Positions 1 to 64,000 of a DNA stretch of 64,000 nucleotides are shown piece after piece. How positions within the stretch are numbered: the first letter of the stretch is position 1; each line of letters begins with the position of its first letter. The notes under the pieces are model-generated. The model did not search any database. It was not told the DNA's origin and saw only the letters and a list, made by a program, of their open reading frames with translations. The translations under genes were made by a program, and so were the position numbers. The stretch spans positions 20,660 to 84,659 of the forward strand of contig CAZBLT010000007.1 of NCBI GenBank assembly GCA_964492745.1, read 5' to 3'. Source of the DNA: an uncultured Anaerolineaceae bacterium. GTDB taxonomy: Bacteria; Chloroflexota; Anaerolineae; Anaerolineales; E44-bin32.

Positions 1-253
1 AGCGATTGAGTTTCTTGGATTGCCCCAGGATGAGGCCGGCGGGCACCGCGAGTGCCAGGGCCAGGGAGGTGGAGGCGAGGACGCGCCAAGAGCTTGCCAG
101 CAGATGCAATCCGAGCTCACCAAACAGCTCATGCAGGAAGGTGGCAAGGACCCGGCTGGGTGCCGGCAGGATGGCCAGGTTCAGCGCCCATGACGCTACC
201 TGCCATACAAGCAGTAAGGCCACTCCGGCCGCTGCGACTGCTCCCCGTTTCAT
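1..253 (-). CDS. ABC transporter permease, NitT/TauT/SsuC family (5' part only; runs off window)
   Basis: Manual translation from ATG at 253: MKRGAVAAAGVALLLVWQVASWALNLAILPAPSRVLATF...SSWRVLASTSLALALAVPAGLILG. The LPxP motif and hydrophobic helices are typical of SsuC/TauC. ATGA overlap with the upstream ATPase stop. Confidence 0.85.
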   Translation of the reverse strand, partial: MKRGAVAAAGVALLLVWQVASWALNLAILPAPSRVLATFLHELFGELGLHLLASSWRVLASTSLALALAVPAGLILGQSKKLNR

Positions 254-1023
254 GCGCTGGCCTCCAGCGCCGAGCGCAATTCCCGGCAGATCTCCACATA
301 GGCCTGGGTGTTGCGGAACCCCGGCGCAGCACCGCCCGGGTTGTCCACGACCAAGGCTCGCTCAATTGGGGGTTCGTTGAACAGGAGGATCTTGCGCCCC
401 AAAACTGCCGCCTCCTCGATCATGTGAGTGACGATGATGGTGGTCAATCGGCGTTCCTCGCGCAGCTCTAAGACCAGGTCCTGAAGGCTCTCCCGGGTGG
501 GAGCGTCGAGGGCTGCGAAGGGCTCATCCATCAAGAGCAGGTCGGGATGAAGGGCCAAGGTTCGGGCGATCGCCACCCGCTGGCGCTGGCCACCCGAGAG
601 CTGATGCGGAAAGTTCCGGCGGTGGGCGGCGAGGCCCAGCCGGTCCAGCCAGGGATCGACCCTTTCCTGGATGGAGCCGGGTTGCTCATCGGCGGGGGCA
701 TGCGTTCCATCGGGGCCGTAGAATGCGCGCACCCGCAAGCCGAGGGCGGCATTCTCCTCCACCGTCGCCCAGGGCAACAGGCCATGATCCTGAAGGATGA
801 GCCCGGTCTGTGGACGGGGGCGGGTGAGCGGCTGGCCGTGTATGCGGATCTCCCCCCGCATGGGGCGGAGCAGGCACGCCAGCAAGTAGAGCAGCGTGGT
901 CTTTCCGCAGCCGGAGGGGCCCAACACGGCCCAGGCCTCCCCGGCCTGCACTTCCCATTTGAAGGACGTGAAGATCGCCGGGGAAGCCGGATAGTGGAAG
1001 TCCACGCCGTCAAGCGCAATCAT
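250..1023 (-). CDS. ABC transporter ATP-binding protein (NitT/TauT family)
   Basis: Walker A GPSGCGKT, signature LSGGQRQR, Walker B LLLMDEPF, LLPWATV motif. Confidence 0.95.
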   Translation of the reverse strand: MIALDGVDFHYPASPAIFTSFKWEVQAGEAWAVLGPSGCGKTTLLYLLACLLRPMRGEIRIHGQPLTRPRPQTGLILQDHGLLPWATVEENAALGLRVRAFYGPDGTHAPADEQPGSIQERVDPWLDRLGLAAHRRNFPHQLSGGQRQRVAIARTLALHPDLLLMDEPFAALDAPTRESLQDLVLELREERRLTTIIVTHMIEEAAVLGRKILLFNEPPIERALVVDNPGGAAPGFRNTQAYVEICRELRSALEASA

Positions 1024-1056
1024 CGCCTGCGCCAGCTTTGACCGCTGGCTGCCTCC

Positions 1057-2004
1057 TCAGGGGAGGAACGAGCCGTCGATGGAGCCTTCGTAGCGGACCT
1101 CGCCTTCGACGATGCCTTTACCCTGCGCCCAGGCCAGCGCATCCGCGAATTGGGCCTGAGAGGGGACCGAGGCCGCGGGGTAAGGCGGGAGCCGGTAGGC
1201 TTCTAGCAAAGGCGGCGGCAGCAGGCCCTCGTCGAGGAGCAATTCATCCCATGCGGTGGGATCGGCGTTGATGTCGTCCACCGCCTTCTCGAGGGCGCGC
1301 AAGAAGGCCTTTACCCCCTCGGGATGCTGATCGACAAATGCCTTGGAGAAGGAAATCACGCTGTGGCTGATCTCGGGGTAGGAGGTATCGTCGATGATCA
1401 AGAGCGCCCCATTGAGGATCGCCATCGAAGCGGCAGGGTCTGGCAGATTGGCGGCCGCTAGCTGGCCTGAGGCGAGCAGGTTCAGCCGGTCTGGGATCTT
1501 GGGGACCGCCACTTTTGCGATCTCCTCGGGCGCGAAACCGGCGCGTTGGAGCATCCGATCGGTGGTGTATTCGATCACCGTGCCCTCGGAAATACCGATG
1601 GGAGTGTTCTCTAATCCCTCCAGATCCAGGATCCCGCTATCGGCGGAGGCCACGATGCGGAAGACAGGATGCTCTGCCGTTGCCGTGCGGGCGAAACGAA
1701 CCGCAACGACTTTCACTTCCTGTCGATTATAGAGCAGGACTGAGACGACTTCATTGATCATGGCATCCAGTTGCCCGGCCTGCATGAGTTGGTCGCGCTC
1801 AGGTGCCGAGGCGACCGGCACGAACTCGAGGGATACACCCTCCGCTTCGAAATACCCTTGATCTTGGGCAACATAGATGGGAAGGCTGTCGAGAATGGGG
1901 AGAACGCCGATACGGATGGTGACAGATTCGCTGGCCGGCGAGCAGGCTGCCAGCGCGAAAAGGAGAATTGTCACGACGAAAACCGGCCATTTTCGCTGGA
2001 TCAC
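1057..2004 (-). CDS. ABC transporter substrate-binding lipoprotein (NitT/TauT/SsuA-like)
   Basis: Lipobox LAAC, IRIGVLP...PIYVAQDQGYF pattern, first gene of the SBP-ATPase-permease operon. Start placed at GTG 2004 behind GGAGGG; the ORF track start at 2082 is probably too long. Confidence 0.85.
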   Translation of the reverse strand: MIQRKWPVFVVTILLFALAACSPASESVTIRIGVLPILDSLPIYVAQDQGYFEAEGVSLEFVPVASAPERDQLMQAGQLDAMINEVVSVLLYNRQEVKVVAVRFARTATAEHPVFRIVASADSGILDLEGLENTPIGISEGTVIEYTTDRMLQRAGFAPEEIAKVAVPKIPDRLNLLASGQLAAANLPDPAASMAILNGALLIIDDTSYPEISHSVISFSKAFVDQHPEGVKAFLRALEKAVDDINADPTAWDELLLDEGLLPPPLLEAYRLPPYPAASVPSQAQFADALAWAQGKGIVEGEVRYEGSIDGSFLP

Positions 2005-2164
2005 AGGACCCTCCGAGACTTGAGATTGGCCCGCCAGCCGCACGATGGCTTCTAAGCTGGTTGTGGCCTCGAAGCGTGGCATAGGTGACCTTGGGCGCGC
2101 TCCATTCTACCGCAGATCGGCCGTGGCCCTTGAGATTCGATACCCTTGGCTTTCAATGCTGGGA

Positions 2165-3772
2165 TTACAAACGGATCGTGGCCTTGTGGACGCCGGCCGC
2201 GCCATCGGGGCGGGGCCCCTGGGGCGTGGTGATTTGAAGTTTGCCTGCCCCGTCGTAGGCGCGCACGCGGATGATGTGTGAGCCGGGCTGGGCCGGCCAT
2301 TCGTAGCGCCATAGGACCCAGGTGAGCGGGCTCAGCGGCGGATGCCGGAGTTGGGCTGGTTGCCAATCGCCGTCATCGATCTGTACCTCCACGGCCCTGA
2401 TGCCGCGGGCACCTGCATAGGCGATCCCGCCGATCAGCAGCGTGCCCGAGCCCGTGCCGCCCGTGGAGCGATGCCGGGTAGTATCGATCACGGAGGTCGT
2501 CTGCACCTTCGCTTCGCGGCTCCAGCCGCGCTCGGCCCAGTACCCCGGCGTCCAGGAATCCCGAACCTCGATACGGGTGATCCATTTGGGCTGCTTCATG
2601 CCGTATCGATCGGGGATATAGATCCGCAGCGGGAAGCCATGCGCTTCCGGCAGGGGCTCGCCGTTCATCTCATAGACCAGGAGCGTGCGGGAATCCATGG
2701 CCACATCCAGGCTAAGGTTTTCATAGAAGCCGTCGGCCGCTTCGACATACAGGTGGCTGGCTCCCGGCTGGACCCCGGCTTCAGCCAGCAATTCGGCGAG
2801 CGGGACGCCGCGCCAGATCCCGGTGCTGATCAGGTCGCCGCCGATGGGATTGGAGATGCAGGATAGCGTGATCACTTGGGCGCGGCTTGTTCGGGCTCGC
2901 AGCTCATCCAGCGTGAGGCTGAGCGGATCGGAGACCATGCCTTCCAGGGTCAATTCCCATTCTTTGGCTTGAATGCTGGGCGGGCGTGTGTTGATGTCGA
3001 TGGTGTAGAAGTCCTCAGTCGCCGTGATCTCCGGGCGCGTGCCAGCCACGGGTGGAATGCGGGATTGGAGCACTTCCGCGGGAGGCGATGCCGCCGGCCC
3101 TGAGGTGACAGTAAGATCGAACTCGGTGGGGGGCAGCGGCGCCGGCGTCTCCGCCTCGGGGCTTTCCAGCCAATCGGCCAGAGCCAGGGAGCCGACGCTG
3201 ATGGTCAGCACGCCGCCGCCAACCAGGGTCAGGAATTGCCGTCTCGACATCGTCGCAGGCGGATCTTCCTGATAGACCTGCTGGGCCTTTTCCTGCAACC
3301 ATCCCAGCGCCAGTCCCCAGGCGAGACCAAGCCCAACCACCCAGAGATAATCGGCGGGAAGTGAGGGGCGAGCAGCCGCCAGCGCGGCCCGCATCAAGCT
3401 AAAGATCGCTGACAGGACCAGCCCTGTTCCGAGCCCCTGCCAGATCAATCCGCCCGGGCGACGTATGGGCAGCAGTGCCCCCAAGGCACTCAACCCGCCT
3501 GCGAGCAGTAGGGCAATCGAGATCGCCATCATGCGCTCGGCCGCCTTGGCGGTTGCGGAGAGTTCACCCAGATCGAGAGCTGTGAGCACGCCCACGAGGC
3601 CATCGATCATGGCGGTCACAATGGACCCGGGTAGCAGCCTGGTGACCGCATCCAGAAGGTCGAAGGGGGGAAAGGGCAATCCACCCCAGCGGTTGAAGAG
3701 ATAGGATAGGGCTATCCAAGGGATCGCGATCACCGCGCCCAATAGACCGGCCCTGAGCATGCGAACAGACAT
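2165..3772 (-). CDS. Membrane-bound molybdopterin-dependent oxidoreductase (sulfite oxidase family) with internal twin-arginine motif
   Basis: TLSCISN (Mo-ligating Cys), HGFPLR..PDRYGMKQPKW, C-terminal dimerisation domain (W..WRYEW), several N-terminal TM helices followed by SRRQFL. AGGAG precedes ATG 3772. Confidence 0.9.
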   Translation of the reverse strand: MSVRMLRAGLLGAVIAIPWIALSYLFNRWGGLPFPPFDLLDAVTRLLPGSIVTAMIDGLVGVLTALDLGELSATAKAAERMMAISIALLLAGGLSALGALLPIRRPGGLIWQGLGTGLVLSAIFSLMRAALAAARPSLPADYLWVVGLGLAWGLALGWLQEKAQQVYQEDPPATMSRRQFLTLVGGGVLTISVGSLALADWLESPEAETPAPLPPTEFDLTVTSGPAASPPAEVLQSRIPPVAGTRPEITATEDFYTIDINTRPPSIQAKEWELTLEGMVSDPLSLTLDELRARTSRAQVITLSCISNPIGGDLISTGIWRGVPLAELLAEAGVQPGASHLYVEAADGFYENLSLDVAMDSRTLLVYEMNGEPLPEAHGFPLRIYIPDRYGMKQPKWITRIEVRDSWTPGYWAERGWSREAKVQTTSVIDTTRHRSTGGTGSGTLLIGGIAYAGARGIRAVEVQIDDGDWQPAQLRHPPLSPLTWVLWRYEWPAQPGSHIIRVRAYDGAGKLQITTPQGPRPDGAAGVHKATIRL

Positions 3773-3863
3773 CCCGGACTCCTTTTGTCTACTTACCACG
3801 CAAACATTTTACCGGTTTATAGGTCAGGCTGGGCGAAGAAACGGCGGAATTCCTACCACGCCT

Positions 3864-3872
3864 TGATATAAT
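3864..3872 (+). promoter_or_regulatory. Extended -10 promoter (TGaTATAAT) 6 nt before ATG 3879; probable leaderless transcript
   Basis: TGATATAAT-gcgcgc-ATG with no Shine-Dalgarno sequence. Confidence 0.7.
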
Positions 3873-3878
3873 GCGCGC

Positions 3879-5102
3879 ATGTCTTGGCGGTCGGGGCGGG
3901 TGCTGGTAGCGGGGTTGGCGATTGCGCTGATTGGAGGGGGCGTGCTCAGCATACCCGCTATTTGGAACGGCATCGAATGGCGCCTCGACGCTGCGCTGGG
4001 GATTCTGCGGGGTCTGAGCTACCCGGCGCAGACGCTGCCGACGCCATCCGGCGCGGCCTCGCTTGCTGCGGTGCCTCCAGCCACGCCGCGCCCTCCAACG
4101 CCCACCACCCAGCCGACCGCAGCCCTGCCCACCCCCAGCGCCACCCCTCTGCCAAGCCAGGTCCTGCTTCCAGCGCCGGAATGGGAAAAACAGGATTGGA
4201 ATAACTGCGGCCCGGCCACTCTGGCTCTAGGGCTGCGTTTCTTCGGCTGGGAGGGTAACCAGTTCGATATCTCCGAACTCCTAAAGCCGGACCGTGGCGA
4301 TAAGAATGTAAACATCGACGAGTTGGTCTACTACGTACGGACCCGTGCCGGCTGGATGGAGGCTGACTATCGGGTGGGTGGGACGATCGAGGCCCTGAAA
4401 CGCTTCCTGGCCTATGGCTTGCCCGTCATCGTGGAGAAGGGATATATGGTCGAAAGTGATGGGCCGGATGAAGGCTGGGCGGGACATTATCTGCTGCTCA
4501 CAGGCTATGACGACGCTCGCCGGGTATTCGTGGGTCAGGACACCTTCGCCGGTCCAGATCAGGAAGTGGCCTATGAGGTGCTGGATGAGGGCTGGAAAGC
4601 CTTCAACCGCGCCTACCTGTTCCTCTATCCTGTGGCCGATCCACCACCGCTAGAATCGCTGCTTCTGGAAGATTTGGATGTCGATCTCAACCGCCAGCGG
4701 GCGCTTGAAACCGCCTGGGAAGAAACGGCGCGTGATCCACAGGATGCCTTCGCTTGGTTCAATGTCGGGACAAATCTGGTGTATTTCGAGCGCTATCGTG
4801 AGGCGGCCGGGGCCTACGATCGCGCCTTGGCGTTGGGGCTACCCTGGCGCTTCACTCGCTATCAATTCGGCCCCTATCTGGCATACTTCCACAGCGGGCG
4901 CACGCAAGATGTGATCGAGCTGGCGAACGCCACCTTGCGCCGCACGGCTAAAGCCGAGGAATCGCTGCTCTGGCGCGGATGGGCCCGCTACCGGCAGGGT
5001 GACGTTCTGGGGGCGCGGGAGGACTTCTTGGCTGCCCTGCGGGTCAATCCGAATTACCAGGACGCACGCTACGCGCTGAGTTTTATCTCGGAGGGGTCAT
5101 GA
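3879..5102 (+). CDS. Membrane-anchored C39-like cysteine peptidase with C-terminal TPR repeats
   Basis: N-terminal TM helix, Pro/Thr linker, QDWNNCGPATL (catalytic Cys), GHYLLLTGYD (His), TPR helices (AFAWFNVG...YDRALAL). Confidence 0.8.
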   Translation: MSWRSGRVLVAGLAIALIGGGVLSIPAIWNGIEWRLDAALGILRGLSYPAQTLPTPSGAASLAAVPPATPRPPTPTTQPTAALPTPSATPLPSQVLLPAPEWEKQDWNNCGPATLALGLRFFGWEGNQFDISELLKPDRGDKNVNIDELVYYVRTRAGWMEADYRVGGTIEALKRFLAYGLPVIVEKGYMVESDGPDEGWAGHYLLLTGYDDARRVFVGQDTFAGPDQEVAYEVLDEGWKAFNRAYLFLYPVADPPPLESLLLEDLDVDLNRQRALETAWEETARDPQDAFAWFNVGTNLVYFERYREAAGAYDRALALGLPWRFTRYQFGPYLAYFHSGRTQDVIELANATLRRTAKAEESLLWRGWARYRQGDVLGAREDFLAALRVNPNYQDARYALSFISEGS

Positions 5103-5222
5103 ATGCGCAACAAACAGACTGGATAGAATCCTGAGCGAAGTTTCAGAAATATGGGTACAAATATCCAGAATCCGGCCCTACGGGGCAAACCCACAGAGAA
5201 TGCAACGATGGAGGTTGGGACG

Positions 5223-5729
5223 ATGTTGATCAGCAAGGCCATGAACGAGGCGATGAACATGCAGATTGGCAGCGAACTGGCTGCCTCCAACCAGTACATA
5301 ACAATCGCTTCCTATTTTGACAGAGAGCAGCTTCCGGAGCTGGCGGATTTCTTCTTCCGGCAATCCGATGAGGAGCGCGAACACGCCATGAAGTTCGTGC
5401 ACTACATCCTCGAAGCCGGAGGCGAGGTAGACATCCCCGCGATCGAACCGGCCCAAGGGTCCATTGCATCGGCCCAGGAGGCGGTTCAGATGGCTCTGGA
5501 CTGGGAGATGGAGGTCACGAAGCAGATCAATGGTCTGATGGACCTCGCTATCCGTGAGAACGACCATCTGGCTCAGAACTTCCTGCGCTGGTTTGTGGAT
5601 GAGCAGCTTGAGGAAATCTCCACGATGGATGAGTTGTTGGGGGTAATCCGCCGCGCTGGTGACCAACTCCTGTTCGTGGAGGATTACGTCGTTCGCCGGG
5701 GCGATCCACACGCCGAGGAGGGTGGCTAG
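5223..5729 (+). CDS. ftnA: Non-heme ferritin
   Basis: Ferroxidase motifs E..ASNQY, QSDEEREHAMKF, E.EVT..IN, FLRWFVDEQLEE. GGAGG precedes ATG 5223. Confidence 0.93.
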   Translation: MLISKAMNEAMNMQIGSELAASNQYITIASYFDREQLPELADFFFRQSDEEREHAMKFVHYILEAGGEVDIPAIEPAQGSIASAQEAVQMALDWEMEVTKQINGLMDLAIRENDHLAQNFLRWFVDEQLEEISTMDELLGVIRRAGDQLLFVEDYVVRRGDPHAEEGG

Positions 5730-5761
5730 CTGCGCGTTCGATAGCCACAAGCAAGCATGAG

Positions 5762-5793
5762 ACAGGCCGCTGCTGGAAAAGGCAGCGGCCTGT
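5762..5793 (+). terminator. Strong hairpin after ferritin (probable terminator or 3' stabiliser)
   Basis: 12-bp perfect inverted repeat ACAGGCCGCTGC / GCAGCGGCCTGT; no clear U-tract. Confidence 0.6.
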
Positions 5794-5947
5794 ACGCGAT
5801 TGCCTGGCGAGAGCCCCAGCCCTTGTCTTGGAAGGCTGCTTGCTATGGCGAGCCTGCGCGGTCTAGAATCGGCCCTTAGGGCATCTTGCCGCAATCATCT
5901 TCCACGCGTGTTTTGCGGGCCTGCCCCTTGTGCTATACTGCGCGACG

Positions 5948-6196
5948 ATGCATGCAGACCGAAGGACTACCGAGCGCTTGGCATCATGGCTTCGCGATTC
6001 GGGCCTAGGGGCCCTTTCTGCGGCCTTGCTTAGGGGCTTCCGGCCCTTGTCTGTGGCGGGGGCGCAGGCGCTTTATTTGCTCACGCCGCTGCTCGGACAG
6101 GGGGAAGGTGCTTGGGAGGCCTTCGCGAGGATGCTAGAGGACCCCGAGCAAGTCGATGACTTGATTGATTTGCTGGAGGAGGAACGCGGCCGGTGA
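5948..6196 (+). CDS. Small hypothetical protein, first gene of the GlmL-like operon
   Basis: TGcTATACT extended -10 lies 8 nt before ATG 5948; stop overlaps the next start (GTGA). Confidence 0.7.
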   Translation: MHADRRTTERLASWLRDSGLGALSAALLRGFRPLSVAGAQALYLLTPLLGQGEGAWEAFARMLEDPEQVDDLIDLLEEERGR

Positions 6197-6942
6197 TGGG
6201 CTTGGATTTGCTGGGTTTGGCGGTTCTGGGGCTGATGATCATCCTGCTGATGATCTATTTGGCCATCGGGAAACGTCAGGCCCCGATTTTCCGTGAGATC
6301 CCGGCCTTCGAGGCTCTGAAAGGCGCCATCGAGCGGGCCGTGGAGGCCGGCGAACGGGTGCATTTCTCGCTCGGGACAGGCTCTGTCATCGGCACGGATG
6401 TGGCCCCGGCGCTGGCAGGCCTGGCGACCCTGGCCGAGATTGCACGGGTCACCTCCTTGAGCGATCGGCCGGCGGTGGTCACGACAGGCGACGGGGCCAT
6501 GGCTATCCTCGCCCAAGATACGTTGAGATCGGCCTACACACAGGCTGGGGCGCTGGACCGCTATCGCCCCAGCGCGGCGCGCATGCTGGGCCCCACGCCC
6601 TTCAGCTATGTCGCCAGCCTCCCTTCGCTGCTATCCAATGAGGATGCTTCCGTGCACATCCTGATGGGCGCATTCGGCGCCGAAGGTGCCTTGGCGGCCG
6701 ATTTCGGCGAACGGCGAAATTGCTTCGTCATGGCTGGCACGGATGATGTCCAATCGCAGGCATTGCTGTATGCCACGGCGGCGCATCCACTCATCGGCGA
6801 GGAAGTCTTTGTGGGGGGCGCCTATTTGCGTAGGGACAAGGCTCATCTGGCCAGTTTGCGCGTGCAGGATGCCATGCGTTTCATCCTGATCTTGGGCATC
6901 CTTATGGGAGCCGTGCTGGGATTGCTGGGGGTGGATCTGTGA
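6193..6942 (+). CDS. Membrane protein with DUF6754-like domain
   Basis: TM helix, then FREIPAFEALKGAIERAVEAGERVHFSLGTG...LIGEEVFVGGAYL...SLRVQD, then C-terminal TM helix. Recalled as the DUF6754 pattern. Confidence 0.7.
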   Translation: MMGLDLLGLAVLGLMIILLMIYLAIGKRQAPIFREIPAFEALKGAIERAVEAGERVHFSLGTGSVIGTDVAPALAGLATLAEIARVTSLSDRPAVVTTGDGAMAILAQDTLRSAYTQAGALDRYRPSAARMLGPTPFSYVASLPSLLSNEDASVHILMGAFGAEGALAADFGERRNCFVMAGTDDVQSQALLYATAAHPLIGEEVFVGGAYLRRDKAHLASLRVQDAMRFILILGILMGAVLGLLGVDL

Positions 6943-7604
6943 GGCTGGGCTCCTATCTGCTATGGGCGGCGGTCGCAACCGCGACGGGGATCCTGGTTCT
7001 CCTGGGTTACTTCGTCCAGCTGGACGCGATCCCGCCGGAGGGGTGGCTGCAAAGCATCTTTCAATTGCGCCTGCTCCTAATGCGCTGGGCCGTGCTCCTG
7101 GCGGGTGTGGCGCTGTTCGTGGGTCTCATTCATCTGATGGCGGTTCATTGGAGCAAAGTCAGTGATCAGGCCCGGGGGTGGGGGTACAGCGCCATCTTCC
7201 TGTTGGCCTTCTTGGCCACGCTGATCTTGGGGCTAATCTTCGGGCCGGACAGCGCCGCGGTGCTGCTGTTCTTCAATTACATTCAGATGCCGGTCGAGAC
7301 TACACTTTCGGCACTGCTGGCGATCACGCTTGCCCTGGCGGGGTTTCGCCTTCTCTCCCGCCGCCCCGACCTGATCAGCGCGGTCTTCATAGGCACGGCC
7401 TTCTTGGTCCTGCTGGGCTCTGGGCCGGGCCTCATACCTGGCGGCAGTATGCTTGACAGCTTCTTTGGCGGGCTTCGCAACTGGCTGGCACAGGTATCCG
7501 CAGCCGGCGGTGCCAGGGGGATTCTGCTTGGAGTGGCCTTGGGATCGATCATGACCGGGCTGCGGGTTCTCCTGGCTATGGATAGGCCATATGGGGACGA
7601 GTGA
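6939..7604 (+). CDS. Polytopic hypothetical membrane protein
   Basis: About 6 hydrophobic segments; C-terminal GARGILLGVALG...GLRVLL.DRPY; GTGA overlaps on both sides. Confidence 0.8.
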   Translation: MRLGSYLLWAAVATATGILVLLGYFVQLDAIPPEGWLQSIFQLRLLLMRWAVLLAGVALFVGLIHLMAVHWSKVSDQARGWGYSAIFLLAFLATLILGLIFGPDSAAVLLFFNYIQMPVETTLSALLAITLALAGFRLLSRRPDLISAVFIGTAFLVLLGSGPGLIPGGSMLDSFFGGLRNWLAQVSAAGGARGILLGVALGSIMTGLRVLLAMDRPYGDE

Positions 7605-9712
7605 TGCCTGAAATTCGGTGTCCCATGTGCAGCGCTCCCAACCCGGAGACGGCTGAAGTCTGCGGGGAGTGCGGGGCGCGGCTGAAGCCCCTGGTTGCTG
7701 GTGGCGATCTCGGCATCCCGCCCGAGGAGGCCGGTGCGCCCGGGCCTCCGCCAGGCGCCGAAGACGGCGAAGAGGACTGGCTGGCGCGCATCCGCTCGCA
7801 GGCTCTGACGTCTGGGGGAGAGGAGCCAACGGAGGAGGAGCCTCGGGAAAGCCCCGCGCCAGATTGGCTGGGCCGGTTGCGTGAGGCGGATAGCGGCTAC
7901 GAGGAAGGACCTTCGGAAGGCGAATTGCCCGAATGGATGGATGAATTCATCGCCGCGGGGGAGGAGTCCGAAAGGGTAGCCGCGGAGGGTGAGGCGCTCG
8001 AGCAGGCCGATCAGGTGCCAGAGTGGCTGGCGCGCATCCGGGCCAAGCAAGCCGTGCAGGAGGCGGCGATCCCCGAGGAAGAGGATTGGTTGGAGCGCCT
8101 GCGCCAAGAGGGCGAAGCCGATATTCCAGCCGCAGAGGAGCCTCCACCCGAGATGGAAGCCGCGCCGCCGAGGGAGCCCCTGGAAGGGCCGATGCCTGAG
8201 CATGAGGCGGAGGAGGCCATCCAGGAGGGCCTTGGAGCGGAGGCGGAGCTAGAGGGGCTGCCGGCAGAGAGCCCTTTCTTTGCCGAGGATCTGGATATGC
8301 TCGCCGAGGAGATCCCGCTTCCCGAAGCCCAGGAAGAACCGCTCGAGGCACCATCCTTGGCACCGGAGGCACCATCTTTGGCGCCCGAGGATCTCGAAGG
8401 AGAAGCGTTGCCGCATGTTCCGGCGCTGGTCCTGGAGGATCAGTCCGAGGTCCCTCTGGTTGAGATCGGGGAATCTGACCTGGAGGGAGTGGAGCTGCCG
8501 GATTGGCTGGAAGATCTGCGGGCGGAAATCCCTGTATCGGCCGAGGAGCCCGGGGAAGAAGTCGAGTCGCCTGACCTGGCGCCTGCGACCTTGCCATCCT
8601 GGCTCGAGGCCATGCGCCCCACGGATGCCTTCCGGCCAGAGATCGAGATCGAGCGCGAGGAAGAGCAGCCAGTCGAATCGGCTGGCCCACTCGCGGGTCT
8701 GCGCGGGGTTCTTATGGCGGAGCCGGTCGTGGCCAAGCCGCGGATGGCCACCGCCACTGCGGCTCAGTTGGAGGTCACGGAGCGCCAGTACGCCCAGGCC
8801 GAATTGCTGCAGCGCCTAGTGGAGTACGAGCAGCAGGAAGTGGCCCCGCCTGAAGGCCGAGCGATGCGCGTACCCTTTGCGCGCTGGGCCATCAGTCTGG
8901 TCATGTTAGTGGCCGTGTTGATCCCCTTTTCGTTCGAGCGCATGGGCATACGCGGCTATCCGCTGCCCGCCAGCATCTCACCGGATCTGGCACCGCTGAT
9001 ACAACGAATTGGTGATCAGCCGGCAGATCGGCCGGTCTTGGTGGTCTTCGATTACACACCGGGCTACACCGGCGAATTGAGCGCCGTTGCTGGCGCCGTT
9101 GTGGGGCAGCTTACGCAACGGGGCTATCCCATTGCCACGCTGTCAACCCGGCCCACGGGCCCACCGCTGGCGGAGCGAATGTTCGCCAGCGCCGCGGCAG
9201 CGGGCGCCGAGATCTCGCATCTCGGGTATCTGCCCGGCGGTCCGACTGCGGTTCAACTCTTCTCCATCGCCCCGCGTGACGCCGTGCTTTCCGGGTTCCA
9301 CTTGCCGCAGGAAGGCGAAGAGAAGGATCCCTGGGCGATCGAGGGCCTGCGCCAGGTTCAGCGGCTCTCGGATTTCGGATTGGTGATTGTGATTACGGCC
9401 GGGACCGAAACCGCCCGGACTTGGGCGGAGCAGACTCACCCATGGATCGGCGAGACGCCCCTCATCATGGTGCTGAGCGCCGGGGCCGAGCCGCTGGTGC
9501 GTCCCTACTATGAGTCGGCCGACCCCAGGGTGGATGGCATTCTCACCGGATTGCCCTCGGCTGTGTCCTATCGCCAGTTGAGCGGCCAGCCCCAGCTGGT
9601 GGCTTCGCAGTGGAACACCTTCGGAACGGGCATGCTCGCAGCCCAATTAATCCTGCTCGCGGGCGGAGCCTATGGCTTCATCAGTTGGCTGATACGCAGG
9701 ACGCAAGGCTGA
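7601..9712 (+). CDS. Zinc-ribbon / acidic PxWL-repeat / TM / extracytoplasmic-domain protein
   Basis: CPMC..N......CGECG zinc ribbon, long Glu/Pro-rich region with about 7 (P/E)xW(L/M) motifs, TM helix near residue 430, globular alpha/beta domain, C-terminal TM helix. Confidence 0.8.
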   Translation: MMPEIRCPMCSAPNPETAEVCGECGARLKPLVAGGDLGIPPEEAGAPGPPPGAEDGEEDWLARIRSQALTSGGEEPTEEEPRESPAPDWLGRLREADSGYEEGPSEGELPEWMDEFIAAGEESERVAAEGEALEQADQVPEWLARIRAKQAVQEAAIPEEEDWLERLRQEGEADIPAAEEPPPEMEAAPPREPLEGPMPEHEAEEAIQEGLGAEAELEGLPAESPFFAEDLDMLAEEIPLPEAQEEPLEAPSLAPEAPSLAPEDLEGEALPHVPALVLEDQSEVPLVEIGESDLEGVELPDWLEDLRAEIPVSAEEPGEEVESPDLAPATLPSWLEAMRPTDAFRPEIEIEREEEQPVESAGPLAGLRGVLMAEPVVAKPRMATATAAQLEVTERQYAQAELLQRLVEYEQQEVAPPEGRAMRVPFARWAISLVMLVAVLIPFSFERMGIRGYPLPASISPDLAPLIQRIGDQPADRPVLVVFDYTPGYTGELSAVAGAVVGQLTQRGYPIATLSTRPTGPPLAERMFASAAAAGAEISHLGYLPGGPTAVQLFSIAPRDAVLSGFHLPQEGEEKDPWAIEGLRQVQRLSDFGLVIVITAGTETARTWAEQTHPWIGETPLIMVLSAGAEPLVRPYYESADPRVDGILTGLPSAVSYRQLSGQPQLVASQWNTFGTGMLAAQLILLAGGAYGFISWLIRRTQG
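8345..8386 (+). repeat. 21-bp in-frame tandem duplication (EAPSLAP x2)
   Basis: GAGGCACCATCCTTGGCACCG followed by GAGGCACCATCTTTGGCGCCC. Confidence 0.85.
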
Positions 9713-9731
9713 GAAAGGACAGGGAGCCAAA

Positions 9732-10454
9732 GTGCCCGGGCCCACGCTGGAATTCATCGGCACGATCGTCGCGACCTTGCTGACGATCATGGTTCTGAGC
9801 TATTTAATCGGCGATAACGCCTTCTTCCGTTTGGCAAGCTATCTGTTTGTTGGCGTGGCATCTGGATATGCCGGCGCCATCGCCTGGCACAATGTGATCC
9901 GGCCGGTGCTAGTGGATCCTTTGATCCGTTTTGGGCCGTCCGGCCTGCTCACACGCGAGGGCGTCGGTACGCTGCTGATCCCATGGATCCTATCTCTGCT
10001 GATGCTCCTGAAGCTTTCCCCCAGGACTGCACGATTCGGTGGTCTGCCCGTGGCGCTGGTGGTGGGAGTCGGGGCTGCGGTTGTCGTGGGTGGTGGGATC
10101 ACCGGCACCCTGCTCCCGCAGGCCCTGGCGGCGGGCGAGGCGTTGGGACCGGAGGCCATGATTCCTGCGGTGGGAGAGCCTATCGCTGGCTGGGCAGAGC
10201 GGCTCATCAGTGGCCTGGTGCTCTTCCTGGCGACCTTGAGCACCCTGATGTATTTCCGTTTCGGAGCCCGCCGGGAGGCCACCGGCAGGGTGCATCGATC
10301 CCGATTCACCCAGGGGATGGCCTATATGGGCCGCATATTCATCGCACTCACTTTCGGGGTGATGTACGCCGGTGCCATAACGGCCTCCATTCTAATCCTG
10401 GCCGAAAGAATGCATTTCCTGCGGGATGTGGTGATCGGATGGATGGGCGGATGA
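9732..10454 (+). CDS. Polytopic hypothetical membrane protein
   Basis: About 6 TM helices; LSYLIGDNAFFR...LFVGV and GRIFIALTFG..YAG motifs; within the operon. Confidence 0.8.
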   Translation: MPGPTLEFIGTIVATLLTIMVLSYLIGDNAFFRLASYLFVGVASGYAGAIAWHNVIRPVLVDPLIRFGPSGLLTREGVGTLLIPWILSLLMLLKLSPRTARFGGLPVALVVGVGAAVVVGGGITGTLLPQALAAGEALGPEAMIPAVGEPIAGWAERLISGLVLFLATLSTLMYFRFGARREATGRVHRSRFTQGMAYMGRIFIALTFGVMYAGAITASILILAERMHFLRDVVIGWMGG

Positions 10455-10464
10455 TGGTAACGGC

Positions 10465-12225
10465 ATGAGCGCGATCCTGGAAGCCGAAACCCTCCTGGCG
10501 ATCGATGTGGGCACGGTCAACACCCGCGCCTGTCTTTTCGATGTTGTCGATGGACGCTACCGGCTGATCGCCACGGGCCGAGCACTCACCACCGCGGGTC
10601 CGCCGCTCTTCGATGTCGGCGAGGGGGTGAGGATGGCGCTGGACCAAGTGCAGGCCGTCACCGGACGCCAGATCCTAGATGAATCGGACCTGCCGATCAT
10701 GCCTGTCACCAGTCGCGGGGCGGGCGTGGATCTGCTCGTGAGCACCGCTTCCGCGGGTCCCAAGGTCCGGACTGTATTGGTGGGATTGATGCCCGGCGTT
10801 TCGATGGCCAGCGCCCGTCGCATGGTCACCTCGACCTACCTGGAGTTAGTCGAAGAGGTGAGTTTGCTGGATGGACGCCACGATGACGAGAAGATCGACG
10901 CCATTGCCACTTCCCGACCGGATCTGGTCTTGATCGTGGGCGGGACGGATGGCGGCGCGCGCGAATCGGTCCTCCAGCTCGTGGACCTGGTCGCCGCTGC
11001 GGTGGGATTGATCCCTCGGGCCAAACGCCCCCGCATTATTTACGCCGGCAACAGGAACTTGGGTGCGGCAGTTGCGGAGCGCTTCGGTGAGGGCTTCGAT
11101 GTGGCCCTGGCGCCCAATGCTCGCCCGGGTTTAAGACACGAAAACCTCACTCAGGCACGGCTAGCGATTGGCGAGGCTATCGCCGAAGTGCGCGCCCGGC
11201 AGGTGGGCGGGTTCGAGGAGTTGGACCAGTGGTCCGGCGGATACTCGATGCTCACTGCGGATGCTTATGGGCGTGTGTTCCGCTACCTCAGTCGAATATA
11301 CGACCCCGAGAAGGGGGTGCTCGGCATCGATGTGGGGGCCACCCATACCATGGTCGCAGCGGCCTTTGAGGCCGATCTGCGCCTGAACGTGCAGACCGAT
11401 CTGGGCATCGGAAGCTCGGTGCTCGGGATTCTGCGCCGCAGCAGTCTCGAGAACGTCATGCGCTGGCTCCCCATCGAGATTTCGAAGACCAAGCTCCGCG
11501 ATTTCATCTACAACAAGGCTGCCTATCCCTATACAGTGCCCGCCAGCGCCGAGGAATTGCATCTGGAATTGGCGCTGGCAAGGGAGGTGGTTCATACCGC
11601 CATGCGTTTGGCGCGGCAGGGCTGGCCATCCGGGAAAAATTACGCCTCCGGCGCCCTCCTGCCGCCCATGGAACCGATACTTGCCAGTGGGGCTGTCTTT
11701 GCCCGTGCGCCGCGGCCGGGACTGGCCGCCTTGGCACTCTTGGATGGATTGCAGCCCACGGGCGTGACCACGCTTGTGCTGGATCCGCATGGCCTTTCGC
11801 CAGGGCTAGGCGCCGCCGCGGGGCCGGCCCCACTCTTGACCGTGCATGTGCTCGAATCCGGCAGTTACGTCAGCTTGGGCACGGTGGTTGCACCGGTGGG
11901 ACACGCCAGACCGGGCCGGCGGGTGCTAACGTTGCGTCTGGAACTGGAGCAGGGAGGCGAAGATATCGCCGGTGAAGTACGCATGGGACAACTGGCTGTG
12001 CTGCCCTTGCGGCAGGGGGAGTATGGCCGGCTGACACTGCGCCCCGAGAGGGGCATAGATGTGGGCTTCGGCGGGCCGGGGAAGGCGGGAGCGCTGCGCG
12101 TGGCGGGTGGTGCGGTGGGATTGATCCTCGATGCGCGCGGCCGGCCGCTTCCGCTGGCAAGGGATCCGGGCCTGCGGCGGGAGACCAACGAGAAATGGCT
12201 GTGGGATATCGGAGCGATGGAATGA
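10465..12225 (+). CDS. Glutamate mutase L (GlmL/MutL)-like ASKHA-fold ATPase
   Basis: Two actin/HSP70-type phosphate loops LAIDVGTVNT and LGIDVGATHT; STASAG; PDLVLIVGGTDGG; IYAGN; C-terminal GGAVGLILDARGRPL. Confidence 0.8.
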   Translation: MSAILEAETLLAIDVGTVNTRACLFDVVDGRYRLIATGRALTTAGPPLFDVGEGVRMALDQVQAVTGRQILDESDLPIMPVTSRGAGVDLLVSTASAGPKVRTVLVGLMPGVSMASARRMVTSTYLELVEEVSLLDGRHDDEKIDAIATSRPDLVLIVGGTDGGARESVLQLVDLVAAAVGLIPRAKRPRIIYAGNRNLGAAVAERFGEGFDVALAPNARPGLRHENLTQARLAIGEAIAEVRARQVGGFEELDQWSGGYSMLTADAYGRVFRYLSRIYDPEKGVLGIDVGATHTMVAAAFEADLRLNVQTDLGIGSSVLGILRRSSLENVMRWLPIEISKTKLRDFIYNKAAYPYTVPASAEELHLELALAREVVHTAMRLARQGWPSGKNYASGALLPPMEPILASGAVFARAPRPGLAALALLDGLQPTGVTTLVLDPHGLSPGLGAAAGPAPLLTVHVLESGSYVSLGTVVAPVGHARPGRRVLTLRLELEQGGEDIAGEVRMGQLAVLPLRQGEYGRLTLRPERGIDVGFGGPGKAGALRVAGGAVGLILDARGRPLPLARDPGLRRETNEKWLWDIGAME

Positions 12226-12265
12226 TTTCTGGCACCCTTCTTGCACACCTGGCGGTGTGTGTGCC

Positions 12266-13333
12266 ATGAGCGAATGGTTCTTGCCAGCCATCACGCATGT
12301 GCTGCGGATGACCGTCATTCGCCGGGAGCGCGTGCTCCCCGCACCTGGAGCCATTACCGTTCGGGTGAATGAAAAGGTCCAGGCAGCAGACGTGGTGGGC
12401 GAAGCCGAGGTTCAGGTCCGGCATTATTACCTGGACATCGCGCGCGGCCTGGGGGTGTCGGCCACCCAGGCGGTGAAGCTGATTCGTTGCGGGGAGGGGG
12501 AACGGATCGAAATGGGGGATGTGATCGCAGGACCGGTCGGGGTGGCTAGGCGGAGCGTAAGGGCTCCTGCCGACGGAATGGTGGTGGCCATTCGCAAGGG
12601 CCGTGTGCTGCTTGAAGCGCGAGGAGAGGTGGTTCAAGTGCGGGCCGGATTTCCGGGCGTCGTCATCGCCACAGATGGTTCTCAGGTGGTAACCCTGGAG
12701 GCAACCGGCGCGTTGGTACAAGGCATATGGGGCAATGCCCGCCAGGACTATGGTGTGATGCGCGTAGTGAGCGAAGGCCCTTCCGGGAGCCTGCAAACCG
12801 ATCAATTGGATGTGAACCTGCGGGGCGCCGTGCTGGTTGCAGGGACCTGCGACCACTCCGCCCCGCTGCACCAGGCCACCGAACTTTCGGTGCGTGGTGT
12901 AATTTTGGGTAGCATGAGTTCTGACCTGATTCCCGTAGCCCGCAGGCTTCCATTTCCCATTATGCTCACCGAGGGTTTTGGGCAGCGGCCGATGAATGCC
13001 CCCGCATTCCAGCTCTTCACCAGCAACGTGGGGCGGGAGGTGGCTATCGACGCGGGCACGCCCTGGGCGCAGCCCGGCCAGCGGCCGGAAGCCGTCATCC
13101 CGCTTCCCGCGAGCCGCACGCTCAATATGCCCGAGGAAGTCGTGCCGCTAAAACCCGGTGTTCGTGTAAGGGTGGTGCGGGAGCCACACCTGGGTGAGGT
13201 TGGGGTCGTGAAATCAATTCTGAGAGAGGCGATGCTGTACCCAAGTGGGATACGGGCCCGGACCGTAGAGATTGAGATCGAAGGGCTGGGATCCGCCAGG
13301 GTACCTATGGAGAATGTGGAGATCCTTCAGTGA
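12266..13333 (+). CDS. Conserved hypothetical partner of GlmL-like protein (barrel-sandwich-hybrid repeats, C-terminal KOW-like barrel)
   Basis: RRERVLPAPG.ITVRVNEKV...DVVG, VRAPADGMV, LTEGFG..PM, LKPGVRVRVVREPHLGEVGVV...VPMENVEI. Start at ATG 12266. Confidence 0.75.
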   Translation: MSEWFLPAITHVLRMTVIRRERVLPAPGAITVRVNEKVQAADVVGEAEVQVRHYYLDIARGLGVSATQAVKLIRCGEGERIEMGDVIAGPVGVARRSVRAPADGMVVAIRKGRVLLEARGEVVQVRAGFPGVVIATDGSQVVTLEATGALVQGIWGNARQDYGVMRVVSEGPSGSLQTDQLDVNLRGAVLVAGTCDHSAPLHQATELSVRGVILGSMSSDLIPVARRLPFPIMLTEGFGQRPMNAPAFQLFTSNVGREVAIDAGTPWAQPGQRPEAVIPLPASRTLNMPEEVVPLKPGVRVRVVREPHLGEVGVVKSILREAMLYPSGIRARTVEIEIEGLGSARVPMENVEILQ

Positions 13334-13335
13334 TC

Positions 13336-13985
13336 CGAGCAGGTGATTCGCCGCCAGCCACACAGGCTTGAATCGGCGAATGGCCGCCAGGCTGAGGAGT
13401 AGAAATCATGGCTGAGGAATTCGAAATCGGCGAACCACTACCCGAGGAATCATCGAACCGCACTTTTGTCATCGCCGCGGCTGGACTGGGCGCGCTATTG
13501 GTTCTGAGCATGATCTGCCTTGCGGTCTATGCATTGGTCTTGGCGCCTCGCCAGAGAGCGGCGCAGGCCACTCAGGCGATCGAGATCAACTTGCAGAACA
13601 CGCAGCAAGCGCTGACACAGACGGCGGCGGTCGCGCAGCAAACCCCATCGCGCACGCCCACGCCCACGCGGACGCAAGGGCCCACAGCGACGGCCACTCC
13701 CACCCAGGTGGTGGTCCTGCCAACGAATACCCCCACGCCCTTCCTGACTCTGCCCACACTTTCCCCGGAGACGGCCACCGCCGCCGCCCAGCAGACGCTT
13801 GAGGCTGCGGTGGGGGGTGGAGGCGCGACCCCCTCCGCCACGGCGCTGCCTGCAACCGGTTTCGGCGACGAGGTCAGCGTGCCCTTGATCGCGCTCTTGG
13901 GCGGAGCCCTGGTGGCGGTCATCTTCATCGCCCGAAGCCTGCGCGAGCGAGTGGCCTCGTAACCTCAGCCGCGATCACCTGCTCG
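13336..13985. repeat. Nested long-range inverted repeats bracketing the 13408-13962 CDS
   Basis: CGAGCAGGTGAT (13336-13347) is the reverse complement of ATCACCTGCTCG (13974-13985). GGCTGAGG (13390-13397) is the reverse complement of CCTCAGCC (13963-13970). Confidence 0.8.
13408..13962 (+). CDS. Thr/Pro-rich surface protein with N-terminal TM helix and C-terminal LPXTG-type sorting signal
   Basis: TM helix at about residues 20-46, TPT-rich linker, LPATG followed by a hydrophobic helix and basic tail (ARSLRERVAS). GAGGAG Shine-Dalgarno. Confidence 0.8.
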   Translation: MAEEFEIGEPLPEESSNRTFVIAAAGLGALLVLSMICLAVYALVLAPRQRAAQATQAIEINLQNTQQALTQTAAVAQQTPSRTPTPTRTQGPTATATPTQVVVLPTNTPTPFLTLPTLSPETATAAAQQTLEAAVGGGGATPSATALPATGFGDEVSVPLIALLGGALVAVIFIARSLRERVAS

Positions 13986-14002
13986 TTTCGCGGGTTCCAT
14001 CC

Positions 14003-14031
14003 GGCAGGGTCAGCCTGGGGTTGACCCTGCC
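14003..14031 (+). terminator. Hairpin after the LPXTG gene (probable terminator or processing stem)
   Basis: GGCAGGGTCAGCC / GGTTGACCCTGCC 13-bp stem with one G-U pair. Confidence 0.6.
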
Positions 14032-14049
14032 TTCATATCAGGAGGTTGC

Positions 14050-15372
14050 ATGCCGAAGGTCATAGTCCCCTTTTCAGGATTGAGGCAGGATTTGATCACA
14101 ACCGTAGGGTCCGGCGAATGTGCTTCCATCGTCGGCCTGAGCAATAGCGGGAAATCGATCGTGATGCGCTCGCTGGCCTCACCCCAGGCCAGGAAGCTCT
14201 ATAGCGAACACACTGGCCGAGCGGGCATGCTGGTTTATGTGGATTGCAATCGGGCGGTGTCGATCTCGGCGCAGGCATTCTATGAGGTTGTTCTGCGCTC
14301 GCTACTCGAGGAATTGTCCAAATTGAAAGACCATAGCCTCGTGGAGAAGATCCGCCGCTATCATCAAGTGGTTACCGAGGCCGAAAACGCCTTCGAGGCC
14401 TCCCTCTCCTTCAACCTGGCGCTTTCGGATCTATGCGAAAAGTTGGAACAGGACCTCTGCCTGCTGCTGGACGAGTTTGATGAGATCTACGCCGCATTGG
14501 ATGAGCGCACGCTTCTGAACCTGCGGGCTTTGCGAGATCGGTACGCTGACCAGCTGGTCCTCATCACCGCCACCATCCGCAAGCTTCCCGAAATCCGTAA
14601 CGTCCAGGTGGAAGATGAGTTCGCTGAACTGTTCTCGCGCTTCACCTTCCATATGCCACTCTTGGATGCGGAGGGTTGCAAGGCACTGCTGCAGGAATTG
14701 AAGCTTCCCAGCTTGACGAAGGAGCTGACCGGGGCGGCCATCCGGCTCTCCGGCGGTCATCCAGGCTTGCTGGTGGCCGTGGCGCAGATCTTCGCCAGCA
14801 TGCCGGCGGGGCGGAGGGGGGATCCCCAGGAGTGGGTGCGGACCGAGCCACTCCCCAGGGCCGAATGCCTCAAGCTATGGAATCAGATGACGCCTGAGGA
14901 GCACGCGGCGCTGATCACGCTGGCGCTGGAGCAGGAGGCCGGGATCCCTTCCCAGCAACTGCGCCATCTCCAAGAGCTGGGCGTTGTGCATGAGCGGGAA
15001 CTCTTCTCGCCGATCTTCGCCGAGTTTGTACGCCGCAAGGGGCGGGCGCCCGATACCGAAACGCAGGGCGTGTTCCTCGACGCCGATGCAGGGGATGTGT
15101 GGGTTGATGGCATCCGGGTCCCTGTTCTTACGGATCTCGAATACCGCCTGCTGGAACTGCTCTATGAGCGTCGAGACAAACTTACCGACAAATTTCAGAT
15201 TGTCACGGCCGTGTGGGGTGAGGAATATCTGGGTGAGGTCGATGATGCGCGGGTTGAGAAGCTGATCAGTCGTCTGCGCGCGAAAGTCGAGCCAGACCCT
15301 TCCAATCCTCGCTACATCATCACCCGGCGTGGCCGGGGTTATAAATTGCTCAGTCATCCGAAGGTTGAGTGA
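14050..15372 (+). CDS. P-loop (STAND/AAA-like) ATPase fused to OmpR-type winged-helix DNA-binding domain
   Basis: Walker A GLSNSGKS, Walker B LLLDEFD, SGGHP motif, C-terminal LTDLEYRLL...ISRLRAKVEPDPSNPRYIITRRGRGY. Confidence 0.85.
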   Translation: MPKVIVPFSGLRQDLITTVGSGECASIVGLSNSGKSIVMRSLASPQARKLYSEHTGRAGMLVYVDCNRAVSISAQAFYEVVLRSLLEELSKLKDHSLVEKIRRYHQVVTEAENAFEASLSFNLALSDLCEKLEQDLCLLLDEFDEIYAALDERTLLNLRALRDRYADQLVLITATIRKLPEIRNVQVEDEFAELFSRFTFHMPLLDAEGCKALLQELKLPSLTKELTGAAIRLSGGHPGLLVAVAQIFASMPAGRRGDPQEWVRTEPLPRAECLKLWNQMTPEEHAALITLALEQEAGIPSQQLRHLQELGVVHERELFSPIFAEFVRRKGRAPDTETQGVFLDADAGDVWVDGIRVPVLTDLEYRLLELLYERRDKLTDKFQIVTAVWGEEYLGEVDDARVEKLISRLRAKVEPDPSNPRYIITRRGRGYKLLSHPKVE

Positions 15373-18347
15373 AGGCCGTTCCGAAATCCAAAGGCAGCCT
15401 GATGGACGCACGAGTGCTTGCGTATGATCCCTCGCCCGAAGGGCGGAGGTTGATCCGCCAGGGCCTGTGGTCTCCGGAGGGGGACTGGCGTCTCCTGATT
15501 CGGGCGTCGCTGGAGAAATGCCTTTCGGCCTTGGAGAAGACACCAGTCGACGCGCTGGTCTTGGGCTTGCCGATGGAGCCGGCTCACCTCTTCCAACTGC
15601 TCGCCACAGCACGCAGACTTGCCTTGCCGCCTTTATGGATCGCGCTGGGGGATACTCCCGCCCGCAAGGATTCTGAGGGGTGGATGCAGGTCTCCAAAAG
15701 GTATGAGGGGCTGGAAGATCTCCGCCGGCAGATGCCCGACCTGCTGCGCATCCACCGGCTCATAAACCTCGAGCGCACGCTGACGCTGCCCGGGCCTGCC
15801 GGGGAAGAAAGCGCCGTATGGCGTCTCGTCGATATAGGGCTTGACGGGCTTCGCTGGGCCGGTTTTCAGGCGATGTATTTCGCCATCGACCCGCACTCCC
15901 GGCGATGGACATTGCGCGGCTCGGGCTACCCCGCGGCCATTCGGAATGCCATCATCGAGCTCTCGGCCAGCCTCGGTGGGGTGGCACCGCGTGTGGAAGA
16001 TCTTTCGCCTGGGCTGGCAGATGTGGTCCGGGGCCGGGCAGACATGCAGATCGACTCGCTTGCAGAAGGCCTGCTAGCCATCTTGCCCAAGGAAGCAGCA
16101 GATCGCTTGGAGAAGCTTCTAAGAAGTGAGGGGGTTCACGCGCTGTACATGGCGCCTGTCGCTGGCGAGGGGATACTAGCCATCGGGGAGCGACCAACCG
16201 AGGCCGAGCGATTGGCGTTGCGAGCCTTCTCGGAACATTGGGGCAATCTGCTGCGACAGGCGCGAGCCCTTGACGCGCTCAGCCGCAGGGCACACGCCTT
16301 GGGCGGGTTGCAACAAGTGTCGCTCAAACTCTCCTCGACCCGCGATCCCGATGCGCTTTTGGGAGAAGTTCTTGGGTTGCTCGAACAGGTGGTTCCTTTC
16401 GATGCTGCTGCGGTTCTCATGGAGCAGGGCGGGCGGCTCATAGCGCAAGGTGAATGCTTAAGGCAGTCCGGTTTAAGTGGGCGGATTCTGGGCAAAGCCA
16501 TTGCCAGAGGCGCCGGAAGTTGCATTGATGAAGCCCTGGCTGCTCGATCGCCCCTGCGAGTGGATGATCTGGATGCCCGTTCGGTTGTGGGCGAGGGAGG
16601 TTTGTGGGAGGGGATTCGCTCCTGGCTATGCATCCCTATCTACTGGCAAACCTCTCGGATGGGCGTCTTGCTGCTAGGGGTGGGGGAGCGCGGATATTAT
16701 AGCCAGAGCCATCTCGAAGTTGCGGAGCAGTTCGCCCGCCAATTGGGGGTGGCGCTGGAAAATGCACGGCTGCTTATGACTTTGGCCGAGCGTTCGGAGA
16801 AACTCCATTTGGTAGGCGAAATCGGGCGCTTCGCTGTTTCGATCCTGGACACACAGCAGCTTGCAAGAGAAGTCGCGTTGCGGGTCCTCCAGATCTTTGC
16901 CTGTGATGCGGCTGGCATCATGCTGCTGTCCGATGGGATCCTGCGATCGCATGCCTTCCTGGCCGCGCCGGGTGGGCGCGACCTCAGGGGCATTGCGGAT
17001 CTAGTACTTGCGGAGTTGCCTGCTCTCGCACAGGCCCTGCATGAGAACCGCCCGCTGCGATTGGGGCCAGCATCGGAAGCATGGGATCTCATCCGTCCCT
17101 CCGCGGTTCCAGAAGAGAGCGAGTGCTGGATGATCCCGCTGGCGGCCGCGTCGGAAGTCATGGGTGCCCTCGTTCTCTTTGGTTCGAGGGAGGGGGTCCT
17201 TTCTCCAGAGGAGCTAGATGTGCTGGAAGTCCTCGCCGGCCAGCTGGCGATATCCCTGGTCAATGCCCGCCTCTTCGGGGAGATCAGGGCCCATGCGGCC
17301 CAATTGGAGGTTCGTGTGGCGGCCCGGACCGAAGAGTTGCATGCCGCGAAGGAGCGAACAGAAGCCATTCTGCGTTCCGTGGGCGATCCTGTCTTGGTGC
17401 TCGATTTGCGCGGTGAACTACTGCTGGTAAACCCACGAGCCCAGGCATTGCTCAAAGGCCCTTCCGGCGAGATGCTTATGGATCGAATCCGGCGTCTCCT
17501 GACGGTGGATGGCCAGACCCAGGAAAACCTCGAGGTGGGAGATGCTACCTTGCAGGCGATGGCCTCGCCGGTGGAGTGGAATGGCCGGGCGATTGGAACG
17601 GTGGTCGTGTTGCGGGATATCACCCGCCTGCGGGAGCTGGACAAGTTGAAGAGCCAGTTCGTCGCCAACGTGTCGCATGAGCTGCGCACTCCGCTGACCA
17701 ACATCAAGCTCTATATGGGGCTCCTTCGCCGGGCGCGGGGCGCACGCGTGGAGAAGTACTTCGAAGTCATGGACCGTGAGGCAGCCCGGCTGAGCCAGAT
17801 GATCGAGGATCTGCTGGATATCTCGAGGCTGGAAGCTGGAGAGCGACCTCAACCGGAGGCTTTCTCGCTCGGAGCCCTCCTGGCGGAGATCGCCGAGAAC
17901 CACCGGCCTGCCTGCGTGGATAAGCGATTGGCCTTCGATCTTCACATAGTTCAGGATGTGATGATTGAAGCCGATATGGGCCAGATATTGCGGGTCCTCA
18001 CTAATCTTCTCTCGAATGCCATAGCCTACACGCCCGCCGGCGGCAGGGTCCGATTGGAGCTGGTGGGCGAGGAGAAAATTGAGGGAAAGCCGCACGCTAA
18101 GGTCGTCGTGGAGGATACGGGCATCGGCATCGACAAGGACGACATGCCCCATATCTTTGACCGCTTTTATCGCGGAAGCCTGGCTCGAGAGCATAAAATT
18201 CATGGCAGCGGCTTGGGGCTAGCCATCGTGAAGGAAATCCTGGATAATCATCGCGCCCGCATCGCGGTAGACTCAGAGCCCGGCCAGGGAAGCCGTTTCA
18301 CCCTTTGGCTTCCCTGCGAACAGGAGACAGAACGAACGAATGGATAA
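15369..18347 (+). CDS. Cytoplasmic multi-GAF/PAS sensor histidine kinase
   Basis: Two GAF domains ending ALENARL and SLVNARL, PAS-like domain, H-box VSHELRTPL, N-box NLLSNAI, DTGIGI and GSGLGL. Confidence 0.93.
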   Translation: MKAVPKSKGSLMDARVLAYDPSPEGRRLIRQGLWSPEGDWRLLIRASLEKCLSALEKTPVDALVLGLPMEPAHLFQLLATARRLALPPLWIALGDTPARKDSEGWMQVSKRYEGLEDLRRQMPDLLRIHRLINLERTLTLPGPAGEESAVWRLVDIGLDGLRWAGFQAMYFAIDPHSRRWTLRGSGYPAAIRNAIIELSASLGGVAPRVEDLSPGLADVVRGRADMQIDSLAEGLLAILPKEAADRLEKLLRSEGVHALYMAPVAGEGILAIGERPTEAERLALRAFSEHWGNLLRQARALDALSRRAHALGGLQQVSLKLSSTRDPDALLGEVLGLLEQVVPFDAAAVLMEQGGRLIAQGECLRQSGLSGRILGKAIARGAGSCIDEALAARSPLRVDDLDARSVVGEGGLWEGIRSWLCIPIYWQTSRMGVLLLGVGERGYYSQSHLEVAEQFARQLGVALENARLLMTLAERSEKLHLVGEIGRFAVSILDTQQLAREVALRVLQIFACDAAGIMLLSDGILRSHAFLAAPGGRDLRGIADLVLAELPALAQALHENRPLRLGPASEAWDLIRPSAVPEESECWMIPLAAASEVMGALVLFGSREGVLSPEELDVLEVLAGQLAISLVNARLFGEIRAHAAQLEVRVAARTEELHAAKERTEAILRSVGDPVLVLDLRGELLLVNPRAQALLKGPSGEMLMDRIRRLLTVDGQTQENLEVGDATLQAMASPVEWNGRAIGTVVVLRDITRLRELDKLKSQFVANVSHELRTPLTNIKLYMGLLRRARGARVEKYFEVMDREAARLSQMIEDLLDISRLEAGERPQPEAFSLGALLAEIAENHRPACVDKRLAFDLHIVQDVMIEADMGQILRVLTNLLSNAIAYTPAGGRVRLELVGEEKIEGKPHAKVVVEDTGIGIDKDDMPHIFDRFYRGSLAREHKIHGSGLGLAIVKEILDNHRARIAVDSEPGQGSRFTLWLPCEQETERTNG

Positions 18348-19485
18348 GGCCCTGATCTTGGTCGTCGAGGATGATCTTGCTCTGCTGGAAGGCATCCGCG
18401 AACTGCTGGAGATCTCTGGCTACGATGTGCTTACCGCTGGCAATGGCCGGGAGGCGATCGAGAAATTGACTCAGGCCCGACCGGATTTGATCGTCTCGGA
18501 CATCATGATGCCAGAGATGGACGGCTACGCCTTCCACGCCGAGGTCCGCAAACGGCAGGATCTGATTGCTGTTCCTTTCATTTTTCTAACTGCGCGGGGT
18601 GAGAAGACAGATATCCGGCGAGGGAAATCGGCCGGGGCAGATGATTACATAACCAAGCCGTTCGATGATGAAGATCTTCTGGTTGCGATCGAATCCAAAC
18701 TTTCCCGCTGGGCTGGGCTGCGGCGCTACCGCGAGGAGGAAATCTCCGATCTAAAGCACCGCATCCTGCTCACACTGAGCCATGAGTTCCGCACGCCGCT
18801 CACATACATCATCAATTATGCGGACATGCTCAATATGGGCGATCCCGCGGTCACCGAGGAGGACTTCCACGAGTTCATGGATGGCATCCGGCGGGGGGCT
18901 CGGCGGCTGAATAAGCTGGTGGAAGATTTCTTGATCCTGGTCGAGCTGGAGACGGGCGAGGCGGTCGAAGCCTATCTGTATCGCCGGCAGCCGATCGATG
19001 ACACCAGCGCATGGCTTCGGGTCGTGGCGCGTAGATTCCAATCGCGGGCGGATGCACGTGGGCTGGAACTCAAGCTAGATATCCCGGATGGCCTGCCGAC
19101 CCTAATCGCCGATGAGGCCTACCTGGCAGATGCTCTGGGGCGCCTGATCGATAACGCCATCAAATTCTCCACAGATACCAGCCAGAGGGTCAGTATTCAG
19201 GCGCGGGCTGAGGGTGACCGTTTGCGTGTGGCTGTGATCGATGAGGGCCGTGGCATCCGAGCCGACCGCCTCGAGGAGATCTTCGATGTCTTCGAGCAGG
19301 TGGACCGCGAATATCATGAGCAGCAGGGGACTGGATCGGGCCTGGCGATTTGCAGAGGCATTGTGGAGATCCATGGAGGGGAAGTAGGCGCCGAGAGCCA
19401 GGAAGGGAAGGGGAGCACCTTCTGGATTCTGCTGCCACTCAGGCCGCCTGATATGGCGGGCCTGCCTCCGGTGGAATCGAGCTGA
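18340..19485 (+). CDS. Hybrid response-regulator (REC) / histidine kinase
   Basis: VVEDD, SDIMMPEMDG, DYITKPF; SHEFRTPL, DNAIKFS, GSGLAI. Confidence 0.93.
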   Translation: MDKALILVVEDDLALLEGIRELLEISGYDVLTAGNGREAIEKLTQARPDLIVSDIMMPEMDGYAFHAEVRKRQDLIAVPFIFLTARGEKTDIRRGKSAGADDYITKPFDDEDLLVAIESKLSRWAGLRRYREEEISDLKHRILLTLSHEFRTPLTYIINYADMLNMGDPAVTEEDFHEFMDGIRRGARRLNKLVEDFLILVELETGEAVEAYLYRRQPIDDTSAWLRVVARRFQSRADARGLELKLDIPDGLPTLIADEAYLADALGRLIDNAIKFSTDTSQRVSIQARAEGDRLRVAVIDEGRGIRADRLEEIFDVFEQVDREYHEQQGTGSGLAICRGIVEIHGGEVGAESQEGKGSTFWILLPLRPPDMAGLPPVESS

Positions 19486-19497
19486 GCACGCGCCCGG

Positions 19498-20958
19498 CTA
19501 GCGGGCCGATTCCGCGACCTCTTGGCCGAATCCAATCAGCGATTTGAGCTGCTCAGGGGAGCCGGCTTCAGCATATACCCGCAGAACAGGTTCCGTTCCT
19601 GAAGGCCGGATCAATAGCCATGAGTCGTCCTCCAGCATGTATTTTACGCCGTCGAGCGTAGAAACCTCGGCGACGGTCGAAGCGCCAATCTTGGCGGGCG
19701 CGGCCCCGGCGAGCCGGGCGACCATGCGCTCCTTGACGACCGGTCGCGAGAGCCGCAGGTCAACCCGCTCGTAGTGTGCCGGGCCAACCTCTGCCAGCAG
19801 ATCTGCGACCAGGGTTTCTAAAGGTGCATCTTGCGCCGCCACCATCTCCAGCAGCAGCAAGCCCATTAGGATCCCGTCGCCCTCAGGGATGTTGCCCTTG
19901 ATGCTGATGCCTCCTGACTCTTCGCCCCCGATGAGAACATCATCTCGCAGGATCCATTCGGCGATGTGGTTGAATCCAACGGGGGTTTCCACCACTTCCA
20001 GCCCGTACCGAGCCGCTAGGCGATTGATCATCTGAGTGGTGGAAACGGTCTTAACGACTTTGCCAGTCCAACCGCGAGTTTCCACCAAGTATTTCAGCGC
20101 CAGGGCCATGATACGGTGTGGGTCGATGAACTGCCCGCGCCCATCCATGGCACCGATGCGGTCTGCATCGCCATCGGTGGCCAGCCCCATCTGGCCGCGG
20201 CCGGCGGCGATGGCCCCTGCCAGGGCGCCCAGGTAACGGGCGATGGGCTCGGGATGGATTCCTCCGAAGCCTGGGTTCATCTCGCCCCGGATTTCGAAGA
20301 CCTCACAGCCGCTACCCTGCAGGATGCCCTTGATCTGGCCTCGGCCCGACCCATACATCGAATCCACCACAAGATGCTGAGGGTTGTCGGCGATGATATC
20401 GAAGCGGATGAGGCCACGGAGATGGTCGTAATAGGCAGGAGTGGGGTTGAAGCGCTCGATCAACCCGGCCTCGCGGGCTTGCTCGTAATCCATCAAGTTG
20501 GGGCCGCGCCCGCGGGCCTCGTTATCGTTGAGGTAGACCTCGACGCGCCGGCATTGCTCCCGGGCCGCCGAACTTCCATAGGCGGCTTTCAGCTTAACGC
20601 CGCTATAGCGGGGCGCGTTGTGGGAGGCGGTGATCATCAATCCGGCGATGGCGCCCAGGTGCCGCACGGCGTGGGAAACCGCGGGTGTGGGGGCATCCGC
20701 GGCCGTTAGATAGACCTTATAGCCGTTGGCGGCAAGCACGCGGGCGGCTTCCGCCGCGTATCGATCGGAGAGAAAGCGGGTGTCGAAACCCACTACCATG
20801 CGGTGCGGATCGGGTTTGGGACCCTCAAAGGAACCGTTCAGCCACTCATCGGAAGCGACTGCGTCGGCGATGGCCTGGGCCACCAGACGTAGGTTGTGAA
20901 AGGTGAAGGTGTCTGAGATGACCCCCCGCCATCCGTCCGTACCGAAATGAATTGGCAT
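19498..20958 (-). CDS. Phosphoglucomutase/phosphomannomutase family protein
   Basis: FGTDGWRG, TASHN phosphoserine loop, DGDADR metal loop, GGEESGG, RPSGTEP. Confidence 0.95.
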   Translation of the reverse strand: MPIHFGTDGWRGVISDTFTFHNLRLVAQAIADAVASDEWLNGSFEGPKPDPHRMVVGFDTRFLSDRYAAEAARVLAANGYKVYLTAADAPTPAVSHAVRHLGAIAGLMITASHNAPRYSGVKLKAAYGSSAAREQCRRVEVYLNDNEARGRGPNLMDYEQAREAGLIERFNPTPAYYDHLRGLIRFDIIADNPQHLVVDSMYGSGRGQIKGILQGSGCEVFEIRGEMNPGFGGIHPEPIARYLGALAGAIAAGRGQMGLATDGDADRIGAMDGRGQFIDPHRIMALALKYLVETRGWTGKVVKTVSTTQMINRLAARYGLEVVETPVGFNHIAEWILRDDVLIGGEESGGISIKGNIPEGDGILMGLLLLEMVAAQDAPLETLVADLLAEVGPAHYERVDLRLSRPVVKERMVARLAGAAPAKIGASTVAEVSTLDGVKYMLEDDSWLLIRPSGTEPVLRVYAEAGSPEQLKSLIGFGQEVAESAR

Positions 20959-21016
20959 CTTCTTTCCTCCACTCTCCGCAATGGCGGCCGGATTGTATCA
21001 GCCGGCCTGGGGAGGG

Positions 21017-22363
21017 TCAAACCTGCCGGTCTTGAGATTCGGGCAGCACGGCATTCAGTGGGAAGAGAAGGCCGGCGATGATGTCATTCACATTGGTGCC
21101 GGTTGGCCCGGTTCGGATCAGGGCCTCGATGGCAGCCAGGGCGGGATAAGCATCATGACGACGAAGATATTCAATGGGGTCCAGGCCCTTGGCGAGCATC
21201 TGGCGGGTGCTGAAGCCGGTCACGATGGCGCCGGCGGCGTCGGTGGGCCCATCAATGCCATCGGTGGCGAAGGCCATCAGGGCGACGCCTTCCAAGCCGG
21301 AGAGCCGGAGCGCAGCCGACAGCGCCAGCTCCTGATTCCTGCCGCCCCGGCCATGGTTGTCGAGCGTAACCGTCGTCTCCCCACCGTAGAGAAAGCATGC
21401 GGGTTGCACCACGCTTTCAGCGTGGGCGTGCAACTCCCCGGCAATTCGCGCACCCGCATCCCGTGCCTCCCCCTCTACGGGGCGGTCATCCACCCGGACA
21501 CGGAACCCAAGCCGTTCGGCCTCGGCCTGGACGGCGGCGAGGGCTGTGCGGTTGCTGCCGATGATTACATGGCCCAGCGGGGGAAGCTCGGGGCGATCGA
21601 GCCGCGGGCGCTCAAGAGCTTCGCGGAGCGCCTGAGGAAGCTCTTTCCACAGCCCGAGCGAACGCAGGGTTGCTCGGGCCTGTTCGGTCAAACCTTCATG
21701 TGGGATGGTAGGGCCGGAGGCGATGGCTGCGGCGTCATCACCGATGACATCCGAGAGAATCAAGGCGGCCACGTGCGCTGGGGCAGCCAGGTGCAGCAAG
21801 CCGCCGCCTTTGATCTGCGAGTAGGCTTTGCGGATTCGATTGATAGCTTCGATCGGTGCCCCGGATGCCAGCAGGCGGTCGTTGAGCCAACGTAGATCAG
21901 AGAGCGATATGCCTGCCACCGGGAGCTCCAACATGGCAGAACCGCCCCCGGAAATGAGCGCAAGTACAAGGTCGTGAGGTTGCGCTTCCCCCAGCAAATG
22001 TGCTACAGCCTCTCCTGCGCGTATGCTGCCGTCGGTCGGGAGTGGGTGTCCGCCGAAATGGACCTCCAGCCCCGGAGGAACCTCGATTTCGGTCCCCTCC
22101 GGAATCACCAGCACACCCTTCGGCTGGAAGCCTCTCAGCGCGTCCGCAGCCGCCCGCGACATGGGAGCGGAGGCTTTTCCAAAGGCAACGATGAATAGGC
22201 TCGAATCGGGTTCGAGATCGAATTGAAAATCGCCTATGGTGAGCTTGCGACCTTCAACCGTCAACGCCCTCGCGACCGCCTGGTAGGGATCCGCGGCCAT
22301 AAGTGCGGCGGCTATGAGTCGCTCGAAATGGCGTCGGTGGTCACGGAAGCGCGGGCGTGGCAT
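21017..22363 (-). CDS. Glycerate 2-kinase (MOFRL/DUF4147 family)
   Basis: FGKAS, HPLP, ISGGGSA, SDVIGDD...IASGPT, GGETTV, GGRNQE, TDGIDG, TGTNVND. Confidence 0.93.
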   Translation of the reverse strand: MPRPRFRDHRRHFERLIAAALMAADPYQAVARALTVEGRKLTIGDFQFDLEPDSSLFIVAFGKASAPMSRAAADALRGFQPKGVLVIPEGTEIEVPPGLEVHFGGHPLPTDGSIRAGEAVAHLLGEAQPHDLVLALISGGGSAMLELPVAGISLSDLRWLNDRLLASGAPIEAINRIRKAYSQIKGGGLLHLAAPAHVAALILSDVIGDDAAAIASGPTIPHEGLTEQARATLRSLGLWKELPQALREALERPRLDRPELPPLGHVIIGSNRTALAAVQAEAERLGFRVRVDDRPVEGEARDAGARIAGELHAHAESVVQPACFLYGGETTVTLDNHGRGGRNQELALSAALRLSGLEGVALMAFATDGIDGPTDAAGAIVTGFSTRQMLAKGLDPIEYLRRHDAYPALAAIEALIRTGPTGTNVNDIIAGLLFPLNAVLPESQDRQV

Positions 22364-22381
22364 GGCTCGATTAGGCCGTGG

Positions 22382-23668
22382 CTAAGGCGATTGCAGATTA
22401 TCTGCAGCCTGCTGTGCGGCGCCGGCCGGCGTGTTCAATCCGTTCACCACGGCCGAGACGGCAGCTTGAAGGGCAGGTCCGACAGTCGAGCGCACATCCA
22501 GGCCAGGCAGGACGCGCGCAGGGGTTACCAGTCCGCTGGTCAGAGCCGATGCAGGCCCTTCGGGCCAAGAGGCCAAGGTTGCGCTATTGGGCGGGAGCAT
22601 GCCCAGGGCGTGGGTCCATGGGCCGAGGAAGGCCGGGTCCATCAACCATACCAGCAACTGGCCGCTGAGGGCTTCCTTCTCGGGTGAGCTGCTCACGATC
22701 GACCATGACCATGGTTCGGCGAGGGAGATGGGATTCTCAGATCCGGTAGGGAAGGCCGTGGCGGCGTGTCGTGCCGGATCGTGGGCCTGAAGGAAGCTCT
22801 CGAGGGGGGCCACGGCAGCGGTCGTTCGATTCGCTAGCAATTCCTCCCATGTCTGCTGGGCGCTACCCCACCTTCCGATGGTCATTGGGAGCAAGCCGGC
22901 GTCGAGAGAGGTGCGATAGAAATCGAGTACCTTGGCCAAGGTGTCGGGCTCCAACGTGGGTTCACCGGTGTCATCGGTGAGCTTGCCGCCGAGTGCCATA
23001 TATTGAGCCAGGGTGAAGCGGGCCTGTGGATCACCCCCCGGCATGACGAAGGCGTTGCCGGCCGAGAGCAAATCTTCCCACCGACGGGGCGGAGCCTCGA
23101 AGAGATCCTTTCGGTAGGCGAAGACCTCGGTCTGCCCGGCGTATGTAATGGCGATGTATTCCCCCTCGATGGTGCTGGATGCGAGTGCGTATTCGTACCA
23201 GCCATTCGCTTCAGGGGCAGGGATGGAGGTCTCTAAGGAGGCAAGCAAGCCGCGGCTCGCCGCGGCAAGCACGCCTTCCGGCTCCAGCGTGATGAGGTCG
23301 GGGAGGGCCTCGGGCGCGGCGGCGGCGGCGGATAGCAGCGATTCGGTCAAACCACCCCGGCCCTCCCGGTTCTTGACACGCACCTCAATCTGAACTCCGG
23401 GTGTTTGCTCCACAAAGGCCTTCAACCGGTCCGCCAGCAAGGCGCCGGCGGGAGTCTCAAGGTCGGGTGCGAAGGCAGGCGCTACCCAGAGAAGCAGCTC
23501 CTTTGCAACTGGGCCAGGCTGGGGGCCAGATGTAGGTGTGGCAGTGGCCGGCTGGGCGGGGAGCGTCGGCGTTCTCGCCGGCTGGCTTGCGGGAGCCGGC
23601 AGGGAGCAGGATGTTATCAGCAAGACGGCCATCCAGAGGGCCGAGAAACATTGGAGAGCGCTGCGCAT
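22382..23668 (-). CDS. Extracellular solute-binding lipoprotein (sugar ABC family 1-like), orphan
   Basis: Lipobox ITSC, PT linker, LPDLI, AYRKDLF...P..WEDL. Start moved to ATG 23668, which has TATAAT 9 nt upstream. Confidence 0.75.
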   Translation of the reverse strand: MRSALQCFSALWMAVLLITSCSLPAPASQPARTPTLPAQPATATPTSGPQPGPVAKELLLWVAPAFAPDLETPAGALLADRLKAFVEQTPGVQIEVRVKNREGRGGLTESLLSAAAAAPEALPDLITLEPEGVLAAASRGLLASLETSIPAPEANGWYEYALASSTIEGEYIAITYAGQTEVFAYRKDLFEAPPRRWEDLLSAGNAFVMPGGDPQARFTLAQYMALGGKLTDDTGEPTLEPDTLAKVLDFYRTSLDAGLLPMTIGRWGSAQQTWEELLANRTTAAVAPLESFLQAHDPARHAATAFPTGSENPISLAEPWSWSIVSSSPEKEALSGQLLVWLMDPAFLGPWTHALGMLPPNSATLASWPEGPASALTSGLVTPARVLPGLDVRSTVGPALQAAVSAVVNGLNTPAGAAQQAADNLQSP

Positions 23669-23776
23669 AGTTGGTTGATTATACTGCCATGTCTCCGCAA
23701 ACTGGGAACTGACCCAGGATTGGCGTGCCTGGCATACGGGCCAGTTGCCGGTCGCGTATGCTAGAATCCCATCGCC

Positions 23777-25651
23777 ATGTCCGTGCCAGAACATCTCCTT
23801 CCGACCCTCGAAGGCATCCCAGCAAAGCCCGGTTGCTATCTGATGAAGGATGCCGATGGCAGGGTGCTCTACATTGGCAAGGCAGTCCATCTGCGCAGCC
23901 GGGTACGGTCGTACTTCCATGAATCCGCCGCCCATACCCCCCGCATGCAGGAAATGGTCTCCAAGGTGGCGGATATCGAATGGATCGTGGTGGGATCAGA
24001 ACTCGAGGCCCTCATCCTCGAGATGAACTTGATCAAGCAACACCGCCCCAAATACAACGTTCGCCTCAAGGATGACAAACGCTATCCCTACATCAAGGTC
24101 CACTGGCAGGATCCTTTCCCCAAGGTGACCGTGACGCGCCGGATGCGGCAGGACGGCTCGCGCTATTTCGGCCCATACACCAGCGTATGGGCCGTTCACC
24201 AGACGCTGGATGTGCTGCGCAAGATCTTCCCCTACCTCACTTGCAGCCGCGTCATCACGGGGGAAGATCCCCGGGCCTGCCTCTACTACGACATCCGCCT
24301 CTGCCTTGCGCCCTGCATCGGCAAGGTCAGCCGCGAGGCCTACCGAGCCATGATCGAGGATCTTTGCCGGTTCCTGCAGGGCCGGACGGAGCCCATCCTG
24401 GACCGGCTGCAGGAAGAGATGGCGCGGGCTTCGCAGGCGCTGGAGTTCGAGCGCGCCGCGGCCTTGCGGGACCAAATTCTGGCCATCGAGAAAGTAGTCG
24501 AAGGCCAGAAGATCGTCTCTCAGGATCGGGTGGATTCGGATGTCATCGCCTTCGCACGCGATGACGAGAGCGCCTGTGTGCAGGTCTTCTTCATTCGGGG
24601 CGGGAAGCTGATCGGGCGCGAATATTTCGTATTGGACGGGGCCCGCGAGGCGGACGACCGAGAATTGGTTGAGGCCTTCGTGAAGCAATTCTATGCCGAG
24701 GCCACGAGCGTCCCGCCGCGGCTGCTGCTGCCGATCGAGGTGCAGGAGGCCAGGATCATCGAATCCTGGCTCGAGAGCCGGCGAGGCGGCAAGAAGGTCA
24801 AGCTGGTGGTCCCTCGCCGGGGGCCGAAGCGGGCCCTGGTACGCATGGCGGCCGAGAACGCGGCCGAGACTCTGGCCTCCCTGCGGGCGCAGTGGAAGGC
24901 TGGCCGCAGCAAGCACGTCCAGGCTCTGGCCGAGTTGGAAGAAGCGCTGGAGCTTAAAGAACCTCCCAACCGCATTGAATGCTACGATATTTCCAACCTG
25001 CAGGGCACGGCGGCTGCAGCCTCTATGGTGGTCTTCGAACAAGGAGCCGCAAGCAAGGCCCTCTATCGCCGGTTCACCATCCGCAGCGTGGACGGCCAGG
25101 ATGACTTCGCGAGCATGGAGGAGGTGCTCCATCGACGCTTCCGGCGCTGGGAGATTGCCACGGAGCAGGCGAAGAGGCCTGGAGGGAAGCTGGACCGGGC
25201 CTTCGGGGTCCTGCCAGACTTGCTGATCGTGGATGGTGGTCGCGGTCAGCTTGCAAGAGCTCTGGATGTGCTGAAAAGATATGGGCTGGATGAGCGCGTG
25301 CTGGCGGTCGGCCTGGCCAAATCCCATGAGGAGCTCTATCTCCCCAAGCGCGAGACGCCGCTCCGGCTGCCGCGCCGCTCGGAGGGGTTATACTTGGTGC
25401 AACGCATCCGGGATGAAGCCCATCGCTTTGCGCTTCAGCAGCACCAGCGCCAGCGTCGGCGGACCGGCTTGGCATCCCAGTTGGATCAGGTGGAGGGGGT
25501 TGGCCCGGCACGGCGGAAAGCGCTATTGCGGCGCTTTGGAAGCCTGGAGGCTATCCGCCAAGCCCAGATGGAGGATATTGCCGCCCTACCTGGGATCAGC
25601 AAGAAACTTGCCCTGCGCATCAAGGAAGCTCTAGGTGAGCATGGAGGCTGA
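23777..25651 (+). CDS. uvrC: Excinuclease ABC subunit C
   Basis: GIY-YIG domain (PGCYLMK...YIGKA..LRSRVRSYF), UVR domain, RIECYDIS, DGGRGQL, RDEAHRFA, HhH motifs. Confidence 0.98.
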   Translation: MSVPEHLLPTLEGIPAKPGCYLMKDADGRVLYIGKAVHLRSRVRSYFHESAAHTPRMQEMVSKVADIEWIVVGSELEALILEMNLIKQHRPKYNVRLKDDKRYPYIKVHWQDPFPKVTVTRRMRQDGSRYFGPYTSVWAVHQTLDVLRKIFPYLTCSRVITGEDPRACLYYDIRLCLAPCIGKVSREAYRAMIEDLCRFLQGRTEPILDRLQEEMARASQALEFERAAALRDQILAIEKVVEGQKIVSQDRVDSDVIAFARDDESACVQVFFIRGGKLIGREYFVLDGAREADDRELVEAFVKQFYAEATSVPPRLLLPIEVQEARIIESWLESRRGGKKVKLVVPRRGPKRALVRMAAENAAETLASLRAQWKAGRSKHVQALAELEEALELKEPPNRIECYDISNLQGTAAAASMVVFEQGAASKALYRRFTIRSVDGQDDFASMEEVLHRRFRRWEIATEQAKRPGGKLDRAFGVLPDLLIVDGGRGQLARALDVLKRYGLDERVLAVGLAKSHEELYLPKRETPLRLPRRSEGLYLVQRIRDEAHRFALQQHQRQRRRTGLASQLDQVEGVGPARRKALLRRFGSLEAIRQAQMEDIAALPGISKKLALRIKEALGEHGG

Positions 25652-25653
25652 GC

Positions 25654-26028
25654 ATGCGAGCGGTTTGGATTGTCGATGACGATGATGAGATGAGCCATGC
25701 CGTAAAACTGATGCTTCAACTGCTGGATTGTGAGGCGGTTATCTACCGGGATGCGCGCAGCGCGGCGAGGCAACTGATGGCGGGTGGCCGGCCAGATGTA
25801 ATGATCCTGGATATCAACATGCCCGAAGTCAGCGGCATCGACTTGCTGGAATTTGTACGCAGGCGCCAGGAAACCCAGGATATTCCTATCGTGATGCTCT
25901 CATCGGAGACGACCGACTTGCAGGTGGACGAGGCCATGAAGCTGGGCGCAGACGCCTTCGTTTTCAAGCCGGTCACGATGGAGGAGTTGGAGGGAGCGAT
26001 CGAGAGAGCGGTGGCTGCCCACGGCTGA
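25654..26028 (+). CDS. Single-domain response regulator (CheY-like)
   Basis: IVDDD, LDINMPEVSG, FVFKP. Confidence 0.9.
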   Translation: MRAVWIVDDDDEMSHAVKLMLQLLDCEAVIYRDARSAARQLMAGGRPDVMILDINMPEVSGIDLLEFVRRRQETQDIPIVMLSSETTDLQVDEAMKLGADAFVFKPVTMEELEGAIERAVAAHG

Positions 26029-26075
26029 GGGTGTCTTCCCTGAACTCGAATCCGAGGGGCAAGGGCAGGCACGTG

Positions 26076-27755
26076 CTAGGGAACCCCCTCTGAATCCGTT
26101 GAGGGGGGATCTATCAGAAGACCCAGGCGAGCCGCGGCGTCTCGAAGCCGCGGCCAATTCTTTTCCGGGACGGCAATCGCGGTCGGCCCCAAGGCTTCTC
26201 CCAGGTAGCGGCGGGTGGAAGGGTGCGATTGGAGCATCTCCAATGCCGAGGGCTCTTTGACACGCAGTACCAGGCTTCGCTCGAGGCGGGCTTCCAACCC
26301 CGCAGCGTGCCAGCGAGAAATGGCCTGCTTGAGTGAGGGCGGCAGGGCTCCAGCGCTCGCCTCCTCCAGGATCCGCAGAATATGAACCTCCCGGAGCCCC
26401 TGATCCAAGGCTCGCCGGAGGGATGTCGGCGTCAGGCGGTAGCGGTACCCCAGCCGGTTGGGAAAATCCCAGTCGCTGATGCGTGCAAGCTGGTAACGCA
26501 AGGCCCGGGGGGCATCATAGGGGACCTGCAGGCTCCCATCCGCGCGCAGGGTCACTTGCCCGTACCTTGGCTCGAGGTCGATCTTGGACTCGGGCGAAAT
26601 CAACATCTGCCAGGGTGGTGCCAGCCGGAACGCCGTGATGGCTCCCTGTTCGCTCGGACGGCCGGTGTCGGTTGCGCCCAGCCAATGCAGCGGCCCTTGA
26701 ATGAGGCAGCGCAGGAATGCGCCGTCTACCTCATCCCAGTATTCAAAGCCGCGCAGGAATGTGCCCTTGGCATCCTGCAGATACCAGGATTCGAAGTCTG
26801 CCCCGGGGCGCAGGAAGGAGGGATCCCGCGCCCTGACATCTGCAATGAAGCTCTCGAGGTTCCACCAAACACCGGGCGGGATGGTTTCCAGCAACGCCAT
26901 TGCTGCCTGGCGCGAAAGCAGCGGATCGTTTGGCCACCCGGCCCTGCCTGGCCGCAAATAAGGCACGGCGGCCAGGTCATTCCATCGTCGGGACCCCAGC
27001 CAGCTTCTCAAGAGGCCTGAGAGCGCCGGGCCATCCGGCGCCTCGAGGAAAGCGGCTGCCGCCTCGGCAGCCGGCTTGAGCGGCTTCGGCTGGAGCATCC
27101 GGGTTTCCAAAAGCAGGGCCAGCAGCATGTCCAACGCCTCAGGGTAGTGGAGATGGGGCCGCAGCGCAGCCATGCGTTCGGGGGGGAGGTTTTCCTGCGC
27201 GGAGGGTTGGGCCCGCAAAGCCGCAAGCAGTGTGGTGGCATCGTCCAGGATGCGGCCATCTGCCAGGCATGGATAGGCCGGCGGGGGGCATGCCTGGCCA
27301 AGAGGGGCCTTGGAGGAACTGGCCTGCGGCTGCAATGCAGCACGCAGGTCTTCGGGAATATAGGCGAATTCCAGGGGCCCCTTGGGCGTGTCGAAGAAGG
27401 CACGATCGATCAGAGCCCGGTACCAGAGCGCCTCGGTGGCAGATGCCGGGTTGCGCCATGGCTTCTGCCGATCCAGCCTGCCAGGACCCATGGCCCGCAG
27501 CTGGCCGTAGCGGCGCTCGAAGTCCGCCATCGGAATTCGACCGCCCTGCTGAATCAGATGATCGAGCGCTTGCCTAGCCTGCGCGGGAAGCGACGAGATG
27601 CACTCCTCGAGCCATGGAGACTGGCTCAGCATTCCTGCCAAGGCCGATGCGGCTTGATCGGCGGGGCCGGAAGGAAGATCGATGCCCCAAAGCTCTGCTA
27701 CGATCTGCAGGAAGCTTGCATCCCGGTCCCGGAGACATTGAGCAAGCGTTCGCAT
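26076..27755 (-). CDS. XPB/Ssl2 helicase-associated domain protein (Helicase_C_3-like)
   Basis: C-terminal YRLTPTSLRRALDQGL....ILRILEE....LPPSLKQAISRW pattern; GPLHWLG. No helicase motifs. Confidence 0.7.
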   Translation of the reverse strand: MRTLAQCLRDRDASFLQIVAELWGIDLPSGPADQAASALAGMLSQSPWLEECISSLPAQARQALDHLIQQGGRIPMADFERRYGQLRAMGPGRLDRQKPWRNPASATEALWYRALIDRAFFDTPKGPLEFAYIPEDLRAALQPQASSSKAPLGQACPPPAYPCLADGRILDDATTLLAALRAQPSAQENLPPERMAALRPHLHYPEALDMLLALLLETRMLQPKPLKPAAEAAAAFLEAPDGPALSGLLRSWLGSRRWNDLAAVPYLRPGRAGWPNDPLLSRQAAMALLETIPPGVWWNLESFIADVRARDPSFLRPGADFESWYLQDAKGTFLRGFEYWDEVDGAFLRCLIQGPLHWLGATDTGRPSEQGAITAFRLAPPWQMLISPESKIDLEPRYGQVTLRADGSLQVPYDAPRALRYQLARISDWDFPNRLGYRYRLTPTSLRRALDQGLREVHILRILEEASAGALPPSLKQAISRWHAAGLEARLERSLVLRVKEPSALEMLQSHPSTRRYLGEALGPTAIAVPEKNWPRLRDAAARLGLLIDPPSTDSEGVP

Positions 27756-27788
27756 GGCAAGGCCGACGGGCTCCGCTGGGCCTCTTCC

Positions 27789-28703
27789 CTAGGCGATGAG
27801 ATTAATTTCGCCTGGAAGCACGCGGATGTGGAGTTCGGTGACGTCAGAGGAGAAACCGGCGAAGATCTCCCCATCTGTGTGGATGGTCACCGGGCGTTCC
27901 GAAGTCAGGTGGAGCTCTTTGAACTGGCCCATGCGAACTGCGGGAAAGCGTCCGTGGGTGCCGTTCATCACCTCGGGGATCAATCGGAACATCATAGGGC
28001 GCGACACGCGCTGGATCATGGCGTAGTGCAACAAGCCGTCGTCAGGAATGGCATCGGGCGCGACGTGGAAGCCACCGCCCTCCCGAGGCCCGTTGCAAGC
28101 CACGAACATCAATACCTCTTGTTCGAATTGCTCCTCGTCGGTTTGGATCACCATCCTGGGCGCGTCATGATTGCGGATGATGGTCTGTATTACCGCCCAA
28201 AGGTACATAGTGAACCCTTGCAGGCGAGTGATCTGATAGGAGTGGATTGTGACGGAGGCATCGAAGCCGATGCCCAGCGTGTTGTCCCAATACTCGATGC
28301 GGCCGGAGCCATCGCGCACTTCGGCGAGATCGATCGGACGGGATACGCCGTTGAATACCCGTTCCATCGCACGCTCGATCTCTTGTGGTATGCCCACATT
28401 GGAGCAAAAATCATTGCCCGAGCCGATCGGCACTGCGGCTAAGGCTGGGCGCTGTTCCTTCGGGATGCGCATGAGGCCGTTGACCACCTCGTGGACGGTC
28501 CCGTCGCCCCCCAGCGCGGCTACGATCTCATAGCCCTCTCGTGCGGCTTCTTCGGCGAGCTCGGTAGCATGGGTAGGATATTCTGTGGCCGACCAGGAGG
28601 CGCCGCCCCAGCGCATAAGGATAGGTTGAAGCGAGGAGGCTAATTCCCAGGATCTGCCCCGGTCGGCGTGGGGGTTAAAGATCAGCTTAACTCGTTGGGT
28701 CAT
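27789..28703 (-). CDS. Diacylglycerol/lipid kinase family protein (YegS/BmrU)
   Basis: IFNP, GGDGTVHEVVNG, PIGSGNDF, GFDA, DDG, HTDGE. Confidence 0.93.
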   Translation of the reverse strand: MTQRVKLIFNPHADRGRSWELASSLQPILMRWGGASWSATEYPTHATELAEEAAREGYEIVAALGGDGTVHEVVNGLMRIPKEQRPALAAVPIGSGNDFCSNVGIPQEIERAMERVFNGVSRPIDLAEVRDGSGRIEYWDNTLGIGFDASVTIHSYQITRLQGFTMYLWAVIQTIIRNHDAPRMVIQTDEEQFEQEVLMFVACNGPREGGGFHVAPDAIPDDGLLHYAMIQRVSRPMMFRLIPEVMNGTHGRFPAVRMGQFKELHLTSERPVTIHTDGEIFAGFSSDVTELHIRVLPGEINLIA

Positions 28704-28866
28704 CGCGAGCTGCTCCAATTCGGGAATGCCGGGGGAGGGTTGGCTAAGACTTCGAGATGGGATTGCCTGGGAGGCGGCCGCCCCTTCCGTCGGCGAGTGA
28801 TGCGATTATAGTCCAATTCTGAGTTCGCACTCATTTCGGGGTTGGAATTTTTAAGCCGAACGGTGA

Positions 28867-28896
28867 TTGACTCGCCCCCCATGGGGGTATTAAAGT
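28867..28896 (+). promoter_or_regulatory. Sigma70-type promoter pointing into the 28.9-29.2 kb intergenic region
   Basis: TTGACT (28867-72), 18 nt spacer, TAAAGT (28891-96) in an AT-rich patch; no credible + strand CDS downstream. Confidence 0.55.
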
Positions 28897-28904
28897 GAAA
28901 GTAT

Positions 28905-29177
28905 CAAGAGCCCCAGGCCACCAATGGGCTGCAAGTCCCAAAGGGCCGCGGCAACCTCCGGCAAATCCCCCGGATTCCCCTCTACGAGGCGGGCCCGGAG
29001 GAAAGCGCCGACCGACTGGAGGAACGCCCTTTCGCTGCGGCACGACCGGCGGGACCCTTCCGGCAAAAGCGGCAGTGCCGGCCGCCCGGCGGATGGCAGG
29101 GGGCTCACCCCTTGTCGTTCGAACTCGGTTGATGGATTCCTGGGTGCGGCCCGCGCGCAGTCCACATGCCTGGGCCC
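28905..29177 (+). ncRNA. Candidate ~270-nt structured non-coding RNA (family unassigned)
   Basis: Nested end-to-end helices 28912-18/29168-74, 28925-32/29157-64 and 28943-49/29146-52, plus internal multi-branch stems. G-U pairs are consistent only with the + strand. Promoter upstream. Confidence 0.6.
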
Positions 29178-30445
29178 TACTCGGATGCCAAGGGGTCCCC
29201 GCCCGTCCCCGCTACCGCCGGCAAAGGCTCGCTCTCGGCCTGCTTGAGCCTGAGCCGGAACCAGGCCGGGAGGAGAGCCAGGCTGCCCAGGCCGAAGCTG
29301 AAGAAGAAGGGTATCTGCGGGCCGAGGGCCTCCCACATGCGGCTACCAATCCATGGCGAAGGCAGGGCAATGATGCCGACCAGCGTGGCGATAAGCGCGT
29401 AGGCTATGCCCCGCAGGTGCGAGGGCGTGCCGCGTGCCACCAACGCATTGTAGGCCGGGTCAAGGAACGCGCCCCCGATGCCCAACAAGATCCACGAGAG
29501 AGCGAAACCCCAGAAGCCTGCAGACAGGGCGAAGATGAGGGGCATGGAGAGCGTGAGGATCAGTCCGAAGGTAAAACCATGGCGCTCGCTGGTGCGGTCA
29601 GAGAACCAGCCGCCGATGGGGCTGGCCAGCACCCAGGCAATTCCATGCAGGCCATCCATCCAGCCGATACCTTGCTTGCTGATGCCGGCGATATCGCTCA
29701 GGTATACCGGCATCAGGTCAAAGGAAAGCCTCAGCGAGAATTCCTTGATCCCCTCCGCGACGAGGATCCAGGTCAACAAGCCGCCGGCGAAGGCGATGGG
29801 CATGATCTCGCGGAAAGACTTCGAGAGCGGGCTCCAGTTGGCTTTCCTGGGGGATGCGCCTGAGTCGGGCGCGGCCGATCGCCGGTGCATAAAGAAGAAG
29901 ATGATGGAGGCTATGAGATAGAGCAGAAAAGCAGTTAGGAACATCGATCGGGTGCCAAAATGCTCCGCTAGGTAGCCGCCTGCCGGTGGCGCGAGGATCC
30001 AGGCCACATTAAGAAATGTCCGGCCCATGCCATATACGCGGCCACGTGCGCTTTCAGGGATAGTGTCTGCGATGTAGCTCTGGTAGGAGGGGTAGATGAG
30101 CGCTGTGGCGACGGCGAGAAGCGCCGGGCCCAGCAGGGCGACTTCCCAGCGGTGCGCCAGCGCATAGGGGATGTAGGCCAGCACGCCGGCCAGACTTCCC
30201 AGCCAGATCGTCCGCAACCGGCCGGTGACGTCCGAGAACCAGCCTCCCCAGACCCGCAGAATAATGGGCAGGATCATCGAGATGGTGAAGAAAAGCCCGA
30301 CCTCCCCGACCGAGGCGCCGATCTCGCGCAGAAAAACGGGGATCTGCACGGTGGTCATCGCCCGGGTAGCTTCTGCGAATGTCAATCCGATGAGGAATAG
30401 AATCAGGTCCTTGGTAAGTAGTGATCTTAGCGTTGGCTTGTCCAT
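29177..30445 (-). CDS. MFS transporter
   Basis: About 12 TM helices; motif A GWFSDVTGR repeated as GWFSDRTSER; RGRVYG. Confidence 0.93.
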   Translation of the reverse strand: MDKPTLRSLLTKDLILFLIGLTFAEATRAMTTVQIPVFLREIGASVGEVGLFFTISMILPIILRVWGGWFSDVTGRLRTIWLGSLAGVLAYIPYALAHRWEVALLGPALLAVATALIYPSYQSYIADTIPESARGRVYGMGRTFLNVAWILAPPAGGYLAEHFGTRSMFLTAFLLYLIASIIFFFMHRRSAAPDSGASPRKANWSPLSKSFREIMPIAFAGGLLTWILVAEGIKEFSLRLSFDLMPVYLSDIAGISKQGIGWMDGLHGIAWVLASPIGGWFSDRTSERHGFTFGLILTLSMPLIFALSAGFWGFALSWILLGIGGAFLDPAYNALVARGTPSHLRGIAYALIATLVGIIALPSPWIGSRMWEALGPQIPFFFSFGLGSLALLPAWFRLRLKQAESEPLPAVAGTGGDPLASE

Positions 30446-30609
30446 GATGTCGTTTGGGTCAATCCCCCTTGAGGATGTGGTCGATGGGTGTCATAGGCGT
30501 GCAGTTCGTCTGGCAAGGGCCGCGATTTTGGCATGAAGGCCGGAAAAAAGCAATCGGGTCGGGATGGCGTCTGTCATCAGGATAGCCGATCTGTTTCCAT
30601 GAGCGCGGA

Positions 30610-31227
30610 TCAGGTCCGACCGCCGAGCAGAGCGTCGAGGCGCCGATAGGCTTCCTCAGGTTCCCGGAAGTGAAGCGTCTGTATTCCCAATCGGTGGGCG
30701 GCCTCGATGTTGCGAGCCATATCGTCGATGAACAGCGCTCGTTCAGGCGGCGAGCCCAGCTGAGAAAGCGTCATCTGAAAGATCCGGGGATCGGGTTTGG
30801 CCAGGCCAAGCTCTGCCGATAACACAATGAGATCAAAGGCGTCCGCGATGCCCCAATGATTTTCGAGCGCCGTGCGGGTTGACGGCCAGGCATTCGATAG
30901 CAGGGCGGTCTGGTATCCCTGCCTCAGGGTGCGCAGGCGGGCAATCAATTGATCGTCGATCCGGTCGCCGGCCCAGAAATCGTTCTTAAGCGCTTCCAGG
31001 TCCTCGGCGGAAAGGCTCAAGCCATCGGCCACGCTGCGCCATACGGCCTCCGCGGTGGCTTTGCCCAGCGTTGCCTGTAGGCTGGCCTCGCTCCCGAAGA
31101 CGAGGTCGTGAAGCGCACCCTTCGGGAGGCCCAGGCGCCGCTCCCAATGCTCGCGAGGCTTTGGGTCTTCCGTCCGCAGGATGACTCCCCCAAGGTCGAT
31201 GATCACAGCTTGAATGCTGGTTGGCAT
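30610..31227 (-). CDS. HAD-family phosphatase (YihX-like)
   Basis: IDLGGV, LLSN, KPDPRIF, FIDD...NIEAA. Confidence 0.92.
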   Translation of the reverse strand: MPTSIQAVIIDLGGVILRTEDPKPREHWERRLGLPKGALHDLVFGSEASLQATLGKATAEAVWRSVADGLSLSAEDLEALKNDFWAGDRIDDQLIARLRTLRQGYQTALLSNAWPSTRTALENHWGIADAFDLIVLSAELGLAKPDPRIFQMTLSQLGSPPERALFIDDMARNIEAAHRLGIQTLHFREPEEAYRRLDALLGGRT

Positions 31228-31296
31228 TGCACCACTCCTCTCAACAGTGTCGCCTAAATCCCCGGTGCGACCAGACCCAAGCAGCGCGGCTTGCCC

Positions 31297-33159
31297 CTAT
31301 CCTGCCAAAAGGAGCAACTCGGCCCGTTCCAGCGCTTGAGGGCTTCCTATGAGCCCGAGGCGGTCGCCAAGCTTGAGGACGTGGTCGGTATGGGGGACGA
31401 CCGTCTCGCCGTCCCGGTGGAGGCTGAGTATGAGTGCATCACCCGGCAAGCGGATCGTGCGCAAGGCTCGCCCCGCCAGGGCAGGGTTTGCGAGGCGGAC
31501 TTCCACGACACTGATCTCATCCCCGGCTTCGTGGGCTAGCACATCGAATATGGTGGGATACCGGAGCGCACCTTCCAAAGCCATGGCCGTGGCGAGGGCT
31601 GGCTGTACGACCTTCACGCCCAGCCCACGCAATTCGGGTATCATGTCGACATCGCTGATGCGCGAGACCACAGTGGGGATGGTGAATTGCCGGCGGGCGA
31701 TCTCGCAGACCCTGAGCGTGTCCTCCGGCGAGGTTGTCAGGTCTACCAGCACGCGCGCATCCCCTGCTCCGGCATTCTCAAGCGCCTGCTCCAGAGACTT
31801 ACAATCGCCGACAACGCGCACGCCAAGCCTGCGGAAGGCGTCCACCCGGCTTTGATCGGGGCAAAGCACGGTGATAGGATCACCGCCGCCCAGCAAGCGA
31901 TCGGCGAGAAATTCGACCAATTGGTCCTGGCCGACGAGAATGATGCCGCGGCGCTCCTCTCGTGGCCGTTCCGGGTAAAGACGGTTGAATGTCACGGGCG
32001 CGAGGATGCAAGAAATGACCGCCAGCAGGATGATGGCGGTGTTGATGGAGTCTGATATCAGCCCCAGCCCAAGGGAGATCGATGAAGCGGCGATGATGAG
32101 CGATAAGCGGGACGAGAGCAAGATGCCACCCGCGAGCGTTTCACGCCAAGTGAAGCTGAGTCGCAAGAGCAGAGCGGGGATGATCTTGACGATGAAGGCC
32201 GCCATGATCAGCAACGGCAGCAAAAGGATGGCCTGCGGCGATGCAAACAACGCCCGAAGATTGAGCTCCGCCCCCACCATGATAAAGAAAATGGGGATGA
32301 AAAAACCATAGCCGATGGCATCCAATTTCTCCTCGGCGCGCTCGTCCTCCGTCTCGGGGAGCAAACCGGCAATGGCACCTGCCAGGAAAGCACCCAGGAT
32401 GAGCTCCACCCCCAGCGCCTCCGCCAGCACCACCCAGCCGACCATCAATGCGAAGGCGCCGCGCACGCGGATCTGCGCCGTGGCGCTGCTCAGCTCTTGA
32501 AGAACCCGCTGTAGGCCCCCTGCCCTCGAAAGCCTGCGCGTAAAACGAGCCGTGGCCAGGAAAGCCAAGAGCAACACCGGGATGAGCAGCAGGTCCAAGG
32601 TCAAGCCCTGGCTCTGAATGGCGATCACGATCGTCAACAATAGCAGGGTGGCGAAATCGGCAACCGAGGCGGATGCCAGAATGGTCTGCCCGAATCTCGT
32701 GGGCAAGAGATCGCGCTGCTTCAGGATTGGCACGACCACGCCCAGCGAAGTGGTGCTCAGGATCAAGCCCATCAGCAGCGAGCTTTCCACCATGCCGATC
32801 CGGGCCAGGAGGGAGGACAAGGCCAGCCCTAATAGAAGGGTGCCGGCGAAGATGAGCAGCGCCTGCGCCAGTGGATTGCGCAGGCTGACCTTTTCGCCTT
32901 GCCGGGTGGGGATCAGCAAGCGGAAGTCTATCTCCAGGCCAGACAGGAACATCAAGTAGGCGAAGCCGAACTCCGCCAGGAACGAGAGGATGGGAGAGGG
33001 TTCGACCAGGTTGAGTCCACTACGGCCGATGAGGATGCCGGCAAAGATTTCGCCGACGACGATAGGTATCTGGAGGCGCCTGAAGCGGTTGGCCAAGATG
33101 GGCACGATCAGCGCCAGGGCTGAGATGAGCAGCAGAGCGGTGAAGGGGTTGTGCTCCAT
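31297..33159 (-). CDS. CPA2 monovalent cation:proton antiporter with TrkA-N/TrkA-C (RCK) domains
   Basis: PIVVGEI, MFLSGLEID, STTSLGVVVP, GAFLAG, FFIPIFFI; C-terminal RCK domains. Confidence 0.92.
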   Translation of the reverse strand: MEHNPFTALLLISALALIVPILANRFRRLQIPIVVGEIFAGILIGRSGLNLVEPSPILSFLAEFGFAYLMFLSGLEIDFRLLIPTRQGEKVSLRNPLAQALLIFAGTLLLGLALSSLLARIGMVESSLLMGLILSTTSLGVVVPILKQRDLLPTRFGQTILASASVADFATLLLLTIVIAIQSQGLTLDLLLIPVLLLAFLATARFTRRLSRAGGLQRVLQELSSATAQIRVRGAFALMVGWVVLAEALGVELILGAFLAGAIAGLLPETEDERAEEKLDAIGYGFFIPIFFIMVGAELNLRALFASPQAILLLPLLIMAAFIVKIIPALLLRLSFTWRETLAGGILLSSRLSLIIAASSISLGLGLISDSINTAIILLAVISCILAPVTFNRLYPERPREERRGIILVGQDQLVEFLADRLLGGGDPITVLCPDQSRVDAFRRLGVRVVGDCKSLEQALENAGAGDARVLVDLTTSPEDTLRVCEIARRQFTIPTVVSRISDVDMIPELRGLGVKVVQPALATAMALEGALRYPTIFDVLAHEAGDEISVVEVRLANPALAGRALRTIRLPGDALILSLHRDGETVVPHTDHVLKLGDRLGLIGSPQALERAELLLLAG

Positions 33160-33248
33160 GCTGTCGCTTCTTTCCTAGCGTATGCAGCCTTCACTCCGAA
33201 TGCTCTTGAAGCGGTCGGGCTATCGTGTGGCCCTGCTTGCAGTAGCTT

Positions 33249-34292
33249 TCAGGCAGTGAAGCGCTCCGGGCGTGCGGCGCGCAAGAAGTCAGCCAGCAGG
33301 CCGTATGCGGTCGTCTCCGGCCCCGGGTCGGTCTCGAGCAGGGTGAGATCACCGAGCACATCACTCTGAAAGGTGATGGCGGAGGAAGTCCCGCTTACAT
33401 GGTATAGCGGATCATTCGCGTAGACCAAGGCCGGCCGGACGGAGGCCCGGACCCCTCCCGAAGTTCGCTCGGCCTGGCACAGCAGTTTCCACCTCGCGCC
33501 CTGCCGATGCGCTTCGGTGAGGTCTTCCCGGGTAAGCTCTGTGATGCCTTGCCGCTGGATCCGGGATGGATCCAGGGGTTGATCCATGAGGACCGTAGTC
33601 AGGGCGGCGACTTTCACAGCTGCGTCCCAACCTTCGAGATCGCCGGAAGGATCTGTCTCGGCGATGCCCACGATTTGGGCCTGGTCGAGCGCCTCTTCGA
33701 AGGTGAGGCCGTCCTCCATCAATGTGAGGATCAGGTTGGTGGTGGAGTTCAGGATACCCCGGAAGGCGCTCAATTGAGCGGCCGGCAGAGCCTCACGCCA
33801 AAGAGAAAAGACGGGCGCGCCGTCCATCACTGTTGCTTCAAAGAGGAATCGCAGCCCCTGACGGGCGGCAAGCTCGCGCAGCCGGCGATAGGCATGGACG
33901 ACAGGGCCTTTGTTGGCGGTGATGGCATGCATACCGGTCTCGAGGGTGGCCTGAAGGTGCGTGACGGCCGGCTGGCCAGTGGCGTAGTCGACGGGAGTGT
34001 TCTCGAAGAGCGCCCGCCCCCCACAAGACCGGATGAAGGCAAGATTATCCGGCGGCTGGGATTGGCGCGAAAGCTCAGCAAGGCTGCTCCCATGTTCTGC
34101 GAGATCGCAGGCTTTCTCCAGGTCGATCCCGCCTGGGTCGATGGCCGCGCCATGCCGTCCGGTCATGATGCCAACCACGCGCACATCCAGGCCATAGCGT
34201 TGATGGAGTTCAGCGCGCTTCTTTAGCAGCAGCCTGGCAAAGGCGCGGCCCACATTTCCAAAGCCAAGCAGTGCGACTGGGTAGGGTTCCAC
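33249..34292 (-). CDS. hom: Homoserine dehydrogenase (no ACT domain)
   Basis: GFGNVG, ITANKGP, FEATVMDGAP, GILNSTTNLIL, AETDPSGDLEGWDAAVK. Confidence 0.9.
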   Translation of the reverse strand: MEPYPVALLGFGNVGRAFARLLLKKRAELHQRYGLDVRVVGIMTGRHGAAIDPGGIDLEKACDLAEHGSSLAELSRQSQPPDNLAFIRSCGGRALFENTPVDYATGQPAVTHLQATLETGMHAITANKGPVVHAYRRLRELAARQGLRFLFEATVMDGAPVFSLWREALPAAQLSAFRGILNSTTNLILTLMEDGLTFEEALDQAQIVGIAETDPSGDLEGWDAAVKVAALTTVLMDQPLDPSRIQRQGITELTREDLTEAHRQGARWKLLCQAERTSGGVRASVRPALVYANDPLYHVSGTSSAITFQSDVLGDLTLLETDPGPETTAYGLLADFLRAARPERFTA

Positions 34293-34361
34293 AGGGAACT
34301 CTCCGGCAGGACTTCGTGGATTATATCCTTATGGCAGCCAATCCGTGTTTGCCCCTTGCAC

Positions 34362-37280
34362 CTATGCAGGCGGGAGCGCCTGGGCAAGCACCTCCAGGGG
34401 GTGGAGGGCTTGCCGGCCGGTGACATGGGCGATCTGCTCCCGGCATGAGGTGCCAGAGGCGCAGATGACAGCCTCCTCAGGAGCGGCGCGAATAGCGGGC
34501 GCGAGCGAGAGCTCGGCGATTTGGAGCGAAAGCTCGTAATGCTCGCTCTCGTACCCAAATGATCCCGCCATGCCACAGCAGCCGGCTTCTATGCTCTCGA
34601 CCTCACAGGCTGGGATTAGTCCCAGCAGGGCAAGGGTAGCCTCCGTCCCGAAGGTGGCCTTCTGCTGGCAATGCCCGTGATAGAGGAGCTTCATCGGCCG
34701 GGCTTGAAAGGGAAGCGTGATCTCGCCCGATTGAATCTGCTGCCAGAGGAAGCTTTCCAAGGGCAGGACCTGCGCTGCAACCTGCTCGGCTGGGTCGCCG
34801 GGGAAGAACTCTCGGTACTCATCTACCAGCATCGTCAGGCAGCTTGGCTCGCAGCCGACGATGGGAATCCGCTCGCGGGCATAGGGTGCCAGCAGCCGCA
34901 GGTTGTGGGCGGCAAGCTCCCGGGCCTGGTCCAGCAGGCCCTTCGAGACGGCCGGGCGACCACAGCAGGCCTTCTCCCGCAGAAGAATGGGCTCGACCCC
35001 TGCCGCCTCGAGCAACCGGATCGCAGCCTTGCCGACCTCGGGGTGGTTATGCTCTGTGAAGGTGTCGTGGAAGAAGACCACTTGCCGGGCTGCCGAACGG
35101 GACCGGGTGGGACGCGCCTGCCTGTGGCGCTGGAACCAAAGGCTGAAGGGCTCAGGTGCGAGGGTAGGGAGTTGCCGATCGGGGTGCACGCCCAGGGCAG
35201 TTAGCATTGGGCGGCCGGGCCCTCGCAGGAGAGCATTCGCCAGCGGGGCGATCGGTTGCCCCAGGCGGTTCAAGCGGGAGATGTTGGCGAAGAGCCGCGA
35301 GCGCAAAGGCACGCCATGTTCCTGCTGGTAGTGATGCAGGAATTCGGCCTTCAACTTGGCCATGTCGACGGCGGAGGGGCATTCACTCTTGCAGGCCTGG
35401 CAGGCGAGGCAGAGATCGAGGACTTGCTTGAGATCCTCGGAGGTCATCCCATCTGGCCCCAGCAATCCCATCATCGCAGCGCGCAGGGCGTTGGCCCGGC
35501 CGCGAGTGCTGTGCGCTTCTTCCCGGGTCGCCCGGAAGGAGGGGCACATGACACCTTCGTCCAGCTTGCGGCAGACACCCGCCCCATTGCACATCTCAAC
35601 TGCGGCCGCAAACCCGCCTTCGCGGCTGAAGTGGAGCATCGTTTGGGAGAAGGTATGGGGCGTTTGGTAGTCGCTTCCGAAGCGCAGCAGGCGCTCGTCG
35701 TCCATCTTGGGCGTGTCCACCACCTTGCCCGGGTTGAGGAGTCCGTCGGGATCGAAGAGCCGCTTCACCTTGCGAAATGCCTGGGTGAGCTCGGGTCCGA
35801 AAAGGCGTTCGGAGAATTCCCCTCGCGCCAGCCCCTCGCCGTGTTCGCCGCTGGTCGTGCCGCCGTAGCGAAGCACTAGATCCAGTGAGTGCTCGGCAAG
35901 CAGCCGCATTTGCCGGATGCCCTCGAAGCGCTTGAGATTGATGACGGGTCGTATATGGATGCAGCCGGCGCTGGCATGGGCATACATGGCCACGCGCTCA
36001 ACTCCGATCTCTTGCGCGTACCTGAGCATCTCCATCACGTAGGCAGCCAGATGCTCCACTGGGACGGCGGCATCTTCGATAAAGGGAATTGGCTTGGCAT
36101 CGCCGGGGATGCTCATCAGGATGCCCAAGCCAACTTTGCGGGCGTGCCATACACGCGCCTGATCCTCGGCGCGGCGCAGCACGAGGACATCTTCGTGGTG
36201 CCGCAACCCTTGGAGCTTTGATTGGAGTTGCTCGACACCCATCTCGGCCTCGGCCGCAGTTTCCCCAATATACTCGACGAGCAGAACCGCCTCCGGGCTG
36301 CCTTGCACGAACGAGAGCAGCGGGCGGTATTCAGGCTTCTCGCGGGTGAGATCCAGCAACATCCGGTCGAGTACTTCCACGGCCGCGGGCCGGGTCTCCA
36401 AGAGCTCAGGCACTGCCTCCATCGCCGCCCGCAACTCGCCGTAATGGACCAACGCAAGAAATGCTTCCTTGGGCCGCGGCACCAGGTTGAGACGCATGGC
36501 GGTGACGATTGCCAGAGTGCCCTCCGAGCCTGCGAGGAGCCTGGACAGGTTGGGAGACACATCTCCAGCCAAGAGATTCAGGTTGTAACCGGCCACGTGC
36601 CGGAAGGTGCGTGGATAGCGTTCGGAGATCGGGATGGCATACTCCTCAAGCAGGCCAGGCAGACACTCGTAGATCCGTGCTTCCAGGCTTTGAGGACCAG
36701 CCCGGTCAGACCAGCGCCCGGCTTCGAGGGACGCGAAGCGCGTCCGGCTTCCATCAGCCAGGATCACTTCGGTTTCGAGCACATGGTCGGCCGTCATGCC
36801 ATACAGGATGGAATGAGCTCCCGTCGAGTTGTTGCCTAGGACACCGCCCATAGTGGCGCGGTCGGCGCTGGCGGGGTCGGGGCCATACATCAAGCCGTGG
36901 GGAGCGAGCCGGCGGTTCAGGTGCCCCAGCACCATGCCGGGCTGGACCTCGACCTGGCGGGCCTCCAGGTCGAGGTCCAGGAGCGCATCCATATAGCGCG
37001 AAAAGTCAAGCACGAGGGCGTGCCCCACGGCTTGTCCGGCCAAGCTGCTTCCCGCACCGCGGGGCAGGATCGGAACCCTGTGGCGGCGGCAGACCTCGAC
37101 CGCCGCAATGACCTCGTCCGCATCCCGGGGACAGGCCACCCCGAAGGGGACCATCTGGTAGATGCTGGCATCGGTGCTGTAGAGCAGGCGTGTCAGGTGG
37201 TCGAATCGCACGTCCGCGAGCGCCTCGGACAGCTCGGCGCGAAACTCGGGGTTCGTCTCGGGGAAGGGGCGAGGGATCAT
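34362..37280 (-). CDS. FAD-linked, Fe-S 2-hydroxyacid oxidase/dehydrogenase (YdiJ-like GlcD-GlcF fusion)
   Basis: YSTDASIY, RGAGSSLAGQ, SGEHGEG, LNPGK, CNGAGVC...MCPS, CLACQACKSECP, CCG motifs. Confidence 0.93.
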   Translation of the reverse strand: MIPRPFPETNPEFRAELSEALADVRFDHLTRLLYSTDASIYQMVPFGVACPRDADEVIAAVEVCRRHRVPILPRGAGSSLAGQAVGHALVLDFSRYMDALLDLDLEARQVEVQPGMVLGHLNRRLAPHGLMYGPDPASADRATMGGVLGNNSTGAHSILYGMTADHVLETEVILADGSRTRFASLEAGRWSDRAGPQSLEARIYECLPGLLEEYAIPISERYPRTFRHVAGYNLNLLAGDVSPNLSRLLAGSEGTLAIVTAMRLNLVPRPKEAFLALVHYGELRAAMEAVPELLETRPAAVEVLDRMLLDLTREKPEYRPLLSFVQGSPEAVLLVEYIGETAAEAEMGVEQLQSKLQGLRHHEDVLVLRRAEDQARVWHARKVGLGILMSIPGDAKPIPFIEDAAVPVEHLAAYVMEMLRYAQEIGVERVAMYAHASAGCIHIRPVINLKRFEGIRQMRLLAEHSLDLVLRYGGTTSGEHGEGLARGEFSERLFGPELTQAFRKVKRLFDPDGLLNPGKVVDTPKMDDERLLRFGSDYQTPHTFSQTMLHFSREGGFAAAVEMCNGAGVCRKLDEGVMCPSFRATREEAHSTRGRANALRAAMMGLLGPDGMTSEDLKQVLDLCLACQACKSECPSAVDMAKLKAEFLHHYQQEHGVPLRSRLFANISRLNRLGQPIAPLANALLRGPGRPMLTALGVHPDRQLPTLAPEPFSLWFQRHRQARPTRSRSAARQVVFFHDTFTEHNHPEVGKAAIRLLEAAGVEPILLREKACCGRPAVSKGLLDQARELAAHNLRLLAPYARERIPIVGCEPSCLTMLVDEYREFFPGDPAEQVAAQVLPLESFLWQQIQSGEITLPFQARPMKLLYHGHCQQKATFGTEATLALLGLIPACEVESIEAGCCGMAGSFGYESEHYELSLQIAELSLAPAIRAAPEEAVICASGTSCREQIAHVTGRQALHPLEVLAQALPPA

Positions 37281-37317
37281 GGAGGGGCCCTGTTCGCGGT
37301 CCTGGTCCCGCCGCGGG

Positions 37318-38433
37318 TCAATGAAGTATCCGCGCTAAAGCCCCAAGCAGCATGACCACATTCTCCGCCCGGCTTGAGTGCCCCATCAGACCAATGCGCC
37401 AAACGCGGCCCCTCAATGTACCGAGCCCTCCGGCAATCTCCAGATTGAACTCATCAAGTAGCCGCTGGCGCACGCGGGCCTCGTCCAGGCCCTCCGGGAT
37501 CGAGACCGTCGTGAGCGTGGGCAGGCGGTGGTCCAGGGGGATGAAGGCCGGCAGATCGAGCTCGGCCAGACCTTCCCAGAGAAGTTCAGCGTTGCGGCGG
37601 TGGCGCTCGAACCTGGCCTGCAAGCCCTCCTCCGTGATCAGGCGCAGCGCCTCACGCAGGGCGAAATTCATGCTGATGGGAGCGGTGTGATGGTAGGTCC
37701 GCTCCGGCCCCCAGTATTTCAAGACCATCGTGAGATCGAGATACCAGTTGGGGACCTTGCTCTTGCGCGATTGGAGAACCTCGACTGCTCGGGGCGAAAG
37801 CGCGAGAGGGGCGAGGCCGGGCGGGGCGCTGAGGCATTTCTGGGTACCGCTATAGGCAATGTCGATGCCGACCTCCTGCATGCGCACCGGCAGGCCGCCG
37901 AGCGAAGTAACGGCGTCGACGAGCAAGAGGGCGCCATGTCGGTGAACGGTTTCGGCGATTTCCTCCAGCGGCTGCAATGCACCGGTGGAGGTTTCGGCGT
38001 GCACGATGGCCACGAGCTTCTTCGGACGCGCCTTCAGCACCTCTTCGATCTGCGATGCTGTGAAGATCTCACCCCATGCCACCTTGATCCGCTCGACATC
38101 GGCGCGATAGCGCCGGGCCATGTCGATCATGCGGTCGCCGAAGTAGCCATTTACGCAGATCAAGATTGGATCGCCCTCCTCGATGAAGTTGCATAGGGCG
38201 GCCTCCATGCCGGCGCTTCCGGTTCCCGAGATAGGGATGGTGAGGGCGTCAGGGGCCTCGAAGACCATCCGCAAGAGTTCCTGCACTTCGTTCATCAGAT
38301 GGATGAATTGGGGGTCGAGATGCCCGACGAGGGGGGTGGCCATGGCCCTCAACACGCGTGGATGGACCATGCTGGGCCCAGGCCCCAAGAGGATCCGGGG
38401 GGAGGTGTTGAGATCCGAGTATGGAGATGCCAT
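37318..38433 (-). CDS. Alanine/serine-glyoxylate aminotransferase family (class V PLP enzyme)
   Basis: LLGPGPS, SGTGSAGME, VHAETSTG, VDAVTS, SGTQKCLSAPPG, YHHTAP, WRIGLMG. Start at ATG 38433. Confidence 0.93.
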   Translation of the reverse strand: MASPYSDLNTSPRILLGPGPSMVHPRVLRAMATPLVGHLDPQFIHLMNEVQELLRMVFEAPDALTIPISGTGSAGMEAALCNFIEEGDPILICVNGYFGDRMIDMARRYRADVERIKVAWGEIFTASQIEEVLKARPKKLVAIVHAETSTGALQPLEEIAETVHRHGALLLVDAVTSLGGLPVRMQEVGIDIAYSGTQKCLSAPPGLAPLALSPRAVEVLQSRKSKVPNWYLDLTMVLKYWGPERTYHHTAPISMNFALREALRLITEEGLQARFERHRRNAELLWEGLAELDLPAFIPLDHRLPTLTTVSIPEGLDEARVRQRLLDEFNLEIAGGLGTLRGRVWRIGLMGHSSRAENVVMLLGALARILH

Positions 38434-38601
38434 CACGCTTGCCTCCTGGATGGAAAATCTCGCGCGGGCTTGGCAGTGGCTGCTCCCTGCCCAGCCCCCG
38501 TATACGGCTGGTGCCGGAGTCACGGTTGCGGGAAGAAGCGATCGCAGTTCAAGCCGGCGCGTTTCTATCTTAGCGCGAGTCTTTCGGCGGAGCGAGGCGC
38601 T

Positions 38602-39348
38602 CTAGATCAGGGGCCAGGGGTAGGGCCGGCCAGGCCGGGGTTCGGGGTAGGTTCCCAGGCGCAGGAGGCGGTCGGCGCGCGATCTCAGGGCGCGGATCTC
38701 CTGCTCGGAGAGCAAGCCTTCCAACTCCCGGCGGATACCCCTCTGCGCTTCCCAGGTTCGAAGAAGGCGGCGCAGGTCCTCGATCAGGGCCGGCGGAATG
38801 GGCTCACCGATGAAGTCCCAAATCACGGTGCGTAGCTTGTAATCCGTGTGGAAGCTCACGCCATGGTCGATCAGCCAGAGATGGCCGTTTGCATCGAACA
38901 GGAGATGCCCGGCCTTCCGGTCGGCGTTGTTGATCAGCAAATCGAAGAACGCCACGGGACGAAGCCGCTGCTTCTGCGCTTCATCGAGCGAGAAATAGTG
39001 CCGCTGGGGATCGGCGTGGATATAGAGTTGAAGAGAGCCGGGGCCTTCTGGGGCATCTTGGCGGAGGACGGTTGGGGGGACCAGGCCCCAGCCGAGAGCC
39101 TGGCTCAGGCGAAAGGCCGCCACCTCGCGATGGGCAAGCGTGCCGTGCGGGAAATCCCAAAGCGGCCGTTCCCCGCGCGCTGGCTTATAGATAGCCTGCA
39201 CCGCTTCGTTCTCCAGGCGCACCTGAGCCAGGAACGTATAGTTGGAGCCCCAGATGACTTGCCCTGCGAGTTCCATGGAGCCCTGCAAAAGGGTTGTCAG
39301 GATGGAGGGGAGATGGCTGGGGTCGAGCGGGTTCGTGCAGGCTGTCAA
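38602..39348 (-). CDS. SCO1664-family protein (PI3/4-kinase-like fold)
   Basis: GSNYTF, YKP..GERPLWDFP.GTL..REVAA, NNADRKAGH, IDHGVSFH...KLRTVIW. TTG start behind GGAGG. Confidence 0.85.
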   Translation of the reverse strand: MTACTNPLDPSHLPSILTTLLQGSMELAGQVIWGSNYTFLAQVRLENEAVQAIYKPARGERPLWDFPHGTLAHREVAAFRLSQALGWGLVPPTVLRQDAPEGPGSLQLYIHADPQRHYFSLDEAQKQRLRPVAFFDLLINNADRKAGHLLFDANGHLWLIDHGVSFHTDYKLRTVIWDFIGEPIPPALIEDLRRLLRTWEAQRGIRRELEGLLSEQEIRALRSRADRLLRLGTYPEPRPGRPYPWPLI

Positions 39349-39386
39349 CCCATCGCCTCCCGAATTCTTTGAGCAGGCGGGCAGCC

Positions 39387-39914
39387 CTAGCGCTGGCGGC
39401 CGTTGCTCTTGGGGCAGAAGTGGCCGTCCGCATCGATGGGCTCGCCGCAGTTTCCGCAGATTGGACGGCCGCGGCTGGCAACTTCCAAGCCCCAATGGCA
39501 CATACGGCGCAGCTGGCCGCGCGTGCACCAGAAACGGACTACGGCGGCCTCGGAGGGATCTGCGTCTGGTGCCTGGATCTGGCGGGCGACTAGGACGAGT
39601 AGATCATGCTCCTCATCGTATCCCAGGCCGATATGGCCGACGCGAAAGAGCGGATCGAGCGGCTCCTCCAGAGCCATCTCCGTTTCTTCAAACTCGGCCG
39701 AAGCCTCGGGCAATTGCGGAAGGCGCCGGTGAAGATCGGCCAAGAATTGCTCGAGGCCCACGGCCAGGGACTGAACCTGCTGCTTCTCAAGGATCAGGGT
39801 CACGAGCATATCCTCCGAGCGGCCTTGCAGATAGAAGACACGCTGGCCGGGAGGGCCGACAGCACCGGTGGTGATGCGCAATGCGGGTCGCAGGTCAATT
39901 CGTTTCAGCGCCAT
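39387..39914 (-). CDS. DUF3090-family protein
   Basis: GAVGPPGQRVFYLQ, LEKQQV, FRVG, GRPIC..CGEPID..GHFCPKSNG. Confidence 0.85.
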   Translation of the reverse strand: MALKRIDLRPALRITTGAVGPPGQRVFYLQGRSEDMLVTLILEKQQVQSLAVGLEQFLADLHRRLPQLPEASAEFEETEMALEEPLDPLFRVGHIGLGYDEEHDLLVLVARQIQAPDADPSEAAVVRFWCTRGQLRRMCHWGLEVASRGRPICGNCGEPIDADGHFCPKSNGRQR

Positions 39915-39962
39915 GGCAAATCCAGTTCCGGGGCGCCCCGCTGGAGCGCTCATGGAAGTATA

Positions 39963-40586
39963 TCAAAGCGATTCTGGCAGGTTGGCTGCATGGGTATCGT
40001 TGAGACGCGAAAGCCGGATCTGGGCGTTCTCGATCACTAATGAAGTGATGGACCCCGGCTCGACCACGAGACGGCGAAAGAGGTCGAGGGGAAGGCCCAG
40101 GTAGTGGGCGACGGCCAGCTTGATGACATCGGCGTGTGTCACGCAGGCGATGGCTGTCCGCTTGCCTGGGTGCAGGCCGCGCAGCGCTTCCAGTTCGGCC
40201 ACCACGCGCGCCTGCGCCTCCACGAAAGACTCGCCCTGTGGGAATCGCACCAGCGAGGGGGCGGCGAGCAGTGTGCGCCAAAGCTTGCGGCGCCGCAGGA
40301 CCTTGAAGGAGCGCCCTTGCCAGGTCCCATAGCCGATTTCGATCAGGCCGGGGCGCGGCGCGACCTCCAGGCCGTGGGCTTCGGCGATCGGCCGGGCGGT
40401 TTCCATTGTGCGCTCAAGCGGGCTGGCGTAGACCGCCCGGAGGGGTACCTGGGCGGTCGCCCTTGCAAGACTCTCGGCCTGCCTCTTGCCGCGCTCATTC
40501 AGGTGGACGCCGGGGAGACGGCCGGCGAGCAGACCTTTCTCGACATATTCATTATGGCCATGCCGGATGAGGTGGAGGATGGTCAT
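39963..40586 (-). CDS. Histidine phosphatase, MSMEG_4193-like putative phosphomutase
   Basis: LIRHG, LAGRLPGVHL, SPLERT.ETA, THADVIK; gene context with DUF3090 and SCO1664. Confidence 0.85.
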   Translation of the reverse strand: MTILHLIRHGHNEYVEKGLLAGRLPGVHLNERGKRQAESLARATAQVPLRAVYASPLERTMETARPIAEAHGLEVAPRPGLIEIGYGTWQGRSFKVLRRRKLWRTLLAAPSLVRFPQGESFVEAQARVVAELEALRGLHPGKRTAIACVTHADVIKLAVAHYLGLPLDLFRRLVVEPGSITSLVIENAQIRLSRLNDTHAANLPESL

Positions 40587-40595
40587 TTTCGCCTG

Positions 40596-42020
40596 CTATT
40601 CGAATTGGCTTTTGCGCACGCTATGCTTGCTCTTGATGGCTTCGATCTCTTGCTCGCTGAGTTCGGGCGCATCCTGGGTGTCCTGGATGCCGAGCGCCCT
40701 GCGCTGGGCCTCGCGCCATTGCTCCAGGCGCGCCTTGATTTCCGACTCGTAGCCCTCCTCGGAGGGCCGGTAGAAATAGGTCCCCCAAAGGGCCTCGGGC
40801 AAGTATCCCTGGCCGATGTGGTGGCCGGGATAGGCATGGGGGTACTCGTAGCCCTCGCCATGTCCAAGGGCCTGGGCGTCCCGGTGGGTGTCTTTCAGAT
40901 GGTCCGGGACCTCGATGAGGCCGCGTTCTTCGAGCAGCCGGTAGGCCTTGAAGTAGGAGGTGGCCGAATGGGACTTCGGCGCGGTGGCCAAATAGAGCGT
41001 GGCCTCAACCAGGGGATAGACGCCTTCCGGGAGCCCGACGTAATCGAAAGCCTGAGCTGCGGATGCCGCCACGACCAAACCCAGGGGATCTGCCAGTCCG
41101 ATGTCCTCTGAGGCCAGGATCAACAAGCGGCGCAGGATGAAGCGCGGATCCTCGCCGGCGTATAGCATCTTGGCCAGCCAATAGAGAGCGGCATCCGGAT
41201 CGGAGCCCCGCACCGACTTGATGAAGGCTGAGATCGTATCGTAATGGGCGTCCCCGTCCTTGTCGTAGAGCACCGCCCGGCGCTGGATCGATTCCTGTGC
41301 TACCTCCAAGGTGATGTGGACCACTCCGTCCTGGCCGGGAGGCGTAGTCTCGACCGCCAGTTCGAGGGCGTTGAGGGCGTTACGGGCATCGCCACCGGCC
41401 ACGCGCACGAGATGGTCGATCGCCTCCGGGTCCAATCGGATCGTGCGTTTGCCATAGCCATGCTCGGGGTCGGTGAGCGCCCGCTGGAGTATACGGCGGA
41501 TCTCCTCGTCCCCCAGAGGGCGCAACTGAAAAATGCGTGACCGCGAAACCAGCGCCCCGATGACTTCGAAGTAGGGATTCTCGGTTGTGGCGCCGATCAG
41601 GGTGATGGTTCCATCCTCGACGTGCGGGAGCAAGGCATCCTGCTGGGCCTTATTCCAGCGATGCACCTCATCGACGAAGAGGATGGTGCGGGTGCCGTGT
41701 AGCTTGCGGCGCTCGCGGGCCTCCTGGATGACCCTTCTAAGATCGGCTTTGCCGGCCAGCACGGCCGAGATGGTTTCAAAATGAGAGCGGGTTGTGTTGG
41801 CGATGATCATCGCCAGCGTGGTCTTCCCCGTGCCCGGGGGGCCCCAAAGGATGATCGATGAGAAAAGCCGGTCGGCTTCGATGGCCCTGCGAAGCAGGCG
41901 CCCTTCGCCGACGATCTCCTCCTGGCCCTCAAATTCATCCAGCGTGCGGGGACGCATGCGAGCCGCCAGAGGCGCCTCTCGCGCCATGCGTTCCTTGAGG
42001 GCGTGATCGAAGAGGTCCAT
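40596..42020 (-). CDS. rarA: Replication-associated recombination protein A (MgsA AAA+ ATPase)
   Basis: [54 protein letters not shown]. Confidence 0.96.
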
Positions 42021-42145
42021 GATGACTCATTCTACCATTCGGCTGTTGCCCGCCGCAGGCCATCGCCCAGCGTGTGGGCGAGATGTTCGGTCAGGCCCGG
42101 TGTGTTACAATCCGCCGGATGTTGTTGTCTTATTAAGGATAGCCA

Positions 42146-42640
42146 ATGGCCGAAGAAACGGCAGTAAAGGACGAACTGGTAGTCAGTCTCGAGTACACGC
42201 TCCGAGTGGAGGGTGAGGTCATCGACGCCACGGATGCCTCGCAAGGCGAGGCGATCCAATTCATCCAGGGTGGGAAGACGATCATCCCGGGGCTGGAGCG
42301 AGAGCTCTATGGGATGAGCATTGGAGAGAGCAAGCAGGTCATGGTCGCTCCCAGTGACGCCTACGGCGAGGTCGACCCCGGTGCGTTCATCACGCTTGGC
42401 AAGAGCGATATCCCCGATACGATTCCGCTCGAGGTGGGAATTGAATTGGAGCTGCGCGACCAGAGTGGGGAAAGATTGCTGGGACGCATCGCAGAGATCA
42501 CAGGAGACCAGGTGCGCCTGGACTTCAATCACCCCCTGGCCGGCAAGACCCTCGAGTTCGAAGTGAAAGTTGTGGCCTTGCGGCCAGCCACTCCCGAGGA
42601 GATGGCCCATGGCCATGTGCATGGACCGGGAGGACACTAG
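42146..42640 (+). CDS. slyD: FKBP-type peptidyl-prolyl isomerase SlyD
   Basis: IIPGLE, AYGE, DFNHPLAGKTLEFEV..V..RPATPEE.AHGHVH. Confidence 0.95.
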   Translation: MAEETAVKDELVVSLEYTLRVEGEVIDATDASQGEAIQFIQGGKTIIPGLERELYGMSIGESKQVMVAPSDAYGEVDPGAFITLGKSDIPDTIPLEVGIELELRDQSGERLLGRIAEITGDQVRLDFNHPLAGKTLEFEVKVVALRPATPEEMAHGHVHGPGGH

Positions 42641-42646
42641 CGCCGG

Positions 42647-43354
42647 ATGAAGCCCGCGCAGGGAGAGATCTGCCCAGGACGGGCTCGAGCCGACTGCTGG
42701 ATTCTCGCCTCGGGCTCGCCGCGACGGCGGGAGCTCCTGGGGCTGACGGGATGGCAGTTTCACGTCCGCGTCGTGGGCGTGGACGAGGCCTCCATGCGGG
42801 GGGAAGCGCCGGAGGCGTATGTGCGCCGGGTGGCGGCCGCAAAGGCGCAGACCGCCGCGAGTCTCAATTTGGAAACCACGCTCATCCTGGCGGCGGACAC
42901 CATTGTCGTGGACGATGACCGCTTGCTTGGAAAGCCGGCCGACGTCTCCGAGGCGATGGCGATGCTGATGGCCTTGAGGGGCCGAACACATCGCGTGCTC
43001 ACGGCGCTCGTTTGGATTGTGCCAGGAAGACAGTCGCCGCTCGTGGAAGTTTGCGAGACGGAAGTTCCGATGCGAATGTACTCCGAGGCCCAGGTCCGGC
43101 GCTACGTTGAGAGCGGGTCGCCGTTCGATAAAGCGGGGGGCTACGGCATCCAGGATGCCGGGTTTCAACCCGTCGATATCGAGGCGCTCGAAGGCTGCTT
43201 CGCGAATGTGATGGGGCTGCCCCTCTGTCATCTCACCCGGGGTATGCATGCCCTGGGCTACGAACCGCCAGAGGACGTGCCAGTGCAGTGCCAGGCGCAT
43301 ACGGGCTATGACTGCAAGGTATCGCAGCGCATACTGAAAGGGGCCGAGCGATGA
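42647..43354 (+). CDS. maf: Maf-family nucleoside triphosphate pyrophosphatase
   Basis: ILASGSPRRRELL, ADTIV, GKP, DKAGGYGIQ, NVMGLP. Confidence 0.95.
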   Translation: MKPAQGEICPGRARADCWILASGSPRRRELLGLTGWQFHVRVVGVDEASMRGEAPEAYVRRVAAAKAQTAASLNLETTLILAADTIVVDDDRLLGKPADVSEAMAMLMALRGRTHRVLTALVWIVPGRQSPLVEVCETEVPMRMYSEAQVRRYVESGSPFDKAGGYGIQDAGFQPVDIEALEGCFANVMGLPLCHLTRGMHALGYEPPEDVPVQCQAHTGYDCKVSQRILKGAER

Positions 43355-45633
43355 TGCGATCGAGGCGGTCCCTCGTGATGCTCGGGCTTGTTCTTCTGGC
43401 GGCGGGTTGCGTGCGGACCACGGATGGCGCTTCTCCAGGGGTCACGCCCTCTTTGCCCGAGCCGGCGCTCACCACCGAAGCCGCGCCCGATCCCGATCAC
43501 GTCGCCCGCCAGTTCCTCGAGGCCTGGAAAGCGGGGGACTATGAGAGCATGTATGCCCTGCTGAGCCCGCTTACGAAGGATGCGCTTCCCTTCGACGATT
43601 TTGTGGGCCGCTACCAGGATGTCATGCGCGCCGGCGCCTTCCGAAGCGTCGAATATGCCATTGTTTCGTCGCTCGTGCAGAGTCCGCAACGGGCCGAGGT
43701 GCGCTTCCGGGTTACGCTGGATAGCGCGGTGGTGGGTCCGATCACGCGCGAGAGCCGCATGGACCTCACGCGCGATCGCGGTGAGGCGTGGCGTGTGGCA
43801 TGGGCCGAGACGGCCATCTTGCCAGACCTGGAAGGCGGCCGGCAACTGAGCCTGAGCACGATCACCCCGACGCGAGCCAATATCTACGACCGGGACGGAG
43901 ATGCTCTGGCAGCAGAGCCGAGTGCCGATCAGGCCAATGTGGCTGCCCTGTGGCTGGTGCCCAACGAGATTGGCGACGAGGAAGCGGAGGAATCACTGCT
44001 CACCAATTTGCGCCGGCTCTTTGACCTGGCTTCCACCGACCCAATCCTCGAGCGCTATGATGCGATCCGCAATACCAACTTCTTCGTTCCGCTAGGGGAA
44101 GTGCCCTACGAGGAGTACCAGAGGGTGGGTGGGCTGCTGGCCTCGCTCGGCGGCATCTACGCTCGCACGTACGGCGCCCGCTACTACTATGGCACCGGAT
44201 TGACGCCCTTTGCCGGTGGGGTGGCACCGCATGCTGTCGGCTATGTCAGCCAGATCCAGGAGCAGGAACTGGAGGCGCGCCGGGCCCAAGGATATCAGGG
44301 GGATGAATACGTGGGACGCATCGGTGTGGAGGCGGCCTTCGAACAGGAATTGCGCGGCGTGCCGGGCGGCACGCTCTCGCTGCTCGACTCGGAGGGGAAC
44401 TACATCGGCGCGCTCGAGCAGCGTGATCCCCAGCCGCCCTACGCGGTCTATACAACCTTGGACCGAGACCTGCAGGCCGTGGCGCAGCGGGCAATCGAAG
44501 GCTTCGCCGGCGCCGTGGTGGTCCTGGAACGCGACACAGGGGCGGTCCTTGCCATGGCTTCCTCGCCAGGATTCGACCCCAATCTGTTTGTGGGTGGCAA
44601 TCCGCTTCTTGGGAATGAGACCCTGCAGATGTTAAACCAGGCCGACCAGCCCTATGTGAACCGGGCCACGAGCGGCCTCTACCCTCCGGGTTCCACCTTT
44701 AAGATGATTACCATGGCCGCGGCTCTGGAATCGGGCTTCTTCGAGCCGGACACGGTCTATTACTGTGGCCTGACCTTCGAGGACCTGCCGGGGATCACGC
44801 TGTACGATTGGCGCTATGAGAAGGAGTTGCCGGCTTCGGGTGAACTCACGCTCCAGGGAGGCTTAGAGCGCTCCTGCAACCCATGGTTCTATCATATTGG
44901 CCTGGAGCTCTACAAACGGGGGCTGCCCAGTGCCATTCCCGACATGGCCAGAGGTTTCGGCCTGGGGCAGGCTACGGGTATCGAGATCGGTGATGAGGCC
45001 GGGCAGGTACCAGATCCGGAGAACGCCCTCGAGACGCTAGGCGAGGCCTGGGCGGCGCGGCACCCGGTCCAGATGGCCATCGGCCAGAGTTCGCTCCAGG
45101 TTACGCCGCTGCAAGTGGCTCGCTACGTGGCGGCGATCGGGAACGGAGGTACCCTCTACCGGCCCCAGATCATCGACCGCATCCAGAACGCGGAAGGTGA
45201 GGTGCTAGAGCAGTTTGAGCCGGAGGCGCAGGCGCAAGTGCCCGTCAGCCCTGAGAACCTGCAAGCCATCCAGGAAGCGATGGTGAATGTGATCGTGAAG
45301 CCCGGCGCCACTGCCTACCGGCGATTCCTGGGCCTGAACTTGAACGTCGCCGGAAAGACCGGCACCGCCCAAACCACCGAGTTTGGAGAACCACATGCCT
45401 GGTTCGCGGGATATACCTTCGAGGGGCGAGAGGATAAGCCAGACATAGCCGTCGCGGTCATCCTGGAGCACCAGGGCGAGGGCTCGGATTGGGCCGCGCC
45501 GGTGTTCCGGCGCATCATCGAGACATACTTCAAGGGACGGCCGCTGGCGATCTACCCATGGGAGGAGAGATTATGGGTCGTGCGAACCCCCGAACCGGAG
45601 GAGGGCGAGGCCACTGAGACTCCCACACCTTAG
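43351..45633 (+). CDS. Class B penicillin-binding protein (lipoprotein, NTF2-like N-terminal domain)
   Basis: Lipobox LAAGC; transpeptidase motifs GSTFK (SxxK), SCN (SxN), KTGTAQ. Confidence 0.93.
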   Translation: MMRSRRSLVMLGLVLLAAGCVRTTDGASPGVTPSLPEPALTTEAAPDPDHVARQFLEAWKAGDYESMYALLSPLTKDALPFDDFVGRYQDVMRAGAFRSVEYAIVSSLVQSPQRAEVRFRVTLDSAVVGPITRESRMDLTRDRGEAWRVAWAETAILPDLEGGRQLSLSTITPTRANIYDRDGDALAAEPSADQANVAALWLVPNEIGDEEAEESLLTNLRRLFDLASTDPILERYDAIRNTNFFVPLGEVPYEEYQRVGGLLASLGGIYARTYGARYYYGTGLTPFAGGVAPHAVGYVSQIQEQELEARRAQGYQGDEYVGRIGVEAAFEQELRGVPGGTLSLLDSEGNYIGALEQRDPQPPYAVYTTLDRDLQAVAQRAIEGFAGAVVVLERDTGAVLAMASSPGFDPNLFVGGNPLLGNETLQMLNQADQPYVNRATSGLYPPGSTFKMITMAAALESGFFEPDTVYYCGLTFEDLPGITLYDWRYEKELPASGELTLQGGLERSCNPWFYHIGLELYKRGLPSAIPDMARGFGLGQATGIEIGDEAGQVPDPENALETLGEAWAARHPVQMAIGQSSLQVTPLQVARYVAAIGNGGTLYRPQIIDRIQNAEGEVLEQFEPEAQAQVPVSPENLQAIQEAMVNVIVKPGATAYRRFLGLNLNVAGKTGTAQTTEFGEPHAWFAGYTFEGREDKPDIAVAVILEHQGEGSDWAAPVFRRIIETYFKGRPLAIYPWEERLWVVRTPEPEEGEATETPTP

Positions 45634-45636
45634 CCC

Positions 45637-46557
45637 ATGAGTGAGGATCCGCTTTTCCAAGGTCTCATTGTCAAGGCGCAGTCCGGCATCTTCGACGTAC
45701 AGACGGATCGGGGCATCGTGTCTTGTAAGCTGCGCGGCCGGCTCACCCAGGGGCCGCGTGAGACCGACGCCGCAGCGCTAGGAGACCGCGTGAGAATCCA
45801 CATCCTGGAGGATGGCTCCGGGGTCATCGAGCAGGTCGAACCGCGCCAGCGAGCGCTGTCCCGTCAGGCGCCAGGACGGCCAGAGGTTGAGCAGGTGCTG
45901 GTGGCCAACCCCGATCAGGCCCTCTTCGTCTTCGCTTGCGCAGATCCGGATCCCAATTTCCGCATGCTGGACCGCTTCTTGGTGGTCGCTGAACGGGAAG
46001 ATATCCCGGCCGTGATTTGCGCCAACAAGATAGACCTGGTGGAGCCGCGCTCCGCCCGGCAGGAGTTCGGCCTATATGAGGGGCTGGGATACCCCGTGCT
46101 TTACACCTCCGCGAAAACCGGCAAAGGCGTGCGCAAGCTGCGGAAGCTGCTCCAGGGCAAGTTGTCGGTGCTTGCCGGCCCTTCAGGGGTGGGAAAGACC
46201 AGTCTCCTGAACGCCGTGCAGCCCGGGCTAGGCTTGCGCACCAAGGCCATCAGCCGTGCGAGTGGCAAGGGGCGCCACGCTACGGTGGTGCCGGAGTTGA
46301 TCCCGCTAGAGATGGGGGGCTATGTCGCGGATACACCGGGGCTGCGGGCGCTGGGCCTTTGGGACATCGAACCCGAGGAGCTGGATGCGTACTTTCGGGA
46401 GATCCGGCCGTTGGTTGCCGCCTGTGAATTCAGCGATTGCACCCATATCCACGAACCGGGTTGCGCCGTGATCGCGGCCGTGAAGCGGGGTGAGATTGCG
46501 CCCGAGCGGTATGACTCCTATGTGCGCATCCGGCAGGGCGATCTCGAAAGCCTATAG
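45637..46557 (+). CDS. rsgA: Ribosome small subunit-dependent GTPase A
   Basis: NKIDL, GPSGVGKTS, GKGRHAT, DTPG, zinc finger CEFSDCTHIHEPGC. Confidence 0.96.
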   Translation: MSEDPLFQGLIVKAQSGIFDVQTDRGIVSCKLRGRLTQGPRETDAAALGDRVRIHILEDGSGVIEQVEPRQRALSRQAPGRPEVEQVLVANPDQALFVFACADPDPNFRMLDRFLVVAEREDIPAVICANKIDLVEPRSARQEFGLYEGLGYPVLYTSAKTGKGVRKLRKLLQGKLSVLAGPSGVGKTSLLNAVQPGLGLRTKAISRASGKGRHATVVPELIPLEMGGYVADTPGLRALGLWDIEPEELDAYFREIRPLVAACEFSDCTHIHEPGCAVIAAVKRGEIAPERYDSYVRIRQGDLESL

Positions 46558-46642
46558 TACTCTGGTCCTGTTGCGCATGACCCGCAAAGGCTCTATGCTA
46601 ACGCGTGAGTCGGTTCGTATAGCCGAATGAGGGAGTTCCTCC

Positions 46643-47608
46643 ATCCCTAGGATACGCCGCGTCCTACTCTATTTGCTTGTCTCGATCCTGTTGCTGGCCT
46701 TCGCCTTGCCGGCGCTGGCGCAACAGGGTCCTGGAACCTATTTCTCTGAGACGGGCCACACCCTCGACGGCGAATTTGTTCCCTACTTCGAATCCCATGG
46801 CGGGCTTGAGATCCTGGGGTATCCAATCACGGATGCCTTCATCGATTACTGGACCGGCCTGGTGGTGCAATACACGCAGAACAGCCGGTTGGAGCTCTAC
46901 CCGGACCCCGAATCGCAGACCATGAGGGTCAGGCTGAAGGAGCTGGGCGTGCTGTTTGTAGGGGATCGGGCGTTGGATCTCTCAGATCCGATCTCCATCG
47001 GCTCCGATGGCGATTGCGAATACTACGAGCTTACGGGCCATAGTGTCTGCTACATCTTTCTGGACTACTATCTCGATCATGGGGGCCCCCAGCTCTTCGG
47101 CTACCCCGTCTCAGATTTCACGGTCGAAAACGGCCGGCTGGTGCAATACTTCCAGGGCTTCCGTCTCGATTGGTATCCGGAGAATCCGCGGGGCAGCCAG
47201 GTGCAGGTGGCGCCTCTGGGGCGGGCCCATTTTGAGATGATGGGGTACGACCGCAGCCTGCTGCGCCCAAGGGCGCCGAGCAACGCCGCCGCCTATGAGG
47301 TGCTGGAGCTGCGCCCACAGGCATCGGTGGCCAAGCCGGTGGCAGGCCCCAGCGACACACAGACGGTCTACGTTGTCGTGCGCGACCAGAATCTGATCCC
47401 GGTGCCTGCGGCGGCGATCACACTGGTGGCACACTTCCCAGGCGAGACGCGCACTTTCACCATGCCGCCCACCGATATCAGGGGGGTGAGCGAGCTGAGA
47501 TTCGAGTTCAGCGATCAGCCCGTGGGCGCTCAGATTGAGCTGGAGTTCTTCGCCTCGGCGGGGACGGTGCTTACCACCACGCGAGACTCATTCCGAATCT
47601 GGTGGTAG
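46643..47608 (+). CDS. Secreted Chloroflexi-type protein with FxETGH-like repeats (start uncertain)
   Basis: Signal peptide ending ALPALA-QQ; YFSETGHTL..GG.EILGYPIT and LTGHSV..GG...FGYPVS repeats; C-terminal Ig-like region. The first canonical start (TTG 46673) truncates the signal peptide. Confidence 0.75.
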   Translation: MPRIRRVLLYLLVSILLLAFALPALAQQGPGTYFSETGHTLDGEFVPYFESHGGLEILGYPITDAFIDYWTGLVVQYTQNSRLELYPDPESQTMRVRLKELGVLFVGDRALDLSDPISIGSDGDCEYYELTGHSVCYIFLDYYLDHGGPQLFGYPVSDFTVENGRLVQYFQGFRLDWYPENPRGSQVQVAPLGRAHFEMMGYDRSLLRPRAPSNAAAYEVLELRPQASVAKPVAGPSDTQTVYVVVRDQNLIPVPAAAITLVAHFPGETRTFTMPPTDIRGVSELRFEFSDQPVGAQIELEFFASAGTVLTTTRDSFRIWW

Positions 47609-47627
47609 AGGCAGCCCACCGCGGTTC

Positions 47628-47651
47628 AAGACGCCCGATCGGGCGTCTTTT
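47628..47651 (+). terminator. Intrinsic terminator between convergent genes
   Basis: AAGACGCCC-GATC-GGGCGTCTT followed by TT. Confidence 0.75.
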
Positions 47652-47740
47652 GGATTCCCGTGAGCATGCGTAGCAGAATGGCTTGGGGCTCTCGGGTAGC
47701 GATGGGCTTCGTCTTGGGTGTCGGGGAAAGGATTGAGGCC

Positions 47741-48874
47741 TCAGAGCGGCCGCAGGACGCGGTCCGCGCGGAGTTGCTTGAACCATAGCGAGGCGCCGCG
47801 AGGCATGGACTCGAGGGCGGCCTCCTGCCAGGCGCGCACGCCCAGGCCCTGGACAGTCTGCGGACGGTATCCGACGGCGCGCCAGGCGCCGACATGCTGC
47901 GCTAAGTAGGGAGGCAAGAAGAGCAGCGAGGCCTCGGACTGGAGCTCGGTGGAGGCCGTCTCGACCTCCTCCATGAGGGCCGGGATGGCTTCGTCCAGGG
48001 CGAGGCCGGAGATGAAATAGAGCTCGTCGATGCGGGTGACCAGGTTCTCGACCTGCCAGCCGGCGATGCCTGCGATTTCTCCATCACGTAGAAGCAGGAG
48101 GAAGGCTTTCTCTCCAAACGCCGCCATCACATCCTGGCGGGTCATGCGCTTCTTGCCATGGGTCACACGGGTGATAAAGCGGGCGATTTCGTCCGCATCC
48201 TGTGGGCGGCCGCGCCGCACGATCAACTGACCCGGCTTGGCCTCGGGTGGCTCGGGCAATAAGGGCTCTTCAGGCTGGGGCAGTTCAGCCCAGGCGGCCT
48301 GTACCTGATCCCAGGTGTTTTCGAATGAGCCATTGTTGCGGATGACAACCTTGGCGGCACGGAGCTTCAGGGCCTGGGGTGCCTGCGCGGCGATGCGCTG
48401 GCGTGCCGCCGCTTCCGACATCTTGCGCTTGTGCATCAAGCGGGCGACCTGAAGCTCGGCGGGCGCGTCGACAACCCAGATGGTGTCACAGCCGGCTACA
48501 AGTTCCGACTCGAGCAGCTTGATCGCCTCGATGACGACGATGCTTTGTTTGGCGCGACGGATGAGCAAGTCCACGGCGTGCGCCACGAGCGGGTGCACGA
48601 TCGATTCGAGGCGCTCGAGCGCCTTTGGATCCGAGAAGGCGATCTTAGCCAGTTTCTGGCGGTCGATCTGCTCGTCATCGTCGAGGATCCATTCGCCGAA
48701 GGTTTTCAATATCAGGGGGTAGCCGGGGGCGCCCTTAGCCATAGCGCGATGTGCGAGAGCGTCGGCGTCGATGCCATAGGCACCCAAATGCTCAAGCATC
48801 TTGCGCACCACGCTTTTCCCGGTGGCGATATTGCCTGTGAGACCTATGACGTATTTACCTGGCCAACGGCTCAA
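47741..48874 (-). CDS. coaE: Dephospho-CoA kinase with extra C-terminal GNAT-like domain
   Basis: IGLTGNIATGKS, IDAD, IVHP, then a PEEPLLPEPP linker and a ~160-aa acetyltransferase-like domain. Confidence 0.9.
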   Translation of the reverse strand: MSRWPGKYVIGLTGNIATGKSVVRKMLEHLGAYGIDADALAHRAMAKGAPGYPLILKTFGEWILDDDEQIDRQKLAKIAFSDPKALERLESIVHPLVAHAVDLLIRRAKQSIVVIEAIKLLESELVAGCDTIWVVDAPAELQVARLMHKRKMSEAAARQRIAAQAPQALKLRAAKVVIRNNGSFENTWDQVQAAWAELPQPEEPLLPEPPEAKPGQLIVRRGRPQDADEIARFITRVTHGKKRMTRQDVMAAFGEKAFLLLLRDGEIAGIAGWQVENLVTRIDELYFISGLALDEAIPALMEEVETASTELQSEASLLFLPPYLAQHVGAWRAVGYRPQTVQGLGVRAWQEAALESMPRGASLWFKQLRADRVLRPL

Positions 48875-48946
48875 TGCGAATTTCTCCTTGGGCTCCCCGC
48901 GCGTCTGATTCTAGCCCCGGGGAGGGGGATTGTCAAAAGCTTCCGC

Positions 48947-51025
48947 CTAGCGGGGCCGGGCATGGTAGACATACGAGCCCGCGGCGAGGTAGAGATCATT
49001 AGGAGGACCGAGCGTCATGGCGGTCACTTCGGTCGGGAATGGTTCCCTGGGAAGATACTGGGCTTGATAGACAAGGCGCATGCTGTAATGGAAGACGCTG
49101 TTGCTGAGTACATCCAGGAAGAAGAGAGAAGGTTCAGGGGGCGGGGAGTAGGTCATCTCGGCCGCCACTGCGCCCGGGATCTGGGAGGAGGGCTCATGCC
49201 CCGGGCGATCATCCTGGAAGCGTGGGTCGGGATCGCACTCCACTCGGATGCGCCCTCCCCCCTCGGCGCTGCCGTCTGCAATCCGTCGGCAGCGGTCGAG
49301 GCGTCCATCGGCATAGAGGATAACCAATTCGTCCTGAGCCAGGGCGAGATCAGTAGCACCCTTCAGGCTCCGCACCTCCTCCACGAAGAACAACTCGGGA
49401 GTGCCGCTAAAGAAACCGCCGGAGGCGCGGTAGATCCATACCGCATTGGTCATGGGGTCGAGAACGAAGAGGTCATCCCCGTAGACGTCGATGGCCTGGA
49501 TGCGCCCCCAGCCCACATCCGGCGGGGACAGTTGGGCGAGGGCCGGCTCGCGATCGGGGGCGCAATAGAGCAAGGTGCCATCCGCATCGATGGCTACCAC
49601 GCCCTCCGCGCCCAGTGCTCCCGGCTCCTCCTGAATGACGAGATCGACGGGAGTGCCCATTTGATCAAATCGTTCCCCGCTTCCCAGGCAGGCAAAGGTG
49701 GCGTCGATCTCGAATCCCCGCTCCGGCGCGCCCCATGCATGGCGGATGATTTGATTGCGGGCGTCCAGGACATAGACATCCGTGGCCGAGGCCGCCAGCG
49801 CGGTGATCTCGGCGTCGCTCCCGAACCCCCCGCTCACGATGGGCCGGAAATCCAAGCGCACCACCCGGTTCAGTGCGTCCAGCGCGGATTGGATTTGCGC
49901 GCGCAGCGCCTGCGAGTCTTCGCTTGTTTGGTACGATTCGGCCTGATCGATCAATCGCAAAGCGGCTTCCCAATCAGTGCGTGCATCCTCGGCTGATGGC
50001 CGGGTCTGTGCCATAGCAACCGCCTGGAAGGCCTGATCGAAGAAGGCCTGGTATTGCTCCCGCCGTCCCTTCTGGAAATAGACAAGGGCCGCGAGCGAGA
50101 CGACGATGATTGGCACGACCAGCGCAGTCAGCGCAAGCATGCGCTGAGAAAGCGCATCCGGCCGGAGAGGTTCTTGCCACCCGGGAGCAAGCCGTGCGAG
50201 CATCGTGGAGAGCCCGCGCAGGGTCTGATAGCCGGCGCGACCTGCGAGGGTTTTCACGCGGACGAGCAGCTCCTGCCCCAGCGGAGGCGTGCGCCTGCTC
50301 GGCGAGGGTCCTGCGGGTTTCTGCGCCTGGACGGCTGCGGAAAAAGTGGGCTGTAGCCCGGCCGACCCAGCGGGAACCAGGCGCGCCATCAATCCGGTTA
50401 TGTCCTGATCGCAGGCAGCCACCAGCCGCTCCATGGCTTGATCCAGATCTAGTGTGGCCAAGCCGGAGAGTGTCGCTTCCGACCAGACCTCATTCTCGGC
50501 CGTGGTCAGGATCAGGAGGTCATTGGGCCGGACTTCCACATGATGGTAGCGCACATGCGGAGTGAGGCTCAAACCGAGAGGCTTTTCGGCGGCCTCCCCT
50601 GAGCGCAGGCGCACGACGCTTCCCGGCCGGACGAGAATGGCCTGCCCCGAGCCGCACTGGGCCAGGTAGAGATCGTTGCCGCGTAGGACTGCGCCGATCC
50701 AATGGCCTTCGTGGCGGGAGCCGCTTCGGTTGGCGTCCACCAGTTGGTCATTGACAATGGCCGCCGCCTCGCGCAGCGCTGAGGTGACCGAGCCCGGTGT
50801 GCCGAAGAAGACCTCAGCTGCAAGCCCTGCCAGGTGGTCGAGATGGCTGGGCGCGGCGGGGCGCGCGGCCCGGATGGCGAGCGATAGCAGCAGTGCATCC
50901 TCGCCCCGCCCGCGGGCGCACCGCCTGGGTGCAAGCTGGGCGAGCGTGCCGGGAGGTGGTGCTATGCGTGCGGCCCCGCCGACTACATGAAGCAGGGCCA
51001 GGTCGGCTTCCAGCGATTGGGTCAT
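48947..51025 (-). CDS. Bitopic protein: degenerate PP2C-like N-terminal domain, TM helix, NHL-like beta-propeller
   Basis: AVLRGNDLYLAQCG...PLG...DLLILTT (PP2C-like strands lacking DG motifs); TM helix; YVLD/FVLDP..NAVWIY propeller blades. TACAAT lies 7 nt before ATG 51025. Confidence 0.65.
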   Translation of the reverse strand: MTQSLEADLALLHVVGGAARIAPPPGTLAQLAPRRCARGRGEDALLLSLAIRAARPAAPSHLDHLAGLAAEVFFGTPGSVTSALREAAAIVNDQLVDANRSGSRHEGHWIGAVLRGNDLYLAQCGSGQAILVRPGSVVRLRSGEAAEKPLGLSLTPHVRYHHVEVRPNDLLILTTAENEVWSEATLSGLATLDLDQAMERLVAACDQDITGLMARLVPAGSAGLQPTFSAAVQAQKPAGPSPSRRTPPLGQELLVRVKTLAGRAGYQTLRGLSTMLARLAPGWQEPLRPDALSQRMLALTALVVPIIVVSLAALVYFQKGRREQYQAFFDQAFQAVAMAQTRPSAEDARTDWEAALRLIDQAESYQTSEDSQALRAQIQSALDALNRVVRLDFRPIVSGGFGSDAEITALAASATDVYVLDARNQIIRHAWGAPERGFEIDATFACLGSGERFDQMGTPVDLVIQEEPGALGAEGVVAIDADGTLLYCAPDREPALAQLSPPDVGWGRIQAIDVYGDDLFVLDPMTNAVWIYRASGGFFSGTPELFFVEEVRSLKGATDLALAQDELVILYADGRLDRCRRIADGSAEGGGRIRVECDPDPRFQDDRPGHEPSSQIPGAVAAEMTYSPPPEPSLFFLDVLSNSVFHYSMRLVYQAQYLPREPFPTEVTAMTLGPPNDLYLAAGSYVYHARPR

Positions 51026-51121
51026 GGCGAGTATTGTACAGAAACGACCGGGCGGCTGCAATGAATGATGCAAGAACCAAGCCGCCCTTGGTAGAATTCG
51101 GACACTTCGTGGAGGGCAAAG

Positions 51122-52159
51122 ATGACCTCGCAATGGAAGCTATCGTTCAGCCACACGCTCGAAGACATGGAGAGGCTGGAACCGGAGTGGCGGGAGTTGC
51201 TCTCCCGTTCGGCAACCCGGACGCCATTCCAGCGGCACAGCTATGCGCGAGTGTGGTGGTCGACGCTGGGAGGAGGCGAGTGGCCACAGGGCGAATTGTG
51301 GCTCGCGACGGCACGCGATTCATCCGGAAAGCTGCGGGGCATCGCGCCGCTCTTCTTTGCTGAGAACAAGCTGGGCAGGCCCGCTCTGCTGCTGCTCGGG
51401 AGCGTCGAGATATCGGACTATCTCGACTTCATAGTCTCGGAAGAGGACAGCGGGGCTTTCGCGACAACGCTGCTCGAGGGGCTCGATGCGCGGGGACCCC
51501 AGGGATGGGAATTGCTGGAGCTCCATAACCTGCCGGAAACCTCACCGACGAAACAAGCCTTGCAGACTGCGGCCGATGGGCTCGGCTGGTCGTTGGTGAC
51601 GGAGCGCCAGGACGTGTGCCCGGTGTTGCAACTTGGGTCAAGCTGGGAGGAATACCTGGAGGACCTCGATAGCAAGCAGCGACATGAGCTTCGCCGCAAG
51701 CTGCGCAGAGCCGCAAAATATCCAGCCAATGTGACCTGGCGGCTCACCGGCCCTGAGCATGACCTTCATGCGGATGTAGATGCCTTCCTCTCCCTGATGG
51801 CGCATGATCCAAAGAAACGCGTCTTCCTCACGCCTGCCATGCGGGAGCAGTTTCATCGGCTGGCGGAAGTTGCCTGTGTGGAAGGCTGGCTGCAAATGGC
51901 CTTCCTGGAGGTCTCTGGCCAGCCTGCGTTCGGATATATGAACTTCGATGATTCCAACCGGTTATGGATCTACAACTCGGGCATCGATCCCCGCCACCTG
52001 AAGCTCTCGCCTGGCTGGGTCCTGATGGGCCACCTGATTCAATGGGCCATCGATCATGGGCGGGAGGCCATTGATTTCCTGCGCGGGGATGAGACCTACA
52101 AATACCGGCTTGGTGGTGTGGACCGCTACGCTATGCATCTCGCGGTCGAGCGCCGGTGA
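51122..52159 (+). CDS. GNAT family N-acetyltransferase (CelD/BcsL-like)
   Basis: TPFQ...W, SDYLDFI, YNSGID...SPG, DFLRGDETYKYRLG. Confidence 0.9.
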   Translation: MTSQWKLSFSHTLEDMERLEPEWRELLSRSATRTPFQRHSYARVWWSTLGGGEWPQGELWLATARDSSGKLRGIAPLFFAENKLGRPALLLLGSVEISDYLDFIVSEEDSGAFATTLLEGLDARGPQGWELLELHNLPETSPTKQALQTAADGLGWSLVTERQDVCPVLQLGSSWEEYLEDLDSKQRHELRRKLRRAAKYPANVTWRLTGPEHDLHADVDAFLSLMAHDPKKRVFLTPAMREQFHRLAEVACVEGWLQMAFLEVSGQPAFGYMNFDDSNRLWIYNSGIDPRHLKLSPGWVLMGHLIQWAIDHGREAIDFLRGDETYKYRLGGVDRYAMHLAVERR

Positions 52160-52207
52160 TATCCTGTCCATAGGCCGCCCGGATCGCAAGAAAGCGCACG
52201 GCTTGAG

Positions 52208-53143
52208 TCACCAAGGCCAGAGCCCCGTAATACTGCCGATCAGGAAGGCGGCCAGCGCCATTAGGGCCAGCGCCACTGCGCTAATCACGGTTGTCAGAAC
52301 CCAGCTTGCCCGGGAGCGCGTTTCGGGTGTTTCCGGAGGGAAGTTCGGGGCGGCGATGATCAAGGTGATGTTGTCCTCGCCCCCGCGCTCAAGAGCCAAA
52401 TTAAGGAGGGCGTCGGCGGCTTGCTCTGGACTCTTGGTGGCCAGGGCGCGGTAGATTTCCAAATCCTCCACCATATCGGTCAGCCCATCGCTGCAGAGAA
52501 GCAATCGATCCCCAGCTTTCAGGCGCAGCCCTTGGTTGGCAACCGCCTTGGCGTCGGTTTCACCGTCGCGCAAATGAAGCCGAAGGTCGGGTTCGTGCAG
52601 GTGGTTGCCCCCTATGTGTCTCCTGAGCACATGCGATTGTGGATGCCCTCGGGCCTCCTCCTGGGTGATGATGTTGTAGTGGATGGCTTCCTGGACCCAG
52701 GTGTGGTCGATGGTGACCTGTCGCAGGCGGCCGTCTCGAAGCAGATAGATGCGGCTGTCCCCGACATTGGCCACGTAGAGCCGGTTTCCCAAGATAAGAG
52801 CAGCGGCGAGCGTGGATCCCATGCCCTCGCGTTCGGGAGACTCCCTGGCTGCCTGCGAAACCTGCCGGCTCGCTTCCAGGATGGCATCGTGCAAGAGTGG
52901 GAGCGGATCGCCACCCCGGAAAGCCAGCATCTGGGAGAGGATCACTTCGACAGTCATCTTGGAGGCGATCTCGCCAGCCAAATGCCCGCCAATGCCATCG
53001 GCCACCAGCGCGAGGAGCACCGGAGTTCCGTCTCCTTCGAGGCGGTAGCTCTGGGCGGCAAAGAAATCCTCATTCTTCGGCCGGCGGTTGCCGGGGTGGG
53101 TGCGGGTAGCGAGCGTCAGGTGAGTGTTGGGAGCGGGGATCAC
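52208..53143 (-). CDS. PP2C-family Ser/Thr protein phosphatase with C-terminal TM helix
   Basis: R..NED, VADGIGG, NVGDSRIY, DHT, LLCSDGL, GGEDNIT. Confidence 0.95.
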   Translation of the reverse strand: MIPAPNTHLTLATRTHPGNRRPKNEDFFAAQSYRLEGDGTPVLLALVADGIGGHLAGEIASKMTVEVILSQMLAFRGGDPLPLLHDAILEASRQVSQAARESPEREGMGSTLAAALILGNRLYVANVGDSRIYLLRDGRLRQVTIDHTWVQEAIHYNIITQEEARGHPQSHVLRRHIGGNHLHEPDLRLHLRDGETDAKAVANQGLRLKAGDRLLLCSDGLTDMVEDLEIYRALATKSPEQAADALLNLALERGGEDNITLIIAAPNFPPETPETRSRASWVLTTVISAVALALMALAAFLIGSITGLWPW

Positions 53144-53155
53144 GCGCAGCTCTCC

Positions 53156-55012
53156 TCAGATCTTGGCGGGCGGGTCCCGGTCGTCTTCAAGGGACTCGAT
53201 CAAAATCCGGCGCGGTTCCGGCGGGTTTTCAAATTCAAATCGCAGGCAGACATCCCCCAGGTGGATTTGATCACCATGCCGCAGGCGAACACCACTCTCG
53301 GGAACCTGCTCGAAATTGACCCAGGTACCCGCCAAAGATCCCTGATCTTGCAATAAGTATCCGCCATCCGCAAGCCGTATCAGGCGGGCGTGCATACGGT
53401 CCACAGAAGGATGGTTCAAGGGAACGGCGGCCAGGGAGGGATCACGGCCCAGGATGACATCCTTGCCAATGAGTGGGATGTCCTCCGGTTCCAGTCCGGG
53501 CGAGACCGGGCGTAGGTGGGCTTCGGCAGGTTCATCTGGAAGCTCGCGATGGAGCGTAGCGGCGCGCGGCGCGCGGGGGCTGGACGATTCCTGTGGGGGC
53601 CCGGCGGGCCGGGCAACTCGCGGGCCCATGGTAAGCAGCCGCACCGCCAGGCCGGCCCCGGCCAGCAGGATTGCGATGGCGGCCAGGAAGTACAGCAGGC
53701 CGGGCCGGATGGCCGCCAGACCTTGCGGCGGAGCCTGCACTTCGACCCGCACGGTGGCCACGCTTGAGAGCGCTTCCATGCCGATCGAATCCACGACCCG
53801 GACTTGCAGGCGGTGTTCGCCGGTTTCGACCACCTCCCCCAGATCCCATGTGAGAACATCAAAAGGTGGTTGCTCTTGTTCGGACACGACCTGGCCGTCG
53901 ACTCGCAGCTCGCTGAGCGCCAGAGGGCGTGCATACCCGTCCGGAAAGTTGGCCAGGAACGTAATCTCGACCGACTTGGGCGGCAGTTCGGCCAGGGGCA
54001 GGGTGGGGTCGTCCGATGCCCGCCGGATTGCGCTCGGAGGATCGATCAGCAGGATCTCCGGCGGGCGCAGATCCACGCTGAAGCTGCGCACCGGCGCGGC
54101 CACTTCGACGCCGTCCACATTCACCTCAAGCCGTATCTGGTGCGGTCCGGGGTTGGTCACGCGGGACGTGTAGGTCAGCTCGTACTGGTGAGCCTGATCG
54201 GCGATCAGATTTGCGAGATCGGTAAGGCCAGCCTCTGGGTCCAGCAACACGAGCCGGCCTCCGGTTTCCTCGGCCAGCCGGTTCAGGGGTTCGGCCTCGG
54301 GCAACTCAAGATCCTCGGGGTCGGCCAAAAGAACCGGGAAAATGGTCGTATCCGAAGAACGGGCGCGAGAAATGATGTTCTCGAGCGGCAGATCGCGTGG
54401 GGGCCGGGGCAGGGCCGTCAGCAGGATCAGGAAAGAACGCATCCCAGGCTGCGGCGCGGGCTCGGTGAGCAGGTCGAAAGCCTGGAAGGCAAGTTCGTAC
54501 GCGGTGTCGGCATCCTCGAAGCGGGGCTGATGATGGTCGAGCGAGGCCGCCAGGTTGGCTGAGGAGGGCGTGTGGGCGAGCAGAAGATCCTCGGGCGTGA
54601 TAAGGCTGAAATCGTGCGCTCCGAGGGTGGTAAATTGCGGCTGGCTCCACCATTCAAGCAGGGCTTGGCGGGCGAGGTCGTAGCGCGAGCGGCCCAGCGC
54701 ATCTCGAATTCGCAGCCCCAAGTTGGTGTTGATGGCGAAGACCAGGCGGGTTCCTACGGTGACTTCACGAAGGGAGAGGTCGAACGCCAGGTCTTCATTC
54801 TCGAAAAGGATGAAGCTAGAGGAGGGCAGATTGGGCAGGCGCCTGCCTGTGGCATCGGAGACCTGAACGCGCAGCCTCACCCGCGGAAAAGAATCGAGCA
54901 GGGGCTCCGATATGCGCACCTCGATGGCCTCGCCCTGGGCCATGGCAAGCGGGGCGAGGATCGCGGCGGCGATCTGCCATGCCAGGAGCAAGAGGAGAGC
55001 CGTCCTGCGCAT
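53156..55012 (-). CDS. Signal peptide-VWA-Ig-like-TM-FHA protein
   Basis: Signal peptide; VWA-like region (LAEETGG); Ig-like domain; TM helix; FHA motifs LGRDP, SVDRMHARL, GS..GTWVN, LRHGDQI. Confidence 0.8.
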   Translation of the reverse strand: MRRTALLLLLAWQIAAAILAPLAMAQGEAIEVRISEPLLDSFPRVRLRVQVSDATGRRLPNLPSSSFILFENEDLAFDLSLREVTVGTRLVFAINTNLGLRIRDALGRSRYDLARQALLEWWSQPQFTTLGAHDFSLITPEDLLLAHTPSSANLAASLDHHQPRFEDADTAYELAFQAFDLLTEPAPQPGMRSFLILLTALPRPPRDLPLENIISRARSSDTTIFPVLLADPEDLELPEAEPLNRLAEETGGRLVLLDPEAGLTDLANLIADQAHQYELTYTSRVTNPGPHQIRLEVNVDGVEVAAPVRSFSVDLRPPEILLIDPPSAIRRASDDPTLPLAELPPKSVEITFLANFPDGYARPLALSELRVDGQVVSEQEQPPFDVLTWDLGEVVETGEHRLQVRVVDSIGMEALSSVATVRVEVQAPPQGLAAIRPGLLYFLAAIAILLAGAGLAVRLLTMGPRVARPAGPPQESSSPRAPRAATLHRELPDEPAEAHLRPVSPGLEPEDIPLIGKDVILGRDPSLAAVPLNHPSVDRMHARLIRLADGGYLLQDQGSLAGTWVNFEQVPESGVRLRHGDQIHLGDVCLRFEFENPPEPRRILIESLEDDRDPPAKI

Positions 55013-55364
55013 GCGGTCATTGTAGCACGTCGCTTGGCCTGGGTGCCGGTTCTTGGCGGGCTTTCAGCCGGGGCTCTTGGCGGACCATCCGCGCCGGTAT
55101 GAAGAATCACTCGGTTGTGGGAGCCGGTGACTGCTTCATTGCGTGCTGGCTGAGGGTCGCGTGCGTAGCGGGAATCCTTGCTAAGAGGCAAGAGTGGTGC
55201 GGAGAAGTCAGTCCGCCCAGCCTGCCAGGGCGGGGTTCATGGGAGTGCCGGCGGTCGAAATCTGCTCGCTCCTGGCGGCTGTTCGCGGCCCGATTAGATC
55301 TTTGGCGCCGCACTTGGAGTTGTACACCTGCCTCCAGCAGAAGGGCATGCCGGGTCGCGAGTTC

Positions 55365-56924
55365 CTATTCCCATTCGATAGTGCCAGGCGGCTTGCTGGT
55401 GATGTCGTAGACCACGCGGTTGACCCCGGCGACCTCGTTGACGATTCGCGAGCTGGCGCGTGCCAGCAAATCTGCGGGCAGGCGGGCCCAGTCGGCCGTC
55501 ATGTAATCCTCGCTTGTCACGGCCCGCAGGACGATCGTCTCCTCGTAGGTGCGCTGGTCTCCCATCACCCCCACCGAGCGAACCGGAAGCAGGACCGCGA
55601 AGGCTTGCGCGAGCGGGGGCGCGGCGCCGGCCGGGCCGGAGGAAGAGCCGAGCAGCCCTGCGGATTCCAATTCCTCAAGCCAGATGCGGTCGGCGGCCCG
55701 CAACCGTTCCAGGCGCTCGAAATGGACCTCGCCAAGACAGCGAACCGCGAGGCCGGGGCCAGGAAAGGGTTGGCGCATGACCAACTCCTCAGGGAGCCCG
55801 AGCGCCAGCCCTACGGCGCGCACCTCGTCCTTGAAAAGGTAGCGTAGGGGCTCGACCAGCGAGAGCTCCATGCGTTCCGGCAGCCCGCCGACGTTATGGT
55901 GGGTCTTGATGCGGGCCGCGAGGTTGCGATCGGGCGCGCTGGATTCGACTACGTCGGGATAGATCGTGCCCTGCACCAGAAAGTCGATCTCGCCCAGCGA
56001 AGCGGCGTGCTCTTCAAAGATACGGATGAAGGTCTCGCCAATGCGGCGCCGTTTGGCCTCGGGGTCGCGGATTCCCTGCAGTGCCTCAAGGAAGCGTTCA
56101 GAAGCATCCACGGCCAGGAAGGGGGCTTGCAGGAGGTCTTGGAATGTGCGCGCCACCTGCTCGGGCTCGTCGGCGCGCATCAGCCCATTGTTGATGAAGA
56201 TGCACTGAAGCCGGTCCTCGAGGGCGCGGTGCACCAACGCGGCCGCGACGGTGGAATCGACCCCTCCGCTGACGGCAGCCAACGCCCGCCCGTGGCCGAC
56301 CTGCTCGCGCACGCGCTCGATCGACTGCTGGATCATCGAATCGGGCCGCCATTCGGGCCGGGCACCGCAAACATCGACGGCGAAGGCACGCAGGATCTCC
56401 GCGCCGCGTGGCGTATGGACGACCTCAGGATGGAATTGGAGCCCGTACCAACGCCGTTGGGCATCGACCATGGCTGCGATGGGCGAATGATCCGAGCGGG
56501 CGAGTGCGGTGAATCCCGGCGGCAGCCGCTCGATGCGGTCTCCGTGGGACATCCAGACCTGCAGCCGCGATTCTGGGAACAGGGGATCCTGCCCTAAGGC
56601 TTCCACCCAGGCCGGGCCGTATTCGCGCACGCTGGAGGGGGCCACCTGCCCGCCCAAGGCATGCGTAAGAGCTTGCATGCCGTAGCAGATCCCGAGGATG
56701 GGCTTGCCGCTCGCGAGCACCCAGGCAGGGACCTGCGGCGCGCCGGGCTCGTAGACCGAAGCAGGGCCGCCAGAGAGGACAAAACCCTTGGGCGAGGAGG
56801 CAGCCACCTCACCCGGTTCAGCGAAGTATGGGAAAAGCTCAGAGTAGACCTGCGCCTCCCGGATGCGGCGTGTAATGAGCTGGGAGTATTGCGACCCGAA
56901 ATCCAGGACGGCGATCGAATCCAT
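55365..56924 (-). CDS. guaA: GMP synthase (glutamine-hydrolysing)
   Basis: [44 protein letters not shown]. Confidence 0.99.
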
Positions 56925-56930
56925 CGTCCG

Positions 56931-57503
56931 CTAATCCGCAAATTGGATGGTGTCGCCTTCCATGGCGGCGATTACGGCCAGAGATTCGATTGGGATGCCC
57001 AGATGGGCGAGTGCCTCGCGGCCGCCTTCGAAGCGCTTCTCGATCAGCGCGCCGACGCCGACCACCATCGCGCCGGCGGCCTGCGCCAGCCGGACCAAAC
57101 CCAGAATGGTTTGCCCGGTGGCGAGGAAATCATCGATGATGAGAATGCGTTCGCCGGTGGCCAGGTATTCGGGCGAGACAATCAGTTCGACCGTGCGGCC
57201 TTTCGTGTGGGAGGGCGTGAGCGTGAGGTAAACCTGGTCGGGCATGGTGATGGGCTTGTGCTTGCGTGCATAGACAACCGGCAATCCCAAATGCTTTCCC
57301 GTGGTCAACGCAGGGGCGATGCCCGAGATCTCCGCCGTGAGCACCTTGGTGGCCCCAACCGTGCGAAACCGGTTGGCCAACGCCAGCCCGCAGGCCTCCA
57401 TGAGTTCAGGGTCAACCTGATGGTTGATGAACCCATCCACTTTAAGGATGCCTCCGCCCAGGTTCTGCCCATCGGCCAGAATGCGTGCCTTCAGTGCTTC
57501 CAT
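56931..57503 (-). CDS. xpt: Xanthine phosphoribosyltransferase
   Basis: LKVDGFINHQVDP, IIDDFLATG, IEKRFEGGR. Confidence 0.95.
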   Translation of the reverse strand: MEALKARILADGQNLGGGILKVDGFINHQVDPELMEACGLALANRFRTVGATKVLTAEISGIAPALTTGKHLGLPVVYARKHKPITMPDQVYLTLTPSHTKGRTVELIVSPEYLATGERILIIDDFLATGQTILGLVRLAQAAGAMVVGVGALIEKRFEGGREALAHLGIPIESLAVIAAMEGDTIQFAD

Positions 57504-57642
57504 ATGCTGTCCTTTGCATCAATGAGGATTGCGCGCTGATTGTACATGCACCTTCCAGGCTTGCCAATTTCTAGGCCATCGAATCCGCCCCCAGTTCAGC
57601 CAGGGAATGACCGGGGGCTCTTTTGGGGCCGTGCAGTCGGAC

Positions 57643-57685
57643 TTGACATAGAACGGATGTTCCGATAGAATACGAACAAGTGTGC
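57643..57685 (+). promoter_or_regulatory. lexA promoter with two LexA (SOS) boxes
   Basis: TTGACA (57643-48), 17 nt spacer, TAGAAT (57666-71). Perfect GAAC-GGAT-GTTC in the spacer (57651-62) and GAAC-AAGT-GTGC with 1 mismatch at 57674-85. Confidence 0.92.
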
Positions 57686-57730
57686 GCCCGCGCCGGGCAG
57701 GGTCGAGTGCCCCGCCCCCAGGAGGCGAAT

Positions 57731-58390
57731 ATGGCAAAGCGAAATCTTACGGACCGGCAGCGTCGTATGCTGGATTACATCCGGCGATTCACGCTCGAGA
57801 ACGGCTACCCTCCCTCCATCCGGCAAATTGGGAAGGCGGTGGGGATTTCTTCCACTTCGGTGGTGAACTACAACCTGAACCGGCTAGTGGAGGAAGGCTA
57901 CTTGGATCGGGACCAGAATGTCTCCCGCGGCCTGCGGCTCACAAACAAATTGCTGAAGGCCACCGGCACCTTGGGGGATATCGTGCGTGTCCCTAAGATC
58001 GGGCGCATCTTCGCCAGCGAGCCCGTCCCATTGCCGAGCACGGACGCGCCGATGTTTGGCGCCGATGAGGCCATCGAGATCACGCGCGACCTGGTGAGTT
58101 CCACCGAAGATCTCTACGCCCTGGAGGTCAAGGGCGATTCAATGATCGACGCCATGGTCAATGAGGGCGACATCGTCATCATGCGCCGGGTACCCGAGTG
58201 GCGCAATGGCGACATGGTGGCGGTTTGGCTGAAGGATCGCGAGGAGACCACCCTGAAGTACATCTACCGGGAAGGGAATCGCGTGCGCCTGCAACCCGCG
58301 AACCCCACCATGCAGCCAATCTTCATCGATAACCCCGAGACCCTGGAGGTGCAGGGCAAAGTGATGCTGGTCGTCCGCCAGCTCGATTAA
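57731..58390 (+). CDS. lexA: SOS transcriptional repressor LexA
   Basis: LTDRQ...GYPPSIRQI winged HTH; catalytic GDSM Ser and TLK Lys. AGGAGG precedes ATG 57731. Confidence 0.97.
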   Translation: MAKRNLTDRQRRMLDYIRRFTLENGYPPSIRQIGKAVGISSTSVVNYNLNRLVEEGYLDRDQNVSRGLRLTNKLLKATGTLGDIVRVPKIGRIFASEPVPLPSTDAPMFGADEAIEITRDLVSSTEDLYALEVKGDSMIDAMVNEGDIVIMRRVPEWRNGDMVAVWLKDREETTLKYIYREGNRVRLQPANPTMQPIFIDNPETLEVQGKVMLVVRQLD

Positions 58391-58423
58391 GCCAACCTCT
58401 CTCAATCTTATGTCCTGGACACC

Positions 58424-58456
58424 AGCCCCGGCTTAGATTCGGCAGGCCGGGGCTTT
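58424..58456 (+). terminator. Hairpin terminator after lexA
   Basis: AGCCCCGGC / GCCGGGGCT followed by TT. Confidence 0.6.
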
Positions 58457-58469
58457 GCAATGGTCAAGC

Positions 58470-59252
58470 TCAATCGAGGAGGGCGGCAGGGATCGGTTGA
58501 TGGGAGGCGAGGAGTAGAAACAGTGGGGACTCGGGGCCAATGGGATCCAAATCGTAGGAGCCAAGGACTTGTGACGCTCCAAAACCCGCCTGGTGGCAAA
58601 GTCGTCGAAGCTCATCGGGCGTACGGAGCCAGTAGCGATGGGCGAGGACGAAGCGGTGCACCTCTCCCGTCGGCGTGAGTTCGTCATAGAACCACTCCAC
58701 ATCTAGGCGACGGTCATCGGGGGTTCGCTCGGTTCGGGCAGAAACCTGGACGGGATAACCCGTCTTGGGATCAAAGAAGATCTCGAGTGGCTCTCCCTCC
58801 TCTTCGGGGTCGGCGAGAAAGGAGGGTGAGGGAAACTCGGCTGCGAATAAGCCATCGGTGCTCAGATTGCCAGCGGCCCGGGTGAGGCATCCGATAAGTT
58901 GCTGATCGTCCGTATGGGCGAGCACGTTAAGCGGCGCGAGGATGAGCCGGAAGTTTGCCCGGAGCGGCAAGGCGCGAATATCTGCCTGCAGGAGCAACAA
59001 CGCATCAGTGAGAGCCTGATCGGCCGCACGTTGTTTCAGCCGTCTAAGCAAGGCCTCTTCACGATCAATCCCCAGAATGCGACAACCTTTTCTCAGGAGA
59101 GGAAGGAGGACTCGCCCGGTGCCGCAACCCAGCTCGAGCATGGGCCCGGGCAGCGCATGCGCTATGCCCGTCCAAAGCGGCAAATCCTCGCCGAAATCGG
59201 CGAACTGGGCCTCCAGCCAGCGGGCCAGGCGTTCACCCTCCAATGCTCTCAC
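58470..59252 (-). CDS. Class I SAM-dependent methyltransferase
   Basis: MLELGCGTGRV, GID, QADIR. Confidence 0.88.
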   Translation of the reverse strand: MRALEGERLARWLEAQFADFGEDLPLWTGIAHALPGPMLELGCGTGRVLLPLLRKGCRILGIDREEALLRRLKQRAADQALTDALLLLQADIRALPLRANFRLILAPLNVLAHTDDQQLIGCLTRAAGNLSTDGLFAAEFPSPSFLADPEEEGEPLEIFFDPKTGYPVQVSARTERTPDDRRLDVEWFYDELTPTGEVHRFVLAHRYWLRTPDELRRLCHQAGFGASQVLGSYDLDPIGPESPLFLLLASHQPIPAALLD

Positions 59253-60022
59253 TTCGATTTGCCCTTCGCCTGCATGAAGCGTTGCGAGGCCTCCAGGTGG
59301 GCGGTCGCGGCCCAGAGCAGCGGGAAAAGACGACGTTCGAGGCGGGCAGCCTCCGAGAGCGAACGCTCACGCGCGGTGCGCAGGATGCGCTTGATGGCTA
59401 TCACGGCTGCGCGGTCGTGGGCAGCGATTTCCGCCGCGAGTTGGAGGGCGGTTTTCAGCGCCTCTCCCGGATCCGCCCGATGGTCCACTAGCCCAAGCTG
59501 GTAGGCCTCTTCGCCACTCAGCGTCCGGCCCGTGAGTTGCCACTCGAGGGCGCGGGCGTATCCGACCGCCTCCAAGAGTCGGGCCGAGCCACCCCAGGCG
59601 GGGCAGATCCCTAGCCGGATGTGCGCCCATCCGATCCTGGCATCGGCCGCGGCGATTCGCAAATCACAGGCTATAGCAATCTCCGCTCCACCCCCAATGG
59701 CGGCGCCTTCGATGGCAGCCATGGTGGGGATCGGAAGGGCGTCTAGGCGATTGAGGGCCTCGCCCATCAGCCTGGCCAGCCGTTCACCATCCTGGCGGGA
59801 GGGATACTCATGCAATTCGACCAGGTCGCCTCCGGCGCAAAATGCCCGCACATCGCCTGTGAGGATCAGGACGCGGAGCCCGGGCGAGGCGTGGGCCTTC
59901 TCGATGGCCTCGGCGAAGGCATGCATGGCCTCCCAATCCAGGGCGTTGCGGACATGAGGTCGTTGGATGGTGAGCAGGCCGATCCCTGGCTCCGCCGTAT
60001 CGAAACGGATGCTATTCGCCAT
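59249..60022 (-). CDS. Enoyl-CoA hydratase/isomerase family protein
   Basis: RNAL, AFCAGGDL, AIGGGAEIAIACDLRIA, PAWGG. Confidence 0.92.
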   Translation of the reverse strand: MANSIRFDTAEPGIGLLTIQRPHVRNALDWEAMHAFAEAIEKAHASPGLRVLILTGDVRAFCAGGDLVELHEYPSRQDGERLARLMGEALNRLDALPIPTMAAIEGAAIGGGAEIAIACDLRIAAADARIGWAHIRLGICPAWGGSARLLEAVGYARALEWQLTGRTLSGEEAYQLGLVDHRADPGEALKTALQLAAEIAAHDRAAVIAIKRILRTARERSLSEAARLERRLFPLLWAATAHLEASQRFMQAKGKSK

Positions 60023-60071
60023 AGGCACTCTCCTTGACCTGCGCTGGAGCGAGATTTATACTCACCGCCGC

Positions 60072-60144
60072 CGGGGTGTAGCGCAGATGGAAGCGCGCCG
60101 CGTTTGGGACGCGGAGGTCGGCGGTTCAAGTCCGCCCACCCCGA
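60072..60144 (+). tRNA. tRNA-Pro(TGG), CCA not encoded
   Basis: Acceptor stem CGGGGTG/CACCCCG, anticodon arm CCGCG-TTTGGGA-CGCGG, T-loop TTCAAGT. Confidence 0.96.
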
Positions 60145-60180
60145 CTGCCCTTTATAACCCCATGGCAGAAGGAGGTTTCG

Positions 60181-60507
60181 GTGCGCGGAAAGAAACTCTC
60201 CAAGGAATCCCGCAAATGGGATGCAGTCCTCATCGCAACCCGCTATGGAGCGGATGGCCGCCTGAGCCTGGCTCAAGGCTACTTTCGCCGAGGGGAGGTC
60301 TGGGGTGACAAGCAATTGCTCGATCGAGAGGCGCTGATCGAGGCCCTCAAGCAGGGGCGGCGCATCGCCGCGGGGGCTCCCACGGACATCCCGGGCGAAT
60401 TCGACATCGATGTGCCGGTGCATTTGGAAGAGGGCTCTGACGGAGAGTTCCTGGTTGCGGACGGGGCGGCCGGGAGCCGGGACGCCCTCAAGCTTCCTCA
60501 ATTCTAG
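60181..60507 (+). CDS. Small hypothetical protein (DUF3892-like)
   Basis: AGGAGG Shine-Dalgarno before GTG; REALIEALKQG and C-terminal D.L.LP.F resemble DUF3892. Confidence 0.6.
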   Translation: MRGKKLSKESRKWDAVLIATRYGADGRLSLAQGYFRRGEVWGDKQLLDREALIEALKQGRRIAAGAPTDIPGEFDIDVPVHLEEGSDGEFLVADGAAGSRDALKLPQF

Positions 60508-60597
60508 GCGGCAGCCTGCGCGATCGGCCCCATCTGAGTGTGCCTGTCGGGGGATGACTTGACCCCCTGAAATCCGGGGGATAGAATGCACCCGCAA

Positions 60598-60669
60598 GCG
60601 GGCGTCGCCAAGAGGTAAGGCATCAGCCTTCCAAGCTGACATTCGCCGGTTCGAATCCGGTCGCCCGCT
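60598..60669 (+). tRNA. tRNA-Gly(TCC), CCA not encoded
   Basis: Acceptor stem GCGGGCG/CGCCCGC, anticodon arm TCAGC-CTTCCAA-GCTGA, T-loop TTCGAAT. Confidence 0.96.
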
Positions 60670-60675
60670 CTAGAG

Positions 60676-60705
60676 AGCCGCCAGGCAGGCGGCTGTTTTC
60701 TTTTC
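60676..60705 (+). terminator. Intrinsic terminator after tRNA-Gly
   Basis: AGCCGCC/GGCGGCT stem followed by GTTTTCTTTT. Confidence 0.8.
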
Positions 60706-60876
60706 TGACAACGCAGAAGGGCCGGGCCATGATGAGGCATGGGACAGCGCCATGCAGGCGTTGCTGGAGGCGCACTTGTGCTGGGTGTCACGTGCATGGA
60801 TACTTCGCCGTTGTGTCTATAAAGGCCAAGGCCTTCGCCTTGGATGGCAACATTGCAGCCCAGAAAGGAGATCAAC

Positions 60877-62718
60877 ATGAGCCGCCATCGCATCCCGCTC
60901 GCTATTGCTGCCCTGCTCTTCACCACGATCATCGCAGCCTGCAACCTGCCCACGGGCACGCCAGCCTGTGCCCCGGAGGATTTGGTTGCCCCAGAACTAG
61001 TTTCACCTGCGCCCTACAGCGTGATCAGCTGGACGCCCATGACGGGCCCGCTCCCGCCAAACATCCTGGAGTGGTCGTATCCAGATGATTGTCAGCCGGA
61101 TCAATTTACGATCGAGATCTCCGAACGTCGCGATTTCGCGAATCGCCGCTCGGGCTCTGCGGACGGCGACAAGACCGGTTGGCCCGATCCCGACGCGGCC
61201 TTCCCGCAGATGGGGCTGAGACCGGCGACCGAATATTTCTGGCGCGTGCGCGCCCAGGTGGGTGAGACACTCGGACCCTGGTCGACCATGCGGGTCTTCT
61301 TCACCGGCCAAGAGTGCACATCGGCTTCGGAGCTGCCTGTGCCCGACTTGATTGAGCCAGATGACGGCGAGGTCCTGGAATCAGTGCTGGCCGAGTTGTT
61401 CTTCCAAGTCCCGGATGGGGGCTGTCTTCCGCAGGGCTATTTCGCCGATCTGCAGACAGATCCCGACTTCGAGGGGGAATCACTCATAGGCGAGCTCGGC
61501 GTTCCAGCAAACTCCGCCTTAACTGGAGAACTGGAAGACTGCACCAGCTACTACTGGCGCATCGCCGCGGTTTTCGATGGTGAGCGGGGGCCATTCTCAG
61601 AAATCCGTTCCTTTCAGACCCGCGCGAGCGAGACGTGCCCTGACGCGGCATTGACGCGCCCTACGCCCCCGCCTCTTGTGCGTTTCTGTGCGCCGGAGGA
61701 CCTGATCGCGCCTGAACTGGTGGCGCCCGGCAATCATGCGTATGTGGGCGAGGAACCGCTCGATTCCAGCTACCCCGGCATGCTGCAATGGACCTACACC
61801 GGTACCTGCCTGCCCGAGGGATATCGGGTTGAGTTGTCGAAGGATATCGACTTTGCGCAAAGCTGGGCGGCCGAGACAAGCGGCGGCGAGACCTCCTGGC
61901 CTCCCGATTTACCGATTCAGTCGCTGGATCCAGGGAGCGAATACTGGTGGCGGGTGGCGGCCAAGTCCGGGGGCGAGATCGGGCCCTACTCATCGCCGCG
62001 TGCCTTTTTCACCGCGCCGTGGTGCGCTGCCGCGAGCGAGATGGTGGCGCCGCAGCTCGTAAGCCCGGAGGATGGCGCCACGCTGAACTCCTTGATGGCC
62101 ACACTCCACTACCTGCCGGGCGAGCCGGCCTGCCTACCGGACGGGTACTACATCGATCTGCAGACCGATCCGTCCTTCTCAGGCACGACTGACTATGGGC
62201 TTTACGAGCTTCCAGGGACGACCCTGATCACGGACCCGCTGGAAGATTGCACCTCCTACTTCTGGCGGGTGGCGCCGTACGTCAATGGGGAGCAAGGTCC
62301 CTTCTCGGAACCGCGCTGGTTCTTCATCAATGAGACCGGCGCCTGCCTGCGCCCGATACCCTGGGCACTGGGGTTGCAGGATCTGAACTGCCGCTTCGGG
62401 CCGGGCACGGCCTATGAGGTGATCGGCTTCCTGCTGGAGGGCCAGGCGTCGCAAGTGGTGGCCCGTAATCGCGAGAGCACCTGGCTGGTGATCGAGAACC
62501 CGATCCGCGGGGGAACCTGCTGGGTTGCGCGGTCGCTGGTACGGACGTTCGGGGATCCTGATGCGCTCGAGGTGTGGACCCCACCCCCCTTGCCCACGCC
62601 CACGCCGACGGCGGTACCGCTGGTATGCACCGAGAGCTTGACGCAGTCGCAGTGCGAGGCTGCCGGAGGGACATGGGTCCCCCTGGTTTCTAGACCGCCG
62701 TATTGTTCCTGCCCCTAG
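60877..62718 (+). CDS. Cys-rich lipoprotein with four Fn3/Ig-like repeats and SH3-like domain
   Basis: Lipobox IAAC; four P.L..P...Y(F/Y/W)WR(V/I).A...GP.S units; LNCRFGPGTAYEVIG SH3b-like domain. AAGGAG precedes ATG 60877. Confidence 0.8.
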   Translation: MSRHRIPLAIAALLFTTIIAACNLPTGTPACAPEDLVAPELVSPAPYSVISWTPMTGPLPPNILEWSYPDDCQPDQFTIEISERRDFANRRSGSADGDKTGWPDPDAAFPQMGLRPATEYFWRVRAQVGETLGPWSTMRVFFTGQECTSASELPVPDLIEPDDGEVLESVLAELFFQVPDGGCLPQGYFADLQTDPDFEGESLIGELGVPANSALTGELEDCTSYYWRIAAVFDGERGPFSEIRSFQTRASETCPDAALTRPTPPPLVRFCAPEDLIAPELVAPGNHAYVGEEPLDSSYPGMLQWTYTGTCLPEGYRVELSKDIDFAQSWAAETSGGETSWPPDLPIQSLDPGSEYWWRVAAKSGGEIGPYSSPRAFFTAPWCAAASEMVAPQLVSPEDGATLNSLMATLHYLPGEPACLPDGYYIDLQTDPSFSGTTDYGLYELPGTTLITDPLEDCTSYFWRVAPYVNGEQGPFSEPRWFFINETGACLRPIPWALGLQDLNCRFGPGTAYEVIGFLLEGQASQVVARNRESTWLVIENPIRGGTCWVARSLVRTFGDPDALEVWTPPPLPTPTPTAVPLVCTESLTQSQCEAAGGTWVPLVSRPPYCSCP

Positions 62719-62729
62719 CGGCGGTGCGG

Positions 62730-62758
62730 GTAGGGGCAGGCCTCGCGCCGGCCCCTAC
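62730..62758. repeat. GTAG-type REP-like palindrome
   Basis: GTAGGGGC-aggcctcgcgccg-GCCCCTAC just after the stop codon. Confidence 0.55.
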
Positions 62759-62791
62759 CATGCCCCTTGGCTCTCTGCTACAATCGAAGCG

Positions 62792-62864
62792 GGGCCCGTA
62801 GCTCAGTGGTTAGAGCGGCCGGCTCATAACCGGTTGGTCGCAGGTTCGAATCCTGCCGGGCCCA
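62792..62864 (+). tRNA. tRNA with CAT anticodon, probably tRNA-Ile2 (lysidine-modified)
   Basis: Acceptor stem GGGCCCG/CGGGCCC, TAGCTCAGTGGTTAGAGC D-arm, CTCATAA loop. No C1-A72 mismatch or triple G-C anticodon stem of fMet; body resembles Ile2. TGcTACAAT promoter just upstream. Confidence 0.88.
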
Positions 62865-63043
62865 CTTTGGGGTGAACGGTTGCCAGCAAGGGTGCCTGGA
62901 TGTGCAGGCACCCGGTTGTTTTCACGTGCCGATTGCCGCGGCGCTCATCACCGCCCCGACAATTGTGAGCGGCTTCGAGGAGGCTGCTTGTCGCTGACGT
63001 TGGCACCATGTAGAATGGGTGCCTTGATACGAGGGCTATCTGT

Positions 63044-63943
63044 ATGGATTTTCTCCGCCGCTGGCTCACGGATGAGTCGGGGCTGCCGCCAGATCAAGCC
63101 TCAACCGCACCGCTCGACCCGCATCGCGTTCCTGAGGCCCTGCCGGAAGGCCCGCGCGGGCACCTGCAGTTTGGGGCCGACTGGATCCAAGGCACCGAAC
63201 GCGAAAAGAACGACGACGCCTATTTGATCCTCTCGGGCCGGGCGGATGGCAACGATGGCCTCCCCGATTTCGGTTTGTTTGGAATCTCTGATGGCGTGGG
63301 AGGCGCAGAGGGCGGCGCACGGGCAAGCAGCGTTTGCCTGAAGAGCCTGGCGCGCAGCCTCACCCAGGGCGCGATACTGGACATTCTCAGCGTCGAGAAC
63401 CCCAGCCTGCCGACCTCGCTGGAGGAGCTCGTTCGCCTGGCTGTTCAGCAAGCCAATCGGGACGTGCGCGCACGGGTCGAAGATGGCGCCGCAACGCTCA
63501 CGGTCGCCCTGGTGGCCGGGCCTCAGGTGGTGCTCGGGCACGTTGGGGATTCGCGGGCATACCTGATCGGCGAGGGCGAGATTACACAACTCACGCGTGA
63601 TCACTCCCTGGTGCAGGAGCTAGTCGATACCGGCGCTATAACCGAAGAGGAAGCGCTCGAGCATCCTCAGCGAAACGTGCTTTGGAACACGATCGGAAAG
63701 GCCATCGATGTGAAGGTGGATGTGGCGACGCTGACGGTGCCCCCAGATTCTGTCTTGCTGCTGTGCACGGATGGCGTTTGGGGAGTGATCCCGGAATCGG
63801 AGATCTTGGCTGTCTACCGGGCGAACCCCTCGCCGCAGGCCTTCTGCGAAGCCCTGATCGATAAGGTCAGGGAGGCCTCAGGGCCGGATAACGCCAGCGC
63901 GGTGGCGGTGGGCTTTCCCCCGCCGGCCGAGAGCCTGGCGTAG
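63044..63943 (+). CDS. PP2C-family Ser/Thr protein phosphatase (soluble)
   Basis: REKNDD, ISDGVGG, HVGDSRAY, TRDHS, LLCTDG, GPDNAS. Confidence 0.93.
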   Translation: MDFLRRWLTDESGLPPDQASTAPLDPHRVPEALPEGPRGHLQFGADWIQGTEREKNDDAYLILSGRADGNDGLPDFGLFGISDGVGGAEGGARASSVCLKSLARSLTQGAILDILSVENPSLPTSLEELVRLAVQQANRDVRARVEDGAATLTVALVAGPQVVLGHVGDSRAYLIGEGEITQLTRDHSLVQELVDTGAITEEEALEHPQRNVLWNTIGKAIDVKVDVATLTVPPDSVLLLCTDGVWGVIPESEILAVYRANPSPQAFCEALIDKVREASGPDNASAVAVGFPPPAESLA

Positions 63944-64000
63944 CTTCTCTGCTCCCGCAACGATCCCAGAAAAGATGGACCGCCGGATGTGGGGGGACCA

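Follow-up and report, generated by a model that had tools for sequence, protein, structure and literature searches.

An operon pairing a relative of the glutamate mutase accessory protein GlmL with a newly defined partner protein and orphan membrane proteins was identified in the window, the whole stretch of 64,000 nucleotides that was analysed. The operon is real, tightly packed and widespread in Chloroflexota. It almost certainly represents a conserved module, and very probably one unrelated to glutamate mutase. We read the region, with confidence and doubt evenly balanced, as an undescribed envelope module of Chloroflexota, in which an ATP-driven switch would act on a membrane complex reaching the cell wall.

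Organization and conservation of the operon

Seven tightly packed genes (g1 to g7, 5948-13333), all on the same strand, were read directly from the list of open reading frames (Table 1). As the original prediction had described, they are co-oriented behind one promoter and include three GTGA stop/start overlaps (6193-6196, 6939-6942 and 7601-7604). These overlaps indicate that translation of the genes is coupled. All gene types that it named are present, but their actual order is small protein, DUF6754 protein, polytopic protein, zinc-ribbon bitopic protein, polytopic protein, ATPase and partner. The predicted unit of 5931-13333 also proved real but was ended too early: in Anaerolineales the conserved unit runs on to g8 and g9. 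Longer frames are open from 5930 for g1 and from 12131 for g7. The start of g1 is most likely ATG 5948, given that GTG 5930 is partly covered by the -10 element, and g7 starts at ATG 12266 as do its 355-aa orthologs.

Table 1. Features of the operon and the adjoining downstream genes (aa, amino acids; TM, transmembrane)
Feature	Position	Strand	Description	Basis
Promoter	5931-5939	+	extended -10 element TGCTATACT	sequence reading; -35 not recognisable
g1	5948-6196	+	82-aa protein, acidic C-terminus	frame and translation
g2	6193-6942	+	DUF6754; TM helix, Rossmann-like alpha/beta domain (about 35-215), second TM helix	
g3	6939-7604	+	orphan polytopic membrane protein, 6 hydrophobic segments	hydropathy
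g4	7601-9712	+	Zn-ribbon, acidic WL-repeat region, TM 424-442, roughly 235-aa domain, TM 680-698	
g5	9732-10454	+	orphan polytopic membrane protein, Gly-rich helices, 5 hydrophobic segments (count depends on the hydropathy threshold chosen by the analyst)	
g6	10465-12225	+	divergent GlmL/MutL-family ASKHA ATPase	PF13941, 199.2 bits, residues 11-464
g6, C-terminal domain	residues about 465-586		beta-rich, subfamily-specific	motif IDARGRPL
g7	12266-13333	+	partner of g6, 355 aa	AF2 model, fold matches, predicted complex
g8	13408-13962	+	N-terminal tail, TM helix, Pro/Thr-rich linker, LPATG, hydrophobic stretch, Arg-rich end	
g9	14050-15372	+	AAA_16 NTPase and OmpR/PhoB-type winged-helix DNA-binding domain	
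Histidine kinase	15369-18347	+	GAF (three), PAS, HisKA, HATPase_c	

The extended -10 element TGcTATACT is present where it had been predicted, and TG(C/T)TATACT was retained in all nine orthologous Anaerolineales loci despite diverged flanks. The distance from the motif to the ATG of the first gene was 7-8 nt, except in two loci with 17 nt. The retention of the motif so close to the start codon (7-17 nt) points to a leaderless or nearly leaderless operon mRNA, from which g1 would probably be translated. A generic sigma-70 scanner, which requires a -35 hexamer, missed the element (one site found versus 2.1 expected).

The distribution of the module was analysed by profile searches of 301 Chloroflexota genomes. 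The ATPase family and g7 were each detected in 168 genomes; 141 carried both, 27 and 27 only one of them, and 106 neither. Among the 79 genomes encoding DUF6754, g7 was present in 74. The original prediction depended on the genes being linked in other genomes as well, and this linkage holds. In 57 of the 79 genomes DUF6754 and the ATPase were on one contig with 3-9 kb between them, and a hand count placed them on the same contig in all 16 DUF6754 assemblies of at most 10 contigs. The genes g2-g3-g4-g5-g6 were colinear in 15/15 DUF6754-bearing loci from other families across the phylum. In eight of these 15 loci g6 and g7 were adjacent, as they were in all five loci without DUF6754; where g7 was not adjacent, a single strong copy was found elsewhere in 5/5 genomes searched (267-292 bits). 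Families f20 and f27 combined DUF6754 with an ATPase-family match, g7 not being found, and DUF6754 and the ATPase lay on different contigs in the four genomes of this type that were checked. Of 15 Anaerolineales loci, all contained g6, g7 and g8, 13 contained g9 and 11 contained g2; the four loci without g2 were all cut by a contig end.

The ATPase and its partner protein

The predicted ATPase with two DxG phosphate loops was recovered as g6, with loops D14-x-G16 and D289-x-G291. Residues G16, G159, D289, G291, G409, D440, D556, R558, P561 and W578 were invariant in 27 orthologs. With GlmL/MutL proteins (PF13941, NF040745, TIGR01319) g6 shares the whole ASKHA core, both phosphate loops and the GG.DGG motif. 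It differs from them in falling far under the NCBIfam cut-offs, in a C-terminal extension of about 120 residues containing the invariant motif IDARGRPL, in its obligate partner g7 and membrane-protein neighbours, and in having no mutase nearby or in the genome. A profile of the 27 orthologs found no relative of g6 among solved structures; its best match was PilM and a PilM-PilN fusion (E 0.033, not significant). Seven of the 27 aligned orthologs, those from loci without an adjacent g7, carried an additional disordered tail. Its end is basic-aromatic (K/R-R-G/S-W/F-F-G/R-R-K type), and we take it to resemble the ends that target MinD and FtsA to the membrane.

The AF2 model of g7 (pLDDT 88.4) was divided into a barrel-sandwich hybrid domain (about 19-146), a swivelling beta/beta/alpha domain (about 148-280) and a KOW/SH3-like domain (294-355). 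The model and its fold matches bear out the barrel-sandwich and KOW domains expected beforehand, the latter matching NusG and Spt5. The best fold matches of the swivelling domain were the phosphohistidine domains of Enzyme I (2wqd, Z 11.6), rifampin phosphotransferase (Z 10.5) and pyruvate phosphate dikinase (Z 7.4-8.0). Enzyme I and rifampin phosphotransferase were closer to it than the swivelling domain of the diol dehydratase reactivase alpha subunit (Z 8.0, rmsd 3.0, 118 residues; Foldseek match 1nbw_A, E 8.5e-3). Unlike the Enzyme I-type phosphotransferases, g7 has no attached kinase or PEP-binding domains. At the phospho-His site of Enzyme I the g7 of the window has a His (CDH), but the family does not conserve it, and the ortholog in locus L038 carries GGSGIS at this position.

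Complex prediction, one of the checks suggested beforehand, was run on g6 and g7 and gave ipSAE values of 0.88, 0.87 and 0.88, while the best of three controls reached 0.00. Among 157 solved complexes, 116 attained the mark that g6-g7 reached, compared with 2 among 215 mismatched pairs. The runs shared at least 93% of contacts, with a partner pLDDT of at least 87. In the predicted 1:1 complex g7 wraps g6 using all three domains, and the interface includes g6 342-365 (with the invariant P355 and P359) and g7 237-239 (with the conserved G237 and G239). On the basis of the co-occurrence in 141 genomes and of the predicted complex, g7 is defined here as the partner protein of the g6 ATPase, and we are fairly confident that the two proteins bind each other. 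In a single case g6 and g7 were fused in one 940-aa chain; the reading frame seems to shift at the 3' end of g6, and a sequencing error may be the cause.

Membrane proteins and downstream genes

Matches to g1 in tblastn searches (38-81% identity) were located directly upstream of g2 in nine Anaerolineales loci, and weaker ones were obtained in loci L022, L024 and L028; g1 matched nothing in Pfam at E<=10. The DUF6754-like protein of the original prediction is g2 (PF20539, 121.6 bits). It has two TM segments and was modelled by AF2 (pLDDT 87.9, pTM 0.82); by the positive-inside rule the Rossmann-like domain faces the cytoplasm. E51, G159, L200 and G202 were invariant among orthologs. The fold ranking of g2 was flat and generic, with KtrC/KTN on top at Z 10.9 and Z 8.8 still at rank 50, and Foldseek gave no match at E<=1e-3.

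The zinc-ribbon/acidic-repeat bitopic protein that had been described corresponds to g4. The CxxC...CxxC is present at its N-terminus, although the Pfam score of 22.3 bits is under the cut-off of 25. The acidic region contains 23% Glu and six (D/E/P/S)WLxxLR repeats; in orthologs the repeat region varied from 287 to 1909 aa, and the C-terminal TM-domain-TM part was kept. The zinc ribbon and the acidic repeat arm are assigned to the cytoplasm, and the domain between the TM helices is probably outside the cell. At E<=1 no Pfam family was common to more than four of 21 orthologs of g3, and its Atlas neighbours were "hypothetical" without exception. No profile similarity was found between g3 and g5 (hhalign probability 0.15%).

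In Anaerolineales g8 followed g7 in 15/15 loci, and it was missing from most lineages outside Anaerolineae. The series LP(A/T/V)TG, hydrophobic segment and basic tail was present in 14 of 17 g8 orthologs, a putative sortase-type sorting signal by which g8 would be linked to the wall; two sortase matches were obtained in the genome of the window. The short N-terminal tail before the TM helix is conserved as MAE(D/E)FE(V/I)G.PLPEESSNRTF. The next gene, g9, followed g8 in 13 of the 15 loci, and one of the two exceptions stops at a contig edge. It scored 67.9 bits for Trans_reg_C and 31.7 bits for AAA_16, just below the cut-off of 32.6, and is likely a regulator of the unit in Anaerolineales. The histidine kinase gene has a GTG start overlapping the g9 stop by 4 nt. 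A full-length ortholog at the equivalent place was found only in locus L001, and membership of the kinase in the unit is uncertain. In genome G223, where the g7 ortholog is unlinked, the gene after it encodes a receiver-GAF-HisKA kinase.

Proposed mechanism and alternative explanations

We propose that g6, with its actin fold and intact nucleotide motifs, and the three-domain g7 form a 1:1 heterodimeric cytoplasmic engine, encoded with a membrane platform of the four orphan proteins g2, g3, g4 and g5. In Anaerolineales the wall-linked g8 and the AAA/winged-helix regulator would be added. Judged from gene linkage, the membrane proteins are the likely target of the engine, and the ATPase would be physically seated on them. 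When ATP is bound and hydrolysed between its two ASKHA lobes, g6 may reposition the swivelling domain of g7, supplied in trans. This motion could reach the membrane subunits by way of the cytoplasmic domain of g2 and of the tails that g4 and g8 extend into the cytoplasm, and may switch, gate or assemble a complex spanning from cytoplasm to wall. We hold such an ATP-driven switch with slightly less than even confidence; transport, wall or envelope assembly and signalling are its candidate outputs.

The architecture of the module appears to resemble that of the ATP-dependent reactivases DdrAB/PduGH (2d0o, 1nbw), which likewise combine an ASKHA ATPase, a swivelling beta/beta/alpha domain and a Rossmann-like partner. 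Here, however, the swivelling domain is on a separate chain, no dehydratase is present, and g2, the candidate for the Rossmann-like partner, is anchored in the membrane and has a generic fold match. The likeness is architectural only, as the g6 profile found no reactivase among solved structures. The placement of the module seems similar to that of PilM/PilN and FtsA, where a cytoplasmic ASKHA protein is encoded with bitopic proteins having short conserved cytoplasmic N-termini. PilM and FtsA differ from g6 in lacking an obligate soluble partner, and the unit contains no pilus or division genes.

In an alternative reading, g6 would form polymers or oligomers at the membrane, as FtsA, MreB or PilM do, organising its bitopic and polytopic partners for wall growth, filament integrity or surface movement, with ATP controlling assembly instead of a swivel. 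The intact ASKHA fold and motifs, the PilM match and the basic-aromatic tails agree with this. PilN binds PilM through a short N-terminal tail before its TM helix, an arrangement similar to that of g8. By family tallies and a hand check, the SEDS wall polymerase was present in 168/168 g7-bearing genomes, and g7 in 0/20 listed SEDS-less genomes. This pattern agrees with the proposed switch as well as with a scaffold, but it is weak since the genomes are related to each other. Against a scaffold, the genome of the window already holds its own FtsA, two MreB and two FtsZ genes, and g6 gave no score with the FtsA, MreB or PilM (PilM_2) Pfam models at E<=0.01. Polymerisation is not known to us in the GlmL/hydantoinase branch, and the predicted wrap of g7 around g6 is more easily reconciled with a closed heterodimer than with a filament. 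We regard a scaffold as unlikely.

Somewhat less probable again is an energised transporter or export device, with g3 and g5 as the channel and g6-g7 as its cytoplasmic ATPase, the cargo being either an envelope component, such as g8 or a wall polymer, or a small solute whose passage the Rossmann-like (KTN/RCK-like) domain of g2 would gate. Invariant Gly, Pro and Arg positions in orthologs of both polytopic proteins, the surface protein with a sorting signal and the top folds of g2, KTN/RCK gating domains of K+ transporters (Z 10.9-9.8), are in favour. These KTN matches are not set apart from other Rossmann folds, however, and only one Gly of the GxGxxG-like loop in g2 is conserved. No transporter family consistently matched g3 or g5 (21 orthologs each), the restricted distribution of g8 is a further point against, and no ASKHA ATPase is known to us to drive a transporter.

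In many lineages g6-g7 were found without DUF6754, with housekeeping genes adjoining, suggesting that the engine does not strictly need the DUF6754 membrane platform. As a soluble metabolic enzyme or chaperone, the pair might have a small molecule or another soluble enzyme as its target, after the model of hydantoinase/oxoprolinase-type ASKHA proteins or as a reactivase for another radical enzyme, with the membrane genes as unrelated neighbours. One g6 relative outside the phylum did show a Hydantoinase_A match beside PF13941. This explanation is improbable given the colinearity with g2-g5 in distant families, the overlapping stops and starts and the tails resembling membrane-targeting ends. 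In addition, a g4-like protein preceded g6 in four of the five DUF6754-less loci (two of the four with a Zn-ribbon Pfam match), and no enzyme gene recurred beside the g6-g7 pair in the loci examined.

That g6 is an ordinary GlmL, serving a B12-dependent glutamate mutase or related aminomutase encoded elsewhere, is scarcely credible despite the Pfam MutL match and public names, since g6 scored 77.7 versus a cut-off of 475 for the GlmL equivalog NF040745, 62 versus 204 for TIGR01319 and 40.9 versus 600 for NF040744. The role of GlmL itself is, to our knowledge, only proposed. As predicted, no mutase subunit is present in the window, and glutamate mutase E (GlmE, PF06368) was not found in its genome, which is 91% complete. 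PF06368 exceeded the cut-off in 6 of the 301 genomes, in 1 of the 168 with g7 and in none of the 79 with DUF6754, so strict co-occurrence with a B12 mutase fails for glutamate mutase, the one B12 enzyme covered by the profile set. These results support the earlier view that the ATPase serves another system and that the usual annotation hides it, relatives of g6 being called "glutamate mutase L" in public records. Canonical GlmL copies are separate genes (450-570 bits, full-length open frames of 455-486 aa). They adjoin GlmE in two of the three genomes with both (G056 and G235) and lie on a different contig in G268, and genome G076 carries both types of ATPase.

Operon organization and promoter

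The seven-gene operon that carries a GlmL/MutL-family ASKHA ATPase (g6) may encode an undescribed envelope machine of Chloroflexota with a cell wall and of some other phyla; we put this reading forward tentatively. A reactivase-type ATPase, with the swivel part on a chain of its own (g7), would have been repurposed from B12-enzyme repair to drive a four-protein membrane complex, which in Anaerolineales would be covalently tethered to the wall. The basis for this proposal is a conserved operon, intact ASKHA motifs, a co-inherited predicted partner, linkage to four membrane proteins and no glutamate mutase. According to the original prediction, the ATPase serves a different, membrane-associated complex. 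The linkage to the membrane proteins is conserved and no glutamate mutase goes with it; that the ATPase acts on the complex is what we infer.

The seven co-oriented open frames span 5930-13333. GTGA stop/start overlaps join the first four genes (6193-6196, 6939-6942 and 7601-7604), and the later genes are spaced by 19, 10 and 40 nt. The co-orientation and the three overlaps proposed originally can be read directly in the sequence. The extended -10 element TGCTATACT lies before the first gene. Its form TG(C/T)TATACT was kept in all nine orthologous Anaerolineales loci, in which the upstream sequence had otherwise diverged, which upholds the promoter of the original prediction. The distance from this motif to the ATG of the first gene was 7-8 nt in seven of the nine loci and 17 nt in two. 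The element was absent from the output of a generic promoter scan, which requires a -35 hexamer. The start of g1 was taken as ATG 5948 because GTG 5930 overlaps the -10 element, and with this start the operon mRNA would be leaderless or nearly so.

Features of the operon and of its flanking genes (window positions)
Feature	Position	Strand	Description
C39-peptidase/TPR protein	3879-5102		N-terminal TM helix, Pro/Thr-rich linker, Peptidase_C39_2, TPR repeats
Ferritin-like gene	5151-5729		PF00210, 127.8 bits
Extended -10 element	5931-5939		TGCTATACT
g1	5948-6196	+	82 aa; no family match; 38-81% identity ahead of g2 in nine loci
g2	6193-6942	+	Pfam DUF6754 (PF20539), 121.6 bits, above the gathering cut-off of 27
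g3		+	Polytopic; 6 hydrophobic segments
g4		+	703 aa; CxxC...CxxC ribbon, Pfam scores just under cut-off
g5		+	Polytopic; 5 hydrophobic segments
g6		+	586 aa; GlmL/MutL-family ASKHA ATPase
g7	12266-13333	+	355 aa; no Pfam match over any cut-off
g8	13408-13962		
g9	14050-15372	+	AAA_16-like NTPase domain and OmpR-type winged helix
Histidine kinase	15369-18347	+	992 aa; three GAF, PAS, HisKA, HATPase_c; GTG start overlaps g9 stop by 4 nt

The ferritin-like gene separates the C39-peptidase/TPR gene from the operon promoter. A tblastn search with the ferritin found no match in L001, the locus whose ATPase is 97% identical to that of the window, and in L001 g1 lies ~250 nt from the C39/TPR gene, vs ~850 nt in the window. 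The difference suggests that a gene was recently gained or lost immediately ahead of the operon promoter. Conservation of the C39-peptidase/TPR gene beside the operon was seen only in L001.

The ATPase and its predicted partner

The g6 protein matched Pfam PF13941 (MutL/GlmL) with 199.2 bits (cut-off 27) over residues 11-464, equivalent to model positions 2-447 of 450. Among 27 orthologs G16, G159, D289, G291, G409 and D440 were invariant, as was a C-terminal block composed of D556, R558, P561 (IDARGRPL) and W578, and the domain containing this block falls outside the Pfam model. No sequence relative of g6 was found among solved structures, and a profile of the 27 orthologs searched against them gave six matches at E<=10, none of which was a reactivase.

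The model of g7 (pLDDT 88.4, pTM 0.75) comprised three domains. Residues ~19-146 were modelled as a barrel-sandwich hybrid matching EmrA, NqrA and RnfC_N-type folds, residues ~148-280 as a swivelling beta/beta/alpha domain, and residues 294-355 as a KOW/SH3-like end matching NusG and Spt5. The swivelling domain was best matched by Enzyme I (2wqd, Z 11.6, rmsd 2.3, 106 residues); further matches included rifampin phosphotransferase (Z 10.5) and diol dehydratase reactivase alpha (2d0o_A, Z 8.0, rmsd 3.0, 118 residues). In 36 g7 sequences, His was neither invariant nor 90%-conserved in any column, and the ortholog of L038 displayed GGSGIS in place of the Enzyme I phospho-His. Since the phospho-accepting His is not conserved, g7 is not a phospho-carrier, and a phosphohistidine carrier of the Enzyme I/PPDK type was rejected.

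Directly after g6, g7 was detected in 15 of 15 Anaerolineales loci, 8 of 15 DUF6754-bearing loci of other families and all five DUF6754-less loci; where g7 was not adjacent, one strong copy was located elsewhere in each of the five genomes searched. Among 301 Chloroflexota genomes, 141 encoded both, 27 only an ATPase-family match, 27 only g7 and 106 neither, and g7 was single-copy in 168 (the tallies take in the unpublished genomes G038, G272 and G227). The predicted g6-g7 complex gave ipSAE values of 0.88, 0.87 and 0.88, the best of three controls reaching 0.00; 116 of 157 solved complexes attained this mark, as did 2 of 215 mismatched pairs. Contact agreement among the runs was at least 93% with a partner pLDDT of at least 87, and the predicted interface included P355 and P359, which are invariant in g6, as well as the conserved g7 residues G237 and G239. 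By its co-inheritance and predicted binding, g7 is the predicted partner of g6.

A single database protein among 8000 candidates scored, P0307 (940 aa), combines g6 with g7. At its junction the chain continues through the short overlap of frames observed in the locus L055, which points to a frameshift, of natural origin or from a sequencing error, as the probable cause, so the protein was given little weight. A 608-aa open frame around g7 in the genome G175 was not a fusion. In public data the g7 family forms 3762 clusters at 50% identity, and the best 120 relatives listed were named 'hypothetical protein' or had no name. The best DUF6754 scores of the sample belonged to G012 and G061 (family f20) and G025 and G049 (family f27), and their ATPase-family match was not on the same contig as DUF6754; in f27 the open frame of this match had only 513 aa and covered model positions 2-252. 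In these four genomes g7 was not found at E<=1e-10, and they may hold a variant of the system without this partner.

The architecture resembles that of DdrA/PduG-type reactivases, with an ASKHA core, a swivel domain and a Rossmann-like partner. However, the swivel domain is inserted in the ATPase chain of the reactivases, whereas it is on the separate protein g7 here; they have a small Rossmann-like beta subunit, whereas g2 is only generically Rossmann-like; and they are adjacent to a B12 dehydratase, which is missing from this unit. PilM-PilN and FtsA are similar in placement, the g6 profile matching PilM only with E 0.033. These likenesses are not family membership.

It is unlikely that g6 forms a membrane-anchored actin-like scaffold. 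At E<=0.01 it matched PF13941 only, and no model of FtsA, MreB or PilM (PF14450, PF06723, PF11104). Replacement of the division or elongation actins was rejected, as FtsA, MreB and FtsZ are encoded elsewhere in the genome. On the side of a membrane location, the g6 orthologs of seven loci (L017-L020, L022, L027 and L031; families f19, f35, f56 and f65) were 680-772 aa long and had an extra disordered tail with a basic-aromatic end of the K/R-R-G/S-W/F-F-G/R-R-K type. These were exactly the seven loci in which g7 is not adjacent. The tail is similar to the ends by which MinD and FtsA are targeted to the membrane and by this analogy suggests that g6 works at the membrane, a location that the preferred reading of a driven membrane complex shares.

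Membrane proteins, linkage and downstream genes

In the model of g2 (pLDDT 87.9), a three-layer alpha/beta domain lies between two TM helices. Foldseek gave no match to this structure at E<=1e-3, and its fold matches formed a flat Rossmann-type list, with KtrC/KTN on top (Z 10.9) and Z 8.8 at rank 50; the predicted fold is only 'Rossmann-like' and generic. The g4 protein contains a domain of ~235 aa between two TM helices and an acidic region (23% Glu) with six (D/E/P/S)WLxxLR repeats, and the variable length of the acidic arm gives orthologs of 287 to 1909 aa. Paralogy was rejected for g2/g4 and for g3/g5, as BLASTP gave no match and profile comparison of the orthologs with hhalign yielded a probability of 0.74% for the first pair and 0.15% for the second. 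An energised transporter, in keeping with two polytopic proteins beside an ATPase, is unlikely; in a Pfam scan of 21 orthologs each of g3 and g5 at E<=1, no family was matched by more than four members, and the clusters listed for them in the Atlas were all 'hypothetical'.

DUF6754 was found in 79 of the 301 genomes. By hand comparison, it was located on one contig with the ATPase gene, 3-9 kb apart, in 57 of the 79; in 19, with fragmented assemblies, the two were on separate contigs; three had no ATPase-family match. The two were linked in all 16 assemblies of at most 10 contigs, and the order g2-g3-g4-g5-g6 was kept in 15 of 15 fetched DUF6754-bearing loci, so that the linkage of the operon genes is conserved, as claimed originally. 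The DUF6754-less lineages keep g6-g7, usually behind a g4-like protein (four of five loci, two with a Zn-ribbon Pfam hit), and the minimal module is therefore g4-like, g6 and g7. The neighbours of these reduced loci and of unlinked g7 were housekeeping genes only, with no recurring enzyme. Such surroundings would suit a soluble enzyme or chaperone with unrelated neighbours, which is improbable beside the conserved gene order.

After g7 in Anaerolineales come g8 and then g9. The g8 protein consists of a conserved N-terminal tail MAE(D/E)FE(V/I)G.PLPEESSNRTF, a TM helix, a Pro/Thr-rich linker, LP(A/T/V)TG, a hydrophobic stretch and a basic tail. The sorting pattern was present in 14 of 17 orthologs (LPATG, a hydrophobic segment and RSLRERVAS in the window's copy), and two sortase matches (PF04203) were found in the window's genome. 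By its motifs g8 is a predicted LPXTG sortase substrate, with putative cleavage and wall linkage.

For a machine that drives the membrane complex, we propose that g6-g7 would act as an ATP-driven switch, in which the swivelling domain, supplied in trans by g7, moves with the nucleotide state. This motion might reach the complex via the cytoplasmic parts of three proteins, namely the domain of g2 and the tails of g4 and g8, and the outer domain of g4, plus g8 where present, would link the complex to the wall. A SEDS wall polymerase was encoded in all g7-bearing genomes and g7 in none of the 20 listed SEDS-less genomes; the sampled genomes being mutually related, this co-occurrence is weak evidence.

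A YkuD L,D-transpeptidase (88 bits; L038 2906-4030, - strand) lies directly upstream of the unlinked g7 in G231; no other wall enzyme was seen beside a gene of the system. In L038 and L039, the gene after g7 encodes a receiver-domain protein that also has a repeat linker and a C-terminal domain of no assigned family, and the unlinked g7 ortholog of G223 (L037) is followed by a receiver-GAF-HisKA hybrid kinase.

Relation to glutamate mutase and significance

The window's genome, at 91% completeness, yielded no glutamate mutase E (PF06368). This protein was over the cut-off in six of the 301 genomes, none of the 79 with DUF6754 and one of the 168 with g7, the last being a 113-aa fragment in G281. 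The g6 protein failed the GlmL models of NCBIfam (NF040745 equivalog, 77.7 vs 475; TIGR01319 subfamily, 62 vs 204) and that of Or-4, the GlmL-related ornithine-degradation protein (NF040744, 40.9 vs 600). Canonical GlmL genes were separate genes scoring 450-570 bits, with full-length copies of 455-486-aa open frames; they adjoin GlmE in G056 and G235, and G076 has a canonical-type copy together with a cluster ATPase copy. Despite the PF13941 match, an ordinary GlmL is thus very improbable, and the original view of an ATPase with no link to glutamate mutase agrees with these counts and missed cut-offs.

Public records label relatives of g6 'glutamate mutase L', one of them in Armatimonadota, so the usual annotation does hide this ATPase, as had been suspected. 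The name misleads metabolic reconstruction, as B12-dependent glutamate fermentation would be inferred where it is absent. In literature outside subscription journals, no description was found for DUF6754, PF13941 or combinations of MutL, glutamate mutase, Chloroflexi and actin-like, and among the matches listed for GlmL or ASKHA no title or abstract was relevant. No system-level match came from Pfam, NCBIfam, PADLOC or the Protein Data Bank. An anti-phage defence system was rejected, as PADLOC-DB 2.0 returned 0 families for all nine proteins at E<=0.001.

If the operon does encode an envelope machine, cytoplasmic ATP hydrolysis would be turned into cell-surface work or signalling. An ATP-driven device of this kind would put the actin fold to a new use, beside those in FtsA, MreB and PilM, and would supply a missing piece of the envelope biology of a major phylum whose members are mostly uncultured. 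Experiments in cultured carriers could start from the predicted g6-g7 heterodimer and from the conserved promoter of the leaderless type.

Canonical-type GlmL matches of 454-494 bits also occur in G076, G148, G184, G266 and G125, in which no glutamate mutase E was over the cut-off. These copies may be helpers of another aminomutase.

Follow-up and report, generated by a model that had tools for sequence, protein, structure and literature searches.

Our literature searches brought up few bacterial mRNAs for which pairing between the two ends of the message has been tested, namely, hbs, icaR, RNAIII and the type I toxin mRNAs. The Bacillus subtilis hbs message (PMC5737220) contains a 14-bp helix between the 5'-UTR and the 3'-UTR that is flanked by a leader hairpin, directly precedes the terminator, limits cleavage by RNase Y in vivo and stabilises the primary transcripts. 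Local structures are documented as well: in operons that undergo selective RNA processing and stabilisation, such as cip-cel, RNA structures in the intergenic spacers set the abundance of individual cistrons (PMC4423207), and ribosome termination structures located just behind stop codons insulate translation (PMC7518266).

Here we describe a conserved complementarity between the two flanks of one gene within a 64,000-nt stretch of DNA (hereafter, the window) from an uncultured Anaerolineaceae bacterium. The gene (13408-13962, + strand) is a 555-nt CDS encoding a 184-aa protein with an N-terminal hydrophobic segment, a Pro/Thr-rich stalk, an LPATG motif (13846-60), a hydrophobic tail and a basic end; it matches TIGR01167 with E=0.046, just under the cut-off, and its product is likely a sortase substrate, a probable wall-anchored subunit. 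Two sortase matches were detected in this genome, one with an internal stop; the second match (G000:C78:3209-3544, - strand) contains a single in-frame TGA. The gene is the last one in an uncharacterised envelope operon that is tightly packed upstream of it and includes DUF6754 and GlmL-like genes. As laid out in the window (5930-13962), the packed operon consists of DUF6754, a zinc-ribbon membrane protein, the GlmL-like protein, orphan membrane proteins and the LPXTG-like protein. The adjoining upstream gene (12266..13333, + strand; stop codon at 13331-33) encodes 355 aa and matched no family above the cut-off, and downstream lies a gene for an AAA-like ATPase/winged-helix regulator (14050..15372, + strand). 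The LPXTG-like gene is flanked by spacers of 74 nt on the 5' side and 87 nt on the 3' side, and its Shine-Dalgarno (SD) sequence, read from the sequence as GAGGAG (13394-13399, + strand), has a core that is unchanged in all 25 loci of the genus. Protein matches were found in 56 of 61 relatives and in 91 of 98 genomes of the family, and the same upstream gene adjoins in 108 of 113 loci, and of the five exceptions four lie at contig ends; conservation and synteny of the LPXTG-like gene extend across the order. A crude scan of the sequence found no consensus promoter in 12900-14200, the two Rfam matches for the region are both far under the gathering scores, and our literature search found no paper on this gene or locus. 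The RNA biology of this host group seems to be little studied.

The paired elements form a nested arrangement. The 5' arm of the outer helix (13336..13347, + strand; conserved core 13336-13344) begins 3 nt past the upstream stop codon and is a perfect 12-bp match to the 3' arm (13974..13985, + strand). Between the arms of the outer helix and the gene lie, on the 5' side, a local leader hairpin (13346..13381, + strand; 7-bp stem 13347-53/13374-80), which is variable in sequence and missing in 2 of the 25 genus loci, and the 5' arm of an inner helix (13390..13397, + strand), which in this lineage overlaps the GAGG of the SD. This arm is a perfect 8-bp match to 13963..13970 (+ strand), which starts at the first base past the gene's stop codon. 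The outer match, the leader stem and the CDS are all located where the initial annotation had placed them. That annotation had also read the inner match as overlapping the SD; the match exists, but it takes in just GAGG, four of the six SD bases, and a second copy of the 8-mer, which spans the start codon (13410..13417, + strand), had been overlooked. Folding, one of the checks that the annotation had suggested, predicts the outer helix strongly, with an ensemble pair probability of 0.94-0.96 across the first 10 pairs, but places the inner pairing mostly over the AUG: for 13963-70, the second copy is the predicted preferred partner (0.73, compared to 0.21 at the SD), and the minimum free energy fold makes the same choice.

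The separate 13-bp hairpin that had been noted behind the paired arms is present as well (14003..14031, + strand; stem 14003-15/14019-31), with one G·U pair, and the downstream gene starts 19 nt past it. The hairpin is conserved in much of the family. It has no U-tract here, and no U-tract terminator was found in the region; across loci, the 8-nt tail of the hairpin contains at least five T in 17 of 54 loci with the regulator gene close behind compared to 21 of 39 otherwise. Given these counts, the hairpin is likely to be a leaky terminator or a 3'-protecting stem in this genome. A genome-wide repeat was considered and rejected, there being one clear copy in the genome. The sequence of the stem hardly varies among many genera of the family, which is more conservation than pairing calls for, and it may be a protein-binding site.

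How often such complementarity arises within one genome was gauged with the 1,054 genes that have both flanks of at least 30 nt, as delineated by our own simple gene caller. The nested score of 12 + 8 ranks first among the 1,054 and is equalled by none of the 31,597 permuted flank pairs, which bears out the original assertion that two nested matches of this size are unlikely by chance. A lone match of at least 12 bp, found in 5 of the 31,597 permuted pairs and in 3 of the 1,054 real genes, is weaker evidence than the nested pair. By co-folding energy (-17.1 kcal/mol), the locus ranks 17th of 1,054, and 10 of 1,054 permuted pairs reach -17. Plain duplex energy gave p=0.06 against shuffles at this locus but is an insensitive test in GC-rich DNA, so the co-folding and swap ranks (see below) were used. 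The evidence from a single genome is therefore suggestive, and conservation in relatives decides.

We rejected the notion that many genes of this genome have closed flanks: the other two genes with matches of at least 12 bp are an IS-like gene and a YbaK-like gene without conservation. The former is a 417-aa transposase-like ORF (G000:C14:38702-39952, - strand; judged by eye), likely an insertion sequence, with a 15-bp perfect inverted repeat inside a longer imperfect one in its flanks. The 13-bp flank match of the YbaK-like gene (G000:C15:32850-33332; L115), used here as a negative control, is disrupted in the nearest relative and was not found in 18 further loci. As for the outer 12-mer itself, it has only two other occurrences in the genome, and nowhere else in the genome were the outer arms found as a repeated pair. 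Separately, the 3' flank of a small gene that resembles spoVS (G000:C3:31822-32082, + strand) is predicted to pair over the RBS region, with a co-folding energy of -20.9 kcal/mol, the 5th of 1,054.

In the relatives, we scored the own 5'/3' flank pair of each locus against the flanks of other genera, a rank in the top 5% both ways counting as a pass. This swap test covered 105 of 113 loci, eight being left out of the matrix as truncated, interrupted by N gaps or lacking a start call; L056 was dropped because it is not an ortholog. The test was passed by 15 of 25 loci of the genus, 4 of 59 loci from the rest of the family and 0 of 21 order-level loci; with failures in this many loci, the gene does not need the pairing. 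Within the genus, the outer helix is present in four deep lineages (A1, A2, D and E, as separated on a tree built with a quick method), which comprise 17 of the 25 loci; lineages B and C are without it, and the eight genus loci outside the four lineages fail the swap test. Synonymous sites are saturated among the four lineages, yet the outer arms are conserved: with one representative from each, 45 of 54 pairwise positions are identical in the 5' arm and 48 of 54 in the 3' arm, compared to 183 of 591 at four-fold sites and 58 of 219 and 32 of 91 in the neighbouring spacer. Moreover, RNAalifold run on the 17 loci finds a 9-bp long-range helix unaided, with all 15 ungapped rows paired at 8 columns. 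The core of the outer arm starts 2-5 nt past the upstream stop codon in 17 of 17 loci, and the distance from the outer helix to the AUG is 55-66 nt, except for 27 nt in the two loci with a deletion, L017 and L018. These two have lost 36 nt of the leader, including the hairpin, and retain both helices; the deletion is identical in the two and lies between two GAGCAGG copies, although the quick tree does not place these loci as sisters. A second copy of the 5' arm, which could serve as an alternative partner, occurs in lineage E.

Alignment of the orthologous loci in search of compensatory changes, another of the checks suggested initially, yielded a mixed outcome. In the 17-locus set, which was picked after the pairing had been seen, was scored on the structure of this locus including the 3' hairpin and consists of kin that are not independent, 90.5% of the outer helix cells are paired, and there are 10 cells with two-sided changes compared to 4.9 in shuffles (reached in 1 of 500). 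Across all 25 genus loci, 75.9% of the outer helix is paired and two-sided changes are in excess when counted by cells (38 compared to 22.3 in shuffles; 0 of 500) but not when counted by pairs (14 compared to 12.1; 112 of 500). By eye, about three independent compensatory changes and three G·U changes can be recognized in the outer helix, along with several breaks at its inner end; for instance, lineage D has a G-C to A-U change, L013 and L015 have a C-G to U·G change, and L018 keeps 10 bp with one G·U and an altered end pair. The 15 loci that came out of a metagenome scan were mostly near-duplicates of the sampled genomes, and none of them showed a further compensatory change in the outer helix. 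Covariation is present, though it comes from few events.

When the whole cistron is folded, 14-22 flank-to-flank pairs are expected in all 10 loci taken from the paired lineages, compared to 0-2.4 in all five order-level loci; lineage B spans 0.3-16, and there the same leader interval is closed by a local stem in the predicted fold (fold z -1.4 to -2.5). Taken with the unaided detection of the helix and with arms far better conserved than neutral sites, the closed-loop pairing that the initial annotation had proposed is supported, and we consider it very probable that the flank pairing is real and selected. Since the flanks are complementary in four deep branches of the genus, the message of the LPXTG-like gene is likely to fold end to end.

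What the pairing is for is a more tentative matter. Among the roles put forward initially, namely, translational gating, selective stabilisation, excision of the cistron and the terminal repeats of a mobilised cassette, selective stabilisation fits best. Our leading explanation, which we hold with somewhat less than even confidence, is that the selected pairing forms an mRNA clamp similar to that of hbs, which would shield the leader from RNase Y and RNase J. Genes for RNases Y, J and III are present in this genome, whereas a match to RNase E/G was not found in it (91% completeness). The clamp would form once the cistron had been fully transcribed; the outer helix, the leader hairpin and the inner helix would between them leave little of the 74-nt leader single-stranded, starting 3 nt past the upstream stop codon and reaching the border of the SD. 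The first 23 nt past the gene's stop codon would be taken up by the 3' arms, with the hairpin capping the 3' end, so that the last cistron would outlive the remaining operon message, and its longer life would raise or buffer the output of the probable wall-anchored subunit. Ribosomes terminating at either stop codon would open the clamp briefly, and initiation would be damped mildly as a by-product. Leader shielding and stabilisation are favoured because the anatomy of the locus matches that of the hbs interaction. We would rank this explanation above translational gating, followed by RNase III cutting and a relic or cassette, and then by DNA sites or anti-termination.

Translational gating, the strongest rival, is still rather unlikely in our assessment. 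Under this scenario, which resembles icaR and hok, the outer clamp lets the short inner helix cover the 30S footprint once an mRNA is finished and free of ribosomes, and ribosomes that terminate upstream melt the outer arm, which couples translation of the gene to that of the intact operon; the position of the outer arm core directly behind the upstream stop codon in all 17 loci agrees with such coupling. The opening energies are predictions made in silico for 28 hand-picked loci, among which those from sister genera were chosen because they pair, and they give a divided answer. The cost of opening the -20..+12 region is higher with the 3' spacer in 9 of the 10 loci analysed from lineages A, D and E, by a median of about 2.3 kcal/mol (L016 is lower), compared to about +0.2 in 10 tested loci without strong pairing, and in this genome the 3' spacer adds 3.2 kcal/mol. 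By contrast, the predicted cost of opening the SD alone is not raised in this genome, amounting to 1.7 kcal/mol with the 3' spacer and 3.8 without it. Furthermore, the SD core lies outside the inner helix in most loci of the genus. Of the 11 lineage-E loci, 10 have a best inner stem that stops between -13 and -15, where AGGAG begins (core at -13) or short of it; in lineage C the stem stops at -14 in 2 of 3 loci, and in lineage A it enters the SD core. In the 17 aligned loci, the pairs with the SD A and the SD G are each held in 6, a count that is partly an effect of alignment register. The initial idea that the message could hide its own RBS is therefore only partly supported, and hiding of the RBS does not appear to be the conserved core of the pairing. 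Gating is further disfavoured by timing: transcription of the 3' arm lags that of the RBS by about 600 nt, which allows ribosomes to load beforehand.

Predicted pairing on the SD itself occurs outside the genus. The 3' spacer pairs with the SD region (p<=0.05, G000 background) in 4 of 4 loci of genus g8, 1 of 2 of g7, 1 of 1 of g41, 2 of 3 of g35 and 2 of 4 of g4, and also in the metagenome locus L155; no such spacer was found in the other 14 genera, among them g10 (13 loci) and g46 (6 loci). Seven loci (L031, L068, L070, L071, L028, L077 and L155) have pyrimidine-rich 3' spacers that form 9-13 bp directly on their own SD, and these appear to be better candidates for RBS hiding of the icaR kind than the locus in the window. 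The anti-SD spacers in several sister genera seem to fit a translation role better than stabilisation and count against the explanation that we prefer; however, no more than 16 of the 84 loci of the family passed the test for an anti-SD, and these are mutually related.

The clamp could conceivably act as a ribosome-operated latch within the operon, an idea that we regard as improbable. Because both arms lie directly behind stop codons, ribosomes terminating on the upstream gene and on the gene itself would hold the clamp open, and whenever either gene went untranslated, the cistron would close and be silenced or stored. The sister lineages would then arrive at the same outcome through different helices, namely, an outer clamp, a helix at the SD edge or a direct anti-SD. 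If so, the family would be a natural series for latch evolution.

Two explanations appear more doubtful still, and about equally so. The stacked helices could be a substrate for RNase III, by which the untranslated cistron would be excised or destroyed: the enzyme is encoded in this genome, the 23 nt of the 3' strand form one arm with hardly a gap, the helices of L017 and L018 merge into one irregular duplex, and the icaR pairing is an RNase III substrate (PMC3868564). On the other hand, the longest continuous helix is 9-15 bp and in 15 of 17 loci a three-way junction breaks it, which leaves it shorter than the roughly two turns that RNase III usually needs. Alternatively, the match could be a neutral relic or chance, or else the terminal inverted repeats of a mobilised cassette. 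Lone matches of 12-13 bp do arise without conservation, as in the YbaK-like gene, and the pairing is patchy across the family, but neutrality is at odds with arms that are conserved over a saturated synonymous distance. As for the cassette, the order-wide conservation and synteny of the gene speak against mobility; no transposase is adjacent, there is no flanking duplication, and the arms are unrepeated as a pair, so this part of the initial proposal is not supported. Least probable by a little is that the arms act at the DNA level as inverted binding sites of a protein, such as the neighbouring winged-helix regulator, or that the 3' arm anti-terminates the hairpin, and for these the conservation of the core in sequence more than by covariation and the ability of the 3' arm to pair with the 5' strand of the hairpin in the nascent transcript (whole fold -9.5 to -19.9 kcal/mol) are outweighed by the observations that the three one-sided changes in the 9-bp core are all of the G·U-forming kind, that the arms are lacking in lineages B and C although both the regulator gene and the hairpin are retained there, and that the full hairpin forms in 5 of 5 folded loci (-28 to -37 kcal/mol), an anti-terminator switch having been rejected as energetically weak.

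On the features that can be tested, the locus seems to belong to the loose class of bacterial 5'/3'-UTR interactions: as expected of the hbs type, the arms are complementary beyond chance and the pairing appears to be under selection. The hbs message (PMC5737220) and the present locus share a helix of about 12-14 bp that connects a structured leader to the stretch before a 3' hairpin and leaves the SD uncovered, and a host with RNases Y and J, and the locus most likely works like hbs. The hbs message has its own promoters and a single helix, whereas the cistron described here follows an operon gene, with two nested helices around a leader hairpin and an arm right after the upstream stop codon. 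With Staphylococcus aureus icaR (PMC3868564), it shares pairing of a 3' sequence at or near the RBS of the same mRNA, the anti-SD spacers of g8, g7 and g41 being the closest counterparts; in icaR, a long 3' UTR pairs on the SD and feeds RNase III, unlike the spacer of about 40 nt here, where the best-conserved helix is far from the SD. The type I toxin mRNAs hok and aapA (PMC6733600) likewise fold end to end when full-length, but the SD is not stably sequestered here, and identity as a type I toxin-antitoxin system was rejected, the product being a 184-aa conserved operon protein with an LPXTG-like end rather than a small toxic peptide. Identity as an IS or MITE was rejected, too, given the syntenic position, the arms unrepeated as a pair and neighbouring genes without a transposase. 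Finally, the cip-cel structures (PMC4423207) and the ribosome termination structures (PMC7518266) are described as local stem-loops, whereas here the partner strand lies across the CDS. No new kind of mechanism is indicated; rather, the locus adds to the few mRNAs with end-to-end pairing a chromosomal example, conserved and situated at the final gene of an uncharacterised envelope operon, which suggests that the level of the subunit may be set after transcription, and natural variants are available in which the pairing is long-range, local, anti-SD or hairpin-deleted.

Follow-up and report, generated by a model that had tools for sequence, protein, structure and literature searches.

Evidence for a new structured non-coding RNA family of narrow taxonomic range in the Anaerolineales, with a first hint of its expression

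Introduction

Does the gap between a lipid kinase gene and a transporter gene of an uncultured Anaerolineaceae bacterium carry an RNA gene of its own, and of what kind would such an RNA be? In the 64,000-nt stretch of DNA analysed (the window, to which all positions refer) a YegS/Rv2252/BmrU-type lipid kinase gene occupies positions 27789-28718 and an MFS transporter gene positions 29177-30445, both on the - strand, so that a + strand RNA between them diverges from the kinase gene and converges on the transporter gene. The initial annotation had placed here a stand-alone, promoter-driven + strand RNA of ~270 nt, closed by three nested helices and ending exactly at the stop codon of the MFS gene. 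It had found no RNase P, SRP or tmRNA signature, and it had proposed either a divergent 6S/Ms1-like RNA or a new class.

Members of the Anaerolineales are common in sediments, wetlands and digesters and, to our knowledge, almost nothing is known of their RNA biology. We also know of few large, well-folded bacterial RNAs that lack an assigned function, and each of those known to us has so far led to new biochemistry. A full-text literature search listed no paper on a structured RNA of the Anaerolineales, and the main text of two papers on genome-by-genome RNA discovery (PMC11109978, PMC8632094) contains neither Chloroflex* nor Anaerolinea*.

The comparison of relatives described below points to a new structured non-coding RNA family, well supported by comparison and taxonomically narrow, for the expression of which a first hint was obtained.

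Results

Gene order and coding potential

Analysis of the loci of 66 diverse family members indicated that the gene order is helicase-domain protein (-), lipid kinase (-), RNA (+) and then either an MFS transporter or a HAD hydrolase (-), which bears out the placement of the RNA between the kinase gene and a convergent MFS gene. The kinase gene was near full length upstream of the RNA in 60 of the 66 loci and present as fragments in two, while in two others the helicase-domain gene adjoined the RNA directly and in the remaining two the upstream sequence was missing. Downstream of the RNA, an MFS or HAD homologue on the opposite strand was found in 58 of the 66 loci and a same-strand homologue in none; which of the two genes is present varies by genus, the RNA being unchanged. 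Since this synteny is so stable across the family, the gene neighbourhood gives no hint of function.

The gap is non-coding, as annotated. A small protein-coding ORF was considered and ruled out by the RNA lengths of 117 copies, which fill all three residues modulo 3 (47/41/29), and by the column variability, which has no 3-base periodicity (mean entropy by position modulo 3, 0.94/0.95/0.92). Runs of 20-40 invariant bases occur in the RNA copies.

Promoter and upstream element

The promoter of the initial annotation, TTGACT-N18-TAAAGT, was upheld. Only one such site is present in 28500-29500, where shuffled sequences predict 0.2 +/- 0.6, and the pattern TTGACN-N16-18-TANNNT lies upstream of the RNA in 65 of the 66 copies. 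The distance between the end of the -10 element and the first base of helix P1 ranged from 8 to 14 nt in the 66 copies and was mostly 11-12 nt; the promoter geometry places the transcript start at ~28903.

Alignment of the 66 upstream regions revealed that conservation is also found from about -40 to -65, with the consensus (T)AGTACC-TTTTTTAAG-CG..CG. The (T)AGTACC part precedes the A/T-rich element in most other genera, while the genome studied here (hereafter the own genome) is without the AGTAC part, and because of this a stricter form of the motif pattern gave nothing in it. TTT(N)AAG was found in 64 of the 66 upstream regions and GTAC..TTT in 41 of them. The pattern TTTTAAG-N9-14-TTGAC has two sites only in the own genome, the second of which precedes genes for an amidohydrolase and an aspartate carbamoyltransferase (pyrimidine-synthesis-like). 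Five other genomes of the family carry none or one site each of the extended upstream motif, three in total, and all three lie ~30 bases upstream of an RNA match. That the motif might be a general promoter element of stable RNAs was rejected on these counts, with two sites in the own genome and sites only at the RNA gene in the five others. The conserved unit comprises the upstream element with the promoter (28848-28896) and an RNA of ~200 nt with paired ends. The coordinates of all features are given in Table 1.

Table 1. Features of the RNA locus, in window positions
Feature	Position	Strand	Description
A/T-rich upstream element, conserved	28848-28866	+	TTTTTAAG at 28848-55, then GC..CG
Sigma-70-type promoter	28867-28896	+	-35 TTGACT 28867-72, 18-nt spacer, -10 TAAAGT 28891-96
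Predicted primary transcript	28903-29113	+	start ~7 nt past the -10 element; end in the U-rich tail
Metatranscriptome contig, 194 nt	28911-29104		100% identical, depth 197, flanks uncovered
P1 5' strand GAGCCCC	28908-28914	+	pairs with 29100-29106
Invariant 2x2 AG/AG internal loop	between P1 and P1b	+	conservation
P1b 5' strand	28917, 28919-22	+	pairs with 29091-95, 29097
P2 5' strand	28925-29	+	pairs with 29084-88; up to five pair types
P3 5' strand GUCC	28935-28938	+	pairs with GGAC 29052-29055
P4 5' strand GCCGCGGC	28945-28952	+	pairs with GCUGCGGC 29034-29041
P5 5' strand CUCCGG	28956-28961	+	pairs with CUGGAG 29016-29021
Apical domain	28962-29015	+	semi-conserved 5' joiner, hairpin variable in sequence and length, conserved single-stranded AGCGCCGAC(C) 29005-29014
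Asymmetric P5/P4 internal loop, 11-12 nt	29022-29033	+	holds GCCCUU; conservation
P7 hairpin CCGGCA/UGCCGG	29060-65 with 29076-81	+	one arm of the three-way junction, the others being P2 and P3
3' strands of P2 (29084-88) and P1b (29091-95, 29097)	29084-29097	+	covariation counts
Alternative terminator-like hairpin A-GGGGG-CUCA-CCCC-UU	29098-29113	+	G-run common to the P1 3' strand
P1 3' strand GGGGCUC	29100-29106	+	pairs with 28908-28914

Limits of the RNA and its 3' end

An alignment of 27 sequences showed three conserved blocks, namely the A/T-rich element with the -35 and -10 elements, the RNA from GAGCCCC at 28908 to GGGGCUC at 29100-06, and a short U-rich tail. The match stops at 29113 in every relative but the nearest, and the sequences beyond ~29113 are unalignable. 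We therefore take the RNA to be about 200-210 nt long (about 28903-29113), with a mature form of about 28908-29106, in place of the ~270 nt first proposed. The coding sequence of the MFS gene does end at 29177, but homology ends at ~29113 and the transcript contig described below at 29104, so that the structure does not reach the stop codon.

At least three T in a row follow P1 within 15 nt in 54 of the 66 copies. The pairing of GGCAGGGGG with CCCCTTGTC, which the initial annotation had placed in an inner branched domain, was retained as an element, as the terminator-like hairpin; the 3' strand of the helix that in fact closes the RNA is overlapped by it. Relatives give this hairpin partial support, with A-U in place of G-C in three of them, while several genera are without it and carry the U-tract directly after P1. 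A scan with a consensus terminator did not call the hairpin at 29098-29113. A closing strand that overlaps a terminator-like hairpin is a layout also known from riboswitch expression platforms. In the own genus the small hairpin would end transcription first, and P1 would then form and protect the trimmed ends; the overlap probably reflects this order of events.

A fold supported by covariation

RNAalifold consensus structures were computed from 27 and then from 34 sequences. In these the ends of the RNA pair (28908-14 with 29100-06), and compensatory changes were seen in 12 of 45 pairs with 27 sequences and in 16 of 42 with 34. A covariance model of 210 positions, R1, was built from the 34 sequences and used to align the 66 diverse family members. 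In this alignment 94.5% of the cells were paired and two-sided changes occurred in 28 of the 42 pairs, whereas none of 500 column shuffles matched these values and, with the 3' partners shifted by 1-3 columns, 38-50% of the cells were paired and 6-13 such pairs remained.

An all-against-all covariation scan then added the P2 pair 28929-29084 and identified helix P5, which displaced two helices of the RNAalifold structure, CGGC/GCCG (28959-62 with 29007-10) and GGAG./.CCUU near 29014-29033. The pairs of the revised structure were counted by script on the merged match columns of two R1 alignments. With 115 distinct sequences and 41 pairs, 95.6% of the cells were paired and 34 pairs had compensatory changes, against 32-47% and 15-19 pairs for slid partners and at most 88.5% and 25 pairs for shuffles; here as with the 66 sequences the model that guided the alignments comes from the very family under test, and kinship among the sequences inflates the shuffle tests.

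The fold is elongated, and its path leads from P1 through P1b and P2 to a three-way junction with P7, and from there through P3, P4 and P5 to the apical domain. Analysis of single pairs in the 115 sequences revealed extensive exchange of bases. The P1 pair 28913-29101 is UG in 61, CG in 33 and UA in 17 of them, the P3 pair 28936-29054 is CG in 74, UA in 31, UG in 5 and AU in 2, and the P5 pair 28956-29021 takes six standard pair types. Two-sided changes are found in 7 of the 8 pairs of P4.

Folding energy did not decide the matter in this G+C-rich DNA, and the case for the structure is consequently the covariation. The minimum free energy (MFE) structure of 28905-29108 recovers P1, P1b, P2, P3, P4 and P7, with z = -1.39 relative to shuffled sequences, 21 of 200 of which fold as well. 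The longer span of the initial annotation, 28900-29180, folds at -131.5 kcal/mol against -126.4 +/- 5.4 kcal/mol for shuffles of the same dinucleotide composition (z = -0.94, 36 of 200 as good), which is no better than chance, and the - strand gave z = +0.90.

The complementary segments listed in the initial annotation are all present, and the MFE structure of 28900-29180 does contain its three outer helices. The 3' partners of these three (29146-29174), like those of two inner helices, CGACCGA/TCGGTTG and GAACG/CGTTC (29118-29132), nevertheless lie past the end of homology at ~29113 and outside the transcript contig. In the closest relative, which is 91% identical, these 3' segments are changed while their 5' partners are not. 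The outer and the two inner helices reflect fortuitous pairing in a G+C-rich sequence. Of the other pairings proposed, CGGCAC/GTGCCG corresponds to the conserved hairpin P7. CCTCCGG/CCGGAGG is possible in the own genome, but across the family CUCCGG at 28956-61 pairs with CUGGAG at 29016-21, with strong covariation.

The strand of the RNA was read from the non-Watson-Crick cells of the alignment. In the 41 pairs G-U was counted 409 times and A-C 59 times, an excess that argues for the + strand only, and this agrees with the promoter kept in 65 of the 66 copies and with the direction annotated at first.

Invariant loops

In the 115 sequences the bases conserved at >=97% lie mostly outside the helices. 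They comprise GCCCUU in the P5/P4 loop, the GC(C) of AGCGCCGAC in the apical domain, the junction UGC and most of the P7 loop. The P7 loop is conserved, has 10-12 nt and reads AAGAGCGGCAGU in most genera, while it is shortened or altered in five divergent copies. The all-against-all scan of the 115 sequences yielded no pseudoknot or tertiary pair, only single, phylogenetically confounded columns, and in such a scan invariant bases give no covariation. Two particular contacts were considered and rejected. A kissing contact between GCAG of the P7 loop and CUGC of the junction does not agree with the genera that have UUGA or UCGA in the junction and keep the loop unchanged. The U/C that follows GCCCUU could pair with the A/G of the P7 loop, with 0 mismatches in 102 sequences, yet the neighbouring bases are unpairable and a single event in one genus is likely.

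Since the covarying helices frame invariant loops in an abundant, end-paired molecule, we infer that the loops form a specific recognition surface, as judged from sequence comparison. GCCCUU is unpaired in the supported structure, and being also invariant it could suggest a base-pairing sRNA with GCCCUUYC as a seed against purine-rich ribosome-binding sites. C-rich seeds occur in other sRNAs, and a U-rich 3' tail is common to many of them. Against this, ~80 of the 200 nt sit in covarying long-range helices, which is atypical of seed-type sRNAs, and several other invariant loops would be left without a role, so that we hold a seed-type sRNA to be distinctly improbable.

Expression

In one public metatranscriptome run, X1, labelled as a hydrothermal vent metagenome, a contig was found that coincides almost exactly with the RNA (Table 1). 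It falls short of the outer limits of P1 by 3 nt on the 5' side and 2 nt on the 3' side, and no other contig of the run covers the 400 nt on either side (28500-29500 examined). This is one run of one study, in which contigs carry neither strand nor true termini and the RNA library may hold DNA; DNA contamination would not stop at helix ends, however. The initial annotation had predicted a discrete transcript of about 28903-29177; the contig is indeed what a discrete and abundant species would give, but over 28911-29104. We take the RNA to accumulate as a discrete, abundant and stable species bounded by its closing helix.

The contig bears as well on a cis-acting element, which could be a riboswitch-like ON switch, antisense or interference acting on the MFS/HAD gene, or a - strand leader of the kinase gene. 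The constant position between the same genes would fit such an element, and so would a terminator-like hairpin that overlaps the P1 3' strand. A 5' leader is followed by a gene on its own strand, yet no + strand gene lies downstream of the RNA in the 66 loci, and the downstream gene switches between MFS and HAD while the RNA stays constant. The contig moreover stops at 29104 with no read-through cover, although the lack of cover outside 28911-29104 in so small a run says nothing firm on read-through, and the - strand is excluded by the G-U and A-C counts and by the promoter. A cis-acting role is thus very improbable indeed, and we infer that the RNA works neither as a leader or riboswitch nor as a simple antisense RNA.

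Distribution

In BLAST searches of 60 related genomes the RNA region was detected in 29 of the 36 that belong to the own family, and in none of the 24 that represent 17 other families of the order. Of the 98 family genomes searched with model R1, 85 carry one full-length copy each, and these represent 22 of the 24 genera; the own genome likewise has a single copy. In at least three of the 13 genomes without a match the contig breaks off at the RNA locus itself, 167-442 nt upstream of the kinase gene.

Outside the family, an order-wide R1 search gave only scores of 16.5-21.4 bits, from matches that were short or without synteny and were treated as noise, as were the scores of 19.6-24.3 bits obtained on 150 other genomes of the class. 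At 24 orthologous kinase/helicase-domain loci of sister families R1, with filters off, scored at most 14.6 bits, and Rfam models at gathering score had no match on the 20 of these loci searched.

When one genome of each GTDB species was scanned for the motif, 33 loci were returned, 31 of which proved to be true copies by nhmmer. Thirty of the 31 carry the label Anaerolineae or Chloroflexota, and the remaining one comes from a contig binned, probably in error, under the label Methanosarcinales. Neither the motif scan of viral contigs nor BLAST searches of plasmids and phages with the own copy turned up any further example. In metagenome contigs the motif scan detected at least 118 further copies; 80 of these loci were taken, of which 75 matched R1 at E<=1e-8, 74 of them at full length. 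The RNA gene is chromosomal, vertically inherited and stand-alone, and as far as searched the RNA family appears confined to one family of the Anaerolineales.

Relation to Rfam families

A search of 28000-30000 with Rfam 15 gave 0 matches at E<=1, and in the whole window only three tRNAs reached their gathering scores. When 20 diverse members (pieces of 215-240 nt) were searched at E<=10, six matches of 15.6-18.6 bits were obtained, to six unrelated families (CRISPR repeat, two microRNAs, Xist exon 4 and others), none of them recurrent. The canonical RNA genes of the own genome lie on other contigs, with scores of 76.5 bits for 6S RNA (contig C93, 287-459), 63.6 for SRP, 237 for RNase P and 157.9 for tmRNA. 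Model R1 scored at most 11.4 bits on these loci and below 6 bits on 6S, while the SRP, RNase P and tmRNA models gave no match at the RNA locus, in agreement with the identities that the initial annotation had set aside. The raiA model (RF03072, gathering score 101.3) had as its only match in the own genome at E<=10 one of 10.9 bits on contig C5, away from the locus, and no match on the 20 members at E<=10.

The 6S/Ms1-like option, an RNA that would bind RNA polymerase holoenzyme or core and modulate transcription globally, found no support. The RNA resembles 6S RNA (RF00013) in that both are abundant, discrete and stable, of similar size (~200 nt here), closed by a terminal helix and driven by an own promoter, and some bacteria have two 6S RNAs. 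The canonical 6S gene is however found elsewhere in the genome, the 6S model had no match on the locus (E<=1) or on the 20 members (E<=10), and 6S is a long irregular rod with a central bubble whereas the present RNA has a three-way junction (P2/P3/P7), asymmetric loops with invariant bases and no central bubble. A polymerase-binding RNA of this type is quite unlikely here.

The promoter, the covariation, the discrete contig, the convergent neighbours and the Rfam searches bear out the stand-alone structured non-coding RNA of the initial annotation, and they support a new class of stable structured non-coding RNA, outside all Rfam 15 families.

Discussion

The reading that we favour, at a probability of about 0.6, is that the locus is a stand-alone gene for a stable + strand RNA of ~200 nt which founds a new family and acts in trans by binding protein. 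We regard the gene, its transcript, the fold and the distribution as shown, and the protein partner and the function in trans as putative. The RNA's own strongly conserved sigma-70-type promoter with the A/T-rich upstream element drives transcription, which ends at the U-rich tract past the closing helix, in the own genus at a small hairpin with a U-tract. The RNA then accumulates as a discrete species bounded by P1, and the invariant loops would present a fixed surface to a protein. By analogy with other RNAs a protein partner, with the RNA as component of an RNP or as a sequestering regulator, seems slightly better than an even bet.

The support is unusually good for a find made by computation only, as it includes a promoter, compensatory changes in 34 of 41 pairs, more than 110 distinct sequences and an environmental transcript. 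With the limits and the structure corrected, 28903-29113 can serve as a construct for direct probing. Since nearly all members of one family have the RNA while none was detectable in the sister families, its phyletic profile could be used in a search for a protein partner. Should it be true that the RNA is only a lineage-specific regulatory sRNA, its importance would be moderate.

A different reading takes the molecule as a lineage-specific, highly expressed, ornate RNA with a new fold, either with a ligand-binding or catalytic core (a trans-acting sensor or ribozyme) or as the RNA subunit of an RNP; one family of the Anaerolineales would be its place of origin or else the only group in which it persists. 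These two parts taken together may be entertained only tentatively.

The bacterial Y RNAs, partners of Ro60/Rsr, resemble the present RNA in a long stem that pairs the ends, a conserved internal loop, a U-rich 3' tail and a size of 100-200 nt. They differ from it in that no Rfam match and no tRNA-like module were seen here, and a search of the own genome for a Ro60/TROVE gene (PF05731) had 0 matches, although at 91% completeness such a gene may lie in the missing part.

The likeness is greater to the raiA motif RNA, which PMC10861870 describes as a stand-alone RNA of ~200 nt, transcribed abundantly and independently from an own promoter, rich in covarying helices and in invariant unpaired bases, and vertically stable within clades. 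The same paper gives its range as Bacillota and Actinomycetota, with few if any examples in Anaerolineae according to the authors. The raiA RNA has a P1-P8 architecture and two covarying pseudoknots, whereas the 115-sequence scan gave none here, where invariant bases cannot show covariation. This likeness could be carried further, to an orphan ornate RNA that acts in trans as a sensor or catalyst as has been proposed for raiA or OLE, since size (210 model positions for R1, 209 for raiA) and life-style agree and the invariant nucleotides cluster in unpaired loops between covarying helices. Against a sensor or catalyst speak the absence of a pseudoknot or tertiary pair in the scan, the lack of a match by the raiA model and the lack of a gene association pointing to a ligand, and we consider it unlikely. 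Among the known systems, the raiA motif RNA is the nearest analogue in size and life-style.

Neighbouring genes

The helicase-domain gene and the lipid kinase gene were always linked, also in sister families that lack the new RNA. The product of the former showed a weak resemblance to the N-terminal region of the repair helicase XPB, and a domain search of the protein matched nothing except Helicase_C_3. In the genera represented by the four loci L118 (genome G186), L130 (G226), L132 (G225) and L135 (G221), the lipid kinase beside the new RNA gene was absent or fragmentary, and the new RNA and helicase-domain genes still adjoined despite this loss or reduction.

Features in the window and in its source assembly
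Feature	Location	Strand	Evidence
Helicase-domain protein, 559 aa	window 26076-27755	-	Helicase_C_3 match, residues 403-521
tRNA gene	window 60072-60144	+	Rfam match at gathering score
tRNA gene	window 60598-60669	+	Rfam match at gathering score
tRNA gene	window 62792-62864	+	Rfam match at gathering score
Canonical 6S RNA gene	source assembly C93:287-459 (locus L031)	-	76.5 bits

Occurrence and assembly of the locus

A full copy of the new RNA (L044, nhmmer score 233 bits, equal to that of locus L015) was found on contig JAIWHF010000040.1, positions 1395-1612, in a bin labelled as a Methanosarcinales archaeon; this is probably a bacterial contig that was mis-binned under that label. In G100, G073 and G061, three family genomes without a covariance-model match, a contig (C40, C97 and C70; pieces L301, L302 and L303, respectively) ended 167-442 nt upstream of the lipid kinase start, that is, at the locus of the new RNA, while in G215 the RNA was divided between two contig ends (L119 and L141). 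The new RNA gene seems to be a point where assemblies break.

Promoter-like site and other RNA genes

Within the source assembly the promoter-like site TTTTTTAAG-N-TTGAC occurred only once more, at C11:37468-37530 on the plus strand (L034:608-670). It is followed by a leader of approximately 110-250 nt, for which the Rfam search matched no family at E<=1, and by genes coding for an amidohydrolase (dihydroorotase-like) and aspartate carbamoyltransferase.

An Rfam scan of the whole window at gathering score gave no match beyond the three tRNA genes. The 6S RNA gene reads GGGGCTCCTTTCTT at its 3' end, similar to the GGGGCUC plus U-rich tail that the new RNA has in other genera, a likeness that may be coincidental.
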